A DNA stretch of 64,000 nucleotides, taken from Promethearchaeota archaeon (GTDB lineage Archaea; Asgardarchaeota; Thorarchaeia; Thorarchaeales; Thorarchaeaceae). The stretch lies in contig JBHLPF010000009.1 of the NCBI GenBank assembly GCA_048939765.1, forward strand, positions 9,590-73,589, given 5' to 3'. Position 1 is the first letter of the stretch. Each line of letters starts with the position of its first letter. Shown here piece after piece: positions 1-64,000 of the stretch. A program made the position numbers and the translations under genes. The notes under the pieces are model-generated. The model had not been told where the DNA came from. It ran no database searches and saw only the letters and a program-made list of their open reading frames with translations.

Positions 1-89
1 AGCAAGAGCTTGTCTAGAGTATCTTCTATTTGGGGCCGAACTCTAACTTGTCCTCTCACGCGTATTGCCAGAATGACCTTCTCTTCCAA
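1..89 (-). CDS. rpl30: 50S ribosomal protein uL30 (N-terminal part, runs off window)
   Basis: Manual translation from TTG at 89 gives MEEKVILAIRVRGQVRVRPQIEDTLDKLL; archaeal L30 'xIRVRG' motif; directly after uS5. Confidence 0.85.
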   Translation of the reverse strand, partial: MEEKVILAIRVRGQVRVRPQIEDTLDKLL

Positions 90-91
90 AC

Positions 92-778
92 TCATTCTTC
101 AGCCACTCCTGATGCTGCCCACTCCTGAGGAGGTAGCATTTTGTAAGTTTCTATGAGAGCCTCAACATATGCCTTCGCGAAGTTTGATGCAGTCCTTGTT
201 CGCCCTTTTGTGATTGACCAAACATCCTTAAGACCTGCAATTCTGAGGACCATCTTGCCTACGTCTGCGGTCACAAGACCTGTTCCTTTCGGTGCAGGTC
301 GGAGAGTCACACTGACAGAGCCCGACTCGCCTTTTGTCTGGAAGGGGATACTGTGAGGATCGTGACACCTGCATTCCCAAGAGCCACAGCCTCTGCGGAA
401 GATTGTTGCATTCAGTTTTGCTCTTCCTTCTGCGGCACGAACTGCTGGAACAAATTCCGCAGCCTTACCTATTCCAATGCCTATCACTCCTTCGCCGTTC
501 CCTACGACGACGGTGATTCGGAAGCTCTTCTGCTGACCGCTGTCTGATTGTCTCTGGACCATTGTGACATCCACCACTTCCTGTCGGAGGTCTGGAATCA
601 ACATGTCAACAATCTCTGGCTCACGGATGATGTAGTTGTTCTGAAAAACCTCCTCAATGCTGTTGATATGGCCTTCTTTGACCAGATTTCCTAAGGCTGT
701 CTTAGGAACCCAGTCATCAAGGGGATTCGTTTCTTGTCTTCGTGGAGGTCTTCGATCTCTTCTTCGACCACTCATCAC
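92..778 (-). CDS. rps5: 30S ribosomal protein uS5
   Basis: WVPKTALG, FRITVVVGNGEG, RGCGSWEC, PAPKGTGLV motifs; operon position. Confidence 0.97.
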   Translation of the reverse strand: MMSGRRRDRRPPRRQETNPLDDWVPKTALGNLVKEGHINSIEEVFQNNYIIREPEIVDMLIPDLRQEVVDVTMVQRQSDSGQQKSFRITVVVGNGEGVIGIGIGKAAEFVPAVRAAEGRAKLNATIFRRGCGSWECRCHDPHSIPFQTKGESGSVSVTLRPAPKGTGLVTADVGKMVLRIAGLKDVWSITKGRTRTASNFAKAYVEALIETYKMLPPQEWAASGVAEE

Positions 779-788
779 CTTTCATCTC

Positions 789-1550
789 CTACTTTGTCTT
801 TCCTTTCGCCTTCTTCTTGCCCCTGCCTCTTGACACGAGCTTCTTGGGTTTTGGCTTTCTAGGTACCGCACGAGGTGCCTTTTCAGCAGGTTTAGTTTTC
901 TCTTTCTTTGCTGCTGGCTTCTTCGGTGCAGTCTTCTTTGCTGCTGGCTTCTTCTTCTTGAGATCAGCCATGGGTATCTCTAGCATTGCTTTCTTGGCCT
1001 TATCGAACTGCTTTGGTATTGTGGTGATGTTTGTTTTCTTTTTGCCTATAATACCAAAATGCTGACTGTCCTTCTTCTTTTCAGTCACGTATTCATAGGC
1101 TTGGACAATGTGTTCTCCAGATGTCCTAGATTCGTCTGGAAGCACTTCAGGATCGTGAGGCACTTCCAATCCCGCATCTACCGCACCCTTCAAGGCGGCA
1201 TATAGCTTAGATCCACGAATAGGCGGATGGAGTCCGACATCCATAATCGCAGTGTCGACGCCACGTGCCTTTGCTCTGAGTCCTGCAAGGAATCCAGTCA
1301 GATAAGCTGCAGGCAGATTTGCCACACCAGCAGACCAGCCAAATCCTCCCAGCTCAGAGGATATTGCAGAGGCTATAGTATTGTCTCCAATCACCTTCGC
1401 ATCTATCACCTGAACAATCACGCGGTTGTTTGTCTTTCTGACCACAAGGCGTGATCCCTTAGACTGCAGGAGTTTCTTTCTTCTGTAGTAGTTTGTCCTT
1501 CCTTCTCTGCGGCGTCTGAACTTGACTTTGTAAGTTGGACCATGCGCCAT
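789..1550 (-). CDS. rpl18: 50S ribosomal protein uL18 with Lys-rich C-terminal tail
   Basis: MAHGPTYKVKFRRRREGRTNY, NLPAAYLTG, LKGAVDAGL. Confidence 0.97.
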   Translation of the reverse strand: MAHGPTYKVKFRRRREGRTNYYRRKKLLQSKGSRLVVRKTNNRVIVQVIDAKVIGDNTIASAISSELGGFGWSAGVANLPAAYLTGFLAGLRAKARGVDTAIMDVGLHPPIRGSKLYAALKGAVDAGLEVPHDPEVLPDESRTSGEHIVQAYEYVTEKKKDSQHFGIIGKKKTNITTIPKQFDKAKKAMLEIPMADLKKKKPAAKKTAPKKPAAKKEKTKPAEKAPRAVPRKPKPKKLVSRGRGKKKAKGKTK

Positions 1551-2002
1551 TATTTTTTCGCCCCCAACTTGCGTTCAGCGATATAGGTACGCAGGTGTGC
1601 GGTGTTCCTAAACGCATTGCCCTTTGCCTTGAGGTATAAATCCCGATAGACTCTCCTTGTGATTCTACCCTCGTCCCTTAGCTTCTTCAGCTCCTTCCGC
1701 ATAGGGCGTATCTTCATCATCCATCGGTCTTTACTGGAAAGCTTGGATGTGTACTTGCCTTTTCGCTTTCCTGGGCCTTTTCTTTGACCTTTGCGCTTCT
1801 GCTGAAGAATATGACGAGCTCTTCCTCTGCTGACTCCAATCTTCTGCTTCGGTTGAATAGCTCCTTCATCCACCAACCGCCGGATGTCATTTCTAGTGAT
1901 GGCAAGAGAAACCTCGTCTTCGAACTCAGGGTCTATCCAGACTCTTGACACTCCAACCTTCATGACTTCAGCAGCAAGTCTCTTCTGTGTGGTAAGTTTC
2001 AT
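1550..2002 (-). CDS. rpl19e: 50S ribosomal protein eL19
   Basis: QKRLAAEVMKVGVSRVWIDP, GPGKRKG, YRDLYLKAKG. Confidence 0.97.
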   Translation of the reverse strand: MKLTTQKRLAAEVMKVGVSRVWIDPEFEDEVSLAITRNDIRRLVDEGAIQPKQKIGVSRGRARHILQQKRKGQRKGPGKRKGKYTSKLSSKDRWMMKIRPMRKELKKLRDEGRITRRVYRDLYLKAKGNAFRNTAHLRTYIAERKLGAKK

Positions 2003-2004
2003 TC

Positions 2005-2838
2005 TCAGTCCAACTCCAAGTCTTCGAGGTCTGTAAAGAGATCCTCCTCGCCAATACTCTCCGGCGCTCCAGGATTCAGGACTCTGAGTAGCATGGCATC
2101 AGCTTTCTTGATAATCTCTTGACGCTTCCTGAGCCCAACAGTGGAACCAATACGTATTGCATGAATGTCTGGATCCAGTCCCTCAACATCTGCGGGTTTA
2201 TGAACATAGACCTCAACAAACCTCGAAGGATGCAGGCCTCTGACAGCTTTGGGCTTCCGATATCCCGCAGAAACCATTGCGATTCGGCCTTTGCGTTTCT
2301 CTCTGGTTGCGCTGTCGATTCCCCTCACTTTTCGCCACGAGTCACTGACTCTTGTCCAACGATGGGCTTGCTCATGCCTGAACTTTGGCTGTTTCTTCCG
2401 CTTTGCCTTGGCAATTCTCAACAGCCGCTGGTCTATGAGTTCATCTCTAGGAAGCACCCTCTTTGGTTCCTTCTTTTTCTTTGGTTTCGCCTTGGGCTTT
2501 GCTTTCTTTGGCTTCGGCTCAGCTTTCTTCTTGGCAGGCTTCTTTGGTTTGACCTCTTCCTCCGCCTTCTTCTTCGGCTTGGGCTCAGCTGCAGGCTTCT
2601 TTGGCTTTTTCTTTGGCTTCTCTGCCTTGGGTTTTTTTGAGGGCGGAGTAACCATCTTCTGTGCAGCTTTGATAAGTTTCGCAGCTCCAGCTTCACTTAG
2701 TCCATCCACCTTCGCAGCCAGTTTCTCTGGCACAGACTTGGATAGCTTGGCGACTGTCTTGACTCCTGCACCTCTCAACTTCTCTTCGATCTTTGGACCC
2801 AATCCGGGCACGTCTGTGAGTGTGGGTTTCTTTGACAT
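2005..2838 (-). CDS. rpl32e: 50S ribosomal protein eL32 with N-terminal HhH-like domain and Lys/Pro-rich linker
   Basis: C-terminal PKFRHEQAHRW..WRKVRGIDS..GYRKPKAVRGLHPS; N-terminal VPGLGPKIEEKL. Confidence 0.95.
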   Translation of the reverse strand: MSKKPTLTDVPGLGPKIEEKLRGAGVKTVAKLSKSVPEKLAAKVDGLSEAGAAKLIKAAQKMVTPPSKKPKAEKPKKKPKKPAAEPKPKKKAEEEVKPKKPAKKKAEPKPKKAKPKAKPKKKKEPKRVLPRDELIDQRLLRIAKAKRKKQPKFRHEQAHRWTRVSDSWRKVRGIDSATREKRKGRIAMVSAGYRKPKAVRGLHPSRFVEVYVHKPADVEGLDPDIHAIRIGSTVGLRKRQEIIKKADAMLLRVLNPGAPESIGEEDLFTDLEDLELD

Positions 2839-2851
2839 GGTTTATTCCTCC

Positions 2852-3415
2852 TTAGACAATCGCCTTTACTTCCTCACCCTTTCTCTTCCTAATGACATAG
2901 ATGCCATCAAGGAACACGCGTCTGTCCTTGTTTCGAATCTTAGTTGCCAACTGGATGTTTGCAGCACTCTGAGAGACTGCTTCGATGTCGATACCACTAA
3001 TGATGATCTCGTCTTCTGTGGTCTTTACTTCAACATCTCCGATTAGTTTCGCCCGACGAACACCTCTCTCGCCGATGAAGTTCTTGATTAGCACTTGATC
3101 TCCTTGAGTTTCAACAGACATTGGAAAGTGGCTATAGACAATCTTCATCTCGTATACATATCCATATTGAACTCCGATGAGCATGTTACGAATATGTGCA
3201 ATTGCTGTGCCGACAAGGGCCTTTGTTCTTTTGCGGCTAATCGATGTTGAAGCTACTACTTCATTGCCTTCCATCCTGATGTCAGCTTGTGGATTAGGAA
3301 ATGACCGAATCAGAGAACCTTTCGGACCTGTGACAGTAGCAGTCCTTCCTTCGAGTGAAACCTGGCATTCACTGGGTATCTCGATTCGCTTCTCGTAAAC
3401 ATAGCTTGAAGACAT
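2852..3415 (-). CDS. rpl6: 50S ribosomal protein uL6
   Basis: VTGPKG, YSHFPM, KNFIGER, KDRRVFLDGIY. Confidence 0.97.
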   Translation of the reverse strand: MSSSYVYEKRIEIPSECQVSLEGRTATVTGPKGSLIRSFPNPQADIRMEGNEVVASTSISRKRTKALVGTAIAHIRNMLIGVQYGYVYEMKIVYSHFPMSVETQGDQVLIKNFIGERGVRRAKLIGDVEVKTTEDEIIISGIDIEAVSQSAANIQLATKIRNKDRRVFLDGIYVIRKRKGEEVKAIV

Positions 3416-3430
3416 TTGTCAGACCTCCTT

Positions 3431-3823
3431 CTAATACACAAAAGCTAGTAGTCTTCCGCCAATCCCACGGTTCTTGGCATCTCTGTGAGTCATGACTCCC
3501 TGTGGAGTGGTCACAATCAAAATGCCATAGTTGTAGGCTGGAAGGAATCTCTTCTCGTATCTCTCAAATCCGTCGCGTTTGACAGGAAAGCGTGGTTTAA
3601 TCACACCACACCTGTTTGTCCGTCCCATCAGCTGGATACGGAACCTTCCTGACATTCCGTCATCTATACGTTCGAATTCGCCAATGTATCCCTGTGTCTG
3701 CATCACCTGCAGAACTCTCTCTATAAGACTGGAAGCCGGTTGAATCATTACCTCAGGCTTTCCAACTATCTCACTGTTGTAGATGCTTGACATCGCATCA
3801 GCCAATGGGTCTAGCAGTGTCAT
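3431..3823 (-). CDS. rps8: 30S ribosomal protein uS8
   Basis: [33 protein letters not shown]; start set at ATG 3823 after a GGAGG-like RBS. Confidence 0.96.
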
Positions 3824-3840
3824 CCTCTTTCTGGCCTCCA

Positions 3841-4011
3841 TTAACTATACTTTCTGAATCCCAGCTTCACCGCTGTTTCTCTAAAACACCGGCGGCACAT
3901 GTTGAGCCCATATGAGCGAATAATTGCCTGGTGGGTCCCACAACGAACACAGGTGCGGCTACCTTTGCCCATTCTCTTGCGCCTCTTTACACGTTCTTTC
4001 TTTGTATTCAT
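3841..4011 (-). CDS. rps14: 30S ribosomal protein uS14 (Zn-binding; not in ORF track)
   Basis: Manual translation, 56 aa: ..[38 protein letters not shown]. Confidence 0.95.
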
Positions 4012-4022
4012 TATGGCTCGCC

Positions 4023-4625
4023 TCAGAACAGGTATGTTCTTTCTCTGACTTTCTCCAAGATTTCGACACCAAAGCCGGTCTTGATGAAAACCATGCTCTC
4101 TTCCGGTGTCAGTCGGTGTCTATATGGGACCTTTGTCCTTCTTCTTCTCCTTCTCTTCACCCGGAAGCCGGGTCGCTCTATGCACACCGTTATGTTCATT
4201 CCCTGAATACCAAGCTGTGGGTCATACTTTACATCAGGAATGTCGATGTGTTCTGTGATGCCAAATGCGAAATTGCCATCATCATCCCAGTTCTTGATCA
4301 GCAATACATTCTCCTTTGCCTCTAAGGCTCTAGCCAGGAACTTGTGCGCCTTATCATCTCGCAGCGTGACTCTCACTGCAATTGGTTCTTTCCGACGAAT
4401 TCCGAAGTCTCGCACGGTCTGACGAGCTCTGGACTGAACCGGTGTTTGACCTGTGAGTTGTTCCAGAATCGCCGATGCTCTATTGAGAGGCTCGCCTCCA
4501 CCTGTACACATGTCGACTACTACCTTGGCCACATAAGGCGCTTTCATTGGATATGCCTTCCATTCTGCCAGGTAGAGATCCTCATTCGGAGTTGCATTCT
4601 TTCCTGTTTCCGATGTTGTACTCAT
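4023..4625 (-). CDS. rpl5: 50S ribosomal protein uL5
   Basis: [44 protein letters not shown]. Confidence 0.97.
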
Positions 4626-5374
4626 TGAGATGCACCTCCTGAGTCCGTAGTAACCTCAGATGTCTTCTTGCCAAGAACAAATACATATCCAAGTGCAGTC
4701 TGGAATCGATTGCCCTCGGCGTCTTCTATCGTAACTGTACTAGCATGAGTCCCAAAGCGTTTCTCTATCTCCAGAATCTTCCCTTCGATCCCAATGTTCT
4801 TTCCTTGGCTCACAACTGCATAGGAGCCCTTCTCCATTGGAATTGTCTTGATATGCTTCTGGTCTGGAAGCGATACCTGAATGGTGTCAAGAGTATTGAA
4901 ATCGGCAGGCTTGCCACCTGATGGCAGTAAGAGGTTGCGACCATCATGCAGCGTCATCTGGAGCCTTCCTCCTGGAACCATCATCTTCTTCTCAACTCTA
5001 CAGAGTTTGAAGCTGGCTTCCTTGTCATCGATTGGGACGAGTCGTAGTCCGCCTTTCTTCTTTGGAACCAGCCTGAACTTCTCTTCAGAGTCTTGTATCT
5101 CAAGGACATCCATCATTCCAATTGGAAATCTCGGATCCTTGCGAATCCGGCCATCGACGCGAACTTGACCAGTATTCAGAATGGCCTTTACTTCACGCAT
5201 ATTCTTCGCATAGCCGAGCATCTCCCTGAGTACAATAGCGAGAGTCAAGCTGTGATCCTTTGGATGTGGTCCCGGAATTGGCCTAGTTGTGAACTTGGCT
5301 TCCTTGCGCTTGATCGGCCAATATTTCGGCGCCGGCAATCGTTTCAGGTGCTTCTTCTGCCCTCTTCTTGCCAT
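4622..5374 (-). CDS. rps4e: 30S ribosomal protein eS4
   Basis: KKHLKRLPAP..PGPH..VDGRIRKD..FPIGMMD..HDGRN. Confidence 0.97.
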   Translation of the reverse strand: MARRGQKKHLKRLPAPKYWPIKRKEAKFTTRPIPGPHPKDHSLTLAIVLREMLGYAKNMREVKAILNTGQVRVDGRIRKDPRFPIGMMDVLEIQDSEEKFRLVPKKKGGLRLVPIDDKEASFKLCRVEKKMMVPGGRLQMTLHDGRNLLLPSGGKPADFNTLDTIQVSLPDQKHIKTIPMEKGSYAVVSQGKNIGIEGKILEIEKRFGTHASTVTIEDAEGNRFQTALGYVFVLGKKTSEVTTDSGGASQ

Positions 5375-5761
5375 CTACTCACTCTCCGCTAGTTTGACTA
5401 CTTTGTTGTCAATGATTCTCTTCCTGTCATCATCGAGCTCAAGCTTCACAAGCATAAGATTCGAGGGATGTATAGGAACTTGAGCCTCCTTTCCATCGGC
5501 CTTGGTCGTTGTAGCGCTCTCAAGATAGACTCTGACCCCCCTGTAGTCAACTCTTACGATTTTTCCCTCAGTATCTCTGAACTGGCCACGCATAACTCGA
5601 ACAAGGTCGCCTTTCTTTACGACCAATGACCTTAGACCATATTCTTCCCGTAGGAACTCGTCAAGTCTGCACTTCATCATCTTCTTGTGCGAGTGTAATG
5701 GCGACTTGTACATTCGCCTTCTCTGCTTCCCTGGAGACTTTGAGCTAATCTTCTTCGTCAT
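5375..5761 (-). CDS. rpl24: 50S ribosomal protein uL24
   Basis: PGKQRR, KOW motif KGDLVRVMRG, PIHPSN. Confidence 0.96.
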   Translation of the reverse strand: MTKKISSKSPGKQRRRMYKSPLHSHKKMMKCRLDEFLREEYGLRSLVVKKGDLVRVMRGQFRDTEGKIVRVDYRGVRVYLESATTTKADGKEAQVPIHPSNLMLVKLELDDDRKRIIDNKVVKLAESE

Positions 5762-5771
5762 TCATCATACC

Positions 5772-6194
5772 TCACACAATCTTGGATGCTATGGCTGAAA
5801 CACGCGGCCACCTCAGTGTGACTTCTCTCGCCATTGGTCCCCGAAGCTCAGAACCTTGCGGCTCGCCACCCGGCTTGATTAGAACCGCAGCATTATCTTC
5901 GAATTGCATCCACGTTCCATCAGGTCTTCGGTATGGCTTTCTCTGCCGCACTATTACAGCTTGGAGCACTTGCTTACGGAGGTCCTGCTTGCCTTTTGTA
6001 ACAGAAACATTGACCTTATCACCAATGCCTGCTTTTCCAAGCTTCCTGAGATTTCCCTTGTATCCGAAAACTGTGATGATTTGGAGCTCCTTAGCCCCCG
6101 AGTTGTCAGTGCAAAGAATCTTAGCCCCAATGGGCAAACCACGTGCTATTCTAGGAGTGAATTTCCTGATACCTCTACCAACCTTCCTCGACAT
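5772..6194 (-). CDS. rpl14: 50S ribosomal protein uL14
   Basis: DNSGAK, VRQRKPYRRPDG, FEDNAAV. Confidence 0.97.
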   Translation of the reverse strand: MSRKVGRGIRKFTPRIARGLPIGAKILCTDNSGAKELQIITVFGYKGNLRKLGKAGIGDKVNVSVTKGKQDLRKQVLQAVIVRQRKPYRRPDGTWMQFEDNAAVLIKPGGEPQGSELRGPMAREVTLRWPRVSAIASKIV

Positions 6195-6197
6195 GAT

Positions 6198-6557
6198 TTA
6201 TTCCTCCTCATTTGATTCCTGCTTGACAGCCGCCACTACCACACAGGTTACTGTCTTGCTAAGTGGCTTACATTCAACCGCCTTGACACTGTCGCCAACA
6301 CTCACATCGATGCAAGGTGGAAGATGCGCATGTTTCTTGCTTCTTCGCCTCTCATACCTGGAGTACTTCTTTATCAAGCTAAGATAGTCCTGCCGAAACG
6401 TTATTGTCCTGTGCATCTTAGTGCTGGTGACTACACCCTCCATGACTCGTCCACGAACTGCTAGATTGCCATGAAATGGACAATGCGGATCTTCACAGGC
6501 TTTCTCAGGAGGCTCTACGTTGGGGATCCCAATATTACGTATCTTCGCTTCCGGCAT
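6198..6557 (-). CDS. rps17: 30S ribosomal protein uS17
   Basis: CEDPHCPFHG..VRG, KYSRYERR..AHLPPC, ECKPLSKT. Confidence 0.97.
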   Translation of the reverse strand: MPEAKIRNIGIPNVEPPEKACEDPHCPFHGNLAVRGRVMEGVVTSTKMHRTITFRQDYLSLIKKYSRYERRRSKKHAHLPPCIDVSVGDSVKAVECKPLSKTVTCVVVAAVKQESNEEE

Positions 6558-6558
6558 T

Positions 6559-6843
6559 CTACCATCTCCTCCTCTGTGGTTTCTTCATTCGATTCTCTGG
6601 AGTACCTCTCAGCTTGTGTCCCTCAACTCTAACTATCATGCCATTAGGCAGTTTGAAATCAAACACACTATTCGTCTTTGGAACCATAATCTCTCCAGTT
6701 TCGGTGGAGATGTGGATCATCTCTTTTGACTCGTCGACTATGGGCCCCTGTCTGCAGATGTGTCCCGGATCAGAGGATTGTACTATGTGCGTTTCTAGCC
6801 CTATGAGTTCATGTCTGGTTAGATTGGCTGGCGTAATCCTCAT
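6559..6843 (-). CDS. rnp1: RNase P protein component 1 (Rpp29)
   Basis: NLTRHELIGL..VDES..VPK..G..L..PENR; usual position in operon. Confidence 0.92.
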   Translation of the reverse strand: MRITPANLTRHELIGLETHIVQSSDPGHICRQGPIVDESKEMIHISTETGEIMVPKTNSVFDFKLPNGMIVRVEGHKLRGTPENRMKKPQRRRW

Positions 6844-7052
6844 GCCTGTTCCTCACGCTCCATCTCGCTCTGGATGGTCAGTATCCGGGCGATTGCCCTC
6901 CTGACATTCCTTATTCTATAGGGATTGTCTGTTCCTCCGCCGGTTGCCATCTGGATTCGAATCTCTGTTAGTTCATTATAGAGATCTTTCAATCTCTTCT
7001 GACGTTCAATGGGAGTCAGGTTTCTGATGTCTTTGGCAGTTAGACGGGCCAT
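6840..7052 (-). CDS. rpl29: 50S ribosomal protein uL29
   Basis: NPYRIRNVRRAIARILT. Confidence 0.95.
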   Translation of the reverse strand: MARLTAKDIRNLTPIERQKRLKDLYNELTEIRIQMATGGGTDNPYRIRNVRRAIARILTIQSEMEREEQA

Positions 7053-7054
7053 CT

Positions 7055-7954
7055 CTATTCACCCACCTCTTCCAAATCGTCAAGCTCCTCTAGCTCCTTC
7101 AACGACTCCTCTGTCGCTTCCGGAGTAGGTGCTTCATGGACATCAGAGGTTTTGTCATCAGAATCAGTGCTTGTAGGTTCCGGTTCCGGCTCATCTTTAA
7201 TCTTGACTGGCTCTTCTACTAGCTCAAGACCGTCCAGTTCCTCAAGCTCTCTCAATTCTTCAATGTCAGTGATTCCCTCAAGCCCTTCCTCGACCTCCAC
7301 AACCTCTTCTTCCTCTTCGGGTCTCTTAACGACCTCCGGCTCGACAGCTTTTCTTGCCTTGGGTGTCTTCACACTGATTACACCAGGCAGTCTGGCCTCC
7401 GGTCGCATGATTCTCACCTTGATGCCTATCGCACCCGGTTTCAGAATAGCTGTGTCATCAGCCTCATCCACCCATGTGTCAGCTGGTTCACCGGTCTTTG
7501 CAACGGTGGCTTGTTTGAATTTCTGGTACCTCGCTCTCCTACTCGAGAGCTTGCCTTTTACAATAATCTCACATCCCAGAGCACCAGCGCGCATGACTCG
7601 TCTGAGAATCCAATATGCCATTCTCCTGAATCGAACACCGCGTTCAAGCTGTCTTGCAAGTCTTGATGCCATGACCTGTGCATTGAGCCATGGATTCTCG
7701 ATCTCACTGACTTCCACTTGGACATTCTCTATTCCAAACTCGGTTTCCAGAATCTCTGTCAGCTCTCTGATCTTGGAGCCGCGGCGACCAATAACAACTC
7801 CAGGTCGAGACGCATGAATGACAACTTCTGTTCTCATGGGCATTTTTCTAATCTCGACACCACCATATCCAGCGGAGTTCAGTTCTCTCGCCAGGAACTC
7901 GTCAACTTTTAGCCTACGAGAGTTCTGGTCGATGAAGTATTTCACTGCGGACAT
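7055..7954 (-). CDS. rps3: 30S ribosomal protein uS3 with long acidic C-terminal tail
   Basis: AGYGG, RPGVVIGRRG KH domain, GALGCEIIVKGKL. Confidence 0.97.
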   Translation of the reverse strand: MSAVKYFIDQNSRRLKVDEFLARELNSAGYGGVEIRKMPMRTEVVIHASRPGVVIGRRGSKIRELTEILETEFGIENVQVEVSEIENPWLNAQVMASRLARQLERGVRFRRMAYWILRRVMRAGALGCEIIVKGKLSSRRARYQKFKQATVAKTGEPADTWVDEADDTAILKPGAIGIKVRIMRPEARLPGVISVKTPKARKAVEPEVVKRPEEEEEVVEVEEGLEGITDIEELRELEELDGLELVEEPVKIKDEPEPEPTSTDSDDKTSDVHEAPTPEATEESLKELEELDDLEEVGE

Positions 7955-8418
7955 TATGCCACTTCCTCCAAGACAATCTCAATGTGTGTAGTGTTTTCGA
8001 AATATGGGCTGCTTCTTCCAAATGCCCTCTCAACATACTTCTTGTAAGTGCGTCCTCTATGCGCAGCTGCATGGATTATCCTGAGTCTGTCAATATCTAA
8101 TCCCTTCGCATCAGCATTGGCTTCCGCATTCTTCAAAACTCTCAGGATGTTCTCAGATGCCTTTACCGGATGGCCACCTGGGCCCCACTTCTTCATCCCT
8201 GAGTGGTGTCCCCGTTTCTTCTTATGGCGTCTATAAGGAATCCAGGCTTTCTCCTCCACTACTTTGTCCAATAGATCGATGGCTCTATCTAGCATCATGC
8301 CTCTGATGACATTGCAGACCTCTCTGCTTTGCTTCGGCGAACACCTTATGTTTCTTCCACTCGCCACCGCGGTCCTATCCGGATCGATGCCTATGATCGA
8401 GTATCCATATGTTGGCAT
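7954..8418 (-). CDS. rpl22: 50S ribosomal protein uL22
   Basis: SPKQSREVC, NAEANA..KGL, RAFGR..THIEIVL. Confidence 0.96.
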   Translation of the reverse strand: MPTYGYSIIGIDPDRTAVASGRNIRCSPKQSREVCNVIRGMMLDRAIDLLDKVVEEKAWIPYRRHKKKRGHHSGMKKWGPGGHPVKASENILRVLKNAEANADAKGLDIDRLRIIHAAAHRGRTYKKYVERAFGRSSPYFENTTHIEIVLEEVA

Positions 8419-8630
8419 ATCGACTCACTTCCAGTGCTCCAACTATTCTTAGCCCACTCTGGTTCAAGTTGCTAAGACGTTACCGCTCAACAACCACTCC
8501 AAAACCTACCGGCACACGTCTACAGGCTAACTCTGCGCGCAGAACTAGACGCCTGCACTGAATCCATCGGCTCTGAAACAGTCGTCCTAGGAGCGACTGG
8601 CGTTCGCCGGGTGATGTTTCCATTTAAACG
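8419..8630 (-). promoter_or_regulatory. Putative promoter and ~180-nt structured 5' leader of the r-protein operon
   Basis: TTTAAA at 8623-8628; hairpin CAGTCG/CGACTG at 8579-8599; no convincing ORF before rpl22. Confidence 0.5.
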
Positions 8631-8654
8631 TTACGAAACAAGGCTATTCTTTTG

Positions 8655-9044
8655 CTACGGATTATCACCGAACTCGGCAGTGACGCGTCTCAGAACCGGT
8701 GTATTTATCGATTTCTTAACAAGGTCGATTCCTTTCTCTGTCATTGTCGCCTTAACATAATGAATTCCAGCTGACCTTACGTACACGAGATTCCTTGCCT
8801 TCAATTCCTGCAGGCTTGCGAGGACAATTTGTGTGAGTTCTGAATCCGTCAGGGCAATGCCCTTTCCCGGTGTCTGAAACGTTTCACACATCTTTAGTAC
8901 CGTTCGCATACTGCTGAGCTGCCTTCTTTTACTGTCATAGGGATTGGAGAATAGCCAGAGGAGAACAATGAGATCAACAACTTCAAGGTCGAGATTTGCG
9001 TTGTTCTGCAGCACCTTCTTTGCTACGATCTCTACGATGGGCAT
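8655..9044 (-). CDS. Hypothetical winged-helix-like protein
   Basis: ORF with RBS; LQELKARNLVYV..MTEKG resembles the wing of a wHTH. Confidence 0.6.
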   Translation of the reverse strand: MPIVEIVAKKVLQNNANLDLEVVDLIVLLWLFSNPYDSKRRQLSSMRTVLKMCETFQTPGKGIALTDSELTQIVLASLQELKARNLVYVRSAGIHYVKATMTEKGIDLVKKSINTPVLRRVTAEFGDNP

Positions 9045-9091
9045 TCTCCTCACACTCTAGATGAACTCAATGCTATTCAATGAATCGCCCT

Positions 9092-9805
9092 TTATACCAG
9101 CCCTATTAGTCCTGTCTTCGGTAGGTAAATCACTCCCTGATTCATCAGGCGATCGAGTGAAGATTCAACTGACTCTTTGGAAACTCCAAGTTCTTCAAAA
9201 TGCTCCACAACATCAACCATTTCTGCCTCTCCACCCCTTTCTTGAATCCAATCCAAAATCTCCTTTGTTACATCGACTAGAGAGGGCTTGGTTTTCTCCT
9301 TAGACGGAACACCGACCAACTGGACGGTCCAAGGTCTTGGAAATACCAATGTGCCTCGATTTGAAAGCTTATTGAGCTGGTCTTCTACCCAAGACCAGTC
9401 TAGCTGGTACTCGAGGCAGAGTTCAGCTATTCTGTCCAATGAACATGCTCTCTCACTGGCCTCTCTCTCCAGGAGTTCTAGCAACCGTTTTGACTTACCA
9501 GTTGGCAGTTCCTCCTCTGATTTGTCAATGACGTCCTTTACGCTGAGTTTCTCAGGAGGGAGAAACTCTCTTACTCTTTGTTTGCTCACTTCAACCGCTT
9601 TCAGAAAAGAGTCGCCGCCCCGGGAAGCATTGAATTTCTTTACAGCATTTGATGCTCTTTCCGGGGTGTCAAACAGGGCACAGGCTGCCTTGGAGATGTC
9701 GATTATGTGTCCGCAGTAGCTGCAGCGACGTTTCTTTTGGCCTGCAGGTGCATTAGTGAAGTTCTTGCACTTTGGACACCTGAATACTAGAAACGGCTTC
9801 TGCAT
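9092..9805 (-). CDS. DUF1922-like Zn-ribbon protein with two C-terminal winged-helix-like repeats
   Basis: FRCPKC..KKRRCSYCG; LSNRGTLVFPRP and LMNQGVIYLPKTG repeats. Confidence 0.65.
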   Translation of the reverse strand: MQKPFLVFRCPKCKNFTNAPAGQKKRRCSYCGHIIDISKAACALFDTPERASNAVKKFNASRGGDSFLKAVEVSKQRVREFLPPEKLSVKDVIDKSEEELPTGKSKRLLELLEREASERACSLDRIAELCLEYQLDWSWVEDQLNKLSNRGTLVFPRPWTVQLVGVPSKEKTKPSLVDVTKEILDWIQERGGEAEMVDVVEHFEELGVSKESVESSLDRLMNQGVIYLPKTGLIGLV

Positions 9806-9921
9806 TAGTGTCGGCGCCTCCGCTAGACTGTCAGCTACCCTGCTATTTAAACCGACTAGCATTGACTACATGAATATGGTTATATCAGGCTTCAGATTGG
9901 ACGAGACTTGGAGACCCCTCT

Positions 9922-10158
9922 ATGGCAAGAAAAGCACAGAAGATAGTCATTGACAACAAGATGTGCAAAGGATGTCATATCTGTATCTCGGTCTGTCCGC
10001 ATGCAGTTCTTGAGAAAGCAGATGAGGTGGACAACCGTGGGTTCTTTCTTCCAGTTGTAGTGAATCTAGATGCATGCAAAGTGTGCAGAATCTGCGAGAT
10101 GGAGTGCCCAGACTTTGCGATAGCCGTGATCAGCGATGATCAATCCAATAACACATGA
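9922..10158 (+). CDS. 2[4Fe-4S] ferredoxin (KorD/VorC-like)
   Basis: CKGCHICISVCP and CKVCRICEMECPDFAI. Confidence 0.9.
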   Translation: MARKAQKIVIDNKMCKGCHICISVCPHAVLEKADEVDNRGFFLPVVVNLDACKVCRICEMECPDFAIAVISDDQSNNT

Positions 10159-10218
10159 ACTAAAATGGACTAGACGCCATAGATTGTGAGTATTTGAACA
10201 CAATAGTGAGGTTGGCAA

Positions 10219-10797
10219 TTGGAGAATCCAGAGATTCGAGTCCTTCTCGAGTTAAGAAGGGAGCTTGAGGAGCAATTGAATGAACTCAGAGAAAGGGCTG
10301 ATCAGGTTCAGTCATATATTCAAGCTCTTGACTCTGTCATTGGTGTCAGCAGTTTTGCCACCGCAGATACTGCGATTGGTGCTGCAGCAACCGCAGATGC
10401 ACTGAGTACCGAAGCTGAGGAAAGAGCGGCGCTCACACCTGATGAGCCACGAACGATACAGGTGATGAATAAGCCTGGTGATTTAGAGTTGGCTACAATC
10501 GAGTTGGAGCCACAGAGTCTGACAATCATCCCTGCCTCGCATGCCATCTATGATATCAAGAGAGGCGCCTTCGCACGGTTCTTTGTTGAGCGAATTCTCG
10601 GTCAGTTCCAGCAGGAGGATCGCCATCGAGTTGAGAATGGTGAGATTGCATGGGAACAAGCATTTGATTTTGAAGTGCAAGCTGACGAGGGAGTGCTACA
10701 ACAGATTGTTATCCGCAATTACTCAGAAGGTGACAGATTGAGCGAGATTCAGAACACTCTTCGATGGGCTCTTGAAAAGATATATAGGGCTCGATGA
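10219..10797 (+). CDS. Hypothetical protein with N-terminal coiled coil
   Basis: 192-aa ORF, TTG start after GTGAGG; heptad-rich N-terminus. Confidence 0.7.
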   Translation: MENPEIRVLLELRRELEEQLNELRERADQVQSYIQALDSVIGVSSFATADTAIGAAATADALSTEAEERAALTPDEPRTIQVMNKPGDLELATIELEPQSLTIIPASHAIYDIKRGAFARFFVERILGQFQQEDRHRVENGEIAWEQAFDFEVQADEGVLQQIVIRNYSEGDRLSEIQNTLRWALEKIYRAR

Positions 10798-10899
10798 GGC
10801 GCCAACATGCACTAACCTTGTCTTCCAGTGCAAAAGTATTAATGCCGGCCTAGATTGAGATTCCTTGCCATTCCCGTTCGCGAAGGAGAGTTAAGGCAA

Positions 10900-11508
10900 G
10901 TGCCCCATTTCGAGAAGAAGATGGCAGTCAGTCCACAGATGGTGGTCAATGTGGTTCGGGACGCTCATGAATTCTTCAGGGAAAACAATATCGATGAGCG
11001 ATACGAGAATATGGCCTTGGATCTCATCCGACGATATGTATCGCACGAAGGTCTACCTAGAGAGAGTGACCCTTTCTTTGCTGCTTCGCTCTTCGTTGTT
11101 ACAAGACACCCATGGAGTCATCCAAATCCGCTGACAAAGGGTGATTTCGCGACCAAGATCAGGATCAAGGAATCTAGTCTTGAGTGGTATACTGAGAGCA
11201 TAATAGACAGACTAGATTTCATAGTCCTGCATGACCGTAACCGCAATCCATACTTCTTTGATCCAGAGGGAACAATAGCAAGTGTCGTGGACTCGATTGT
11301 CCGCTCCAGTGTCGGTGAAGAGGTTGTGAAGAGCATTGTAAAAGGAGGCGTTGTATCTCCAACTGCACTGGCAGACAAGATAGTTGATCGTCTGTGCAGT
11401 GTTGTCAGAATTGTTCCATCTGCATTTGAACATGAACTCCATCGTCTTGTGCAGCGAAAGATTGAGGAGGAGAGTAAACGCCTGCTTGAACAGCTTGAGG
11501 GGCACTAG
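10900..11508 (+). CDS. Hypothetical protein with a TFB/cyclin-repeat-like segment
   Basis: GTG start after GAAGGAG; DPFFAASLFVVTR..PLTKGDFA..IKESSLEWY resembles the TFB repeat. Confidence 0.6.
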   Translation: MPHFEKKMAVSPQMVVNVVRDAHEFFRENNIDERYENMALDLIRRYVSHEGLPRESDPFFAASLFVVTRHPWSHPNPLTKGDFATKIRIKESSLEWYTESIIDRLDFIVLHDRNRNPYFFDPEGTIASVVDSIVRSSVGEEVVKSIVKGGVVSPTALADKIVDRLCSVVRIVPSAFEHELHRLVQRKIEEESKRLLEQLEGH

Positions 11509-11520
11509 TGCTAGTCCACA

Positions 11521-11826
11521 TCAAGTGTTTTCAGGCTGCAGTGTGACTTCTTCTACAAATCGCTTACCAGCAACTACTTGATCTATGGAGTGGATGACTG
11601 CACCAGCCTGCTCTAAAATCTCCTTGATCGACTCATATTGTAAGTTGTCACCCTCGAGAGTGATTGTTATGCTCTCTGTGTTCTGATCAACTTCTTTCAG
11701 AGAGATGTTTAACCCGTTGACCTGCTCATCTCTTGAGAGCATCAACGCAAGATCAGTGAGCCTAGGCGTGTGAGGCTTCAATACGTCCAGAACTATTCTT
11801 CGAATGCCTTGAGGCAATAAATTCAT
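11521..11826 (-). CDS. DUF211 family protein
   Basis: IRRIVLDVLKPH..GAVIHSIDQVVAG. Confidence 0.9.
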   Translation of the reverse strand: MNLLPQGIRRIVLDVLKPHTPRLTDLALMLSRDEQVNGLNISLKEVDQNTESITITLEGDNLQYESIKEILEQAGAVIHSIDQVVAGKRFVEEVTLQPENT

Positions 11827-12065
11827 ACCCCGACGTCGACTCTTAAGTCGAGTTTCTTGGACCTCCCCATGGTCAGTCATAGTTAAACCTTACTACACAG
11901 CATTGCCGGCCATTTCATTTCAATCCTTGATACTCTTCTCTCAGATACGCGCTGATGGTTACTCACTCTTGATTAACGTCCGAATGCTTATATCACAGGC
12001 AAGCCTCCCCAGCTAGGGGGCCTCAGTCTGAGACCTCCTGCCGGGAATAGGTAAGGGAAGCAGAC

Positions 12066-12377
12066 TTGAAGCAGGACAAATTGACGAAGCATACTCTGGA
12101 CAAAAAGGCCGATCCTCCGAAATCGCCTCCAAGACGCAAGAGGAAGTCAACTCGTAACATTGAGATCAACATTACTGACTTCAAGACACATCCACTCTGG
12201 GATTTATTGGTGGAAACCGCTCAGAGGAATCCTCGATATGCTAATCTCGCAGGCCATACGAGGGAGCACATTCTGAGCACACAACCAGACATCAGTCCCA
12301 AGGAGCTTGCAGCCAGACTATCCATAACTCTTGGAGAGTCTATCGTGATCCTTGACGATGTGAAGTCAGAGTCCTGA
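12066..12377 (+). CDS. Small hypothetical protein, possible HTH
   Basis: ISPKELAARLSITLGES. Confidence 0.55.
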   Translation: MKQDKLTKHTLDKKADPPKSPPRRKRKSTRNIEINITDFKTHPLWDLLVETAQRNPRYANLAGHTREHILSTQPDISPKELAARLSITLGESIVILDDVKSES

Positions 12378-12445
12378 AGATGTCTTTCTAGATGCATACA
12401 AGCTCTCTTTTATGGATGCGCATGTTCTATGTTCTTGATGCGTTC

Positions 12446-13525
12446 ATGTATGAGCACACTAAATTCAGAGATGCACGACACGCAAAGACTCTGGTTAGTG
12501 AAATAGAGGATCTTAACGCTGACAGGCCTACTCGGATAGTTCACGTCTGCGGAACACATGAGGATACAATAAGCCGTCATGGACTTAGATCACTTCTTCC
12601 AGGTAGTATCTCTCTTGTTGCAGGTCCTGGCTGTCCGGTTTGTGTATGTGCCGCCGAGGATGTCGACTTCGCAATTGAACTATCCCGGAGGGGCCACATA
12701 ATCGCAACATTTGGTGATATGATACGTGTTCCTTCCACATCATCATCGCTCATCAAAGAGCGTGCAGATGGCGCCGATATCCGGATTGTGTACGGGGTCA
12801 ATGAAGCAGTGGACATCGCCAAAAGAAATCCAGACCGTGAGATAGTTTTCATGGGAGTAGGCTTCGAAACAACTGCTCCTACTATGGCTGTAGAGATATT
12901 GAAAAAGCCTCCGAGCAACTTCTCTCTTCTTACATCCCTAAAGGTGATACCTCCTGCGATGGAGATTCTTGTCAATATCGAGGGATTTGCAGTCGATGGT
13001 TTCATTACACCTGGGCATGTGAGTGCTGTGATAGGAACCAATTCCTATCAGCCATTGGCTAGGAAGCATAGAGTTCCATGTGTGGCAGCTGGATTCGAGC
13101 CCCTTGACGTGTTGGAGTCAATCAGGATGATCCTGCTGCAGATCAAGGAAGGACGAGCTGAGTCGGAAAACGAATATACTCGAGTCGTGCAGTCTGAGGG
13201 AAACATTGCGGCACAAGATGTTCTTGAGAAAGTATTCCGGCTCGGAAACGCATCTTGGAGAGGGCTAGGAACTATCAAGAACTCTGGGTACTTCCTTCGA
13301 GAGCAGTTCAACAGATATGATGCCCGTCTGAAGTTTGACCTCCCTCCAATCAAATCTGTAGATATTCTCCCCGGCTGCAAATGTCATGAGGTCATTCTCG
13401 GCATCGCCAATCCTTCGGACTGTTCTCTCTTTGGCAATAGATGTGTTCCTGAGGATCCATATGGTCCATGCATGGTAGGCCATGAAGGGACATGCAGAAT
13501 CAGGCACGAGCATCAAGAATTCTAG
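12446..13525 (+). CDS. hypD: [NiFe]-hydrogenase maturation factor HypD
   Basis: VCGTHE, GPGCPVC, GFETT, PGHVS, GFEP, PYGPCMV..EGTC. Confidence 0.97.
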   Translation: MYEHTKFRDARHAKTLVSEIEDLNADRPTRIVHVCGTHEDTISRHGLRSLLPGSISLVAGPGCPVCVCAAEDVDFAIELSRRGHIIATFGDMIRVPSTSSSLIKERADGADIRIVYGVNEAVDIAKRNPDREIVFMGVGFETTAPTMAVEILKKPPSNFSLLTSLKVIPPAMEILVNIEGFAVDGFITPGHVSAVIGTNSYQPLARKHRVPCVAAGFEPLDVLESIRMILLQIKEGRAESENEYTRVVQSEGNIAAQDVLEKVFRLGNASWRGLGTIKNSGYFLREQFNRYDARLKFDLPPIKSVDILPGCKCHEVILGIANPSDCSLFGNRCVPEDPYGPCMVGHEGTCRIRHEHQEF

Positions 13526-14145
13526 TTACGCCGCTCCTTCTCAAGTTCTCTCAGCTCCCTCTCAGTATTCGCATTGGAGAAGGTTGCTAAATCCGAGTCA
13601 AATTCGGACAATACAAGAGTCGAGATGTACAGGACATTTCTCAGTCTGTCCAACAAATCCCTCATCCGATATTTCTTCCTTTCCGCCGTTTCGATACCTG
13701 CGGTGTACGCATGCTCTGCGAGATATATTGAATGAAGGGGCTCAATATATCCTGAAGGCCAGGATGGGACCACTGCACCATGGCTTTCTCGCAGTTGGTA
13801 TATAGTCTTCAGTACATCCACATTAGCAAGCGGCGTGTCAATGGGAAGCAATTGTGTATAGTCTGTTTCGGTATACTCGAAAGCTGTTATAGCTCCAGTG
13901 AGGGCGCATCTGACCGAGTCCTGTGGATCAACGACTATGGGGAGATCCTTGGCATGTTTCTCCAGAGATTTTGCCTTCTCTTCGTTCGAAACCACAATCA
14001 TTACCCGGTGGGACAACTTCGTAGCAATGTCAATCATATGTGCGATGAGTGGTCTTCCTCGGAAATAAGCAAGACTCTTCTCTGACTTGAAGCGAGCTGA
14101 GTTTCCCCCAGCCAGAATTGCAACCGTCAAGTCTTGGTCACTCAT
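13522..14145 (-). CDS. mobA: Molybdenum cofactor guanylyltransferase
   Basis: ILAGGNSARF..K, DTP, EPLHSIY, NANT. Confidence 0.88.
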   Translation of the reverse strand: MSDQDLTVAILAGGNSARFKSEKSLAYFRGRPLIAHMIDIATKLSHRVMIVVSNEEKAKSLEKHAKDLPIVVDPQDSVRCALTGAITAFEYTETDYTQLLPIDTPLANVDVLKTIYQLRESHGAVVPSWPSGYIEPLHSIYLAEHAYTAGIETAERKKYRMRDLLDRLRNVLYISTLVLSEFDSDLATFSNANTERELRELEKERRN

Positions 14146-14372
14146 TTTACACTTCCTCATTCTTTTCAGTGCCAGCGGGCTATCGACTTACTCTTGAATC
14201 TGACGTTTAGGATGTGCTATGGTCCAACTGTCATCTATATAAATAGTGAATCAAATCTCGAAAGTGCCCAGGGAATAGGCATGTCCCGTTTTGTAGATGA
14301 AGGCGTGAGATTCACTTCCAGCAGCCTGTTACGGACTGGTCGATTCTTCCTGCTATTGCAGAAAAAGAGCCA

Positions 14373-15281
14373 TCATTGAGGAGGACTCTCTGACTCCAAC
14401 TGCTGGTCTTTGGAACTCTCCACAACAAGAGGGAAGTCAGGCTTAACTCGATGTCCTGATAGAATATCTTCGACATCGGGAAGGTCTAGAGCCACCGCTA
14501 GAAGCTCCGTGTAGTAATATACTGGCAGTTTGAAATCAGTTCCATATGTCCTGTTGACAATACGTTGTCCTGACTCAAATGAGATGAAGCAGGTTGGACA
14601 AAAGACCACTGCAGCATCAGGATTGACCATCATCATACTATCCATTTTTTCCTTTAGAATAGAGAACGATATGTCTGAGGCTTGCCCCCGGATGCCAGCT
14701 CCACAGCACATTGTCTTGTCCATGTAATCAAGCGGCTCCATCCCAAGGGTTTCAACCAGCTTGTCAAGCTTGACTGGAGCCTCTGGTGAGTCGACCTGCA
14801 ATATCTCTGACGGCCTTAGAAGATGGCATCCTGAATGTGTGACCACGCTCATGCCCACAGGCTTTACCACCTTCTTGCTAATCTCTTCAGTGCCAATCTC
14901 ATCATGGAACAACTGGTGGAGATGGATAATTGATGAAGTGCCTTTATACTCCATACCAACTGCAGCCAACTGTTCGTTCGCGAGAGTCTTTCTCTCTGGT
15001 TTGGTATCCATCTCATGTTTTGCCATAGTCAATGACTCGTGGCACCCTGCGCAAGCTGTAAGAATATCAAGACCCTGCGCTTCTGCCAGAGCTATGTTCC
15101 TTGCTGCAAAGACCAACCAGGTTTCATCTGAGAAGGATCGCACTGCATTAGGCTCTGGACAGCACGTGAATGGTAGGTCCACAAGCTCGATGTCGAAATG
15201 AGGCGCAACCATTCGGATGGACTTCTCAGCAAAAGGGAGCCGATATGCCATTGTGCATCCAATGAAGAACGCGTACTTCAT
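14373..15281 (-). CDS. hdrB: Heterodisulfide reductase subunit B
   Basis: YAFFIGC, two CCG-type domains (TCCPEP, MCCGAG), HSGCHLLRP, CPTC. Confidence 0.93.
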   Translation of the reverse strand: MKYAFFIGCTMAYRLPFAEKSIRMVAPHFDIELVDLPFTCCPEPNAVRSFSDETWLVFAARNIALAEAQGLDILTACAGCHESLTMAKHEMDTKPERKTLANEQLAAVGMEYKGTSSIIHLHQLFHDEIGTEEISKKVVKPVGMSVVTHSGCHLLRPSEILQVDSPEAPVKLDKLVETLGMEPLDYMDKTMCCGAGIRGQASDISFSILKEKMDSMMMVNPDAAVVFCPTCFISFESGQRIVNRTYGTDFKLPVYYYTELLAVALDLPDVEDILSGHRVKPDFPLVVESSKDQQLESESPPQ

Positions 15282-15769
15282 TCAACAGCGGTCTCCTTTG
15301 CTAGGTTCTTCTCCAGAATCTCCATTGCCCCAGTCCCCTCGAACAGCGTCTTGATCTGTTCTGGGTCTGCCTTTGGAATCTCTGGGAGCCCAAGTTGATT
15401 TCGCTTTCTATCTACTCCGGAAGTACCGGGTGCTATTGCTCCGATTGTGAAGAAGGACTCAACAGCCTGAACGATACTGATTGGTGCCTTTCCATCAGCA
15501 GTGGATAGGTTCTTGAGTTCAATAAGAATGTCTGCCAGAGAAACCCCCATGGGGCATCTTTGTTCACACATGAGGCAGTACGCACAAAGCCATTCATTTC
15601 CTTCCTCTATCAGCTCTCCATTTGCTATCACTGAATCAACAGCTAGTCTTGGGTTGACTTCTGGTGCCACCCTAAATACTGGACATGATGAGGAACATAT
15701 ACCGCACTGAAAACACGGCTTTGCAGCTTCCCTGAGTTCTTCGATGCGTTTCTGTGGGTCGCCTTTCAT
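15278..15769 (-). CDS. hdrC: Heterodisulfide reductase subunit C
   Basis: CFQCGICSSSCP; WLCAYCLMCEQRCP. Confidence 0.93.
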   Translation of the reverse strand: MKGDPQKRIEELREAAKPCFQCGICSSSCPVFRVAPEVNPRLAVDSVIANGELIEEGNEWLCAYCLMCEQRCPMGVSLADILIELKNLSTADGKAPISIVQAVESFFTIGAIAPGTSGVDRKRNQLGLPEIPKADPEQIKTLFEGTGAMEILEKNLAKETAVE

Positions 15770-15777
15770 CTTTCCAC

Positions 15778-18318
15778 CTACTTCCTTGACTGCTTCTTTG
15801 GTGTGGTTGCTTTCTTAGTCGCTGTCTTTGGCTTTGAGGACGCCTTTTTCTTCGTCTTCTTCTTTGCTGCAGTCTTTGCCTTTGCTTTTGGTTTGCTCTT
15901 TGGCTTTGGTACAGGCTTTGTCTTGTTGTGTTTCTCAACAACATCTGCCATGTCTTGCATTATGCCTTGCCACTTCTTCCCCTCACTCGCCGAAATCCAG
16001 TCCACTCTGAAGCGTTCATCCGCAATTCCATTTCGCTCCATCCATCTGCGGAGTCTTGGCTCACGCTTTGCCATCCAATGGTTTCCTGTCTGGAAGTGAC
16101 AGTCCGAAGGCAAATGGCAACCAGAGTACAGGACTGCTCCAGCTCCGAGCTCGAATGCTTTCTGAGCAAATTGAACGTGGTATCGACCAGAGCAGAGTGC
16201 GCGTATCACTCTTGCATTGGTGGGATACTGCATCCGTGAAACACCAGCTAGGTCTGAGCCGCGGTAGGAGCAATAGGTACATGCAAAAGCGACGATTTTC
16301 TCTGAAGGATTCTCTTTGAGTGCCATCTCAATCTGAGCATGAATCTGTTCATTTGTGAAGTTGGGCATGTAAATAGCGTCGTTTGGACAATCACCTGCAC
16401 AGGCGCCACATGCCTGACATAAAGCGCCCACCACAGTATGCTTTCCTGCACCATCTACCACGATAGCTCCATATGGGCACCTCTTTACACACGTGCCACA
16501 TCTTGTACATTTGTCCTGCAGAATCTTGGCGCTCAGGGCCTCAATGGGATACCTTCCCTTTTGCAGTATTATAGAAGCGCGTCCAGCCGCGGCACTAGCC
16601 TGAATAACTGAGTCCCTGATGTCCTTGGGTGACTCTGCGCCGCCACAGATGAAGATACCAGCTGAACTCGTATCAACAGGCCTCAGCTTAGGATGGGACT
16701 CTATATAGAACGAGTCTTCAGTGCAAGATATCGGTAGTGGGAAGTCTCCAGCCGTTCCTTGAGCTCCCATTGAAAGGATGACCATGTCATAATCGACCAT
16801 GAGCAACTTATTGTGTGTCGTGTCCTCAACAGCAACTCTCAGACTCTTGGTGTCGGGATACTGCTGAATCTCTCCAACACGTCCTCGTATGAACTTGACA
16901 CCCTCTTCTCTCGCTTTGAGGTATTGGTCCTCGAAATACTTGCCATGCATCCGGAGGTCCTGATAGTATATTGTGACCTCAGTGTCTGGATAATGCTCTT
17001 TGATGAGCAAGGAGCACTTCACTGATTCCGCACAGCAATAGTTGGAGCAGCCTGTTCTGGTCGAGATGTTGCGTGAGCCGACACACTGAACTATTGCAAT
17101 TGACTTCGGCTTTGAAACATCTGATGGCCTTACTAGATGCCCCTCAGTTGGCCCCGCTGCGTTGATCAGTCTTTCAAACTCCAATGTTGTAATGACATTT
17201 GGATATCTTCCCCACCCGAGCCGTGGAATTTTATTGGGATCTGCAGGAGTAAATCCTGTTGCTAGTATGATTACACCTGCCTGGAACTCGATGATCTTGT
17301 TTCTATCAGAGGGGACTATTGCCTCCTGTTCACACCTGTCTATGCATTTTCCACAACGAATGAGGTCCATTCCAAGACATGCGTCAGGATTGATGAAGAA
17401 GGTTGAAGGGACAGCTTGTGGGAATGGGATACTGATTGCCTTGTTCCATGTAAGGTTCTGATCTGTACGACTGGGCACATCTACTGGACAGACCTCGACA
17501 CAGTCGCCACATGCCGTGCACTTGTCGGGGTCTACGTATCTGGCCCTCTGCTTCACTCGTACATTGAAATTGCCAACATACCCCGAGATCTCATCGACTT
17601 CAGCCATTGTAATGAGATTGATGTTTGGGTGCCTTGCCACATCCACCATCTTGGGTCCTAAAATACAAATGGAACAATCATTCTGGGGGAAGACCTTGTC
17701 AAGAAGCGCCATGATCCCTCCAATGGTCGGTTCCTTTTCGATCAGGTGGACTTTGAATCCCGCCTCTGCCAAGTCCAATGCGGCTTGCATGCCCGCAACG
17801 CCTGCTCCCACAACCATTGCAGCTTGGGTGACGGGAACATCAAGTTCTGGTTGAGCCTCCAATGTTCTTGCCTTCGCCACAGACATAGCCACAAGCTCCT
17901 TGGCTTTCAATGTGGCTTCTTCTGGCTCGTGCATATGTACCCACGAAACGTGTTCACGTATGTTTGCCATTATACAGAGATAGGGGTTCAATCCTGCAGC
18001 CTTGACTGTCTTTCGAAATGTGTCCTCATGCATAGTTGGTGAACAAGACGCCACGACAACTCTGTTTAGTCCATGTTCCTTTATGGCCTGTTGAATCTCG
18101 TTCTGCCCCGGATCTGCACAAGTGTATCTATTAGTCTGAACAAAGACCACATCTGGCAGAGTTTCCGCGTACCTGGCGACTTCATCTATGTCCACAACTG
18201 CGCCAATATTCTTCCCACACGCACATGGGAATACTCCTATCCTCACTTCTCCTTTTGCAGAAACGACCGTCGTATCTTCAGCAGCTTCAGCCTGTGTTTT
18301 CGGATCGCTTGTGGTCAT
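15778..18318 (-). CDS. hdrA: HdrA-MvhD fusion (flavin-bifurcating subunit) with Lys-rich tail
   Basis: VVASCSP, ANIRE, GAGVAG, LDKVFP..CSIC, QCVGSR, HPKLRP; C-terminal MvhD (FACTYCSY..D.AG..YP, CSGR, WISASEG). Confidence 0.95.
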   Translation of the reverse strand: MTTSDPKTQAEAAEDTTVVSAKGEVRIGVFPCACGKNIGAVVDIDEVARYAETLPDVVFVQTNRYTCADPGQNEIQQAIKEHGLNRVVVASCSPTMHEDTFRKTVKAAGLNPYLCIMANIREHVSWVHMHEPEEATLKAKELVAMSVAKARTLEAQPELDVPVTQAAMVVGAGVAGMQAALDLAEAGFKVHLIEKEPTIGGIMALLDKVFPQNDCSICILGPKMVDVARHPNINLITMAEVDEISGYVGNFNVRVKQRARYVDPDKCTACGDCVEVCPVDVPSRTDQNLTWNKAISIPFPQAVPSTFFINPDACLGMDLIRCGKCIDRCEQEAIVPSDRNKIIEFQAGVIILATGFTPADPNKIPRLGWGRYPNVITTLEFERLINAAGPTEGHLVRPSDVSKPKSIAIVQCVGSRNISTRTGCSNYCCAESVKCSLLIKEHYPDTEVTIYYQDLRMHGKYFEDQYLKAREEGVKFIRGRVGEIQQYPDTKSLRVAVEDTTHNKLLMVDYDMVILSMGAQGTAGDFPLPISCTEDSFYIESHPKLRPVDTSSAGIFICGGAESPKDIRDSVIQASAAAGRASIILQKGRYPIEALSAKILQDKCTRCGTCVKRCPYGAIVVDGAGKHTVVGALCQACGACAGDCPNDAIYMPNFTNEQIHAQIEMALKENPSEKIVAFACTYCSYRGSDLAGVSRMQYPTNARVIRALCSGRYHVQFAQKAFELGAGAVLYSGCHLPSDCHFQTGNHWMAKREPRLRRWMERNGIADERFRVDWISASEGKKWQGIMQDMADVVEKHNKTKPVPKPKSKPKAKAKTAAKKKTKKKASSKPKTATKKATTPKKQSRK

Positions 18319-18536
18319 TGAGCCACTCCCTTGTCCTGCAGGGGGACAATTCTGTTCTCGCGCCTATTTCTAGTCTGGACAAGCGTGGGCTAAATAAAGT
18401 TTGAGAATAGCAGACAATTTCGTTCAATATAGTTCAGAAGCATCCGTCGTTGAGGAGTAGCATCAAGTATCAGCCGCGTGTCCGCCATCAAAGATATGAT
18501 AAGGCGATTAGTTTGGCAAAGAGAAATGACTTCGAT

Positions 18537-18860
18537 ATGACAGTGAGCGCTGATGGGCCAAGAATGACTAGAGAGAAACGCACAGTGGAGAAGATGATCA
18601 GATTCTATTGTGAACGAAAGCACAATAGAAAGGATGGCAATCTCTGTGAGGCTTGTTTCACTCTTCTTGACTACTCAATGGATAGGCTAGACCACTGTCA
18701 GTTCGGTGAAGATAAGCCGACTTGTAGAAAATGTACTGTTCACTGCTATAGGCCGACCAGGCGAGAGGAGATTCGTCAAGTGATGCGGTTCTCAGGACCT
18801 CGGCTTGCAATTAGGATGCCTTCTGATTGGATACGGCATGCCTTTGACGAGAAGGAATAA
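18537..18860 (+). CDS. YgbA family (nitrous oxide-stimulated promoter family) Cys-rich protein
   Basis: REKRTVEKMIRFYC, RLDHC.FGEDKPTCRKC.VHCY, MRFSGPR. Confidence 0.9.
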   Translation: MTVSADGPRMTREKRTVEKMIRFYCERKHNRKDGNLCEACFTLLDYSMDRLDHCQFGEDKPTCRKCTVHCYRPTRREEIRQVMRFSGPRLAIRMPSDWIRHAFDEKE

Positions 18861-18934
18861 TGAGGCGAGCTGGGGCACCAAAACCGTAAAAAGCAGGTCT
18901 CAACGTCGAGGGTTTGTTTCAAGGAGGTAGTCAC

Positions 18935-19708
18935 ATGCCTGGCAAGGTATGGAAGTACATCACAGATAAGCTGGAAACGGAAGGCGCTTGTCATTTCTCC
19001 CTGCTTGACCCCGACCCGCTAGCTATGAATAATGAAACTGTTGTAGAGCTGGCAAAGATTGCAGAGGTGTCTGGTTCCGATGCCATAATGATAGGCGGCA
19101 GCACAATCTTTGGTGATATTGATGATTCCGCCAAAGCTATCACCGACGCCGTTGACATACCTACCATTTTATTTCCTGGCAACATTACAGGTGTTACCGA
19201 GCATGCAGACGCCATGTTCTTCATGAGTCTTCTAAACAGTAGGAGTCCATACTACCTAATTGGCGCCCAAGCTCTTGCAGCGCCACGGGTAAAATTCTCG
19301 AACATTGAGCCAATTCCAATGGCATATCTTCTGATAGAGCCAGGCAAGACTGCAGCCTGGGTCGGCGACGCCAGATGCTTCCCCCGGGACAAACCAAAAC
19401 TCGTCTTGATGTATGCCCTTGCAGCAGAGCTACTTGGATTCAAACTAGTCTACCTTGAGGCTGGAAGTGGCGCCGAGGGCGGTGGAGTCCCGACACAGAC
19501 CATTGCTACTGTAGCGCAATATTGTGACATCCCCATCATCACAGGTGGTGGCTTCAATGATGCTGAATCAGTAGTTAGGGCTGTCGAAGCCGGGGCATCC
19601 ATTGTGGTTCAGGGAACGTATATCGAGAAATATGCTCAGGACGACAAAGGAGCGGGTTTGAAGAAGATAGTAAAGGCACTGAAGGACGCAGGAGCCAAGA
19701 AGATATAG
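18935..19708 (+). CDS. Geranylgeranylglyceryl phosphate synthase
   Basis: LLDPD, IMIGGS, LFPGN, SLLNS, YLEAGSGA; AAGGAGG RBS. Confidence 0.95.
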   Translation: MPGKVWKYITDKLETEGACHFSLLDPDPLAMNNETVVELAKIAEVSGSDAIMIGGSTIFGDIDDSAKAITDAVDIPTILFPGNITGVTEHADAMFFMSLLNSRSPYYLIGAQALAAPRVKFSNIEPIPMAYLLIEPGKTAAWVGDARCFPRDKPKLVLMYALAAELLGFKLVYLEAGSGAEGGGVPTQTIATVAQYCDIPIITGGGFNDAESVVRAVEAGASIVVQGTYIEKYAQDDKGAGLKKIVKALKDAGAKKI

Positions 19709-19783
19709 TATAGAGATTCGCCCTAAGTTTAAATACTCCTAAGGGCTTTTTGACCGAGAGTCCCCCAAGGGAGGTCCAGCACC

Positions 19784-20182
19784 GTGTCCTCAAAGACTGA
19801 AATGCTTACCGAGCTTCTCGAAGACCTAAGTCGTGCCTCCCAAGGTAATGTCCAGGCCAGCGTCATAATCTCCCGCTCTCAAGGACTACCGATCTGCTCT
19901 CATTTTCCTCCTACAGATGACGCTGCTATGGTGCCTGAAGAAGATGTTATAGCAGGCAGGGCTATCCAGATCGAGTCTCAGACCATCAAGGTTTTCAAGC
20001 AGCTCAAACGGGGCCCTTTTGTTAGAATGCTCATAGAGGGCGAGTCTGGGTATGTCATCGTCTGCGACGCAGGAGAGGATGCAATACTTGCGGTCCTGAC
20101 GACCAAGGGCGCAAATGTTGGCTACATGTTCTTTATGATGGCACGACACTCTAAGCGCATAGCAAATATCCTCGGCGGCTAG
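19784..20182 (+). CDS. Roadblock/LC7 domain protein
   Basis: ASVIISRSQGLPI..LKRG..MLIEGESGYVIV..AILAVL..N.G pattern. Confidence 0.88.
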   Translation: MSSKTEMLTELLEDLSRASQGNVQASVIISRSQGLPICSHFPPTDDAAMVPEEDVIAGRAIQIESQTIKVFKQLKRGPFVRMLIEGESGYVIVCDAGEDAILAVLTTKGANVGYMFFMMARHSKRIANILGG

Positions 20183-20241
20183 TTTTTCATTCCGGCACTC
20201 TTTTATTCGTCAGCTTGGGCATCTGAAAACGCATCATCCAG

Positions 20242-21183
20242 GTGAGTAGATTGGCTGACGAAAAACCAGAAACACCCGAGGAATCAGAAGAGTCAGAGGA
20301 TGAATGGGCCAAGTGGCGACAAGCAGGAGTTGTAGCCCGCGAGGCTCTTGATATCGCTCGAACAATGGTAAAACCCGGGACCAAGGTCATCGCCATTGTA
20401 GAAGCTGTTGAGAACTACATTCGAGAGAAGGCTACTGGTATCTCTTTCCCGTGCAATGTTGCCATCAATAATATCGCTGCGCATTATACCTCTCCTTTGG
20501 ATGATGAAACCATTATTGCCGAAGGCGACCTTGTGACTGTGGACTGCGGAGCCCACGTCGATGGATGCATATCCGATAGTGCGTTCACTATTGCTCTCAA
20601 TCCAGAACACCAGAGCATCGTAAAAGCGTCTGAGGACGCCACCAAAGTGGCCATCCGAATGATGCGACCCGGAGCCAAACTGAATACCATTGGGGCATTG
20701 ATCGAAGACACCATCAAAAGCGCTGGCTTTGAGCCCGTTAAACAGCTCTCAGGTCATCAATTGAATGAGTATGAACTGCATGGAGAGAAGCAGGTTCCAT
20801 GCGTATCAGGCAAGTCAGAAGTGTTGGTGGAGGAAGGTGAGGTCTATGCCATTGAAACCTTTGCTAGCACAGGTTCTGGGAACGTCACAGATTTACCAGA
20901 TCCCCTGATTTTTCAAATGTTACCCATTCGAGTCCCTGTGAGATTCAAGGGGACAAAGCGGTTTCTAGGCATTGCTCGTAAAGAGTTCAAAGAATTCCCG
21001 TTTGCTAAAAGATGGATGGCGGAGAAGCTTCGAAAAGCAGACTTGGAACTTGGCATCAGAGAACTTCAGAAGAATGGTGCCTTGATTGCTCATCACATTC
21101 TAACGGAGGAAGAAGGCGAACTAGTATCTCAAGCTGAGCACACCGTCATAGTGACCGAGAACGGCGTTGAAAGGACCACCTAG
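20242..21183 (+). CDS. map: Methionine aminopeptidase type II
   Basis: FPCN..AAHYT, D.GAHVDG..D, LSGH, AIETF, QAEHT. Confidence 0.96.
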   Translation: MSRLADEKPETPEESEESEDEWAKWRQAGVVAREALDIARTMVKPGTKVIAIVEAVENYIREKATGISFPCNVAINNIAAHYTSPLDDETIIAEGDLVTVDCGAHVDGCISDSAFTIALNPEHQSIVKASEDATKVAIRMMRPGAKLNTIGALIEDTIKSAGFEPVKQLSGHQLNEYELHGEKQVPCVSGKSEVLVEEGEVYAIETFASTGSGNVTDLPDPLIFQMLPIRVPVRFKGTKRFLGIARKEFKEFPFAKRWMAEKLRKADLELGIRELQKNGALIAHHILTEEEGELVSQAEHTVIVTENGVERTT

Positions 21184-21370
21184 CACGGTATTCGACTGTT
21201 TTCTCCCATTCGGAGCGCATCAGAATCCGACCAACCAAATTTCCATACAATTAAAAGTCCTTTTTTCCATCTGAAAGAAAGGTGGTCCCGGGAGACTGTC
21301 TTCTATTCCAGTGGTTTCGCTATGACATCTGACAGGCTCTTATCATCCTGATTGAGACGGAGGAGCAGCT

Positions 21371-22339
21371 TTGGATCGAGCGCGTGGCGATGCTCAAGAG
21401 AGGGTTAGTCAGAATAGAAGTGAACCTGAGACCCATACATGCCCAGAGTGTGGCTCGACCGGGGTAGTTGAGGACACCACTCGGGGCGAACGCGTCTGTG
21501 GAGGATGCGGGCTAGTTCTATCTGACCATCGAATCGATACAGGTGCAGAGTGGAGGGCATTCAGTTCTGAAGAGGCTGATGCCCGAAGTAGGGTTGGTGC
21601 GCCTTTGAGGTACACTGTGCATGACAAAGGTCTCTCAACGGTTATTGATTGGAGGGATCGTGACACCTCAGGGCGCAAGCTGAGTCCCAGCCGCCGCTCT
21701 GAAATCTATCGCCTAAGGAAGTGGCAAATCAGGTCACGCGTTCATAGCTCAATGGATCGGAATCTGGCACAGGCCATGTCAGAACTGGAGCGACTTGCAT
21801 CTCAACTAGGCATACCAAAACCAATTCGTGAACTTGCAGCCCTGCTGTACAGGAAGTCCATCATCAAGAAACTAGTGAGAGGACGATCTATTGAGGCTAT
21901 GGTGGCTGCAACACTCTATGCAGCTTGCAGGATACGGCAGAAACCAAGACCGCTCGATGAGGTTGCTGACGCTTCACGTGTGGATAAGAAGAAACTCGGG
22001 CAGTGTTATCGCCTTCTTCTGCGCAGTCTTGCCATCAAGATTCCCCTAAGTAGTCCAATCGACTATATCTCACGCTTTGCATCTCAGTTGTCACTGTCAA
22101 GCCCCGTTCAGCTGAGGACCGTTGAAATCCTTCAGCGAAGTAGAGACATCGGATTGACCATCGGACGTGATCCATTGGGTCTCGCTGCAGCTGCAATCTA
22201 TGTGGCTTCAATCATGCTCGATGAAAGGAGAACGCAGAGAGAGATTGCAGAGGTTGCTAGGGTTACTGAGGTGACCGTCAGGAACAGGTACAAAGAGATC
22301 GTACGGAAGCTAGGAATCGACTCTATGGCTCTAGGCTAG
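21371..22339 (+). CDS. tfb: Transcription initiation factor IIB (TFB) paralog 1
   Basis: CPECG Zn ribbon, EWRAF, RLRKWQ, RGRS, TQREIA..VTEVTVRNRYKE. Confidence 0.97.
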   Translation: MDRARGDAQERVSQNRSEPETHTCPECGSTGVVEDTTRGERVCGGCGLVLSDHRIDTGAEWRAFSSEEADARSRVGAPLRYTVHDKGLSTVIDWRDRDTSGRKLSPSRRSEIYRLRKWQIRSRVHSSMDRNLAQAMSELERLASQLGIPKPIRELAALLYRKSIIKKLVRGRSIEAMVAATLYAACRIRQKPRPLDEVADASRVDKKKLGQCYRLLLRSLAIKIPLSSPIDYISRFASQLSLSSPVQLRTVEILQRSRDIGLTIGRDPLGLAAAAIYVASIMLDERRTQREIAEVARVTEVTVRNRYKEIVRKLGIDSMALG

Positions 22340-22401
22340 TTCTCACTGGTATCAGTATTTCTGTGGCACACCCAAGTCTAGATCTGACCCGGGTTAGAGA
22401 A

Positions 22402-22743
22402 CTAACGCCGTCCTCCACCTGTAAATGACCAGTCCACTTGAACCATCTCTTCCGGGAACCCTAGCTTTGCCAAAACATCAATGATAATTCCCCGATGGTC
22501 TCCCTGCAACTCAACATGGCCATGTTTTGCAGCTCCACCGCAGGCTAGCTTGCCTTTGAGCTTTGTAGCTAGGTCTCCAAGATCAATATTCTTGTCAAAA
22601 CCTTCAATCACGGTCGTAAGACGACCCCATTTTCTTCGTTCAACAGTCACAGTAATGCGGGCTTCTTCTTGAGCTATGGTCTCACAGACACACAGGTCAA
22701 CTGGCAATCCGCAATTTGGGCATATTCCACCTTCATCGCTCAC
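22402..22743 (-). CDS. sui1: Translation initiation factor 1 (SUI1/aIF1)
   Basis: CPNCGLP..CVCE, LKGKLACGG, ELQGDH. Confidence 0.95.
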   Translation of the reverse strand: MSDEGGICPNCGLPVDLCVCETIAQEEARITVTVERRKWGRLTTVIEGFDKNIDLGDLATKLKGKLACGGAAKHGHVELQGDHRGIIIDVLAKLGFPEEMVQVDWSFTGGGRR

Positions 22744-22883
22744 GCAGTCGTATACTCCTGAAAGTTAGTTTTACAAAGATGGCTCTTTTCACGCATATAA
22801 GTTCTCTGAAGGCGAACGTCGAACTGAGCGCGAATCGTTGAGATAGGCAAGAGTAAAGAGATGTCGGTATAACGACTAAACCC

Positions 22884-24473
22884 ATGCAGAGTGGAGTCCT
22901 AATTGTGGATGCGCTGAGCGCTGGGACCGGACGCCGGGCAAGCTCACGAGACTCCATTGGCTGTGGTCCACGCTCAATCGCGGGAGTCTTGGAGAAGCAT
23001 AACATACAATGCCGCATTGTGAGGGTAGAGAATCTGCTCTCAAAACCTGGACAAATGAAGAGGGTCCGTGACATAGCAATCAGTGCGATGACCATGGATT
23101 TGCCTGTAGTGAGAAAGTTAGCTAGAAAATGGAGAAGAAGCAATTCTCAGGGCAAGCTACTGGTTGGCGGACCACTGGCATCCGCACCTGACGTTGTCTT
23201 GAAGGCATTGAAACCCGATGTTATGGTATTGGGTGAGGGTGAGGCCACCTTGGATGAACTACTCACTCACGGATTCCTTGAAGAGGAAATAGACTGCTCA
23301 GATATCAACGGAATTGCATACCTCGATGAGGGCTCTCCTAGAATCACACCTCCAAGGTCATTTCTTACTCCTGAAGAGATGTCATCAGTGTTTGTGCCCT
23401 CATCCGTACGGATTGTAGACTATCCCACCTATCAGGCTGCACGTATCTATGTGGAAACCGTAAGAGGCTGTTCAAACTTCAGACGCACAACGATTGCACT
23501 TCCCAGCGGCCAAGAGTGCACTGAGTGTGGAAACTGTGATTCTGCGGACCCGGACGCAAGACTCCACTGTCCAGAAGACATCCCTCCTGGTTGCGGATTC
23601 TGTAGCGTCCCTGGAACTTGGGGTCCACCAAGAAGCCGCACTGAAGACGCGATTGTGCATGAGGTTTCTGAGCTAATAGATTTAGGTGTACACAGAGTTG
23701 TTTTGGAGGCTCCCGACTTTCTAGACTTTCATCGAGACAAAGAAGGTCTCACAGATCCGTGCAATCCACCAGCCAATAGCAATGCGATACGCGATTTGCT
23801 GATTCGACTCACCTCAATAACAGAAGTCGCAGAAGGAACTGTCCATCTGTCCATCGAGAACATGAAGGCCTGCTTGTTCACTGACGAGGTTGCAGGTGTC
23901 CTCTCGGAATCGATGCAAGGGATATCTCCCAATATAGGACTTGAAACCGGTTCTGATGACCATCTAAGAAGCATCGGGAAGTGCGGAAGCTCTGATGATG
24001 TTTTGAAGGCAGTGAGGATAGCAAAAGCATACGATATGGCCCCATTCGTGTATCTGATCTATGGTCTTCCTGGAGAAACGCCTGATACAGTTAGGAAGTC
24101 CATAGATCTAATGAGACAAGTTGCTGAAGCTGGCGCCGAACGAATCATCCTGTACGGCTTCAGAGCATTGCCGGGGTCTGCGTTTGAAGAATTTCCTGAA
24201 CCCCATCCATCTGATGCCGTCAGCGCTCCGCTTCGGAAAGAAGCCGCTCGAATAAACCGGGCACGTAAGGACAAACATGTCGGCACCACAGTCCGTGGAG
24301 TAGTTGCTGAACCATCAATGACTCACCATGGTTACTCAATGGTCTATCCACTGAGTGAAGGACCCCTCATGACGGTGAGAGGTGGCTATTCTCCCGGAGC
24401 AGTTCTTTATGTCAAAATCATTAGGGTTCTGAGCAGCGGCCTAGTTGAAGGTGAAGTGACCGAAGAAGACTAG
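22884..24473 (+). CDS. B12-binding-domain radical SAM protein
   Basis: D.IGCGPR, VGGP, GEGE, ETVRGC..GCGFC, GLETGSD, YGLPGE; TRAM-like C-terminus. Confidence 0.85.
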   Translation: MQSGVLIVDALSAGTGRRASSRDSIGCGPRSIAGVLEKHNIQCRIVRVENLLSKPGQMKRVRDIAISAMTMDLPVVRKLARKWRRSNSQGKLLVGGPLASAPDVVLKALKPDVMVLGEGEATLDELLTHGFLEEEIDCSDINGIAYLDEGSPRITPPRSFLTPEEMSSVFVPSSVRIVDYPTYQAARIYVETVRGCSNFRRTTIALPSGQECTECGNCDSADPDARLHCPEDIPPGCGFCSVPGTWGPPRSRTEDAIVHEVSELIDLGVHRVVLEAPDFLDFHRDKEGLTDPCNPPANSNAIRDLLIRLTSITEVAEGTVHLSIENMKACLFTDEVAGVLSESMQGISPNIGLETGSDDHLRSIGKCGSSDDVLKAVRIAKAYDMAPFVYLIYGLPGETPDTVRKSIDLMRQVAEAGAERIILYGFRALPGSAFEEFPEPHPSDAVSAPLRKEAARINRARKDKHVGTTVRGVVAEPSMTHHGYSMVYPLSEGPLMTVRGGYSPGAVLYVKIIRVLSSGLVEGEVTEED

Positions 24474-24580
24474 AATGCACAATTTCTAAGGCCAGTCATA
24501 AGAAAAGCTTCATATGCAGAGAATTCCGGCGTGATGCTGAATGAACCACCGACTTGGTCAGGTTCCCGAGGCGATATTTG

Positions 24581-24724
24581 ATGGTCTACATTTGCCATAG
24601 CTGTCACAAAGAGGTCACTCCAGAAGGTTTGAAGACTCTTCCAGGCGTGAAATGCCCATACTGTGGAGGCCGGATTCTATACAAGATTCGCCCACCTGTT
24701 GTAAAGAGAGTAAAGGGTGTCTAA
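24581..24724 (+). CDS. rpoP: DNA-directed RNA polymerase subunit P (Rpo12; not in ORF track)
   Basis: Manual translation, 47 aa: MVYICHSC..GVKCPYCGGRILYKIRPPVVKRVKGV. Confidence 0.95.
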   Translation: MVYICHSCHKEVTPEGLKTLPGVKCPYCGGRILYKIRPPVVKRVKGV

Positions 24725-24733
24725 TTCCTTTTT

Positions 24734-24754
24734 ACCCTGAATGTGATTCAGGGT
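24734..24754. terminator. 9-bp hairpin between convergent rpoP and arsA/GET3
   Basis: ACCCTGAAT-GTG-ATTCAGGGT next to a T-tract. Confidence 0.4.
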
Positions 24755-24845
24755 CTGTACAGAAGGTAGATCGCTGCAATTGCTGATGCCAAGAATAGGA
24801 GAATGAAGAATGCGCCTCCGATCTTGATTCTTAATGAACGCCTCA

Positions 24846-25805
24846 TTATTGCTCTTCTCCAATGAGAATCTTCCCTAGCTCTGTGAGCCCATCTAGACCT
24901 CGGATCTCTTTATCGAATAGAGGCACCTCTGTTATATCAAGGTCCTTGTAGAGGTCCTTGATATCCACCATATTAGACTGTTGCATTTCTCTTCTTGTGC
25001 TGCAGAAGACACAGTCCGGATTGGGAGGTACAAGCTGGTTGACAATGATGTTGCTAGCGGGGATGTTCCAGCTGTGAAGACTCCCCAGCAGTCTTTGAGT
25101 CTCAAATACAGCCATAGCTTCTGGTATCATCACAATTGCAAACTGAGTCATCTCAGGATCAGAGAGCTGTATTCTTGCCGCAAGGATTTTGTCCTTTGTG
25201 CGTTGTAGCATCTCCCATGAAGACTCGTCCTGAGCGCCGCCTCCGAACATTGCCCTCAGTCCTGACATCATAGAACTCAATCTCTGGCGCAGAGTGAGCA
25301 TTCTTCCAAGCCAGCTATCCAGAAGATCAGGCAGTTCTAGAAGTTTCAAGGTGTGTCCTGTCGGTGCTGTATCGAAGATCACTCTATCGTACGACGTGTC
25401 TTCAAGAAACTCCAGCATCTTTCCAAACGCCATAGCTTCATCTGAACCAGGAGGTGACATGGCACCGATGTCTCCAACAAGCTGTGATGCCATTTCCAAT
25501 TCTGGTCCAGCGCCACCTCCTCCTATTGAATTCTGAAATTCCTGCATGCCCTTCGCGGTGTCGATTTCCATTCCCCAGAGATTCTTCACTCCCTTGATCT
25601 CAATAATCTCTCCACCTGAAAGGTCCTGATCGAAGCTATCACTCAAGCTATGAGCTGGGTCTGTTGACATCACTAGAGTTCGAAATCCATGCCTCGCTGA
25701 GAGAAGTGCCATTGCGCCTGCACAGCTAGTCTTACCGACACCACCCTTTCCACCTGATAGGATGAACTTGATGCTATCATTGTAGACGATACCCTTTATT
25801 GTCAT
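24846..25805 (-). CDS. ArsA/GET3 family ATPase (single domain)
   Basis: GGKGGVGKT, STDPAHSLSD, DTAPTGH, C-terminal CVFC. Confidence 0.93.
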   Translation of the reverse strand: MTIKGIVYNDSIKFILSGGKGGVGKTSCAGAMALLSARHGFRTLVMSTDPAHSLSDSFDQDLSGGEIIEIKGVKNLWGMEIDTAKGMQEFQNSIGGGGAGPELEMASQLVGDIGAMSPPGSDEAMAFGKMLEFLEDTSYDRVIFDTAPTGHTLKLLELPDLLDSWLGRMLTLRQRLSSMMSGLRAMFGGGAQDESSWEMLQRTKDKILAARIQLSDPEMTQFAIVMIPEAMAVFETQRLLGSLHSWNIPASNIIVNQLVPPNPDCVFCSTRREMQQSNMVDIKDLYKDLDITEVPLFDKEIRGLDGLTELGKILIGEEQ

Positions 25806-25966
25806 TCTCTGACCTCTGGCGGCACAGGCTCGTGTCAGTCTATTAATGCTTCCATGCATCCAGAAACAGCATGCATAAGTATAAGCGCGCAATATCTAAT
25901 GACGTAGGACAAGGAGTCTCACCACATCTGAGCCCCCCGAAAAGTGCATACTCCGAGGATATCTCT

Positions 25967-26686
25967 ATGTCATCTTTCCCACAAGTAAGGACTTCAGTAC
26001 TCGAATTTCCATCCACCATTATCCGATTGATGGGAATATCTCCTCCTGAGGGAATGCCGCCACCAAATGCAGAGATACTGGCAAAGTTCAATCCCTCTGC
26101 AGTAGTCATGGTCATCATCGACAACTTCGGGCTATTTGAGGCAGTGGTCTACAAGCCGGAGGCCATGATAAAGAATCTAGAGGCGCTAGCATTGATTGAA
26201 ACTGATGATCCCTATGCGATTCCTCTGATGACAGCTTTGCTTCGCCCCTTGGATGGCTTTCATATCATGAGGCATGCTCGTAACTATGGGAAGTCTGTAA
26301 AACTGATCTGCAGAGAAGAGGACACAGATGCCCTCGGTTTTGATTCAGGTATCACGGTGCACAAGCGTGACGATATGGCGACATATATTGAGGCGACAAA
26401 GCACATATTCAAGACAGAAGTGCTCTATCTCCACTTTCTCGACTTCGAGAGCCTCTACGCTCAGTATGGTCACAGAACTCCACCCAAGACACTTCTTGAG
26501 AAGATTGTACGAAGAACTGACAACTGGGTGAAGGTGTTGCTAAAACAGGCAAGGGTGGGTACACTATTCATAGTGATAGGAAATCATGGTAGGCATCCAA
26601 TACCCTTGGACTATGAAGGCAAGCTAGCAGAGTGGCGGAAGGCCAATGCACCCATTGCAATGATGTTCCAGAAGCGGTCTGAGTAG
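25967..26686 (+). CDS. Hypothetical protein, degenerate alkaline-phosphatase/PglZ-like fold
   Basis: VVMVIIDNFG..D..GH..VIGNHG echo AP-superfamily metal motifs. Confidence 0.55.
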   Translation: MSSFPQVRTSVLEFPSTIIRLMGISPPEGMPPPNAEILAKFNPSAVVMVIIDNFGLFEAVVYKPEAMIKNLEALALIETDDPYAIPLMTALLRPLDGFHIMRHARNYGKSVKLICREEDTDALGFDSGITVHKRDDMATYIEATKHIFKTEVLYLHFLDFESLYAQYGHRTPPKTLLEKIVRRTDNWVKVLLKQARVGTLFIVIGNHGRHPIPLDYEGKLAEWRKANAPIAMMFQKRSE

Positions 26687-27478
26687 TCATAGCAAAGCTG
26701 GAATCCCGAAGACAATTGCCAGTAGAGCTAGTATTAGGCATAACTTCCAAAAACTGACGTGTCGTGCCAATCTCAACAAGGTTTCCATTGATAGGAAACC
26801 GGTGATGAAGACAATGGCCTCCATGAAAACCAAATCTGCAAATCCGATTGAAGGAGGAATTGTATTTCCCGTGATTCCCTCAATGATGAGAATGCCAATC
26901 ACAGCTGGCACACTCATTAGGAAGCTGAATCTCAGTGCAGATTCCCTGTCAACTTTTTGCATCAATAGAGCGGAAATAGTCACACCAGATCTACTGAGTC
27001 CCGGAAGTACAGAAAAGCCTTGAACCAGACCTGTCACTGTAGCCTCACGGTCTCCGGGTTCTTCAGTCTGAGGAGCTGGATCTGCAGCCTCTCGTGTGGG
27101 TAAGTATAGAGCAATAGCAGTCACCAGCAGCAAGCCTCCTACTAGTATGTTCATGATTTCTCCATGAATGATTGACAGACTCTGTTTGAGGAATAGATAG
27201 AGCGGGATAGCAGTAACAGTAGTGCTGATCGTAGCAATCAGTAGCAGTCTGAAGAGCATGCGGTCCTTTAGAGTCAAAATCTCGAAGACTACCCTGGGAT
27301 AGCGTACCAAGACAGCAAGTGTTGTACCGAGGTGCAGCCAAGCGACCAAGCTCACTATCTCGCCATGTGGAACAGATCCAATGTTGTACAAGAATAGCAC
27401 AACTTGGCCCTCGCTGCTAATGGGCAACCACTCAACCAAACCCTGGATTAGTGCTACAATGACCTGCCACATTTCCAT
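26687..27478 (-). CDS. uppP: Undecaprenyl-diphosphate phosphatase (UppP/BacA)
   Basis: QGLVEWLPISSEG, LHLGT, PGLSRSG.T, FSFLMSVP. Confidence 0.93.
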   Translation of the reverse strand: MEMWQVIVALIQGLVEWLPISSEGQVVLFLYNIGSVPHGEIVSLVAWLHLGTTLAVLVRYPRVVFEILTLKDRMLFRLLLIATISTTVTAIPLYLFLKQSLSIIHGEIMNILVGGLLLVTAIALYLPTREAADPAPQTEEPGDREATVTGLVQGFSVLPGLSRSGVTISALLMQKVDRESALRFSFLMSVPAVIGILIIEGITGNTIPPSIGFADLVFMEAIVFITGFLSMETLLRLARHVSFWKLCLILALLAIVFGIPALL

Positions 27479-27568
27479 AAGATTGTCCGCTCTTGTCGGG
27501 CTTTGTACTAAACAATTAAAAGGCTAACTCAAAGCCGAAAGCACACCTCAATAGCAGGATGCGAGATA

Positions 27569-28231
27569 ATGGTCTTGGACAATGGCAGATTCATGAGTTC
27601 TGAACTTGCACGACTCACTCAAATGTTCGAAGAGCACTTTCGATTGGCTTTGTCAGCAATTAAGATTGTCAGGAGTGCCATGATTGATTGGCTCGAGGAG
27701 AGTAAAGCCGTTGACCCGGAGGATTTGAAGAAGATTACTGAACTTGAGGAAAAGGGGGATGCCCTCAAGCGTGGCATCCTTGACGAGCTATCAAAAGCCA
27801 ACTCTTTGATGCAGAGAGAAGACCTGCTACGTTTGGTTCATTACAATGACAAGCTAATTGATGGCGCTGAAATCGCCTGCTACCATCTTGCCGACGTCAT
27901 CAACTCATGGACACCAGAAGGTGAATTGAAGGAGAGCATTGCCGAGCTTGGAAGACTCGTCACGGAGGAGATTACGCAGCAGAGAGAGGCTGTCAGATTT
28001 CTCTCGATAAACATCGAGAACTCCATAGAAAAAGCCAATGAGATCTGCAGACTCGAGAAGGAGATCGACATCGTGCAGAGAAAGATTGTGGCCCTAGTAT
28101 ATCCACTGAAGATAGAGTTGGCGATTCTCCTTAGATTTCGAGACTTCATCAATACCATGGAAGAGATTGCAAACTTAAGTGAAGATGCAGCTATTACAAT
28201 CCGAGGTCTTTCACTGACACTAAACACATGA
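27569..28231 (+). CDS. DUF47 / PhoU-like phosphate transport regulator
   Basis: LEEKGD.LKR, REDLLRL..D.., LEKEID, IAN.SED. Confidence 0.85.
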   Translation: MVLDNGRFMSSELARLTQMFEEHFRLALSAIKIVRSAMIDWLEESKAVDPEDLKKITELEEKGDALKRGILDELSKANSLMQREDLLRLVHYNDKLIDGAEIACYHLADVINSWTPEGELKESIAELGRLVTEEITQQREAVRFLSINIENSIEKANEICRLEKEIDIVQRKIVALVYPLKIELAILLRFRDFINTMEEIANLSEDAAITIRGLSLTLNT

Positions 28232-28237
28232 GAGCCG

Positions 28238-28810
28238 GTGCAACTATTGTCTGAGTCTGTTGAGATTGCTTCTGCTGAGTTGATAGGAGACAGAGCAATC
28301 GTCTGGAATCCGGACCATGGTATGGCTCTCTATTCTGAGGGGTATTTTGGCCAGCCTGTTGGCATAAGAAAACCAAAGTCCCCAGTCTTCGATAAGCCAC
28401 TTGAACTCTCTCTAATTGAGTGTGCTTATCTCACCGATACAGGGCGCATTCAGGTCACCAGAACTCCAGGTAACCACGTGCTGACTCTGGATGAGATTCT
28501 TTCCTTGGGAGAGAAAATATCCTCTGATTTTCGCGACAAGTATCTTGTGTATTCACAGGTTCGTCAGCTCGGTTACATTATTCGACCAGGGCTCAAGTTT
28601 GGAACAGACTTTGCAGTCTATGAGCAGGGGCCTGGAAAGGATCATGCACCATTTCTGATCCATGTGATTCCACAGAGAAAGGGAGTAGTTCCGCTAGATA
28701 TCGTCAGAGCAGGACGGCTCGCATCAAGTGTTAGAAAGAAATTCATAATTGCCACAGTGAAGGAGAGCGGAGAGATTGCCTACTATAGCTTTGTCTGGCA
28801 CCGCCCTTGA
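28238..28810 (+). CDS. endA: tRNA-intron endonuclease (single catalytic unit)
   Basis: LELSLIE..Y, G.KFG.DF.VY..GP...HA, R.ASSVRK (catalytic Y/H/K). Confidence 0.95.
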   Translation: MQLLSESVEIASAELIGDRAIVWNPDHGMALYSEGYFGQPVGIRKPKSPVFDKPLELSLIECAYLTDTGRIQVTRTPGNHVLTLDEILSLGEKISSDFRDKYLVYSQVRQLGYIIRPGLKFGTDFAVYEQGPGKDHAPFLIHVIPQRKGVVPLDIVRAGRLASSVRKKFIIATVKESGEIAYYSFVWHRP

Positions 28811-28888
28811 CAGATAAATGAGGAAAACAAATAAGTGCCAAAAATAAACCGTTTGTCAACTCATCCAGTCCATGATGGTGATTTCTGA

Positions 28889-29206
28889 ATGGCAGATAAA
28901 GCTGAGAATGCAAAGACCTTCGGTGCATTGCTTGCAAAGGCATGGGAACATACTCCCTCCTTCATCTGTAGCAATGAAGACTACATCTACATCATGTTTC
29001 CAGCTGATGAAACACAAGACAAGTGGGTTGAGGCTTCACTGACATTTCCTGATGGCTCTCTTGACACTCAGGAACATTCACCTAAGAAAGCACTAGCCCT
29101 TATTGTCGAGGAACTGAAAGTCTTACCACAGTATGGTGCTGACACCATTGTTTCAACCAAAGGCAAGCTGGACGAAGCCGCCGCTCGCCTTGGAGAACTA
29201 GCATAG
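28889..29206 (+). CDS. Hypothetical protein
   Basis: 105-aa ORF with GGTGA RBS. Confidence 0.7.
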   Translation: MADKAENAKTFGALLAKAWEHTPSFICSNEDYIYIMFPADETQDKWVEASLTFPDGSLDTQEHSPKKALALIVEELKVLPQYGADTIVSTKGKLDEAAARLGELA

Positions 29207-29265
29207 ATCGTTTTAGGGTCGAACACAGAATACCAATTCACCTCTGCATAGGTCGGAGCAGGACG

Positions 29266-30057
29266 ATGTCTGACGAATATATTGAGTGTCCCTCGTGCAA
29301 TTCTATCGTCCCTATCGGACGCTTCTGTAAATCCTGCGGAGAAAGCCTCATAGTTGCTCCTCCAGCAAAATCTCCGAAAGAACCATCTCCTGAACCCCCG
29401 GCACCGCTAATTCCAGAAGAAGACATGCCAACTAATCTTCCTGAATTTGCGATCACTGTCCCAGAAATGGACAAACTTGCATTTACTAGAATAATGTCCA
29501 AAGCCGAACTCAGCGTCATTCAGAAGGATCTGGACCTCCTGATTAGGCAGATACAGTCCACTAGACAGGCACTTCAATTGCAGCATTCTGACAAGGCTCT
29601 CCTGACAGCCAGGGCTGAGCAGCTCAGAGCGGCTTTTGATAAAACAAAAGCCAGACGAGAGGAGTTATCCAGCGGTACTGGGAAGCTAGTTTTGGAGAAA
29701 ATCCATGCTAGCTTCAAGGAGCACGAGGAGAAGCTTGCCAAACTAGATGCGGCGGAAGACTCGTTAGACTCCGCAATCTACAAAGAACAGCGTGAAAAGC
29801 TCATTGCGACTCTGAAGGCCTTGAAAAAGGAACTGAAGAATTCCATCAAGGTGGCAGAGAAATGGCACAAGGGCATGAAGGGGGCACGTCGTACCATAGA
29901 GAAGGACAGCAGTAGACTTGATGCCAAGTACAAAATGGGAGATATGTCTGCGAGTACGTATGATGACGCAAAAGCTAGAATCGAGAGGTCCCTCATGGTT
30001 CTTGAAGTGGCGAGAGGAATGCTGGGTGAGATCATAGAGAACGCAAAGAAGATGTGA
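29266..30057 (+). CDS. Zn-ribbon plus coiled-coil protein (CdvA-like coiled coil)
   Basis: CPSC..FCKSCG, Pro-rich linker, long coiled coil with LDAKYKMGDMS..Y. Confidence 0.65.
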   Translation: MSDEYIECPSCNSIVPIGRFCKSCGESLIVAPPAKSPKEPSPEPPAPLIPEEDMPTNLPEFAITVPEMDKLAFTRIMSKAELSVIQKDLDLLIRQIQSTRQALQLQHSDKALLTARAEQLRAAFDKTKARREELSSGTGKLVLEKIHASFKEHEEKLAKLDAAEDSLDSAIYKEQREKLIATLKALKKELKNSIKVAEKWHKGMKGARRTIEKDSSRLDAKYKMGDMSASTYDDAKARIERSLMVLEVARGMLGEIIENAKKM

Positions 30058-30089
30058 CTGACTGAACAGTTTCGAGGAGACTGAATGCA

Positions 30090-30410
30090 ATGGCTCTTAG
30101 TCTTTCAGATTGTACGGCGCAGTGCAAGAAGTTCAGGTGCGATCGCAAGCCAAGTGAACTAGAAATTCGTGGCAAAGGTGAGAAAAAGATCGTCTGGTGC
30201 ACTTGGGTGGATGATGAGTGCGATGGTCCTTGGTGTATGTACGGCGTCTGCATTGATCACAGAATGACTACTGATGGAAAATGTAAAGGCTTCAGCAAGT
30301 CCCGGGCGCCGTTACTGGGCCCGGATCAGATTGAAGACTATAGCAGTGAAATGGATGACGGTATACCAGAAAAGTTTCAGAAAGATATCAGCGGACGAAG
30401 AATGTCTTAG
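30090..30410 (+). CDS. Cys-rich hypothetical protein
   Basis: C..QCKKFRC..WCTWVDDECDGPWCMYGVC..DGKC. Confidence 0.75.
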   Translation: MALSLSDCTAQCKKFRCDRKPSELEIRGKGEKKIVWCTWVDDECDGPWCMYGVCIDHRMTTDGKCKGFSKSRAPLLGPDQIEDYSSEMDDGIPEKFQKDISGRRMS

Positions 30411-30488
30411 CAAACCACATCTGATGCGGTGCCCCGTAATGTCTATAAGCAACACGGAAACCATCGCACTCAGCGAAGGTGAATCGGA

Positions 30489-30614
30489 TTGTTTGATGAA
30501 GTTCGTCCAGAAATGAGAGCACTGATCTATCTCATGATTGGACTATCCATGCTAGGTATAGGGATTATTCTGGGTCAGGCTGCCTTCGCAATCGGCTTCC
30601 TGGGGCCACCTTGA
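30489..30614 (+). CDS. Small single-TM membrane protein (41 aa; not in ORF track)
   Basis: TTG start after AGGTGA RBS, TATAAG upstream; MFDEVRPEMRALIYLMIGLSMLGIGIILGQAAFAIGFLGPP. Confidence 0.6.
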   Translation: MFDEVRPEMRALIYLMIGLSMLGIGIILGQAAFAIGFLGPP

Positions 30615-30642
30615 TTCGTCGATTTTGCATGAGTGATTCCTC

Positions 30643-31644
30643 TTGACAGAGCTTGAGGATATCATACAAATCTTGAATGAATTCGAGGGTATCTCTCGCA
30701 AGTATGTCCTGCCCGCCATAATAGGGAAACTCAGATCTGCATCGTTCAATGGAACACAAGAGCATGGACTTGGTGAGGACTCTGCTGCGATTAGTACCAG
30801 CAGCGATGATGTCGTTCTTCTAACCACAGATGCAATTGTAGAGGAGTTATGTCTGCACCACCCCCATGCGGCGGGCTTTAATGCAGTCTTGGCAACTGTG
30901 ATGGACATCTATGCGGCTGGAGGTACTCCAACATCCTTTGCAGTTGCTCTTTCGTACTCGGATGATAAGATAGGCGAGCAGCTACTAGAGGGCTTAATTG
31001 ATGGCTCTCAGTCATTTAGAGTTCCCATCGTACGAGGGCACACGAGTCCACAATCACGTCTGACTTATGTTGTTGGATCTGCCACTGGAACTGTTCGCAA
31101 GGAGCATCTTCTGACCGCAGGAGGAGCGGAATCCGGGGATGCTCTAGTCCTCCTCTTTGATAAGGTTGGGCAAAGAGGAGCAAGCTACAGACTTGGTTGG
31201 GACTCGGTGACTGGACACAGTTCCGAGTATGTCGTGAAGAGATTAACAGTGATGAACGAGCTGGCAGGCGAAAACCTGCTAAATGCCTCAAAAGACATAT
31301 CCGTCGCTGGACTAGTAGGTACTGCAGGAATGATGCTAGAGTACTCAGGAAAGGGCGGCATCATTGATATTGATGCTGTAGATATGACACGCCCTCAAAG
31401 CATAGGACTGACTGACTGGATTCGTATGTACATATCGCTAGGGTTTCTAGTAGCTGCGTCAGAATCGAATCTGAAACGTATCGTGAAGATTGCAGAAGCA
31501 CACGATATGACGGCTACCAAGATTGGAAGTGTTGACGATAGCACATCGCTTCGGTTGCGACTCGCCTCTGAAGTGCGAATTATGTTTGACTATTCCAAGG
31601 GTCCCCTGTTGATTCCAAAGGTCGGCACCAATGATATCTCCTAG
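30643..31644 (+). CDS. AIR synthase/PurM-like (selenophosphate synthetase-related) protein
   Basis: GEDSAAI, DIYAAGG.P, IVRGHT, A..GD, KDIS.AG..GT. Confidence 0.85.
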   Translation: MTELEDIIQILNEFEGISRKYVLPAIIGKLRSASFNGTQEHGLGEDSAAISTSSDDVVLLTTDAIVEELCLHHPHAAGFNAVLATVMDIYAAGGTPTSFAVALSYSDDKIGEQLLEGLIDGSQSFRVPIVRGHTSPQSRLTYVVGSATGTVRKEHLLTAGGAESGDALVLLFDKVGQRGASYRLGWDSVTGHSSEYVVKRLTVMNELAGENLLNASKDISVAGLVGTAGMMLEYSGKGGIIDIDAVDMTRPQSIGLTDWIRMYISLGFLVAASESNLKRIVKIAEAHDMTATKIGSVDDSTSLRLRLASEVRIMFDYSKGPLLIPKVGTNDIS

Positions 31645-31687
31645 TCCGTCATAGTTATAATGCATACTTGTCCGACTTGCGGATGAA

Positions 31688-31915
31688 GTGAGGAACTTGT
31701 CGACAACAAAGAAGACCTGCAGTATTGCAGGCTGCAATAAACCCTACAAGAGGTCCTTTGCCACAGTACGGATAACCGAGAGTATAGCCAAGTCCGGTCT
31801 GAGGGTGAAGGATGCTCGGTCGCGCAAGACTTACCTCTGCTCAGATCATTGGAAGCAGGTAAAGAAAGCCTTCAAGAAGGATACAAAACCTGAGCGGATG
31901 CGATGGGGTCACTAA
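31688..31915 (+). CDS. Small basic Zn-binding hypothetical protein
   Basis: CSIAGC..YLCSDHW. Confidence 0.7.
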   Translation: MRNLSTTKKTCSIAGCNKPYKRSFATVRITESIAKSGLRVKDARSRKTYLCSDHWKQVKKAFKKDTKPERMRWGH

Positions 31916-31965
31916 CAATTGTCTTATCAGCATGTGCTCACTAATATTCGCAAGGTATCAAAGAA

Positions 31966-32325
31966 ATGAGCGCCGAAGAGGATGCTTTCTCAAGACTAAG
32001 TCCCAGCTGGAAGTTGTGGCTTGAGTACAAGGGTGAATATGTATTTGGTCCGGGAGCCTATGCTATTCTGAAGAGCATTCAGGAGAAGGGAACCATAACC
32101 GCCGGAGCGAAGGCCCTAGGTATGTCATATCGCTATGCATGGGGTGTAGTGAGAAAGATTGAGCAGACACTTGGAGTGAAGCTCTTGGAAACCTTCAAAG
32201 GAGGTACTGAGGGCGGCGGAGGCGCAAGAATAACTGATTTTGGGACCAAGCTAATGGCGCTTTTTGCAAGTGTTCAAGAGAGTTTTGAGCAAGTGAGTAG
32301 TGAAGAAGACCGTCGTCGTTCATGA
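31966..32325 (+). CDS. ModE-family winged-helix regulator (DNA-binding domain only)
   Basis: FGPG..L..I.E.G.I..GAK.LGMSYRYAW..GG..GGGA.IT.FG. Confidence 0.9.
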   Translation: MSAEEDAFSRLSPSWKLWLEYKGEYVFGPGAYAILKSIQEKGTITAGAKALGMSYRYAWGVVRKIEQTLGVKLLETFKGGTEGGGGARITDFGTKLMALFASVQESFEQVSSEEDRRRS

Positions 32326-33381
32326 GAATCTAAGGACAATAGCCTTGTTTGGACAGTGGCTTTTGCAATCCAGGCACAATATACAGTCCGCTGAGTGCAT
32401 ATGCTGGTACGGGAACCTACGTATTCTGATGTTCATTGGGCATACTACTTCACAGACGTTGCATGTGTCAGGAGTACATCGTGCTGGATTCCTTCCGATA
32501 CTGAACAATGCCGCCCTTGAGAATACACCGTAGAGCCAACCAGCGGGACAAATCCATCTACAGAACCACCTCGGTACCCAGAAGCTGACAATGACGACTA
32601 AGGCGACAAATGCAAACTGGACCAAGAACCATCCCCATTGTGTCACATACCAGAGTGTTTCAAGACTTGTTGGCCAGCTCTGATGCGTGAACTCTATGAA
32701 AATTATGTATGCTGGATTCACTGGATTAAACGCATCACTTGCAAAGACGCCTAGAATATCCACCAATGCCTCTTCATTCCCAAGAACCGTGCTGATTCCA
32801 ACCCAAGCAGCCAAGAAACCTACGATGACAAAGATGTACATCTTTATTCGACGGAGTTCTCTCTCAGTTCCGGGTGCTGGACGCACTTTGTTTCTATTTG
32901 GTAAAGATGCAAAGTCCTGAATGGTCCCTATAGGGCAGATCCATCCACATGCAGATCGTCCTAGAACGGTCAATACGATTATCATTGCACCAAGCGTGAA
33001 GAATGGGAAGAATCCGGTAGTCAATTCCAGCTGGAGTGTGTCAAAGCTACCTGCTAGAACAGAAAATGCGCCTTCTAATGGAGAAAGAATCGGAATAGCG
33101 GGCAAAATGTCACGAAAACCTTGCCAGAAGGCTATGACTTGGTCTCCACCAAACCATGCCGCAAAAAGGTAGACGTTGATTCCTATGAAGAATAGAATCT
33201 GTACAACTCTTCTCAGCATTCTCGTGTTAAGAATAAGACCCAGAGGATTCTTCAGACTGACTCTTGGAAGCCTATCGATCTCATGTTGTTCTTCAGTTGT
33301 TTCCTCCTCAGCAATCTCATCCAGCTCGATCTGCTCATCGTCGTCAGGCATGTCATCAGTCCTTTCGGAATCCTCCGCCAT
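32320..33381 (-). CDS. Membrane 4Fe-4S protein (NapH/MauN-like)
   Basis: GRSACGWICPIG, RWFCRWICPAG, C..C..VCPM, CILCLDCKSHCP; TM helices. Confidence 0.88.
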   Translation of the reverse strand: MAEDSERTDDMPDDDEQIELDEIAEEETTEEQHEIDRLPRVSLKNPLGLILNTRMLRRVVQILFFIGINVYLFAAWFGGDQVIAFWQGFRDILPAIPILSPLEGAFSVLAGSFDTLQLELTTGFFPFFTLGAMIIVLTVLGRSACGWICPIGTIQDFASLPNRNKVRPAPGTERELRRIKMYIFVIVGFLAAWVGISTVLGNEEALVDILGVFASDAFNPVNPAYIIFIEFTHQSWPTSLETLWYVTQWGWFLVQFAFVALVVIVSFWVPRWFCRWICPAGWLYGVFSRAALFSIGRNPARCTPDTCNVCEVVCPMNIRIRRFPYQHMHSADCILCLDCKSHCPNKAIVLRFS

Positions 33382-33467
33382 TAGATTCAGACCTCTTCTA
33401 GGGCGTATCGACGGCGAAGACTTGAGCTAGCATTAAAAAGCTTGTGTTGAAAGATGAGTTCCTTTCG

Positions 33468-33878
33468 CTATATCGCTGGTATGAATGATATGTGTATATC
33501 GCTCGCAATCAACTGAATCACTAGAGAATATGCGCCTGCTTCCGAGGGCGGTTGCAGCACAATTGAGTGTCCATATGTTTCGCCCCAATACTGAGAGGGG
33601 ACTCCGAGTTTCTCAAACGCAACAGTGAGATTTCCGCCGCTGGATGTGACTGACACACCATCTGGTACATTGATCTCAAACGACGTACTGTTCACAGTCC
33701 CGTTGTCCACCCTTTCTATCAGATTGTGCAGCCTTTCAGCGAAGTGTTCTGCCATCTCCAACTGTGACGCATTGCCAAGCGTATCTATAGTATATAGAAG
33801 AACCGGGACTCCAATAATGACCGCCGTGCTCAACCCAATGGCGATGAGAATCATTTTCTCGAGAGACCTTGATACCAT
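33468..33878 (-). CDS. Hypothetical N-terminally anchored, pilin-like protein
   Basis: SLEKMILIAIGL hydrophobic N-terminus followed by a beta-rich domain. Confidence 0.55.
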   Translation of the reverse strand: MVSRSLEKMILIAIGLSTAVIIGVPVLLYTIDTLGNASQLEMAEHFAERLHNLIERVDNGTVNSTSFEINVPDGVSVTSSGGNLTVAFEKLGVPSQYWGETYGHSIVLQPPSEAGAYSLVIQLIASDIHISFIPAI

Positions 33879-33980
33879 GTTTCTTTGTTCAGCAATCTAC
33901 CCAATAAACGGCCCGCTCGATTGTGAGTGTCACCGAAGGCTTTAAGCTGTTATGAACATCATGAACGTGGCTGCCATACT

Positions 33981-35384
33981 ATGAAGAAAATGGTTCCAAT
34001 CCACATTGGGCTTGTAGGTCATATAGATCATGGAAAGACCGAGCTCGCACGGGCACTCAGTGAGAAGGTGTCAACAGCTGGTCTTGACAAGCATCCACAA
34101 GCCAAAGAGAGGGGCATCACAATAGACCTCGGGTTCACTATGTTCACCTTAGGTGATTTCCTAGTTACACTTGTTGACGCGCCAGGGCATGCTGATCTCA
34201 TTAGAAGTGTTGTAGCTAGTGCGGCCATTATCGATGCCGCCATTTTGGTGGTTGCTGCTGACGAAGGCGCACAGATACAGACTGGAGAGCATATTGTTGT
34301 GCTCAAGTCGATGGGAATTGAGAATATACTTGTAGCAATCACAAAGACTGACACAGTTGATGCAATTCGGTTAGATGCTGTGGTACGGCAGATGAAGGAC
34401 ATCATCGCGGGTGCTCAAATCTCTAATGTCGACTATGTAACGGTTTCCTCGAAAACTGGTGAAGGTTTGGACAAGCTAAGGGACATTCTACTCAACAGGC
34501 TTGAACCCCAGAAGCGACAAAAGGATGGGCCCTTTCTGATGCCTATCGACCACGCATTCACTGTGAAGGGCCATGGCACAGTAGTCACAGGTACAGTACT
34601 ACGTGGTACTCTGAGCGCCGGTGAAACAGTCCAGCTATCACCCCAGGGCAATTCCTCACGAGTCAGGTCTATACAGACATTTGGTGAAGAGAGGACCGAA
34701 GCCAGCGCGGGAGATCGCGTGGGGCTGAATGTTCCAGACATTGACCATAGGGTAGTTAAACGCGGCAATTATCTTGCGAAACCTAGCACAATGCATCATT
34801 CTAGGCATATCATTGTGAGCTTGGGGAGAAATGGACTCTACAAGGGTAGGGTCTCAAAGGGGTTGATCCTAAGTGCTACCGTGGGCATGCCAACAGTGAC
34901 AGCCGAGCTGATTCCGCTTCTAGGTGACACCAATATGATGCTGGAGGAGACAACTGAGTTGTCATTCAAGGCAGCCCTCGTGTTTCAGGAGGACATTCCA
35001 GTAGAGATTGGGACTCGAGTTCTCTTGATGCGCACGGATCTGCCTCCCACGCATATGCGCATCATGGGTTCTGGCGAGGTGATCGAGATTCCTGAGAATC
35101 TTGTTCTGAAGCGGAGCATTCGTAGAACTGGTCATGTGAGCAGGATTCGCGAAGACGATGTTCTAGTGGAGGGACTGGCATCAAGCAAAGAGATTGCAGA
35201 GTCATTATCTGGTTTACATGTACAAACACCAAGAGGAATCAAGGGAACCCTTAAGCAGCCTTTTGGAACACGAGGTGTTGTATCAGTCAAGTTTGAGAGT
35301 CCCGTTGAGGACTCAGAAGAGGTAATCTATGAACGATTCGTTGAGGAGGAGATGGCCTTTGGATATAGACGAAAAGTTGGCTGA
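33981..35384 (+). CDS. selB: Selenocysteine-specific elongation factor (archaeal SelB/eEFSec)
   Basis: GHIDHGKT, STAGLDKHPQ.KERGITIDLGF, VDAPGHA.LIR, QTGEH, DHAF.VKG.GTV.TGT; adjacent to SepSecS. Confidence 0.96.
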   Translation: MKKMVPIHIGLVGHIDHGKTELARALSEKVSTAGLDKHPQAKERGITIDLGFTMFTLGDFLVTLVDAPGHADLIRSVVASAAIIDAAILVVAADEGAQIQTGEHIVVLKSMGIENILVAITKTDTVDAIRLDAVVRQMKDIIAGAQISNVDYVTVSSKTGEGLDKLRDILLNRLEPQKRQKDGPFLMPIDHAFTVKGHGTVVTGTVLRGTLSAGETVQLSPQGNSSRVRSIQTFGEERTEASAGDRVGLNVPDIDHRVVKRGNYLAKPSTMHHSRHIIVSLGRNGLYKGRVSKGLILSATVGMPTVTAELIPLLGDTNMMLEETTELSFKAALVFQEDIPVEIGTRVLLMRTDLPPTHMRIMGSGEVIEIPENLVLKRSIRRTGHVSRIREDDVLVEGLASSKEIAESLSGLHVQTPRGIKGTLKQPFGTRGVVSVKFESPVEDSEEVIYERFVEEEMAFGYRRKVG

Positions 35385-36669
35385 GCTCATTCCAAAAAGA
35401 ATGGCCGAGCGAGGTCGCATCACTATGGACTCGCTTCTTGCTCCAATCAAAGACATTTTGAACAGACGACGGTTTCCTGAGAAATCTCTAGCAGATGACC
35501 AAATCGAGCTGATGTTTCGTCTATTATCTTCCATGGATACAGACAAAGACCCTGCCGCAGCACGAGTAGGGGAACGAGAGGCGCGAGTAGCATCACCATA
35601 TATTTCGCGGCTTGCAGCTGGATTCAATCATGGCATTGGACGTGGTGGCCGCGTCACAGCACCACAGCCCAAGGCTCCTGGTGCCTCCTTAATGCAGCAG
35701 CTTGCAAACACAGTGGCCCTTGATGCGATGAAGAGCCTTGGCCTTCCAAATGTGAGAGCTGGAATTGTGCTGCCTTTAGCCACCGGCATGACCATTGGTC
35801 TCGTCTTGAGCGCTCTTAGAAGCGAATACTCCTTTGATACAGTATTGCATCCCCGGTTAGACCATTCGTCACCAATAAAAGGCGTTGCTTTGACTGGCCT
35901 TGACATGGTGACCACCCCAACTGTCTTGGAGGGAGATGCAGTACGTGCTGACTTGACCAAGCTAGAAGAAGAGGTATCAAAGAGGAAATCGTGTGCAATT
36001 CTTGCGACTACGACATTCTTTCCACCGAGGGAGTCAGATCCAGTGAAGGATCTATCTCGACTCTGTAGCGATGAAGACATTCCACTTGTCATCAACAATG
36101 CATATGGGGTTCAGTCCGAGGCAGTCATGGCTCGTCTGCAATCCGCCATTGATGCTGGACGAGTAGATGCAATAGTACAGAGTAGCGACAAGAACTTCCT
36201 GTCGCCGGTCGGTGCATCAATCCTAGTATCACCGAGGGAGGAAACGGTAGAGAAAGCTGCTGAGAGCTACGCAGGTAGGGCTTCTGCAGCTCCTGTGGCT
36301 CAGACATTGGCAGCTCTTCTTGCACTTGGTCTTGAGAGATACCGGACTCTGAGAGAGGAGCAGCTTAAGAACAAGCACCTTCTTGATGCAAAGCTAGCCG
36401 AGATTGCTGGGTCCATTGGCCAACGTGTCCTCTCAGTTGAGAATCCAGTCGCTTCAGCAATGACACTGGACGGTCTGGACGCCAAAGATCTTGGTGGCAG
36501 GCTCTATAATCTCCGAGTTACTGGCCCTAGGGCTATTCCTAAAGGTGCATTCGGATCATGTATAGACAACTATCCACACAGTTATCTTGTCATGAATGCA
36601 GCCATAGGATCTTCTAGGAGTGACATAGAGAATGCTACTACGAAACTCTTTAAGGAGGTCAGTGGCTAG
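35359..36669 (+). CDS. spcS: O-phosphoseryl-tRNA(Sec) selenium transferase (SepSecS)
   Basis: SMDTD, VGEREAR, HGIGR.G..QPKA.G, NNAYG, VQSSDKNF.SPVG, YAGRAS; TTG start after GAGGAGG. Confidence 0.96.
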   Translation: MDIDEKLAELIPKRMAERGRITMDSLLAPIKDILNRRRFPEKSLADDQIELMFRLLSSMDTDKDPAAARVGEREARVASPYISRLAAGFNHGIGRGGRVTAPQPKAPGASLMQQLANTVALDAMKSLGLPNVRAGIVLPLATGMTIGLVLSALRSEYSFDTVLHPRLDHSSPIKGVALTGLDMVTTPTVLEGDAVRADLTKLEEEVSKRKSCAILATTTFFPPRESDPVKDLSRLCSDEDIPLVINNAYGVQSEAVMARLQSAIDAGRVDAIVQSSDKNFLSPVGASILVSPREETVEKAAESYAGRASAAPVAQTLAALLALGLERYRTLREEQLKNKHLLDAKLAEIAGSIGQRVLSVENPVASAMTLDGLDAKDLGGRLYNLRVTGPRAIPKGAFGSCIDNYPHSYLVMNAAIGSSRSDIENATTKLFKEVSG

Positions 36670-36698
36670 CTCATAGCTGGCCTGAGGGAGGGCTAGCC

Positions 36699-37343
36699 TT
36701 GGAAGAAATCGGCGACAAGATCGAGATTAGCAAGACCATCAGCTACGATATGCCAGATTCATCAGTTGTGTTTCGACTTGCTTGGTATGTAGTTGCATCG
36801 AAGCCTGGCGTTCTCCTGAACGAATACAGCGAGGCTGAAAGCCAGATATACAAGGGAAAGGCCATCTTCTCATCGAAAGAAGCCAATGCCGACGTGCGCA
36901 TCTGGGTTGAAGAAGCACAGAGATCGGTGGAGATAACTGGTTGGGGTACTGAACAAGACCAGCTTGAAGAGTATCTCAATGAAGTTGCTGCATCAGTGGA
37001 GTCCTCAGTGGGCAAGTATCAGTCTCTCTCAGATGAAGAGAAAGGGAAGCTTCGGCGTGCTCTTGTTGCAAAGACATGTTGGGACAAGATTGTTTTCGAG
37101 ATTCTCAATAAGGCTCCTGCCGGTACTGTCTATTTCCAGCTGGCTCACGGTCGGGAGATGATAATCAAGGCTACTGAGGGTGAGGACATACATGCCCTGC
37201 CTTTGACTACGTCGGGTTGGCTTACCAGAATCGAGGGTATGCCTAGGGATGAGGCGCTGCCGAGTAGTATAGCCATGGAACTGGCTAAGAAGAGTGTAGA
37301 GTGGAAGAAGGAAACGCAGGACATCATTGCTCGCTACATTTGA
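36699..37343 (+). CDS. Hypothetical protein inside the Sec locus
   Basis: 214-aa ORF, TTG start with GGGAGG RBS. Confidence 0.75.
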   Translation: MEEIGDKIEISKTISYDMPDSSVVFRLAWYVVASKPGVLLNEYSEAESQIYKGKAIFSSKEANADVRIWVEEAQRSVEITGWGTEQDQLEEYLNEVAASVESSVGKYQSLSDEEKGKLRRALVAKTCWDKIVFEILNKAPAGTVYFQLAHGREMIIKATEGEDIHALPLTTSGWLTRIEGMPRDEALPSSIAMELAKKSVEWKKETQDIIARYI

Positions 37344-37391
37344 ATGTCTAACCTCTAAGCTTAAGTCCAAGGCGCCTTCTGAGAAAGACGT

Positions 37392-37482
37392 GGCCTCCTA
37401 CAGGGTCGGTGGTCCGGCTCCATGGGCTTCAAACCCATGATCGTGCAAGCGATGAGAGTTCGATTCTCTTTGGAGGCCGCCA
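37392..37482 (+). tRNA. selC: tRNA-Sec (anticodon UCA)
   Basis: 9-bp acceptor GGCCTCCTA/TTGGAGGCC; 7-bp D-stem GGGTCGG/CCGGCTC; 6-bp anticodon stem CATGGG/CCCATG with loop CTTCAAA (TCA 37429-37431); variable arm ATCGT-GCAA-GCGAT; 4-bp T-stem with TTCGATT; G discriminator plus CCA. Confidence 0.97.
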
Positions 37483-37607
37483 AATCATAGTCGCTTTCTT
37501 GCCTCTCTTTTCTGATTACCGAGTAGGTGATTGGACCAAAACAATATCGCAAGGAGGTCTGCTTCTCCTCCTCGATGAAGAAGGTGTCTTCGTCAGAGAT
37601 CATTGGC

Positions 37608-38375
37608 TCAACTATCCCTTGCTCTCGATTCTAGCTCCTTCAATATGTTTTCAAGCCGTTGTTCAGTTTCTAGTGGAGAGAGACCCTGCTTCTTTGCCAG
37701 TGTAAGAAGCCTTCTTCTCTCCCTGAAGACAAATGGATTCTTCCTCATAGATGGATTCTCGTCCAGGAACTGCTTCACAACCTGCCTTGTGATGGCATCC
37801 AACAGGTCACTCATCGACTTGTGGGGTGAACGAGTCACACTAGAGAAGGCACCAAGATTGTCCAATCTCTCAACTATCTCTCGTCCGGATTCGTTAGGGT
37901 CGTCCTCCATGAGGTTGTAAGTCGCAATTGGCTTATCCCAGGCATATTTCGAACCAGGGACATCAAACTTCTCGGCTATCTTCTCTATCACACCATCTGG
38001 TACAGGCCTCTCTCTTTTCATATTCCATTGAATGGCGTCTTCAAGTGGAGTTGAAACGTGAACAACTGCAAAAGCGGTTTTGCTCTGCTCCGCAATTGCA
38101 AGGAGTTCATGCCTCATACTTGCATAGTAATTTGTGTCGTCATGGATTACGGATATGCCCCCTTGAAGTAGTCTGCGCGTGTTTTCAAGAGCCTCCTTTC
38201 TAACTTCATGTTCCTTTTCTGGCCTGAAATCTGAGTAGAACTCCTCATCGCGCCAACGATCAGTGCTTACAATCTCCACCTTGGTTACGTTCATGAGCTG
38301 ATCCTTGATGGCTTTGGCTAGAGTTGTTTTTCCAGATGATGGGATTCCGCAAAGTGCGAGTAGGAATCGCTCCAT
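37608..38375 (-). CDS. pstK: L-seryl-tRNA(Sec) kinase (PSTK)
   Basis: GIPSSGKTT, STD, DDTNYY.SMR, FDVPG.KYAWD.P; next to tRNA-Sec. Confidence 0.93.
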   Translation of the reverse strand: MERFLLALCGIPSSGKTTLAKAIKDQLMNVTKVEIVSTDRWRDEEFYSDFRPEKEHEVRKEALENTRRLLQGGISVIHDDTNYYASMRHELLAIAEQSKTAFAVVHVSTPLEDAIQWNMKRERPVPDGVIEKIAEKFDVPGSKYAWDKPIATYNLMEDDPNESGREIVERLDNLGAFSSVTRSPHKSMSDLLDAITRQVVKQFLDENPSMRKNPFVFRERRRLLTLAKKQGLSPLETEQRLENILKELESRARDS

Positions 38376-38463
38376 TTGACCTCGAGAAGTTGTATACGTG
38401 ACTGCAAAAGAATGCTGTGCTATGAAAGAGAGATGAGAGCTGTAGGGGGGATATATCCCTCCA

Positions 38464-39402
38464 CTACGGCTTGATTGTAATCCTCAGGCTGTTCGCCAAG
38501 TCCTTGTACCTGTTGCGTACTGTGACTTCGGTCACATTTGATGCCTCAGCAATCTCACGCTGAGTTCGTCTATCATCTGTGATAATCCCCGCAATGTAAA
38601 GGGCAGCAGCTGCAAGACCACCCGGGTCCTTGCCAGCTGTGATTCCCTGCTCTCGAGCATCGTTGATGATGCCCATCGCAGTCTGAACGGTCTTGCCGTC
38701 GAGTTGCAGGTCTGCAGAAATTCTTGGCATCAGATCATTGGCTGACGGTATTGGTACTTTGACATCAACATTCCGAAGTATGAGTCGAACGCACTGGCCT
38801 AATTCCTTCCTATTCACTCTGGCCTCAGTCACAATCTCATCAAGCTGCCTTGGAATCTTGTGAATTCGACAGGACAGATAGATGGTAGCAGCGACCATGC
38901 CCTCAATACTTCTTCCTCTGACAAGCCTCCTCGCGAGAGCCTTCCTGTAAATCAGTGCAGAGGTTTCTTTGGTTTCGTGAGGCACGCCGAGCTGTGATGT
39001 CAATCTGTCCATCTCACTCATAGCGATGCTTAGATTTCTGTGCTGAGAGCTATGAACAAGCGTCCTGATCTGCCACTTCCTCATACGATAGATTGCTGCA
39101 CGGGAACTAGCAGCTATGGTTCTACCATTCGCGTCTCTATCACTCCACCCGATTGTTGTGGCCAGACCCTTATCTGCCATTGTCAGAGTCATTGGTGAGC
39201 CGGTCCTGGCTCTGGCGTCTCTCTCTTCAGCAGTAAATGCTCTCCATTCAGGGCCTGAGTCAATATGTCTCTCGTTGATGACGCATCCACATGATGTACA
39301 GATGCTCTCTCCTCGAGTCAAGTCTTCATAGAAGTCGTTACCCCCGCAGATAGAACAGACTGCGATACCTTTCTGCTTCATGGGGCGGATTGGTCTTGCC
39401 AT
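38464..39402 (-). CDS. tfb: Transcription initiation factor IIB (TFB) paralog 2
   Basis: CSICG..CTSCG, GPEWRAF, RMRKWQ, GKDPGGLAAAALY, VTEVTVRNRY. Confidence 0.97.
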   Translation of the reverse strand: MARPIRPMKQKGIAVCSICGGNDFYEDLTRGESICTSCGCVINERHIDSGPEWRAFTAEERDARARTGSPMTLTMADKGLATTIGWSDRDANGRTIAASSRAAIYRMRKWQIRTLVHSSQHRNLSIAMSEMDRLTSQLGVPHETKETSALIYRKALARRLVRGRSIEGMVAATIYLSCRIHKIPRQLDEIVTEARVNRKELGQCVRLILRNVDVKVPIPSANDLMPRISADLQLDGKTVQTAMGIINDAREQGITAGKDPGGLAAAALYIAGIITDDRRTQREIAEASNVTEVTVRNRYKDLANSLRITIKP

Positions 39403-39608
39403 TCATGATCACCTTATGGACCCCAGCTCGGATATGGCCGCAAACATACTGCAAGTATTGCTGCGAACAAAAGTCACTCCGAGTGGAGTGTGTCCCGAAG
39501 CGCTAATTTATGTCTATATAAGTGTAAGCATCCGTGAAAATACGTACTGGATATTTTTGAGATAGAAAGTCGAACTGAGAGAAAAATACCCTCTCTTTTG
39601 AAGAGTTT

Positions 39609-39677
39609 GGCGGACGCCCAAAGTGTCTGGCTGTGTGGGGGCAGCCAGTCCATGGAGAATGGAGCTGGGCGTCCGCC
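39609..39677. ncRNA. Putative structured RNA element (three-way junction)
   Basis: Perfect 12-bp outer stem GGCGGACGCCCA/TGGGCGTCCGCC enclosing hairpins CTGGCTG/CAGCCAG and TCCAT/ATGGA. Confidence 0.55.
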
Positions 39678-39716
39678 TTTGTTCTCAGCGGGATTTTTGC
39701 GTAAGCGTGATGTCCA

Positions 39717-40286
39717 TCACTCTAGGCAGTACCATTCTTTGACAGATGTTTCGGGAATGATGTGGATGTTGTCGTAGTATGTGTGGTCAGTTTCCTCGAC
39801 TATTGTCTTCGAGAGTGCAATCTTGAACAGACCATCGCTCTTTCCAAGGAGATACCCTGCCAGATACTTGAGAGGCACATGTTGTTTATCGGCTTCCTCC
39901 TTGGTCATGGCGCAACACTCGACTCCTGGACTTTCATAGACCACTTCTACCATGTCGTGTGAATTACAGGCCTCCATGCGATTCAAGAACTTGGTTTCGT
40001 TCTTTATTCGTTCCATTCCGCTAATTCTCTCAGTCATGGACGCGTCATAGTGGAAGGGCTCATCCATCAGTCGGTGAATTGATGGAACCATAAAGAGAGT
40101 CTTGTCCTCCTCAGAGGCTATGTCATCCTTTCCTCCATCGACATAGCGTATGTCACTGCTCTCTCCGACCTTGTATCGGATCCAGTAGCGCTTGGCATCA
40201 GCCTTCTTGTCTTTATCTTCCTTCTTGATGTTCACCATTACATCCTCTTCTAGGACCAATGGCTGAAACGGGTTTTTCGTAACCAA
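39717..40286 (-). CDS. Hypothetical protein
   Basis: 189-aa ORF, TTG start with GGAGGA RBS. Confidence 0.75.
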   Translation of the reverse strand: MVTKNPFQPLVLEEDVMVNIKKEDKDKKADAKRYWIRYKVGESSDIRYVDGGKDDIASEEDKTLFMVPSIHRLMDEPFHYDASMTERISGMERIKNETKFLNRMEACNSHDMVEVVYESPGVECCAMTKEEADKQHVPLKYLAGYLLGKSDGLFKIALSKTIVEETDHTYYDNIHIIPETSVKEWYCLE

Positions 40287-40306
40287 TTAGTCATCCTCCA
40301 TGATTA

Positions 40307-40344
40307 ATTAACTATATCACATTAACTATAGTTATGCTTATAAG
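40307..40344. promoter_or_regulatory. Divergent promoter with repeat/palindromic operator-like site
   Basis: ATTAACTATA at 40307 and 40321; palindrome TAACTATAGTTA 40323-40334; CTTATAAG 40337-40344. Confidence 0.5.
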
Positions 40345-40373
40345 ACTTCCTCAATCTGTAATTATGAAACAGC

Positions 40374-40961
40374 TTGATGGACTACGTAGTGATTTTTCTC
40401 GGCGTGATGATCTTTGGACTTCAGCATAGTGGAGTCTCTGCCTTTAGGATCAAGAATCGAATAATCGATCGTTGGGGCAAGGAGGGCTATGCCAGACTAT
40501 TCACTACCACAAGTATTCTTTCCATTCTCGTTGCATTTCTGACGATGAACTACTGGGATTGGTTCTACTTCATCATAGATCCCAGTCTCGTCAATCTACC
40601 CCTCTTCATAACTGGCGCGTTCTTGGTCGCCTTTGGCTTAGTGGTGACTACGATGGCATCCCGTGTGATATCCGTCAGTACGGTGGCTGATATGAGAACC
40701 GACAGAGAACCAGAGCTTGTCACAGGCGGCATCTATTCACGGACAAGACATCCCCTATACTTGGCCACTATAGTTCTTTTGCTCGGCGCGGCTGCAATCT
40801 ATCCTTTTGATAGGGTGATTGTGTTCTCCCTTGTTCTGTCCACATATGTGTTGATTGGGGCATACTTGGAGGAGAGAAAACTCGTTGCAGTCTACGGTCA
40901 GAGATATCTTGAATATCGCAAGAAAGCTGGCTTTATGTTCCCTCGCATCAGGAACGTCTAG
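40374..40961 (+). CDS. NnrU / isoprenylcysteine carboxyl methyltransferase-family membrane protein
   Basis: FGLQHS, LVTGGIYS.TRHPLY, EERKL..YG..Y..YR. Confidence 0.85.
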   Translation: MMDYVVIFLGVMIFGLQHSGVSAFRIKNRIIDRWGKEGYARLFTTTSILSILVAFLTMNYWDWFYFIIDPSLVNLPLFITGAFLVAFGLVVTTMASRVISVSTVADMRTDREPELVTGGIYSRTRHPLYLATIVLLLGAAAIYPFDRVIVFSLVLSTYVLIGAYLEERKLVAVYGQRYLEYRKKAGFMFPRIRNV

Positions 40962-40972
40962 GCACAAGGTTG

Positions 40973-41410
40973 TTACTTCTCAATTCTAGAGAGATGCCGG
41001 GCTTGTTTGACTGCGGAAGCTGACACCTGATGGACCACTCCCTTTTCAACCACATAATGGTCTGTTTCAACCTCTGGAGTGAAGTGTCGTTTGATGTCCT
41101 CAATAAGAAAATGCAGTTGAACACAATGAGGGCTGCCATCAACGGTCAGAGCAGTCAGTCTGCTGATTTGTGAGTATCTTACTATCGATCCAATCTTGAA
41201 ACCTGCCTGGTTTGCATGGGTCTCTTCAAGGCACACACTTAGGACAGCAGAGCCACCATCTCTTTCTCGATGTTCCTCCACAATCTCAGGATATCGACTG
41301 TTCATGCAGCTCCCGACAAGGAGAAGCTTCCCTTTTTCTCTGAGGCGGGAGTCTCCAACATTAATACACATTAAATGCTCAGAATGTCCGCAACTGCAGT
41401 CCACTACCAT
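40973..41410 (-). CDS. Hypothetical Cys/His-containing (Fe-S-associated) protein
   Basis: LLVGSC, VCLE, LTVDGSPHCVQLH. Confidence 0.7.
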   Translation of the reverse strand: MVVDCSCGHSEHLMCINVGDSRLREKGKLLLVGSCMNSRYPEIVEEHRERDGGSAVLSVCLEETHANQAGFKIGSIVRYSQISRLTALTVDGSPHCVQLHFLIEDIKRHFTPEVETDHYVVEKGVVHQVSASAVKQARHLSRIEK

Positions 41411-42345
41411 TTCCTCCGAGGTGGAGCGTCTTGCTCTTGGTCCTCATCTTGCTCGATATGTTGCTCAACCAGTGGCGACGCTATACTCGCTACCATGTCT
41501 CCCTCAAACAGGTAGTTCATTCGGCTCAAAGAGACAACCGTGCCATCGTAGGGACAATGAACCTCGGACTTGTCTTGCACAACCCCCAGCACGTCGCCTA
41601 TTCTGACCTCCTCTCCAAGGTTCACATCAGGAATAAAGAACCCCTCCGCGTCAATATTGACTTGTTTCGTTCTGCCGGTGTAAACGCTCGATGTATCGAT
41701 GCTTTCTCCTGGTATCATGTCCTTCATTCTCATGAAGTTTAGAATTGCTTCCCTGACTTCTACTGCAGCCTGGGGCTCTATGCTTTCCCTTTCCCCTCGC
41801 ATCTCGATGGTGATTACTGCTATGCCTTCATGTGCCGCCTCTGTAGTCAAAGCACCTCGATTTCCCAGGCTCTGCACGACCAAGGGCAATCCAATCTGCG
41901 AGGCTAGATTTCGGACATGGATATACTCTCGATGCATTGCCACTGTATGACTGATGCAGGATTGTACTCCGGTCTTTAGGTGAATGACATAGTCTGCCTG
42001 TGAGACCTTTCTCCATATCTCCCACGCAATTCTCTGGGTGACGGTACCATGCTCATCACCAGGAAACACAGTATCTAGGTCCTTTGAGTCTAGAGGCGAC
42101 ACTTTCGCCCCGAGCCTGAATGCAAGCGGACCCGCAACAGGGAGAAGTGTGACCGAGCCATCCACTCGTGAAAGGTCTTGGAGGTGCTTCATGATCAAGT
42201 AGCTCACGTAGACATCAGTAGCTGAGAGGCCATTAGCACCTGAGATTATCAAGATGTTAGGCCTATGCTGACCATAGGTGTAGAACCCCAGCGTCGTGCC
42301 GGTCTTTGCATCTATGTCCAGGGCATCTACCGTTGGTTTCACCAT
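41404..42345 (-). CDS. Succinylglutamate desuccinylase/aspartoacylase (M14) family protein with degenerate active site
   Basis: GSVTLLPV, DLD.VFPG...GT.TQRIA, ADYVIHL.TG, ITIEMRG; biotinyl-like C-terminus. Confidence 0.8.
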   Translation of the reverse strand: MVKPTVDALDIDAKTGTTLGFYTYGQHRPNILIISGANGLSATDVYVSYLIMKHLQDLSRVDGSVTLLPVAGPLAFRLGAKVSPLDSKDLDTVFPGDEHGTVTQRIAWEIWRKVSQADYVIHLKTGVQSCISHTVAMHREYIHVRNLASQIGLPLVVQSLGNRGALTTEAAHEGIAVITIEMRGERESIEPQAAVEVREAILNFMRMKDMIPGESIDTSSVYTGRTKQVNIDAEGFFIPDVNLGEEVRIGDVLGVVQDKSEVHCPYDGTVVSLSRMNYLFEGDMVASIASPLVEQHIEQDEDQEQDAPPRRKW

Positions 42346-42412
42346 CAGAAGACCTTCTCTCAATTTATGCTACTACTCAGAATGGAGGAATATGAGTTGG
42401 TGTAACACGGGA

Positions 42413-43048
42413 TTAGAGCCAGTTGAAGAGATACACATCAGTTTCATGATTGCGAGTCGCAAATGAATCATGTCGCCCAAGAGCATATTTGCTGTTCATC
42501 TTGAGATGGTCTTTCTCAAACAGCCCTGAGTGGACAGCACTATGTCTTCGGTCACCAATCCATATCATTGGAGAGCCATTTTCAGCAATCTCGAGCCCAA
42601 TGGATGAATAGAACGGTTCCCATGCCATCATCACAACATCAGGACGATATTTCGATACAGCTTCCATAGCGTCCAAATTCTCAACCCACTTTGGATAGGC
42701 GATTCCATAGCTGCCCATCCGTGCATCAGTTGCAATGATATCGGATTTAATATGCGGCTTTAGAAACTCCGTGAGTTTCCCGTCACCGCTCATCACTTCA
42801 AGGACAGTCCCATGTGGATTATGGGTTGACTGCAGGCCATTCAACAGATCCGCAAGCTCATTGATGAACTCGATACTATAGATTTGGAAAATCCATCTCC
42901 CCTTCTCATTCGCACCGCTACAGTACTTCAATACGTCATTTTCCGACTCGACTTCTTCAAAGAACTCCAGTACCCGCTGATAGGGAAGTAGTCTCTCATG
43001 CACATCGATATACTCGGTGCTAGATGACCGCGTCCAAATGTTTCCCAT
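42413..43048 (-). CDS. Hypothetical protein, SAM-methyltransferase-like fold
   Basis: VLEVMSGDG..IIATD..LDA.EA..PDVV..W. Confidence 0.65.
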   Translation of the reverse strand: MGNIWTRSSSTEYIDVHERLLPYQRVLEFFEEVESENDVLKYCSGANEKGRWIFQIYSIEFINELADLLNGLQSTHNPHGTVLEVMSGDGKLTEFLKPHIKSDIIATDARMGSYGIAYPKWVENLDAMEAVSKYRPDVVMMAWEPFYSSIGLEIAENGSPMIWIGDRRHSAVHSGLFEKDHLKMNSKYALGRHDSFATRNHETDVYLFNWL

Positions 43049-43277
43049 GGGCGAGTGATTTCTGTCTGCCTTTTCACTCTATCCATGGCCCCCTGCTATT
43101 CTAGGCTAAATTTAGTTGGCCAAAGGTCTAATAAGGGGCTGTCACGAGAACAACTTCGAGTGAGCCAGGATGGATTGCGTTCTCGAATATTAGAACGAAT
43201 GACTTTTGCGTTTCCTTTATAGAGGATACCGGCTACGGCTCCTCAAGCACTTCAATAATACATAGAGGCGTCCAGAG

Positions 43278-46178
43278 ATGAGTGAACAAGTCAAGTTTGA
43301 GAAGAAGTGGCAGAAAAGATGGGAGAAAGATCGTATCTTCGAAGTGGATCCCGATCCAAAGAAAGAGAAATTCTTCCTAACAGTCCCATATCCATACCCC
43401 AATGGTGCTTTGCATATAGGTCACGGTAGAACCTACACAGTAGGAGATTTAGTTGCGCGCTACAAGCGAATGCAAGGCTTCAATGTTCTCTATCCGATGG
43501 CGTCTCATATCACGGGCACACCCATCTTGGGCATTGTGGATAGAGTCAAGCATAACGACCCTGTGGCAATTGAGCAATACAAACGTGACTTGCGAGTCTA
43601 TCTAGATACTGAAGAAGAAGTTGATGAACAGGTAAAGAAGTTCGTTGATCCTTGGGCTACAGTATGGTTTTTCGCCAATGCAATCTCAGCCGACTTCAAG
43701 GCTCTAGGCTATAGCATTGATTGGCGCCGTCATTTCACAACAGGTGATGAGATCTATAATAGCTTCATCACTTGGCAATATAGTAAGTTCATGGACCTGG
43801 GCTACATCAAAAAGGGCTCTCATCCTCTTCTTTATTGTCCCAACTGTGGAAATCCAGTTGGTGAGGACGACATCCTAGTAGGGGTCAATGCAAAGGTCAA
43901 AGAATTCACTGCCATGAAATATCCCTTTGGGGATGGATTCTTAGTTGCCGGGAGCCTGAGGCCTGAAACAACCTTTGGCATCACAAACGTGTGGATTAAT
44001 CCAAAGGAAGAGTATGTTAGGGCTGATGTGGATGGAGAGAAGTGGATCGTTTCTACAGCAGCTGCAGAGAAGTTGAAGCTACAAGCAAAAGAGGTAGAAG
44101 TCCTGGGAACCTTCAGAGGCTCTGAGATCATCGGCAAGACATGTAAGACCATTCATGATGGACGCGACATCCCCATCCTGCCCGCAGAGTTTGTTGATGT
44201 GAACAATGCAACTGGAGTTGTGTATTCAGTCCCTGGTCATGCACCTTACGACTACATTGCTTTGCGTGACTTATGGGATGACCCATCGGGGCTTGAGCAA
44301 TACGGCATTACTGCAGAAGAAGTGAGAGCCATTGACATCATTATGATGATCGAGATTGAGGGCGGTAGTGACTTTCTAACAAAAGACCTAGTTGACAAAT
44401 TGGGTATTGCCAACCAGAATGACCTGGAGAAACTGGAGGAGGCGACTAGCGAGGTCTACAAGGCCGAGTTCTATGAAGGCATTATGATGGACAACTGCGG
44501 ACCCTTTGCAGGGCGAAAGGTAAGTGACGTCAAGGATGATGTCATTGCCTGGCTAAAAGACCAGAATCGAGGTGATGTGTTCTATGAGCCAGATCAGCGG
44601 CCAGTTGTCTGTAAGTGCGGAACAGACGTGCAGATCGCAGTTCTGGCTGGGCAATGGTTCTTGGACTATGAGAGTCCTGGCTGGAAGGACAAGGCGTGGG
44701 ACGCATTGAATTCAATGAAGATAATCCCTGAAACCTTCAGAATCATGTTTGAGTCGACCTTCGATTGGTTAGCTCAACGGCCATGTGCCCGGAAAAGAGG
44801 TATCGGGACTCCACTGCCCTTCGATCCAGAATGGATCATAGAAGCATTGTCTGACTCTACCATCTATATGGCATTCTACACAATCGCTCATATCATTGAG
44901 CAAAACAAGCTGAACGCCAAGCACCTTGCAGTGCCCTTCTTTGACTACGTGTTTCTAGGCAAGGGAAAACTCAACAAGGTCGGGAAGGAAACAGGAGTTT
45001 CACCAGAGCTACTAGGATCAATGCGTGAGGAGTTTCTATATTGGTATCCGAATGACCAGCGGCATACAGCTCCTTCGCATATATCAAATCACCTGAGCTT
45101 TGCCATCTTCCATCATGCAGCGATATTTCCCAAGAAGCACTGGATTAAATGCATCAGCATCAATGAACACATGAACATGGAGGGCGGAAAGATGTCGAAA
45201 AGCAAGGGCAACACCATCCCTCTGGGAGAGATTCCCACAAAATATGGGGCAGATGTGTTCAGAACTTATGTGCTGTCAGCAGCTGAACCAGGCAGTCTCA
45301 TGGATTGGCGCGAACGAGATGTGCCATCTGTAAGGAATCGCATCAAGCAATTCAGTGAGATCATGAAGAAATACTCAAGGAAAACGCCTAGGGCCTACAC
45401 AAAGAAGGACAAGCCAACAGAAACCACTCGATGGGTGCTGTCCCGCATAAATACCATCATCAAAGAGTGTACAGAATATATGGAGAACTTCAAGATACGC
45501 GACTATGCCATTACAGTCATGCCCGAGATGATACGCACGATCCATCACTATTTGAAACGGAATGTGCCCAAAGAAGAGCGCGAGGCGACCATGGCCTACA
45601 TATGCGACAAGTGGGTCCGATTGACTGCACCGATGACTCCGCATGTCAGTGAGGAGTTCTGGTCTAAGATGGACCGTGACGGCTATGTTTCGTTAGCGCC
45701 ATGGCCTAAGGCGGACAGAAGGCTGATTGATCCATCTGTTGAAATGGCCCAGCAGGTGGTCGAAGCCACGGTCAAAGACATCCGAGAGATTGCAAAGCTG
45801 CTGAAGGACAAGAAGGCGTCAGATGTCCATATCTATGTGGCACCTCAATGGATGTTCAAGGCAATGAACAGCATAAGGACAGACGATGTTTCGCTGATAG
45901 TGGGTGACATCATGAAACACTTGATGTCAAATCCAGACTACAGAAAACATGGGAAACAAGTCAAGAATATAGTCGATAGAATTGCCAAGGAAAATGGACT
46001 GTGGGACCACTCTAAGAGCGCAAAGGATGAGCTGACCGTCTTGAAAGACTCTGCTGAGTACATCTCTTCCGAGATTGGGATGAAAGTGACTGTCCATAGT
46101 GCAGTAAAGCCAGAATATGACCCTCAAAACAAGGCAAAATTCGCATTACCAGGTAGAGTTTCATTGTACTTGGAGTAG
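43278..46178 (+). CDS. leuS: Leucyl-tRNA synthetase (archaeal/eukaryotic type)
   Basis: PYPNG.LHIGH, LRPET.FG.TN, VP.HAPYDY, LSDSTIY, KMSKS. Confidence 0.97.
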
Positions 46179-46370
46179 GGGGTCATCCTGGGATGAGATT
46201 CCCATCGTTGCTGTGACATGAAATCTAGGGTGAATTCTGAAGCTCCCGACTCAGTTGCTCTTGATTGAATCACATGAATGAAGCGCGAAATTCAATACCA
46301 CGGGATGGATTATTATGCTGGATTCTGCAGATTGATTGTGGCAATCTCTTCACCTTGGAGGTTATGACTC

Positions 46371-47423
46371 ATGCCTGACGGAACTAGTAAAGCGGGTCTT
46401 CCACCCGGAACTCCTGTGCATACAGGAATCGAGCGAACTGAGAAGGTCACCGTTGAGATTGTGGAGTACAATGAAGAGCAGATGAGTGAATACACTGCTG
46501 ACTGCATGCAGGACTGCGATCCGCCTCATGATTCAGTGAAGGTGAAGTGGATCCATGTCAATGGCGTTCATGATTTGGATATCATCAATTATATCGGAAA
46601 CGCATATGAAATACACCCGTTAATCCTGGAGGACATTCCAAGTGTCGGTCAGCGTCCCAAGGTTGAGGTGCTACAGAACAAGGTCTATTTGGTCCTGAGA
46701 GTCTTCGATATAGTAGGAGAGGATAGACATGTTGTCTCAGAGCAGTTGAGCATCATCCTGGGGAAGAATATCCTTCTCTCCTTCCAAGAGTCCTCGGAGG
46801 ATATTTTCAAAGCAATCAGAGACAGGCTTCGGAGACCCACAGGACGAATTCGAAAGGATGGTCCTGACTATCTGGCGTATGCGCTCGTAGATGTTGTGGT
46901 TGATGACTACTTTCGGGTCCTAGAGGAGGTCGGGGAGCAAATCGAGCGTTTGGAGGACGAGCTAATTGAGGAGGCAGACAGTGAGGTCCTCAGCCGTATC
47001 TATAGGCTGAAACGTACGGTCATTGCTCTTCGAAGGTATATCTGGCCTCTTCGTGAGGTTGTGTTTGCCCTAAATAGAGACGAAACTGAACTAGTGACTG
47101 ACACGACCAAGGTCTATCTTAGAGACCTATACGACCATGTGATCCGAGTGACTGACCTTGCCGAGACTTATCGAGAGGGCATCACGGGGATGCTGGATAT
47201 CTACCTCTCGACTATGAGCAATAAGATGAATGAAGTGATGAAGGTTCTCACAGTGATTTCCACTATCTTCATCCCCCTGACTCTGATGGCCAGTATATAC
47301 GGAATGAATTGGATCTGGATGCCCGAGCTTGATTTTTTCTATGGCTATCCAGTATTCCTCATGGTTATGCTGCTCATCACCGTCATCTTGGTGATTTACT
47401 TCAGACGCAGGGGCTGGATCTAG
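46371..47423 (+). CDS. corA: Magnesium/cobalt transporter CorA
   Basis: GLPPG, HPL.LED, QRPK, YLRDLYDH, N.VMKVLT, YGMN, MPEL. Confidence 0.96.
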   Translation: MPDGTSKAGLPPGTPVHTGIERTEKVTVEIVEYNEEQMSEYTADCMQDCDPPHDSVKVKWIHVNGVHDLDIINYIGNAYEIHPLILEDIPSVGQRPKVEVLQNKVYLVLRVFDIVGEDRHVVSEQLSIILGKNILLSFQESSEDIFKAIRDRLRRPTGRIRKDGPDYLAYALVDVVVDDYFRVLEEVGEQIERLEDELIEEADSEVLSRIYRLKRTVIALRRYIWPLREVVFALNRDETELVTDTTKVYLRDLYDHVIRVTDLAETYREGITGMLDIYLSTMSNKMNEVMKVLTVISTIFIPLTLMASIYGMNWIWMPELDFFYGYPVFLMVMLLITVILVIYFRRRGWI

Positions 47424-47472
47424 CATTGCCATATGTTAGCCCTTAATACATGATTGAGCTGACGCTGGTTCA

Positions 47473-48252
47473 ATGTCAGAGTCAGAACCCCTTATGCCTG
47501 CCCTCTTCGTTGGGCATGGATCACCCATGAATGGAATAGAGGACAACGAATTTGCGGAGAACTGGGAGAAGATTGCCGCTCAGATTCCTAAACCAAAGGC
47601 AATTCTCTGCGTTTCTGCTCACTGGGTTTCGCAAAATACACTCGTGTCAACAGCACCCCTGCCTGAAACAATTCACGACTTCTATGGATTCCCCGATGAG
47701 CTCTACAAACTGACCTATCCAGCTCCTGGTGCTCCTGAGCTTGCGATGCGGATTCAGGAGATTCTCAAGTCAAATCCGGTCTATCCAGATGAGTCGAGAG
47801 GTTTGGATCATGGTGCCTGGGTTGTACTACGGAGAATGTATCCAAATGCAGACATTCCAACCCTCCAACTGAGTCTGCACCAAGCATTGACGCCTCAGGA
47901 GCATTATGACATTGGTAGGGAGCTTCTTCAACTTAGAAGAGAAGGGGTCCTAATTCTGGGCAGTGGCAACATCGTGCATAATCTGGCGCTGGCAAGAATA
48001 AACCACACAGGATATCCTTGGGCCTATGAGTTCGATGAATATGTTAGAAAGAGAATAGATGCCGATGACCACAACTCACTCATTCACTATGAACTCATAC
48101 CGGACTCGGGCAAGGCATTTTGGACAAATGAGCACTATTTGCCACTCCTGTATGTACTTGCATTGAAACAGCCTCATGAGCAAGTCCGTCATTCAGCAGC
48201 TAAGGTCATCTATGGATCAATATCCATGCGCTGTGTTCTCATACGCGACTGA
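47473..48252 (+). CDS. ygiD: 4,5-DOPA dioxygenase-like extradiol dioxygenase (YgiD/LigB family)
   Basis: FVGHGSPMN, SAHW, TIHDFYGFP, GLDHGAW, GSGNIVHNL, EHYLPL. Confidence 0.93.
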   Translation: MSESEPLMPALFVGHGSPMNGIEDNEFAENWEKIAAQIPKPKAILCVSAHWVSQNTLVSTAPLPETIHDFYGFPDELYKLTYPAPGAPELAMRIQEILKSNPVYPDESRGLDHGAWVVLRRMYPNADIPTLQLSLHQALTPQEHYDIGRELLQLRREGVLILGSGNIVHNLALARINHTGYPWAYEFDEYVRKRIDADDHNSLIHYELIPDSGKAFWTNEHYLPLLYVLALKQPHEQVRHSAAKVIYGSISMRCVLIRD

Positions 48253-48395
48253 GTTCGCGCTTTCAGTATTTTTCCTATCTAATCTTTCAAGACGAAGCAA
48301 TAAGTGCTGTCGGAACGGTTTTGTTTCTAAGAAGGAACAGTTTTATTCCCTCACAGTGGATGTACCAAGAAGTAGTCTTTCGGTGGGTGAATATA

Positions 48396-48632
48396 ATGAT
48401 TACAGCCTTTATCATGGCAAAGATCGAGTCGGCAAAGGCCCGTGACGTGCTTATCCATGTCAGGGAGCTGGAAGAGGTTGAAGAAGCCCACCTGATTTAT
48501 GGTGCATATGACCTCTTGATCAAGGGTGTTTTCAAGACTCCAGAGTCCTTGAGCTCCTTTGTCGTAGATACCCTGCGAAAGGTTGATGGAGTGAAGGACA
48601 CAGTAACAAATGTCTGTGCTGCATCGGACTGA
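48396..48632 (+). CDS. Stand-alone Lrp/AsnC ligand-binding (RAM) domain protein
   Basis: V.EAHLIYGAYDLL..LRKVDGV..T.T. Confidence 0.88.
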   Translation: MITAFIMAKIESAKARDVLIHVRELEEVEEAHLIYGAYDLLIKGVFKTPESLSSFVVDTLRKVDGVKDTVTNVCAASD

Positions 48633-48668
48633 CATCGCTTCTCTTTGAAGCATTAGGTGGCTCCGCTT

Positions 48669-49169
48669 CTATTTGTCCTCCCAGTAGTATTCGAAGTCAC
48701 AGCAGTTGCGCTCTTCCATGAGAGTCGTAGACCTCTTCAATCTCATATTTGGATGAAGAGCTGGGGTAGCTGGGAAGTCCTGTTTGCAGTGAAGCAAATA
48801 TCCTATATCAGCTGCGTCAAGGTCATTGAATACCTTAGCGTAGATGCACTCTGTGACAATACAGATTGACTTGGCAGCGGTTTCCTCTGTGATTTCGACA
48901 ACTTCCATGCTGTCTTTGTTGAGAGCATCCACCCAATGTCTAAGCAGCACCTTCACGTCATCAAACGACTCTATTGGCCTATCCAAGGACTCAACGACGC
49001 TTCGCACATCATTCACTGCATTCTTCTCTGCCCAATCTGAAACAATCTCATGTGCCTTGTCCTTCCCCAAGACTTGCTCTAGTTCACGAATAAGGGACAC
49101 AAGCTTTGAGCTCTTGTCCTTGAAGTGTTCGTAGACAGTGATATTCATCCTATTCTGGAATATTGACAT
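48669..49169 (-). CDS. L-2-amino-thiazoline-4-carboxylate hydrolase-family protein
   Basis: VTECIYA..DIGYLL.CKQD..L.RSTTLM....CDF. Confidence 0.8.
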   Translation of the reverse strand: MSIFQNRMNITVYEHFKDKSSKLVSLIRELEQVLGKDKAHEIVSDWAEKNAVNDVRSVVESLDRPIESFDDVKVLLRHWVDALNKDSMEVVEITEETAAKSICIVTECIYAKVFNDLDAADIGYLLHCKQDFPATPALHPNMRLKRSTTLMEERNCCDFEYYWEDK

Positions 49170-49181
49170 AGTTCATTTCTC

Positions 49182-51065
49182 CTATTTGATGACAGCTTCT
49201 CCATCCCTTTCAAGACCAAGTCGCTTCAGAGTCTCCATCGTGGGGAGTCCTGTTTCCAAATCCCATCCTCGTTGTTCATAGTACTCATCAAGCATTTGAT
49301 CTAGCTCGACAACCTGTCCTGTTGAGGGACCCTTTGGCGCTCCTTCTTTGGTCAGTCTATCAGGGAGTTGGTCCTCGCGACGAGTGATACCTCGAGCAAC
49401 ATTGAACAATCGATTGAGATTTACAATGCGTTCTCCAATTTCCTGTAGTTCTTCGCTTGTTAGGTCTATGCCATTGTGTATCTTGAGAGCCTGAGCAATA
49501 TCATCATAGTAGAATTCAGGAGGAATCTGCGTTCCATACTTACATAGGCCAACGCTCTCGACCATGACCATAAAGTCCTCACATTCCTTGACCATAATCC
49601 CTTTGTATTTTGGATTGAGGCGGTCCGCCATTTCAGGTAGATATTGTTCCCCAAATCGTTCCTTGATCTCCTTGTCAAATCCTGCTTCATCGAGGACTGG
49701 GAACGCATACAGATGGTCTGCGCCTCTTGCTGCAGTGACTGCAGCCAGTCCCATTGATTTCTGAGCCCGTGGCTCTTGTCCTGCAATCTCTTGCTTCTTC
49801 ACAGTCATAACGAACTTCTCTGTTCCGCGACCAATCTTCGCCGCAGCTCGTGCACTGCCCTCCGCAAGGATATCACCAAAGCCCTCTCGCAGGGCAATCA
49901 TCTTGGTGAGCTTGACAATAGTTTCATGATTGCCCCAACTGAGATCGATGTCACTGGTGTCTTCAGCCGTCAGAAGTCCTTCATCCCACGCCTCCATTGC
50001 CCAAGATATGGTGGCACCGAGAGAAATAGTATCCATACCATACATGTTGGCCAGATGATGACTGTAGAGCACCGACTCTAGATTGTCATTTCCACAACGG
50101 GAACCGAGAGATGACTGTGACTCGAACTCCGGCGACCCACCGATGTATTTGTATGGGCCCTCCTTGACTCCGGTGTACCTGCCACATCGCTGCAGACAAC
50201 TCCAGTCAGACCTTGGCTTGACTAGATGCTTCTCTGTAATTGTGTGCCCACTGATCTTCTCAAAGCCCTCGAAGACTCCTTGGCGCATATTATAGCTTGG
50301 GAGCCTACCAATATGATTCATCAACTCGACCAGATTTGTAGTTCCATACTTGGCCCGTTCTTTTGTGAAGGGATTTGCCAGCATCCTCTCATAGAATATG
50401 TCCATCTGCTTGAGGTAGTTCTTGGAATCTGCAACCTCCAGCTTTCCAGACCCTCTCACCGAGATTGCTTTGAGTCTTTTTGAACCCATTACTGCGCCGA
50501 GTCCTGACCTCGCGGATGCACGGTCTCGGTCATTCATGATAGCTGCGAATCGAACCTTGTTCTCTCCTGCCTGTCCTATTGACAGCACTCTTGCTCTCTT
50601 GCTATGCTTCTCACGAATCCAATCATCCGTTTCAAAGACCGATGTGCCCCATATATCAGACGCATCTAGAAGTTCAACGGTGTCATTTTGGATATGGAGA
50701 TACACTGGGTCCGATGATGCTCCAGTGAAGATGATTGCATCATACCCAGCAAATTTCAGCTCAGCACCCCAGAATCCAGCCGCATGAGATTCTCCCCAGA
50801 TATCGGTTAGAGGTGATAGTGCAGCAACCACGTGACGCGACGCCTGCGGAAACATCGATCCAGTGAGAAGTCCAGTAGCAATTCCGAGCACATTCTTGGG
50901 GGATAGCGGACCAATTCCAACAGGAATGTTATCATATAGAACTCGTGAGAGATAGCCTGCTCCAAGGAGATACTCCCTGACCATCTCCTCTTCAACGGGT
51001 CTTTTCTCAATCTCACCCTTGGTCAGATCAATCCAGAGATTATTGCCTCCAATCCCCTTCATCAT
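49182..51065 (-). CDS. Aldehyde:ferredoxin oxidoreductase (W-pterin) family enzyme, copy 1
   Basis: SPLT..GES..G..G.ELKFAGYD, R.GLGAVMGSK.LKA, GMDTIS, EPR, RGADH, LDEYY..RGWD. Confidence 0.95.
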   Translation of the reverse strand: MMKGIGGNNLWIDLTKGEIEKRPVEEEMVREYLLGAGYLSRVLYDNIPVGIGPLSPKNVLGIATGLLTGSMFPQASRHVVAALSPLTDIWGESHAAGFWGAELKFAGYDAIIFTGASSDPVYLHIQNDTVELLDASDIWGTSVFETDDWIREKHSKRARVLSIGQAGENKVRFAAIMNDRDRASARSGLGAVMGSKRLKAISVRGSGKLEVADSKNYLKQMDIFYERMLANPFTKERAKYGTTNLVELMNHIGRLPSYNMRQGVFEGFEKISGHTITEKHLVKPRSDWSCLQRCGRYTGVKEGPYKYIGGSPEFESQSSLGSRCGNDNLESVLYSHHLANMYGMDTISLGATISWAMEAWDEGLLTAEDTSDIDLSWGNHETIVKLTKMIALREGFGDILAEGSARAAAKIGRGTEKFVMTVKKQEIAGQEPRAQKSMGLAAVTAARGADHLYAFPVLDEAGFDKEIKERFGEQYLPEMADRLNPKYKGIMVKECEDFMVMVESVGLCKYGTQIPPEFYYDDIAQALKIHNGIDLTSEELQEIGERIVNLNRLFNVARGITRREDQLPDRLTKEGAPKGPSTGQVVELDQMLDEYYEQRGWDLETGLPTMETLKRLGLERDGEAVIK

Positions 51066-51550
51066 ATCTCCTCCTTGTTGTACAGCTCATTCTCGTGCAT
51101 ACTATAGAGTGTTGATAGGCGACCGTCCGAATCCTTCTCATTCAGTTCACTCTCAGTGGTGATCCAGATTGCATTAACAGGGCATCGGTCAACACAATCT
51201 CCGCACTGGATGCATTTGATTGCCTTCTTGGTGTCTGGATGTAATCTGATTGCATAATAGGGGCATGCCTTGACGCACTCGCCGCTGCCTGTACACTTCT
51301 TGTTGTTCACAATGACAACACCCTTAGACGTGCGACTTATCGCCTTGTTTGGACAAGCAGCCATGCATGGAGCGTCTTCGCAGTTTCTACAAAAGAGGGG
51401 GAAATCAAGGCCTGGCTCAATTCTTACTGCTCTGACCCGAGACCAACGAGGGCCGATCACTTTTGAAAATCGCATGCTGCATACATTGACGCATATCATG
51501 CATCCTGTGCAGACTTCAGGGTCTCCAAACACGAACTTCAACTCAGTCAT
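51062..51550 (-). CDS. DmsB/HycB-like 4Fe-4S partner subunit
   Basis: CTGCMIC..C, CRNCEDAPC..CP, KCTGSGECVKACPY, KCIQC. Confidence 0.9.
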   Translation of the reverse strand: MTELKFVFGDPEVCTGCMICVNVCSMRFSKVIGPRWSRVRAVRIEPGLDFPLFCRNCEDAPCMAACPNKAISRTSKGVVIVNNKKCTGSGECVKACPYYAIRLHPDTKKAIKCIQCGDCVDRCPVNAIWITTESELNEKDSDGRLSTLYSMHENELYNKEEI

Positions 51551-51553
51551 TCT

Positions 51554-52912
51554 TCAGTCCTCAATTGGTGTCATACCTGTCATTGCTTGGAACCTTCCAT
51601 GTCCTGGCTTGACTAGCATCCTGTCATCCTCAAAAACTGGGGTGCCGCGGACAACAGTCATTGTTGGCGCTCCTTTCATTGTCATGCCTTCATACAGTGT
51701 CCAGCCACACTTTGAGAACATCATATCAGATGTCAACTTCTCCTCCTTCCAAGGGTCAATTATGACGAAATCTGCATCAGCACCAATAGCCAAAACACCT
51801 TTTCTTGGATAGAGGCCAAACAACTTTGCTGGATTTCTGGATGCAACATTCAATAGCCGCGTGAATGATATTCTTCCTTTGTTGACGCCTTCTGAGAGCA
51901 GCACTCTCAGTATCATTTGGACTCCATCAACACCTGACCAAGCTTCGCGAATGTCTTCAATCCCCGCTTCCTTCATCTCCAAGGGGCATGGTGCATGGTC
52001 ACTGACTGTCATATCGATTGTTCCGCGAAGTAGCGCTGACCATAGTGCAGACCTGTCAGCCTCTGCTCTTAGCGGCGGATTCATCTTGCTCCTCGGTCCA
52101 AGTCGGTTCATATCATCTCTTTGAAAGACCAAATGATGAGGGCATACCTCGGTGGTGACCATGGTCCCCTTCAGCTTGGCCCGCTCAACATCTGCCAAGC
52201 CCTCTCTGGTTGTGATATGTGCAACATGAAGATGGCCCCCTGTCAGCTCTGCAATTGAGGTGGCCTGCTTCACAGCGAGCTGTTCAGCTAGGTTTGGTCT
52301 GGCTAGTGAATGGCTTATTGGTGCATCCCATTCTCCTTCCATCTCTCGACCAAATTCGTCAAGCACGCCTTGATTCTCTGCGTGCAAGGTTATGTGTGCG
52401 CCACACTCCGAGGCAGTACTGAGTGCCTGAACCAATACGCCGTCACTAACTGGATATGGGTCACAGGTGAATGCCTTGAAAGCTGCAATGCCCTTCTCAA
52501 CCATGGCCGGAATCATGGTGTAATTATCAGAATTCAACATGCCTGCATAGAATGAGAAATCCACAACAGACATTGATTCACCTTGGGATATCTTTTCCTC
52601 CACCGCCTTGGGCGAATCAACCTGGTTAGTCAACGGCATGTCTATCACGGTTGTGACACCCCCCGCCGCAGCTGCACGCGAACCAGTGGTAAAATCTTCA
52701 TGACTCAGCATGGTGGGATCATGTAGGTGCGCATGTCCATCTATCAGTCCTGGAATGACGATTTTTCCTTCTGCATCAATGACGGTCGAGGCATCTGGCA
52801 AATGTTCATCGGTGGCAATACTGCAGATTCGACCAGCATCTATTCCAAGGCCACCTCTAGTTAGCCCTGACTCGAGCAGTAGCTTGGCATTCTTAACCAC
52901 AAGGTCTACCAT
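51554..52912 (-). CDS. Cyclic amidohydrolase (allantoinase/hydantoinase/dihydropyrimidinase-like)
   Basis: DGHAH, AAAGGVTT..DMP, FK, LHAE, HVAH, EVCPHH, KMNPPLR, SDHAP. Confidence 0.88.
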   Translation of the reverse strand: MVDLVVKNAKLLLESGLTRGGLGIDAGRICSIATDEHLPDASTVIDAEGKIVIPGLIDGHAHLHDPTMLSHEDFTTGSRAAAAGGVTTVIDMPLTNQVDSPKAVEEKISQGESMSVVDFSFYAGMLNSDNYTMIPAMVEKGIAAFKAFTCDPYPVSDGVLVQALSTASECGAHITLHAENQGVLDEFGREMEGEWDAPISHSLARPNLAEQLAVKQATSIAELTGGHLHVAHITTREGLADVERAKLKGTMVTTEVCPHHLVFQRDDMNRLGPRSKMNPPLRAEADRSALWSALLRGTIDMTVSDHAPCPLEMKEAGIEDIREAWSGVDGVQMILRVLLSEGVNKGRISFTRLLNVASRNPAKLFGLYPRKGVLAIGADADFVIIDPWKEEKLTSDMMFSKCGWTLYEGMTMKGAPTMTVVRGTPVFEDDRMLVKPGHGRFQAMTGMTPIED

Positions 52913-52944
52913 TATAGGCTGCCCCCTAACAATCATGGGATGGC

Positions 52945-53235
52945 CTAGCCGCCTCCCACTGGAGGGAAGAGGGCCACTGCATCCCCCTCTTCTAGCAGGG
53001 TGTCATACCCATCAAGTCGTTCTATACGAGTTCCATTAATCATACATTGATAGAATCGTTTCAGCTTGTCAGTTTCCTCATCTATCACAGTATCAATGAA
53101 CCGTCTTCCGTATTGTTCTTTTAGTTTCTCAAGCAAGCCCTTGATGTCATCAGCTTCAATCTCAGTACTTCTAGTCCCGACAGCCTCCCGCACGGTTGCA
53201 AAGAATTTCACAGTGACTACTGGCAAGCGTTTCAA
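52945..53235 (-). CDS. MoaD/SAMP ubiquitin-like sulfur carrier
   Basis: VKFFAT.RE..ING..LEEGD.VALFPPVGGG. Confidence 0.92.
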   Translation of the reverse strand: MKRLPVVTVKFFATVREAVGTRSTEIEADDIKGLLEKLKEQYGRRFIDTVIDEETDKLKRFYQCMINGTRIERLDGYDTLLEEGDAVALFPPVGGG

Positions 53236-53381
53236 CTCAGTTTTTCAACGTGGGTCTATGGCATTTTAATACTTATGAACGAGGATTATCATACGCTTTA
53301 GGTGTTCGTCAAATGGCTCTTGATGCACAGGAATTATTAGCTTGAGTGTTATTGCTTTAGCATCCGTTACCGTGACAAGTA

Positions 53382-54296
53382 GTGTCGAAAGAGGTTGGGC
53401 CAATGGAGATTGTGGTAATTGGACATCTGAGCAGGGATTTCACAATCACCCCTGAGAGGAGAATTGAAAACATCGGGGGCGGCCCCGCATATGCTATGAT
53501 TGCACCTAGGATTGGTGCCCTGGGCGCTGGAATTGTAAGTTGTGTGGGTGCGGACTTTGAGGATGAATATCTAAACGCTCTTGAAGATGCGGGACTCAAC
53601 ATCTCTGGAGTCCAGATACGAGGACAGAAGAGTACGAGGTTCATCAATGAATATGATGAAGAGGGAATTCGAACGCAGAGGGTTGAAAGCATAGGTCCCT
53701 CGATACGGCCTGATGACATTCTTCCTCAGCACAGGGATGCCAGCATCTATCACTTCAGTCCACTGACAGCTAGCGAGATCTCCTATTCGGTCATCAAGTC
53801 TGTGCGAGTGGGAGGCCCTCTGCTATCCATTGATTGTCAGGGCTTTCTTAGAGGAATCGAGGATGAGCAAATCATTGAGAGAGAATGGCTTGATAGAGAC
53901 GAGATTCTAGGACTGGCCGATGTTGTGAAATTTGATGAGGCAGAACTCAAACTGGCATATGATTCTCAGTCAGAGCTATCAGCAGTGACCGAAATCCTCA
54001 ACATCGGTCCGCGAATGGTCCTAGTGACACGGGACAGACGCGGGTCCACGGTTTATACTCGAAACACGCAGAAGGATATCCCCCTTGTATTGGCCAACGC
54101 TCAGACTGACCCGACAGGTTGCGGCGATGTATATGTCATTTCCTTTCTTCTGGAATACATGAGAACAGGTGACGTGAAGCGGGCGGGTCTTTTTGGTGCA
54201 ACGTGTTCCTCATTCAATGTGGAAACCGCAGGTCCGTTTGACCTACCGACCCGAGAACAGGTCGAGAGAAGGATGAAGCCCTACGTTCAGTCATAA
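53382..54296 (+). CDS. PfkB family carbohydrate/nucleoside kinase
   Basis: GG..AY, VG.D, IDCQG, DPTGCGD. Confidence 0.9.
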   Translation: MSKEVGPMEIVVIGHLSRDFTITPERRIENIGGGPAYAMIAPRIGALGAGIVSCVGADFEDEYLNALEDAGLNISGVQIRGQKSTRFINEYDEEGIRTQRVESIGPSIRPDDILPQHRDASIYHFSPLTASEISYSVIKSVRVGGPLLSIDCQGFLRGIEDEQIIEREWLDRDEILGLADVVKFDEAELKLAYDSQSELSAVTEILNIGPRMVLVTRDRRGSTVYTRNTQKDIPLVLANAQTDPTGCGDVYVISFLLEYMRTGDVKRAGLFGATCSSFNVETAGPFDLPTREQVERRMKPYVQS

Positions 54297-54324
54297 AGGG
54301 GAATCCTTTTTCGTCAGTTTATAT

Positions 54325-55530
54325 GTGAGCAAACCGGTGGAAGCAGTGCTAGATGATTTAGACTCACTAATGGAGAAACATGAGATAGATGGACTATTTG
54401 TCACCGGAAATGCATACAACACTCCAGACATCTATTGGCTGACTGGTTTCAGGTCGGGAGATGATATTACGTATGTGAAGAATCGAGGGGAGGAACCTAT
54501 TGTGGCTTCGTTCTTCCACACTCTGGAGCGAGTTCTGAAGGAAAGCCGAATACGGCGGACTCATGACTTGACTCAGGTCTACATCGGACTGTTACAGGAG
54601 GGGAAAAACGCGCGTGATAACATCGAGGTATTCGTGAAAGACACTATGAAGGAAGTCTTCACTGGTCAGATTGTTGGTGTACCTGATCACACTCCCGCTG
54701 AACAACTCATAGTCATTCAGAAAATGGGGTATGAGGTGAAAGTAGTTCCAAATCTGTTGCGTGAAGCTCGTGCCACGAAATCCGCAGCTGAGATTGATGC
54801 AATAAAAAAGGCTGGTGATGCAACCGTTGGTGGAATCACCAAAGTCCTTGAGATGGTTAAAGACTCAGCCATTGGTCCTAACAAGACACTGTTGTACAGG
54901 GGCGAGCCATTGACAGTCGGGCGGATGAAACTGGCACTTGAGCACTTTCTACTTGACCATGGTGCGGAGGCTGCAACGGATACAATCCTAGCTGTTGGAA
55001 CGAAGGCCTTCGACTGGCATTATTCAGGCGCTCCTGGTGATGAATTGAAAGCTGAACAACCCACCATTCTAGATGTCTTTCCTCGGCTAAAACAGGAACG
55101 CTATATCGCTGATGTAACTCGTACTTTTGTGAAGGGTTCAGTCAGTGAGAAACTATGTGACATGTTTGAGTCTGTTCAGGGGGCGGCTGGTTCATCTATT
55201 GATGCTATAAAGGATGGTGCCAAGATTGATGATGCAAATATGGCCTGCGGTGACCGTCTGAAACGCTCTGGGTACGACTCACGCCGGCTTAATCCTCAAG
55301 CCTCTGAGGGTATGACGCACGGGCTTGGACATGGGATTGGTCTTGAAGTGCACGAGAACCCATCACTGTACGATCGAGAGGCATACTTTGAGTCAGGTCA
55401 TGTGTTGGCTATTGAACCAGGCGTCTATTTGAAAGCAGTAGGCGGTGTACGAATAGAGAATGACTATCTAGTCAGTACTGACAGAGCTGTTCTCTTAACC
55501 AAAGGGCTTGATGAGATTCTGTATTTCTAG
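54325..55530 (+). CDS. Xaa-Pro aminopeptidase (M24) family
   Basis: D..YIADVTRT, HGLGHGIGLEVHE, IEPGVY, GVRIE. Confidence 0.92.
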   Translation: MSKPVEAVLDDLDSLMEKHEIDGLFVTGNAYNTPDIYWLTGFRSGDDITYVKNRGEEPIVASFFHTLERVLKESRIRRTHDLTQVYIGLLQEGKNARDNIEVFVKDTMKEVFTGQIVGVPDHTPAEQLIVIQKMGYEVKVVPNLLREARATKSAAEIDAIKKAGDATVGGITKVLEMVKDSAIGPNKTLLYRGEPLTVGRMKLALEHFLLDHGAEAATDTILAVGTKAFDWHYSGAPGDELKAEQPTILDVFPRLKQERYIADVTRTFVKGSVSEKLCDMFESVQGAAGSSIDAIKDGAKIDDANMACGDRLKRSGYDSRRLNPQASEGMTHGLGHGIGLEVHENPSLYDREAYFESGHVLAIEPGVYLKAVGGVRIENDYLVSTDRAVLLTKGLDEILYF

Positions 55531-55547
55531 TCGAATGCTGTAGACCA

Positions 55548-56642
55548 TTAATCCATGCTTAGTGCAGAATATGGGCAAACCGAGATGCACATGCCGCACC
55601 CTTCGCACTTCTCTGAGTCGATAGAGAAAGTCCCCTTTCCTTTATCCAGGTTGATCGCGTGGTACACACATGACTTTGGGCAAAGTCCACACCTTGTACA
55701 TTTCTCGAGATCTATTTTTGGGGGCGGTTCTAGTTTCACTCCCTTTTTGAGATGCTTGAGGGCCATTCCCTTGACGTCACTCACAGAGTCATATCTATGC
55801 TCATCTAGCCAATTGTCGATCTCTCGAACAATCTGACCATATACTGTGTCACCCTGCAGGATTGCTGCTGTGCATACCTCAACCGCAGATGCTCCTGCCA
55901 TCAAGAATTCAATTGCGTCCTCTCCTGTCGTGACCCCACCCACAGCTATGACTGGCTTCTTGATGCTCCTGGCAATATCCGCGATACACTTCATTGCGAT
56001 GGGTTTGAGAGATGCGCCACTCATCCATCCCTCTCCCAGGTCGCTTCCAAGGACCGGCTTACCTGTTTCAATGTCAATCCTAAGAACTGGACCGTATGTG
56101 TTGATTCCAACCACCCCATCAACAAATGGCTCCAAGTCCTTGGCTATCTTAGCGACATCGATCTTAGGACTAAGCTTGGCAAAGATGGGTATGTCCACAG
56201 ATTCCCTTAGAGCTCTGGCTATCTCGACATGCCCTCCGACATAATGCGTGCTGAACTCGATTGCATTGACCCCCTTTGCCTGAATCTTTGGTGCGATTTC
56301 TGCAACTTCTTCGGGTGTATAGCCTACACTCGCAATTAATGGAAGTCCTGAGCCCAGAGCGATCTCATACTCCTTCTCTAGCCATCGCTCCAGAGGCAAT
56401 TCGCTCCATAGCTCTGCATTCAGTATTCCTCGCCGTGACTCTCGCCGTCCACTACCCAGCGCAGCCATGTTGGGCTTGGGTACATCTGCAGGTTTGACAC
56501 TGACCGTCTTTGCAACGAGTCCACCTGCACCTCCAGCTGCAGCATTGAGTAGAGTGATTCCGTTTCTTGAGGTGGGTCCTGCTGCAGTGAAAACAGGATT
56601 TCTGAACCTCATTCCAGATATCTCAACTCTAAGGTCTGCCAT
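55548..56642 (-). CDS. PreA/dihydroorotate dehydrogenase-like FMN enzyme with C-terminal 2[4Fe-4S] domain
   Basis: NP..AAGP, AKT, NAELWSE, AKLSP, INT, G.SG..LKP, GGV, CTRCGLC..C, CEGCGMCISVCP. Confidence 0.88.
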   Translation of the reverse strand: MADLRVEISGMRFRNPVFTAAGPTSRNGITLLNAAAGGAGGLVAKTVSVKPADVPKPNMAALGSGRRESRRGILNAELWSELPLERWLEKEYEIALGSGLPLIASVGYTPEEVAEIAPKIQAKGVNAIEFSTHYVGGHVEIARALRESVDIPIFAKLSPKIDVAKIAKDLEPFVDGVVGINTYGPVLRIDIETGKPVLGSDLGEGWMSGASLKPIAMKCIADIARSIKKPVIAVGGVTTGEDAIEFLMAGASAVEVCTAAILQGDTVYGQIVREIDNWLDEHRYDSVSDVKGMALKHLKKGVKLEPPPKIDLEKCTRCGLCPKSCVYHAINLDKGKGTFSIDSEKCEGCGMCISVCPYSALSMD

Positions 56643-56689
56643 GCAATATTGTCATGAGTCCTTCAACATAAGAGTTCCCAGACATGAAT

Positions 56690-57646
56690 CTAGTCGTCGG
56701 GAAATCTAACTGGATTTGCCATTCCCACTTCCACAGTGTTCTCATTCCACTGCTTGATCTTCTCGGACGCTAATCGAAGGTAATCCACTTGTCTTGGGTT
56801 CAGCCCCAGCTGAGAACAGACAAGCGCATCCAACTCAAGGGTGTCGACCCCACTCCAAATCATTCCCATATCTCGATGTATTGCGGGATGAAGAATACTA
56901 TCCAGGGTTTCTGAGGTTGAGTAAACCGCCTCGATGATTCCTTTCACATCAAACAGTGCATTATACACCTTATTGATGTCCACAATATTCATACAAAGTA
57001 GCGAATCATCATCGCCGTGGTATTTTCCTCTCCAGGGACTTGGAATCATTCCAAACAGGTTCTTCAGAGTCAGCGACACGTGCAGTGCCTTCAGTGATCG
57101 CTTGGGTTTGGCTAGACTGAGCAGGGTGCCTCCCCTCAACTCATAGAGCCGTTCAGGAACAAGAGCATAGAATTCCGAATTCTCAACCATTGATGAGCAT
57201 GCCTCTACTTGAGCAGCAATCATATCCGAATCGCACATTCGGTTGGCCCATAGTTCTTCTGAGAGATTGAGATATTCAACCCCATGCTTCTCAAGAACCC
57301 TGTCAATCCCTGAATGTCGGAGAAACCATTTGTCGTTCTCTCTGAAATCATCTCTCGTCTGATTTCCCAACCTTTTGAGGAACTGATCATCTCTAGGTCC
57401 TCTGTGCTCAATGAATAGACTGGTGCGCCAAGCCGCATAACTCTCGACAATCACAACCTCACCTTCAACTGCGGAAAGCACCCAGTCTAGAATCTCACTC
57501 TCCGTGTACACCATTGAAGATGACCAGTTGGGTTTGATGATTACAGGTGGTTCCAATTTGAGTCCGGAGACGATCTCCATGAATGTGTCTCTTGAGCCCT
57601 CATCGGTGAACTTTGCAGGGCCGAGATCAATGATTCCCCCTGACAT
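56690..57646 (-). CDS. DUF362 family protein
   Basis: IIKPN, VIVES, SLAKPK..SLTLKNLFG, LDA. Confidence 0.8.
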   Translation of the reverse strand: MSGGIIDLGPAKFTDEGSRDTFMEIVSGLKLEPPVIIKPNWSSSMVYTESEILDWVLSAVEGEVVIVESYAAWRTSLFIEHRGPRDDQFLKRLGNQTRDDFRENDKWFLRHSGIDRVLEKHGVEYLNLSEELWANRMCDSDMIAAQVEACSSMVENSEFYALVPERLYELRGGTLLSLAKPKRSLKALHVSLTLKNLFGMIPSPWRGKYHGDDDSLLCMNIVDINKVYNALFDVKGIIEAVYSTSETLDSILHPAIHRDMGMIWSGVDTLELDALVCSQLGLNPRQVDYLRLASEKIKQWNENTVEVGMANPVRFPDD

Positions 57647-57693
57647 GGCACCGATGTTTTTACCCTTGCTCTTGGACTTTTCGGAACGCTGGA

Positions 57694-59625
57694 CTACTTG
57701 GCCAACATATTGCGCTTGCCAAGGTCCTCGATCACATATCCAAGACTCAGCTCCTCGAGCTTCTCTTTCTTTGGATAGCCTGTTTCTCTGTCGCATCCCC
57801 TGTAGTCATAGTATTCATCGAGCATCTCATCTAGGTCCGGGAGGCCTCCCTTCGAAGGCCCTGTGGGCATAGGCTCTTTCAGAAGTCGTCTGGGCAGGGT
57901 CTCCTCTTTTCTTGTTATACCCAGTCGATGATTGTATGCTCGTCTCAAGTGGTTGATGCGTTCGGCAGTCTGTTTGACAAACCTAGGTTGCGACCATTCC
58001 TCCATTCCTGTAAGAGGAGCTATCACATTGGTGAATGTATCAAAGTAATAGATGGGCGGCCACATGGTGCCGTACTTGCATATCACAGCGCTGTCAACGA
58101 GTGCGTAGAGATCCTCGATATCCCAGACTACCTCGCCCTTGTGTTTTGGTGACATTATGTCAAGTATTGCTTCAGTCTTCTCATCATCAAATCGAGCCTT
58201 GACGATGTCCGGGTATCCCAGTTCTTCGAGGCTTGAGAGGCTCCGCAGATGATCTGCTCCTCGCACATTCGTTGCATAGGTGAGACCGATTGACTGATGT
58301 GCCCTAGGGTCTTGACCGGAGGCTTCCAGTCCCTTGACATGCACAGCATACATCCATGCATCTCCGCCGATTATCTCAGCAGCCTTACGGACACCCTTAG
58401 AGAGAAGGTCGCCGAAACCATCCCGTTTCGCAATCTTCTCTACGAGCTCCACCATGGAGTCGACATTCCCCCATGAGAGGTCGAGACCGTCTGTATCCTT
58501 CTTGGTGATGATACCTTTCTCCCAGAGCTCCATAGCAAATCCAATGCTCTTCCCACAGGAGATCGTGTCCATCCCGAGAAGATCACATCTTGTGCCGAGG
58601 TGGAAGACCGACTCAATATCATTGTTGAGGCAATTGGAGCCAAAAGCCATGATAGTCTCATACTCTGGTCCTCCAGCAGGACCGTACGCGAACTTCCCCT
58701 CCTTGACCCGATAGATGTACTTGCAGCCTACTTCGCATCCATGACATGCTTCTTGTGCAACTCTGTACTTCTTCGCAATAATCTCAGGGCCAATGTCATC
58801 CGCATTCTCGTAGAATCCTGTCCAATGGTTCTTTGTTGGCAATCTTCCAATCTCGTTTATTATCGCTACAAGGTCTGTTGTCCCGTATTTCCTGAGTGAT
58901 GCAAGGGACTCTGTCCAAATTGGGTCACAGACTCTCTGCATCTCAATCTCATTTGCCTCGAGATACTTATCCATATCATAGGCCTCAAGGCCTAGTGAAC
59001 CGGAGGCTGCTATTGCTTTCACATTCTTTGAGGCCAATACCGTGCCGAGACCTGCCCTTCCCGCCGCCCTATAACGGTCCACGATGATGCTTGAGTAGAG
59101 AACGCCATTCTCTCCGGCAGGTCCAATTATACCTGTCTTGACCTCAGGGTCTCTATGCTCCTCACGAATCATATCCATAGTCACATCTGTCTCTCGGCCC
59201 CATAGATGGCTGGCATCAAGCAGCTCAGCTTCTCCATCTCGCAGAAAGAGATAGACCGGCTTTGGTGAACGACCCTTGAAGATCACGAAGTCATATCCAG
59301 CGTATTTGATCTCAGGCCCCAAGAAACCACCCACGTGGGATTCGGCCCAGACGCCAGTCAAGGGCCCTTTGGTAGCAAACATCATCCTGCCAGAAGGCGA
59401 AAACATCACACCAGTCAAAGGGCCTGTTCCGACAACCAATACATTATCTGGAGACAGTGGATCTGTTTCTGGACCTGTTTCTTCCCAAAGGATTCTGGCT
59501 GCCACGCCAGTGCCGCCCAGATATAGCCTTGCCCATTCCTTCTCCATCTCACGCTTGTGTACCTTGCCTTTGGTGAGATCAACCTCTGCATAGTGGCCTG
59601 CGTATCCTTTGTATGGAAATGTCAT
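57694..59625 (-). CDS. Aldehyde:ferredoxin oxidoreductase (W-pterin) family enzyme, copy 2
   Basis: PLTG..ES..GG, AGR.GLG.V.ASKN.KA, CHGCEVGC, GPEYET, GMDTIS, DPR, RGADH. Confidence 0.95.
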   Translation of the reverse strand: MTFPYKGYAGHYAEVDLTKGKVHKREMEKEWARLYLGGTGVAARILWEETGPETDPLSPDNVLVVGTGPLTGVMFSPSGRMMFATKGPLTGVWAESHVGGFLGPEIKYAGYDFVIFKGRSPKPVYLFLRDGEAELLDASHLWGRETDVTMDMIREEHRDPEVKTGIIGPAGENGVLYSSIIVDRYRAAGRAGLGTVLASKNVKAIAASGSLGLEAYDMDKYLEANEIEMQRVCDPIWTESLASLRKYGTTDLVAIINEIGRLPTKNHWTGFYENADDIGPEIIAKKYRVAQEACHGCEVGCKYIYRVKEGKFAYGPAGGPEYETIMAFGSNCLNNDIESVFHLGTRCDLLGMDTISCGKSIGFAMELWEKGIITKKDTDGLDLSWGNVDSMVELVEKIAKRDGFGDLLSKGVRKAAEIIGGDAWMYAVHVKGLEASGQDPRAHQSIGLTYATNVRGADHLRSLSSLEELGYPDIVKARFDDEKTEAILDIMSPKHKGEVVWDIEDLYALVDSAVICKYGTMWPPIYYFDTFTNVIAPLTGMEEWSQPRFVKQTAERINHLRRAYNHRLGITRKEETLPRRLLKEPMPTGPSKGGLPDLDEMLDEYYDYRGCDRETGYPKKEKLEELSLGYVIEDLGKRNMLAK

Positions 59626-60113
59626 GGTTCAGCCTCCTGCTCTTCGTGACTGTATAAGGGAAATAAGACGCTAATTCCTCTGGCGCGGCTCCTGAAAACA
59701 TCTGATTCCGCGCCTAGGAACTCTATGGCTCCATAGTCACATGCTTTGACACAGGCTGGGTTGTGCCAGCATAGATCGCATTTCACAGCCTTTCTGGCTA
59801 CTGGATCAATCTCGATGCCGCCATAGATACATGCCGTGACGCAGTTTCCGCATCCTATGCAGTCCTCACTGTGGACATAGAGTGTGCCATGTTCATTTCT
59901 TACTATTGCACCCGTTGGACATGCATCTACACATAGCGCGTGCTCACACTGCAGACAGACCATTGGTACGATGGTGCCTTCTGCCTCATTCTTCAGAATC
60001 GTGATCCTTGACCTTGCAGGATTGAACGTCTTGGTCTTCGCGGTCGAGCAGGCTAGTTCGCAGTTCCTGCAGCCTGTGCATTTGTCAACATCAATCGCGA
60101 GTAAGCTCTTCAA
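59622..60113 (-). CDS. DmsB/HycB-like 4Fe-4S partner subunit
   Basis: CTGCRNCELAC, CLQCE..CVDACP, CIGCGNC..AC, KCDLC..PACV. Confidence 0.92.
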   Translation of the reverse strand: MKSLLAIDVDKCTGCRNCELACSTAKTKTFNPARSRITILKNEAEGTIVPMVCLQCEHALCVDACPTGAIVRNEHGTLYVHSEDCIGCGNCVTACIYGGIEIDPVARKAVKCDLCWHNPACVKACDYGAIEFLGAESDVFRSRARGISVLFPLYSHEEQEAEP

Positions 60114-60344
60114 GTTGTATGAACTCTCCGTTCTCTCTCGTGTGGCCCTCTTCTCGGAGGCAGTATGTCCTTTAAGTTGTTGCCATTCTGGAAGTCTGTT
60201 TTATCTGTCCAAGTAATGCTCAAGTATACTGGATTGAAGTACTGAAACCATTCCGGTGCAGGTATAAGGAGCTTTAATGACCTGTGAAATCGCTGGAAGT
60301 TGTGTGGATTAGAAGGGTGCCAATACTACCCGTGATTCGGAACT

Positions 60345-62120
60345 GTGAACGCAATGGACAAAGTACGGAAACGTTTCAGAGAAATAGCAGATGATATGCT
60401 CATCCCAGTTCTTGAATTTGATACAGACCTTAATCTAAGATATGCAAATCCCAAGGCACTAGAGCTTTTCAAGATGGAGATGAAAGATGTATACAACAGG
60501 ATACACCTTGACACGTTTGTCGCCGAAGAGCAGGTGGATCTTGTTCATCGAGGACTCGTGCAACTTGAAGCCGGCGAGAAACCCACTTCATTGAGCTTAC
60601 GTGTTGTCAGAAAGGACAATGTACAGGTTCCTACTCAGATCTACTCTGATAAGATAGAACACGATGGCAAAGTAATCGGATTCGTCGCGTACATAGTTGA
60701 TTTGTCGAGGCGCGAAGCCTTTGAGGAGAAGATCGAGGAACGAAAAGACCTTCTTGAGTATATAGTGGAGTACTCGACCTTCAGTGGTATTGCTATTATC
60801 GATGACAAATACAGACTCGAATATGTGAACGATAAACTGTGCGACATTGTTGGGATGAGGAGAGCGGAACTCATCGGATTCGATTTCCGTAGCCTTGTTC
60901 ATCCTGACAGTCTGGAGTTGGTTTCTGACCGATACCGGAGGAGACAACTTGGAGAAGATGTGCCGCCCTCCTACGAGGTCAAAATAAGAAGAGGAGATGG
61001 TAGTGCCAGAGACGTTCGAATCCATGTGACAACAATGACAGGTAAGAATGGTGCAACCAAGTCTATCACGCAGGTAATGGACATAACGGAGCAAAAAGCT
61101 GATAGACGACGCCTTGAGGAGTCGGAGCATAACTATCGGCGACTGGTAGAAACCATGACCGCAGGGATGGGAATTGATGATGAGAATGGCATAATCGTAT
61201 ACACAAATGATGCTCTCAATGAAATGCTTGGCTATGAAGAGAATGAGCTCATTGGTAAACATGGGACGACGATATTTCATGACGTAGCTGAAGAGAAGTA
61301 TAAGATGCGAGCTGATGCAAGACGAAGGGGTGAGGTAGAACACTATGAAACAACTCTTGTGTCAAAATCCGGAGACCTGATTCAGGCCATGGCATCGGCT
61401 GGACCAATCCGCGACCCAGAAGGCAATTACACGGGAAGCTTTGCTATATTTACTGACGTGTCAGCCCTAAAGGCTGCAGAGAATGAATCGAGATTCTTAT
61501 TGGATTTGCTGATGCACGATGTAGGCAATCAAATGCAGTTAATCCTAGCTGGAGGCGACTTTCTCGCTCGAGAATCTACTCCTGAAGAGATAGTGCGAGC
61601 CAAGCAATATGTCCTCGATGGAGCGCACAGATGTCTGACCTTGATTGGGAAGGTGAGAAAGGCAGAGGAAACAAAAGCCGACCCTGTGGTTGCAACAGAC
61701 CTGGTGAAGGTGTTGGAAGGGGAGATTGAGCTACTGGCTAGCCAATACAACATAACTCCAAACCTCACTGGGATTCCGAGAAAGGTCAAGGTGTTTGCAG
61801 ATGGAGCTCTCTCACAGCTTCTCTGGAATCTGATAGAGAATGGTGTCAGACATAATACAGGAGACGATCCACAGATTTGGATAAGTGGGAAGATTAGCCA
61901 TGATGCGTTCAAGCTGATTGTTGCAGATAATGGTCCCGGTCTGAATGTCTCCAAGAAACAGGCACTGTTTGATGCCGGACGCAGATATGGGGGTGTAGGC
62001 CTGCATCTTGTGCGTCGACTAGCTGACAAGTACGGTGCCAAGTTGGATGTGCATGATCGAGTGAAGGGTCAGCCTGAAAAGGGACTTGAAGTATCTATTG
62101 AGTTTCGACTCGCCGAATAA
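60345..62120 (+). CDS. Soluble multi-PAS sensor histidine kinase
   Basis: Three PAS-like repeats; H-box HDVGN; NLIENG, DNGPG, GVGL. Confidence 0.92.
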   Translation: MNAMDKVRKRFREIADDMLIPVLEFDTDLNLRYANPKALELFKMEMKDVYNRIHLDTFVAEEQVDLVHRGLVQLEAGEKPTSLSLRVVRKDNVQVPTQIYSDKIEHDGKVIGFVAYIVDLSRREAFEEKIEERKDLLEYIVEYSTFSGIAIIDDKYRLEYVNDKLCDIVGMRRAELIGFDFRSLVHPDSLELVSDRYRRRQLGEDVPPSYEVKIRRGDGSARDVRIHVTTMTGKNGATKSITQVMDITEQKADRRRLEESEHNYRRLVETMTAGMGIDDENGIIVYTNDALNEMLGYEENELIGKHGTTIFHDVAEEKYKMRADARRRGEVEHYETTLVSKSGDLIQAMASAGPIRDPEGNYTGSFAIFTDVSALKAAENESRFLLDLLMHDVGNQMQLILAGGDFLARESTPEEIVRAKQYVLDGAHRCLTLIGKVRKAEETKADPVVATDLVKVLEGEIELLASQYNITPNLTGIPRKVKVFADGALSQLLWNLIENGVRHNTGDDPQIWISGKISHDAFKLIVADNGPGLNVSKKQALFDAGRRYGGVGLHLVRRLADKYGAKLDVHDRVKGQPEKGLEVSIEFRLAE

Positions 62121-62183
62121 GCTCATTGCTGACCACAATCATTATGTCGTACGCTCTATCTGATTAGAGCCGGAGGCGTAAGC

Positions 62184-63578
62184 ATGTCAGTGGACTCGAT
62201 TCTGATAAAGAACGGATATGTCCTCACAATGGACGCGCGACGTCGTATCATTGAGGATGGCTCAGTCCTAGTTGAAGGTCAGAAGATTACCAGAGTTGGT
62301 AAAACTGATGAGCTTGCAAAGGAAAAGGCGGAGCTTGTAATCGATGCCAATAATATGATAGTCATGCCGGGACTGATTGATACGCATATGCACTTGGCAC
62401 AGGCGTTGATACGTGGCTGCGCAGACGATGTCTCTCTTGTTGACTGGCTGAAGAGCTATGTCTGGGTCCTCCAGGGTAACTTCACAAAAGAAGACGGAAG
62501 AGTGTCTGCGGAGCTCTGCATGGCAGAGATGATTCGAACTGGTACAACCTCGTTCATTGAATGCATGATTCATACGCGTTATGGCTTTGACGGAATCGCA
62601 CAAGCCGTCAAGGACGTTGGCATGCGGGCCGCACTCTCAAAGATAATTATGGACTCCACAGGTTATGCAGATAGTCCTGACATCATGTATGCAGGAATGG
62701 TCGAGGACAAGGACGCCTGTCTCTCTGAAACTGCCCAGATGCATGCCAAGTGGCATGGTGCGGCGGACGGTCGACTTCAAGTCTGGTATGGCCTCAGGTC
62801 TCTAGGTGCAGTAACTCCTGAGCTATTCCGAGAAGTAGCAGGCCTAGCCCGAGAAAAGGAGACTAGAATGACCATGCACTTAGGCGAGGTCATCGATGAC
62901 GTCCGCTTTGTCCGGGATAACTACGACATGACTCTCACAGAGTTCGCAGAGGAGAACAATCTCTTGGGATCCGACATGGTGTTTGCACATGGCATTCACT
63001 TCGATGATGACGACCTCGGACGGCTTGCATCCTCCCAGTCGAATGTTTCTCATTGCCCTGCTAGCAATATGAAGCTAGCATCTGGCTTTGCTAGGGTGCC
63101 AAAGATGTTGGAGATGGGAGTACCAGTCTCTCTTGGATGCGATGGTGGTCCTAGCAACAATACGTACGATATGGTACGCGAAATCCGTCTGGCTGCCTTG
63201 ATTCACAAGGCGAAGGTTGACGACCCCCTCGTGGTGACCGCTGAACAGGCTCTTGAGATGGCAACACTCGGCGGCGCAAAGGCATTGGGAGTGGCTGACA
63301 CTGTTGGTTCACTTGAATCAGGAAAGCTGGCAGATATAATTCTCATCGATATGCATGACCTCGGCTACACGCCAGTGACGAACCCTGTTTCCAATCTTGT
63401 CTATTCAGGTAGTGGACATACTGTTGACACCGTCATCGTGAATGGGGCTCTCCTGATGAGAGGCAAGAAGCTACTGACTCTGGATGAGGAGTCGGTCATG
63501 GAACGCGCATTGAAACACAGCGGGCCGCTTCTTCAGCGAGCTGGAATCGAGATCCAGCCCAAATGGCCTATCGAGTGA
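62184..63578 (+). CDS. Metal-dependent amidohydrolase/deaminase (TrzA/AtzA/guanine-8-oxoguanine deaminase-like)
   Basis: PGLIDTHMHLAQ, GTT, MHLGE, AHG, HCP.SNMKL, GCDG, GKLAD. Confidence 0.9.
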   Translation: MSVDSILIKNGYVLTMDARRRIIEDGSVLVEGQKITRVGKTDELAKEKAELVIDANNMIVMPGLIDTHMHLAQALIRGCADDVSLVDWLKSYVWVLQGNFTKEDGRVSAELCMAEMIRTGTTSFIECMIHTRYGFDGIAQAVKDVGMRAALSKIIMDSTGYADSPDIMYAGMVEDKDACLSETAQMHAKWHGAADGRLQVWYGLRSLGAVTPELFREVAGLAREKETRMTMHLGEVIDDVRFVRDNYDMTLTEFAEENNLLGSDMVFAHGIHFDDDDLGRLASSQSNVSHCPASNMKLASGFARVPKMLEMGVPVSLGCDGGPSNNTYDMVREIRLAALIHKAKVDDPLVVTAEQALEMATLGGAKALGVADTVGSLESGKLADIILIDMHDLGYTPVTNPVSNLVYSGSGHTVDTVIVNGALLMRGKKLLTLDEESVMERALKHSGPLLQRAGIEIQPKWPIE

Positions 63579-63586
63579 ACGGCTCG

Positions 63587-64000
63587 TTATACGATGATGG
63601 CCTCTCTCTCAAAGAGCTTGGCTCCAATAATTAGGAATACAATCGCAAACCCAAGCATGTATGCAACATTCACTAACAGGCTAGCAGCTGTTGCAGCCCC
63701 TGACAGAACACCATTGAGGAACAGAACTGCATGACTGAATGGTATTGCCAGCACGAACAGTCCGAATAGTCCTCCATACTGAAGGATGCTCCCAGTGAAG
63801 CCAAGAATTCCAATCACCATTGTAGGTACCAAGAGGACGAGGTTGTTTATCGATTCAGCAGTCGCTTGGTCCTTGGCGGCGCTAGAGATGACTATTCCAA
63901 TGCTAATCGCACAGATAAGAATCAGCATCTGACAGAAGAAGATGAGGGGGATTGTGACAGGATTCACTGTGTATAGATTGATGTAGTAGTCCCTAGATAC
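63587..64000 (-). CDS. ABC-2 type transporter permease (C-terminal part)
   Basis: Multiple TM segments, AIPFSH, FEREAII; ORF continues past the window edge. Confidence 0.75.
   Translation of the reverse strand, partial: VSRDYYINLYTVNPVTIPLIFFCQMLILICAISIGIVISSAAKDQATAESINNLVLLVPTMVIGILGFTGSILQYGGLFGLFVLAIPFSHAVLFLNGVLSGAATAASLLVNVAYMLGFAIVFLIIGAKLFEREAIIV

Follow-up and report, generated by a model that had tools for sequence, protein, structure and literature searches.

The genes at positions 48669-63578 of the window (the whole stretch of 64,000 nucleotides that was analysed) are best explained as the form taken in Thorarchaeota by a gene island, conserved in many lineages, that would degrade purine-type N-heterocycles anaerobically and in which enzymes of the tungsten-type aldehyde oxidoreductase (AOR) family, with W or Mo as candidate metal, would act on the ring; we assign to this reading a probability of about 0.5. 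The island is partly related to the route by which bacteria degrade uric acid reductively (2,8-dioxopurine pathway). It is also more than a chance neighbourhood, since gene order is kept while the flanks differ and the core recurs across phyla. That the AORs act on the ring, rather than only feeding electrons from aldehydes, is our best guess, and this specialised branch of the family may perform ring chemistry that is unreported for the AOR family in the literature searched, where no published description of such an island was found either.

All genes attributed to this region in the earlier note were confirmed by the ORF listing and by Pfam and NCBIfam profile searches, but a gene for an M24 metallohydrolase had been overlooked there. 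The following features were registered:

48321-48632, plus strand: stand-alone AsnC/Lrp ligand-binding-domain protein, 103 aa (PF01037, E 5.6e-14)
48669-49169, minus strand: ATC_hydrolase-family protein, 166 aa (PF14196, E 1.4e-15)
49182-51065, minus strand: AOR1, AOR-family pterin enzyme of island "type 1" (AFOR_N E 1e-72, AFOR_C E 1e-127)
51062-51550, minus strand: polyferredoxin of AOR1, 4x[4Fe-4S] (multiple Fer4 families)
51554-52936, minus strand: cyclic amidohydrolase of allantoinase/hydantoinase/dihydroorotase type (NCBIfam, below cut-off)
52945-53235, minus strand: small sulfur carrier of MoaD/SAMP type (TIGR01687, 72.6 bits, cut-off 49.5)
53382-54296, plus strand: PfkB-family kinase (PF00294)
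54325-55530, plus strand: M24 dinuclear metallohydrolase of prolidase/aminopeptidase P type (PF00557, E 2e-35)
55548-56642, minus strand: PreA-like Fe-S flavoprotein of the "STHY" clade (PF01180 DHO_dh barrel and C-terminal 2x[4Fe-4S] Fer4 domain)
56690-57646 (listed frame 56690-57796), minus strand: DUF362 protein (PF04015, partial match, E 5e-10)
57694-59625, minus strand: AOR2, AOR-family pterin enzyme of island "type 2" (AFOR_N, AFOR_C)
59622-60113, minus strand: polyferredoxin of AOR2 (Fer4 families)
60345-62120, plus strand: soluble histidine kinase with three PAS domains (PAS, HATPase_c)
62184-63578, plus strand: deaminase of TRZ/ATZ type, COG0402 (HMHLAQ motif; NCBIfam)

Beyond 63578 the genes are unrelated and include an ABC-2 transporter and UDP-glucose dehydrogenase.

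Conservation was estimated on 43 loci of the Thorarchaeota type and 37 loci from other phyla having a PreA-like gene with 48-54% identity. The co-localisation in other genomes, on which the earlier proposal depended, was borne out: nine genera belonging to this Thorarchaeota family retain the full gene order, with 50-85% protein identity and different flanks. A core of polyferredoxin, AOR and PreA-like genes in this order, whose stop and start codons often overlap, recurs in at least ten lineages of archaea and bacteria, among them Hermod-, Heimdall- and Baldrarchaeota, Bathyarchaeia, Korarchaeia, Hadarchaeota, Coprothermobacterota and Bacillota. At least one AOR is present in 31 of the 37 loci from other phyla, and in 22 of them it lies directly upstream of the PreA-like gene; 24 contain an SsnA-like gene, 15 a cyclic amidohydrolase, 14 a TRZ-like deaminase and 14 an OTC-like carbamoyltransferase. 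Beside the core, related islands carry SsnA-like, hydantoinase-like, YgeY-family, carbamoyltransferase and carbamate-kinase genes, all of them components known from reductive urate breakdown in bacteria. For the amidohydrolase encoded beside the PreA-like gene, SsnA gives the top score (401-411 bits, cut-off 444), carbamate kinase exceeds its cut-off (424 bits versus 358), as does a YgeY-family member in the Coprothermobacterota island (411 versus 321), and the carbamoyltransferases are of OTC/AOTC type, not YgeW orthologues. A PnrA/Bmp-type binding protein adjoins one related island. Strong matches to the AOR clade of the island were registered in all 24 Thorarchaeota-family genomes and also in one other Asgard family, while 15 genomes representing 12 additional families gave none; the phyletic pattern of the PreA-like clade is nearly identical.

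The genes of both AORs overlap those of their polyferredoxins by 4 nt, which for AOR1 joins stop and start codons. The partner of AOR1 has a YdhY-type ferredoxin-like protein as its top NCBIfam match and is conserved beside type-1 AORs, while the alignment of the AOR2 partner revealed 16 conserved cysteines, for four [4Fe-4S] clusters. Type 2 is the one located directly upstream of the PreA-like gene across phyla, and a type-3 copy lies on contig C8 of the host genome. The island AORs form a single clade (SH-aLRT 99) of three orthologous types, with a support of 100 for type 1, and seven other paralogues from the host genome, which has 13 AOR-family matches, fall outside it. The AORs are not dispersed among the other paralogues of the host but make up a dedicated group with an active-site signature of its own, an outcome in favour of the earlier proposal. 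Four second-shell residues, Tyr427, Thr243, Glu313 and His448, are conserved in AORs (PMC12096430). According to the site table the island clade retains the last three, but Tyr427 is replaced by Gln in 38 of 38 members and in five Hadarchaeal ones (43 examined), including AOR1 and AOR2 as aligned to 1AOR; Tyr452 is not retained. In AOR1 the first [4Fe-4S] cysteine is substituted by Asp, and a site of three Cys and Asp has a precedent in WOR5/ASOR. The two-domain fold, the [4Fe-4S] site and a four-cluster polyferredoxin partner are common with AORs sensu stricto, namely AOR of P. furiosus (1AOR), Aromatoleum AorAB(C) (8C0Z) and WOR5/ASOR. The closest solved structures are genuine aldehyde oxidoreductases (9MQX, 1AOR and 8C0Z; 370-430 bits), and preservation of the acid-base residues of aldehyde oxidation counts against a role on the ring. 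Unlike AOR sensu stricto, the island enzymes are surrounded by heterocycle amidohydrolases and a ring reductase rather than by aldehyde-producing pathways, and their flavin partner is a PreA-like FMN barrel, not the FAD subunit AorC of Aromatoleum. A precedent for non-aldehyde chemistry in the family is given by class II benzoyl-CoA reductase BamBC, in which an AOR-family and a polyferredoxin subunit deal with an aromatic-ring substrate, although by score the window AORs lie much nearer to AOR sensu stricto (about 420 bits) than to BamB (235 bits) and the island lacks the Bam-type bifurcation module.

The PreA-like protein shares the FMN TIM barrel and the C-terminal 2x[4Fe-4S] domain with PreA/PreT dihydropyrimidine dehydrogenase (DPD) and with clostridial ferredoxin-type PydA, and keeps the ring-binding Asn of the LNxEL motif and the INT motif of DPD. 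In alignment to pig DPD it has EFSTHY in place of the NLSCP loop, so that both the catalytic Cys and the NxSCP pattern are missing, which counts against the main reading; in the "STHY" clade, delimited on representatives at 50% identity, His133 and Tyr134 do not vary. A PreT partner is absent; an AOR gene and that of its polyferredoxin adjoin the PreA-like gene. The protein is a candidate for a ring reductase fed by ferredoxin or polyferredoxin, as in the role of YgfK/UacX.

The cyclic amidohydrolase scores 320-357 bits with several NCBIfam models, all below cut-off (allantoinase 350-357, dihydroorotase 342, hydantoinase 325). It is 31% identical to HyuA of E. coli, whose HxH, Lys, His, His and Asp ligands it matches in the alignment, and 46% identical to a Hadarchaeon amidohydrolase adjoining SsnA-like and PreA-like genes, which makes it a candidate opener of the hydantoin ring (HyuA role). 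Scores of this enzyme and of the SsnA-like protein under the curated family cut-offs count against the purine reading. For the TRZ deaminase the top model is 5'-deoxyadenosine deaminase (403 bits, cut-off 522), SsnA giving 219; identity is 22% to E. coli SsnA and 27% to GuaD, among solved structures MTA/SAH deaminase and 8-oxoguanine deaminase come nearest, and an orthologue with 50-54% identity is present in Hermod- and Heimdallarchaeota islands. The protein may be an aminopurine or purine-nucleoside deaminase feeding the route. Its assignment as the SsnA equivalent was rejected: the SsnA-like gene of the host sits on another contig (C69), and none of the 43 Thorarchaeota-type loci contains one.

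In favour of the earlier proposal, no XDH-family gene was found in the host genome (88.5% complete) either with the PF02738 profile or by tblastn, and the family was likewise not found in one Hermod-type and one Baldrarchaeota genome. The further claim that AORs stand in place of XDH is not strictly valid, as three out of five genomes with an AOR island possess an XDH-family gene too. In Hadarchaeota, XDH-linked islands occur as well as AORs of the island clade; in one Hadarchaeon the trio of PreA-like, SsnA-like and amidohydrolase genes is accompanied by XdhC, MocA and a three-subunit XDH, with XdhA as the best model for the XDH of the island. XDH and the AOR clade are not mutually exclusive, and AORs therefore need not hold the job of XDH. 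Pyrimidines, also offered earlier as substrates, are unlikely: a canonical cluster of deaminase, dihydropyrimidinase, beta-ureidopropionase-type hydrolase and aminotransferase is located elsewhere in the host genome, and purine-type substrates are for this reason the better reading.

In the known bacterial pathway XdhD/DOPDH is followed by YgfK or ferredoxin-type UacX, SsnA, HyuA, YgeW with YqeA, YgeY and YgeX (bioRxiv 10.1101/2025.05.19.654654 and 10.1101/2025.04.24.650524, 2025). The route that we infer for the island would begin with conversion of aminopurines or their nucleosides to oxopurines by the TRZ deaminase. AORs of types 1 and 2 in the window and type 3 on C8 would hydroxylate or dehydroxylate ring carbons and so set their oxidation pattern, the task of XDH and DOPDH in bacteria, exchanging electrons through the four-cluster polyferredoxins. 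The AOR2 polyferredoxin could deliver electrons to the PreA-like protein, through its 2x[4Fe-4S] domain and FMN, for ring reduction, after which the SsnA-like hydrolase would open the six-membered ring and the cyclic amidohydrolase of the AOR1 operon the resulting hydantoin. Ureido groups might be removed by the M24 hydrolase or by carbamoyltransferase with carbamate kinase, the genes for which lie elsewhere in the host genome and, in other phyla, within the island itself. For hypoxanthine, two hydroxylations would release four electrons, and one dehydroxylation and one ring reduction would use four; three pterin-enzyme steps are to be compared with three AOR types. Common with the urate pathway are a pterin oxidoreductase, an Fe-S flavoprotein ring reductase (like UacX, compared by its description, a PF01180 barrel without NAD(P)H domain), SsnA-type and hydantoinase-type amidohydrolases and ureido-cleaving enzymes; carbamoyltransferase, carbamate kinase and YgeY correspond as well, but lie in related islands or elsewhere in the host genome. 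The differences are that the pterin enzymes are of the AOR rather than XDH family and of three types, each with a polyferredoxin, that the reductase lacks the Cys loop, that the Thorarchaeota island adds M24, PfkB and PAS-kinase genes while the SsnA-like gene is on another contig, and that carbamoyltransferases are OTC/AOTC-like, not YgeW. YgeX has no orthologue among the genes found, the PLP enzymes present being ThrC-like only, and no selenium-cofactor trait genes (yqeB/yqeC) were seen in the island. The type of the carbamoyltransferases, the failure to find YgeX and the location of the SsnA-like gene outside the Thorarchaeota island count against the purine reading.

The same purine-type degradation can be imagined with ordinary aldehyde:ferredoxin oxidoreductases forming an electron-input module in place of PreT or of YgfK's NAD(P)H domain, so that aldehydes from fermentation or from the pathway itself would supply low-potential electrons via polyferredoxin to the PreA-like reductase. 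This alternative is less probable than the main reading. In its favour, Thr243, Glu313, His448 and the cluster ligands are kept, true AORs are the nearest solved relatives, the invariant and often overlapping order of the core fits a donor complex, and in Aromatoleum AOR polyferredoxin is likewise combined with a flavin subunit (PMC12096430). Moreover, XDH coexists with the AOR clade in several genomes and sits in the Hadarchaeal island, so it may perform the ring hydroxylations there. Conservation of three orthologous AOR types across phyla in one island is, however, hard to expect of a generic donor. Tyr427, the proposed holder of the aldehyde carbonyl, is Gln in 43 of 43 clade members examined, no XDH for ring hydroxylation was seen in the host, Hermod-type and Baldrarchaeota genomes, and the known pathway has no aldehyde intermediate.

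It is rather improbable that another ring (pyrimidine, 5-substituted hydantoin, allantoin, pterin or nicotinate-type) is degraded and that the likeness to urate breakdown reflects shared superfamilies only. Nearly equal scores of the cyclic amidohydrolase on the allantoinase, dihydroorotase, hydantoinase and ErtD models, a PreA-like loop that no characterised relative shares, SsnA-like, HyuA-like and carbamoyltransferase members below or outside curated orthologue cut-offs and the presence of pterin and triazine hydrolases in the TRZ family agree with such a possibility. Against it speak the consistently best SsnA score of the amidohydrolase beside the PreA-like gene, the true YgeY-family member of the Coprothermobacterota island, the similarity of the Hadarchaeal XDH to XdhA, the separate pyrimidine cluster and the affinity of the TRZ protein to purine-nucleoside and 8-oxoguanine deaminases. 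A fortuitous grouping of genes that have nothing to do with each other could be suspected in a genome so rich in AOR paralogues, the more so as the genes for M24, PfkB, PAS kinase, DUF362 and ATC hydrolase vary or are limited to one lineage, but it is contradicted by the nine-genus synteny with changing flanks and disfavoured by recurrence of the core, the dedicated AOR clade and its phyletic co-occurrence with the PreA-like clade, which leaves it hardly credible.

Additional genes accompany the core with different regularity. The AsnC/Lrp-domain gene adjoins AOR1 in syntenic position in Thorarchaeota relatives (16 of 43 loci), and its product is possibly a small-molecule sensor at the island edge. 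The MoaD-family protein, encoded in 27 of 43 Thorarchaeota-type and 17 of 37 other loci, probably serves pterin-cofactor synthesis. The next three genes are specific to Thorarchaeota and have no counterpart in the 37 other loci. The PfkB kinase (30 of 43), a Thorarchaeota-specific addition weakly similar to the MJ0406 kinase as the nearest solved structure (E 3e-16), is possibly a nucleoside or sugar-phosphate kinase. The M24 gene (36 of 43), oriented as that of PfkB, encodes all five metal ligands in alignment with P. horikoshii prolidase 1WN1, and the protein is a candidate for late cleavage of an amide or ureido bond, or else a peptidase with no relation to the route. The PAS histidine kinase, syntenic in relatives (25 of 43), is a candidate regulator. 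The ATC_hydrolase-family gene, present only in some relatives (3 of 43 and 0 of 37 loci), is a variable accessory. The DUF362 gene between AOR2 and the PreA-like gene, found in one of 43 Thorarchaeota-type loci, is a recent genus-level insertion; its listed frame overlaps AOR2 by 103 nt, and the true start is probably Met at about 57646 (Met51 of this frame). A DUF362 paralogue is located near the SsnA-like gene on contig C69.

The region between positions 48669 and 63578 belongs to contig C71 of a Thorarchaeota assembly of 3.37 Mb with completeness of 88.5% (G000). According to ORF, Pfam and NCBIfam annotation it is organized into four transcription units:

Unit 1, minus strand: MoaD, cyclic amidohydrolase (51554–52936), polyferredoxin, AOR1 (49182–51065) and ATC-hydrolase-family protein
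Unit 2, plus strand: PfkB kinase, followed by M24 hydrolase (54325–55530)
Unit 3, minus strand: polyferredoxin, AOR2 (57694–59625), DUF362 protein and PreA-like protein (55548–56642)
Unit 4, plus strand: PAS histidine kinase, followed by TRZ/ATZ-type deaminase (TRZ, 62184–63578)

Intergenic gaps in unit 1 are 3 to 12 nt long, and the genes of polyferredoxin and AOR1 overlap by 4 nt. The true start of the DUF362 frame is probably an internal Met. All genes of this island listed in the earlier note were found by ORF and domain searches, but the list was incomplete, as the M24 hydrolase had been overlooked. The latter keeps five of five metal ligands, which rules it out as a creatinase-like metal-free amidinohydrolase. 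On the 3′-side of position 63578 the genes are unrelated to the island; about 4 kb past the end of the window there is a gene for a 320-aa protein with a weak OTCace match (L001:4491-5453, plus strand; E 2e-7), separated from the island by genes of an ABC-2 transporter and UDP-glucose dehydrogenase. Upstream of the island, at 47473–48252 (plus strand), lies a LigB-family gene scoring 283 bits against the NCBIfam cut-off of 233 for 4,5-DOPA extradiol dioxygenase. Enzymes of this family cleave rings in an oxygen-dependent manner, while the host archaeon otherwise looks anaerobic, and synteny of this gene with the island is absent in relatives.

The survey of gene neighbourhoods, suggested in the earlier note, showed that the complete gene order (AsnC-domain gene, AOR1-polyferredoxin-amidohydrolase-MoaD, PfkB-M24, PreA-like-AOR2-polyferredoxin and PAS kinase-TRZ) is retained in nine genera with protein identity of 50–85%, and that its core recurs across phyla. 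Within the same Thorarchaeota family PreA-like orthologues show 66–96% identity. A pattern search based on the alignment of seven sequences, with one genome taken per species, gave 80 loci, 37 of which are from outside Thorarchaeota and 43 are Thor-type, i.e. Thorarchaeota versions of the island. All of them were annotated with a panel of reference proteins.

Features scored within 10 kb in non-Thorarchaeota and Thor-type loci, respectively; the counts are lower bounds, because many non-Thorarchaeota contigs are short
At least one AOR: 31/37; 35/43
Three AORs: 8/37; 0/43
AOR directly upstream of the PreA-like gene: 22/37; 14/43
SsnA-like gene: 24/37; 0/43
Cyclic amidohydrolase: 15/37; 23/43
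TRZ-like gene: 14/37; 21/43
OTC-like carbamoyltransferase: 14/37; 0/43
M24: 0/37; 36/43
PfkB: 0/37; 30/43
PAS kinase: 0/37; 25/43
DUF362: 0/37; 1/43
ATC hydrolase: 0/37; 3/43

The non-Thorarchaeota loci, whose PreA-like genes are 48–54% identical to that of the window, were found in archaea (Hermod-, Heimdall- and Baldrarchaeota, Bathyarchaeia, Korarchaeia, other Thermoproteota, Geothermarchaeota and Hadarchaeota) and in bacteria (Coprothermobacterota, Bacillota and Anaerolineae). Since M24, PfkB and PAS kinase are present in Thor-type loci and in none of the 37 others, they can be considered as Thorarchaeota additions. The DUF362 gene of the island is a recent insertion, and together with the ATC hydrolase it belongs to the variable genes.

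The PreA-like protein, a candidate ring reductase, combines a PF01180 barrel with a C-terminal 2x[4Fe-4S] domain and lacks an NAD(P)H domain, an architecture that agrees with the published description of UacX of C. difficile. No significant similarity of this protein to E. coli YgfK was found. Compared to pig DPD (1GT8), two ring-binding motifs (LNxEL and INT) are preserved, as is the two-cluster domain; the catalytic Cys (or Ser) of the E-L-N-x-S-C-P loop is absent in this alignment, where AIEFST---HYVG of the PreA-like protein stands opposite ALELNLSCPHGMG of the pig enzyme. The NLSCP loop of DPD, with the catalytic Cys, is here replaced by a shorter EFSTHY. With representatives clustered at 50% identity, the “STHY” form appeared as a distinct clade, in which the loop is short throughout and His133 and Tyr134 are invariant. 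No gene for a PreT or PyrK electron-transfer partner was found in the island, GltD-like genes being registered only on other contigs, and the absence of a PreT/NAD(P)H module, noticed previously, was confirmed by domain search of the island genes.

Anaerobic degradation of urate in bacteria is described in two preprints of 2025 (bioRxiv 10.1101/2025.05.19.654654; 10.1101/2025.04.24.650524). It begins with dehydroxylation of urate to 2,8-dioxopurine by XdhD/DOPDH, followed by ring reduction by YgfK, opening of both rings by SsnA and HyuA, and the action of YgeW with YqeA and then YgeY and YgeX, giving ATP and pyruvate. According to the same preprints, the ring in C. difficile is reduced by UacX, a PydA-like FMN protein without NAD(P)H domain, which is thought to be ferredoxin-dependent. 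In related islands SsnA is the top-scoring model for the amidohydrolase whose gene neighbours that of the PreA-like protein (401–411 bits, cut-off 444), the Coprothermobacterota island contains a true member of the YgeY family (411 bits against the cut-off of 321), and that of Bacillota carries carbamate kinase. A gene for a PnrA/Bmp-type binding protein precedes one Thermoproteota island, and this family takes its name from a purine-nucleoside receptor. On a Hadarchaeon contig genes for amidohydrolase, SsnA-like and PreA-like proteins, XdhC, MocA, a molybdate transporter and MoaD are accompanied by a three-subunit XDH, for which XdhA is the best model. Carbamoyltransferases of related islands gained only 143–199 bits on YgeW models with cut-offs of 453–500 and, having OTC/AOTC as best models, were rejected as YgeW orthologues. 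A PALP gene found on a related contig from a metagenome was rejected as YgeX, being threonine-synthase-like.

For the window itself the correspondence is partial. Its cyclic amidohydrolase, a candidate for the role of HyuA, falls below the cut-off of every NCBIfam model. It shares 31% identity with E. coli HyuA, in an alignment where the metal ligands all coincide, and 46% with the Hadarchaeal protein. TRZ scored 219 bits with the SsnA model versus 403 bits with a deaminase model, and its nearest relatives are MTA/SAH and 8-oxoguanine deaminases. As it is only 22% identical to SsnA, it was excluded as an SsnA equivalent and may represent a feeder deaminase. In Thorarchaeota the island no longer contains the SsnA-like gene: in G000 it is on contig C69 (best model SsnA, 362 bits, cut-off 444). 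In this locus (L038:3388-10319) the SsnA-like gene (8003–9325) is followed by an Amidohydro_2 gene, and a DUF362 gene of 477 aa lies 3 kb away. One more DUF362 paralogue is located near the OTC-like gene on contig C13, and based on these two neighbourhoods one can assume that DUF362 may share the same metabolism. None of YgeW, YqeA, YgeY and YgeX is encoded within the window. Elsewhere in G000 there are the OTC-like gene on C13, carbamate kinase on C27 (47% to YqeA) and weak matches to YgeY, while YgeX was not found by the genome-wide search.

Pyrimidines, also proposed earlier as substrates of the island, are disfavoured. Contig C42 (L039:6615-10719) of the same genome has a canonical cluster of reductive pyrimidine catabolism, composed of a deaminase of the cytidine/dCMP type, an amidohydrolase resembling dihydropyrimidinase (37% to E. 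coli HyuA), a CN-hydrolase of the beta-ureidopropionase type and a class-III aminotransferase, which argues that pyrimidines are handled away from the island. Contig C22 carries another PreA-like gene, which is longer (404 aa) and has no obvious partners.

Both AORs have full-length AFOR_N and AFOR_C domains (Pfam E-values 2.5e-72 and 1.5e-127 for AOR1, 9e-72 and 4.9e-122 for AOR2). There are 13 AOR-family matches in 3.4 Mb of G000, and five of the AOR paralogues have an adjacent polyferredoxin gene. A maximum-likelihood tree of 48 sequences, with the comparison to characterised AORs made by bit scores against solved structures, grouped the island AORs in a single clade (SH-aLRT 99) that divides into three sub-clades. 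The phylogeny recommended in the earlier note has thus revealed a dedicated clade, outside which seven other G000 paralogues were left. Type 1 includes AOR1; type 2 includes AOR2 and is the one whose gene immediately precedes that of the PreA-like protein; type 3 follows the latter gene in other phyla, its Thorarchaeota copy being on contig C8. All three types have members in Asgard archaea and Thermoproteota, and both bacterial islands are represented in types 1 and 2. The “in-frame TAG” in two type-1 orthologues turned out to be merely a normal stop codon, through which the search had read. In a set of 40 related Asgard genomes, the AOR clade was strongly matched in 24 of 24 genomes belonging to the Thorarchaeota family and in a single genome of the Hermod type, with no such match in the 15 genomes from 12 other families; the STHY reductase has approximately the same distribution, and this pattern is supportive rather than statistical, because only two or three independent lineages are involved.

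Among solved structures both AORs of the window gave the best scores with genuine AORs (9MQX, 1AOR, 8C0Z and 9G7J) and far lower scores with FOR, BamB and WOR5. It may be, then, that they serve as an aldehyde-fuelled electron-input module for the PreA-like reductase. In AORs the conserved second-shell residues are Thr243, Glu313, Tyr427 and His448, of which Tyr427 is proposed to position the aldehyde (PMC12096430). Equivalents of Thr243, Glu313 and His448, shared with the P. furiosus-type AOR sensu stricto, are retained in the island clade, whereas Tyr427 is absent from AOR1 and AOR2: in the alignment its place is occupied by Gln in each of the 38 clade members, as well as in 5 additional ones from Hadarchaeota. 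This substitution provides a simple marker of the clade. The other paralogues of G000 carry Tyr, His, Trp, Val or Gly at this site, and the variant with Trp is similar to the state described for WOR4 (PMC12096430). At the positions of the proximal [4Fe-4S] ligands (Cys288, 291, 295 and 494 in Pf AOR) AOR2 has four Cys, while AOR1 has Asp, Cys, Cys and Cys, as in WOR5/ASOR (PMC12096430); Asp replaces the first Cys in 10 of 12 type-1 enzymes, including AOR1.

We prefer the reading in which the purine ring may be hydroxylated and dehydroxylated by the island AORs: starting from hypoxanthine, three such steps would be required, which agrees with the number of AOR types, and the electron count balances with ring reduction. 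In its complete form, with regiospecific (de)hydroxylation of purine carbons by the Gln427-marked three-type branch, AOR2 wired through polyferredoxin to the FMN reductase and purine fermentation free of XDH, this proposal is tentative, and we estimate its probability as about 0.35. The type-2 AOR would then be hard-wired via polyferredoxin to the FMN ring reductase in one complex, and purine fermentation in Asgard and other anaerobic archaea would represent an internally balanced redox loop at the ferredoxin level.

Otherwise the AOR family is associated with aldehydes, sulfonates and benzoyl-CoA, and bacterial anaerobic purine breakdown depends on selenium-activated molybdenum hydroxylases. 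To our knowledge, the anaerobic breakdown of purines was not resolved until 2025, and then for bacteria alone. Full-text literature searches found no paper joining AOR with ssnA or hydantoinase, and neither “purine” nor “heterocycl” occurs in the tungsten-enzyme review of 2025 (PMC12096430). If archaeal islands do degrade purines with these enzymes, the family would gain a further catalytic role, new to it, and its first heterocycle-hydroxylase chemistry. Several of the many unexplained AOR paralogues of Asgard archaea, Bathyarchaeia and Korarchaeia would thereby obtain a concrete substrate, and nucleic-acid bases would be indicated as a source of carbon, nitrogen and energy for these sediment archaea.

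The replacement of XDH by AOR, inferred in the earlier note, would agree with the source genome: in G000, at its 88.5% completeness, there is no PF02738 match that could correspond to an XDH-family dehydroxylase (XdhD/DOPDH), and tblastn with E. coli XdhA, XdhD and Hadarchaeal XDH gave no match. As a general rule it did not hold. XDH-family genes are present in three of five AOR-island genomes, and Gln-type AORs of the island clade occur also in Hadarchaeota, which rules out strict complementarity of the two families. One extended Hadarchaeota island combines PreA-like, SsnA-like and amidohydrolase genes with those of carbamate kinase, OTC-like protein, AOR2-type enzyme and polyferredoxin. The genome of Hadarchaeum yellowstonense (G046, contig C22, locus L131) contains the whole module once more in a more diverged form, with genes for TRZ-like protein, polyferredoxin, cyclic amidohydrolase, AOR, polyferredoxin, PreA-like (38%) and SsnA-like (33%) proteins, which suggests the existence of paralogous islands for different substrates.
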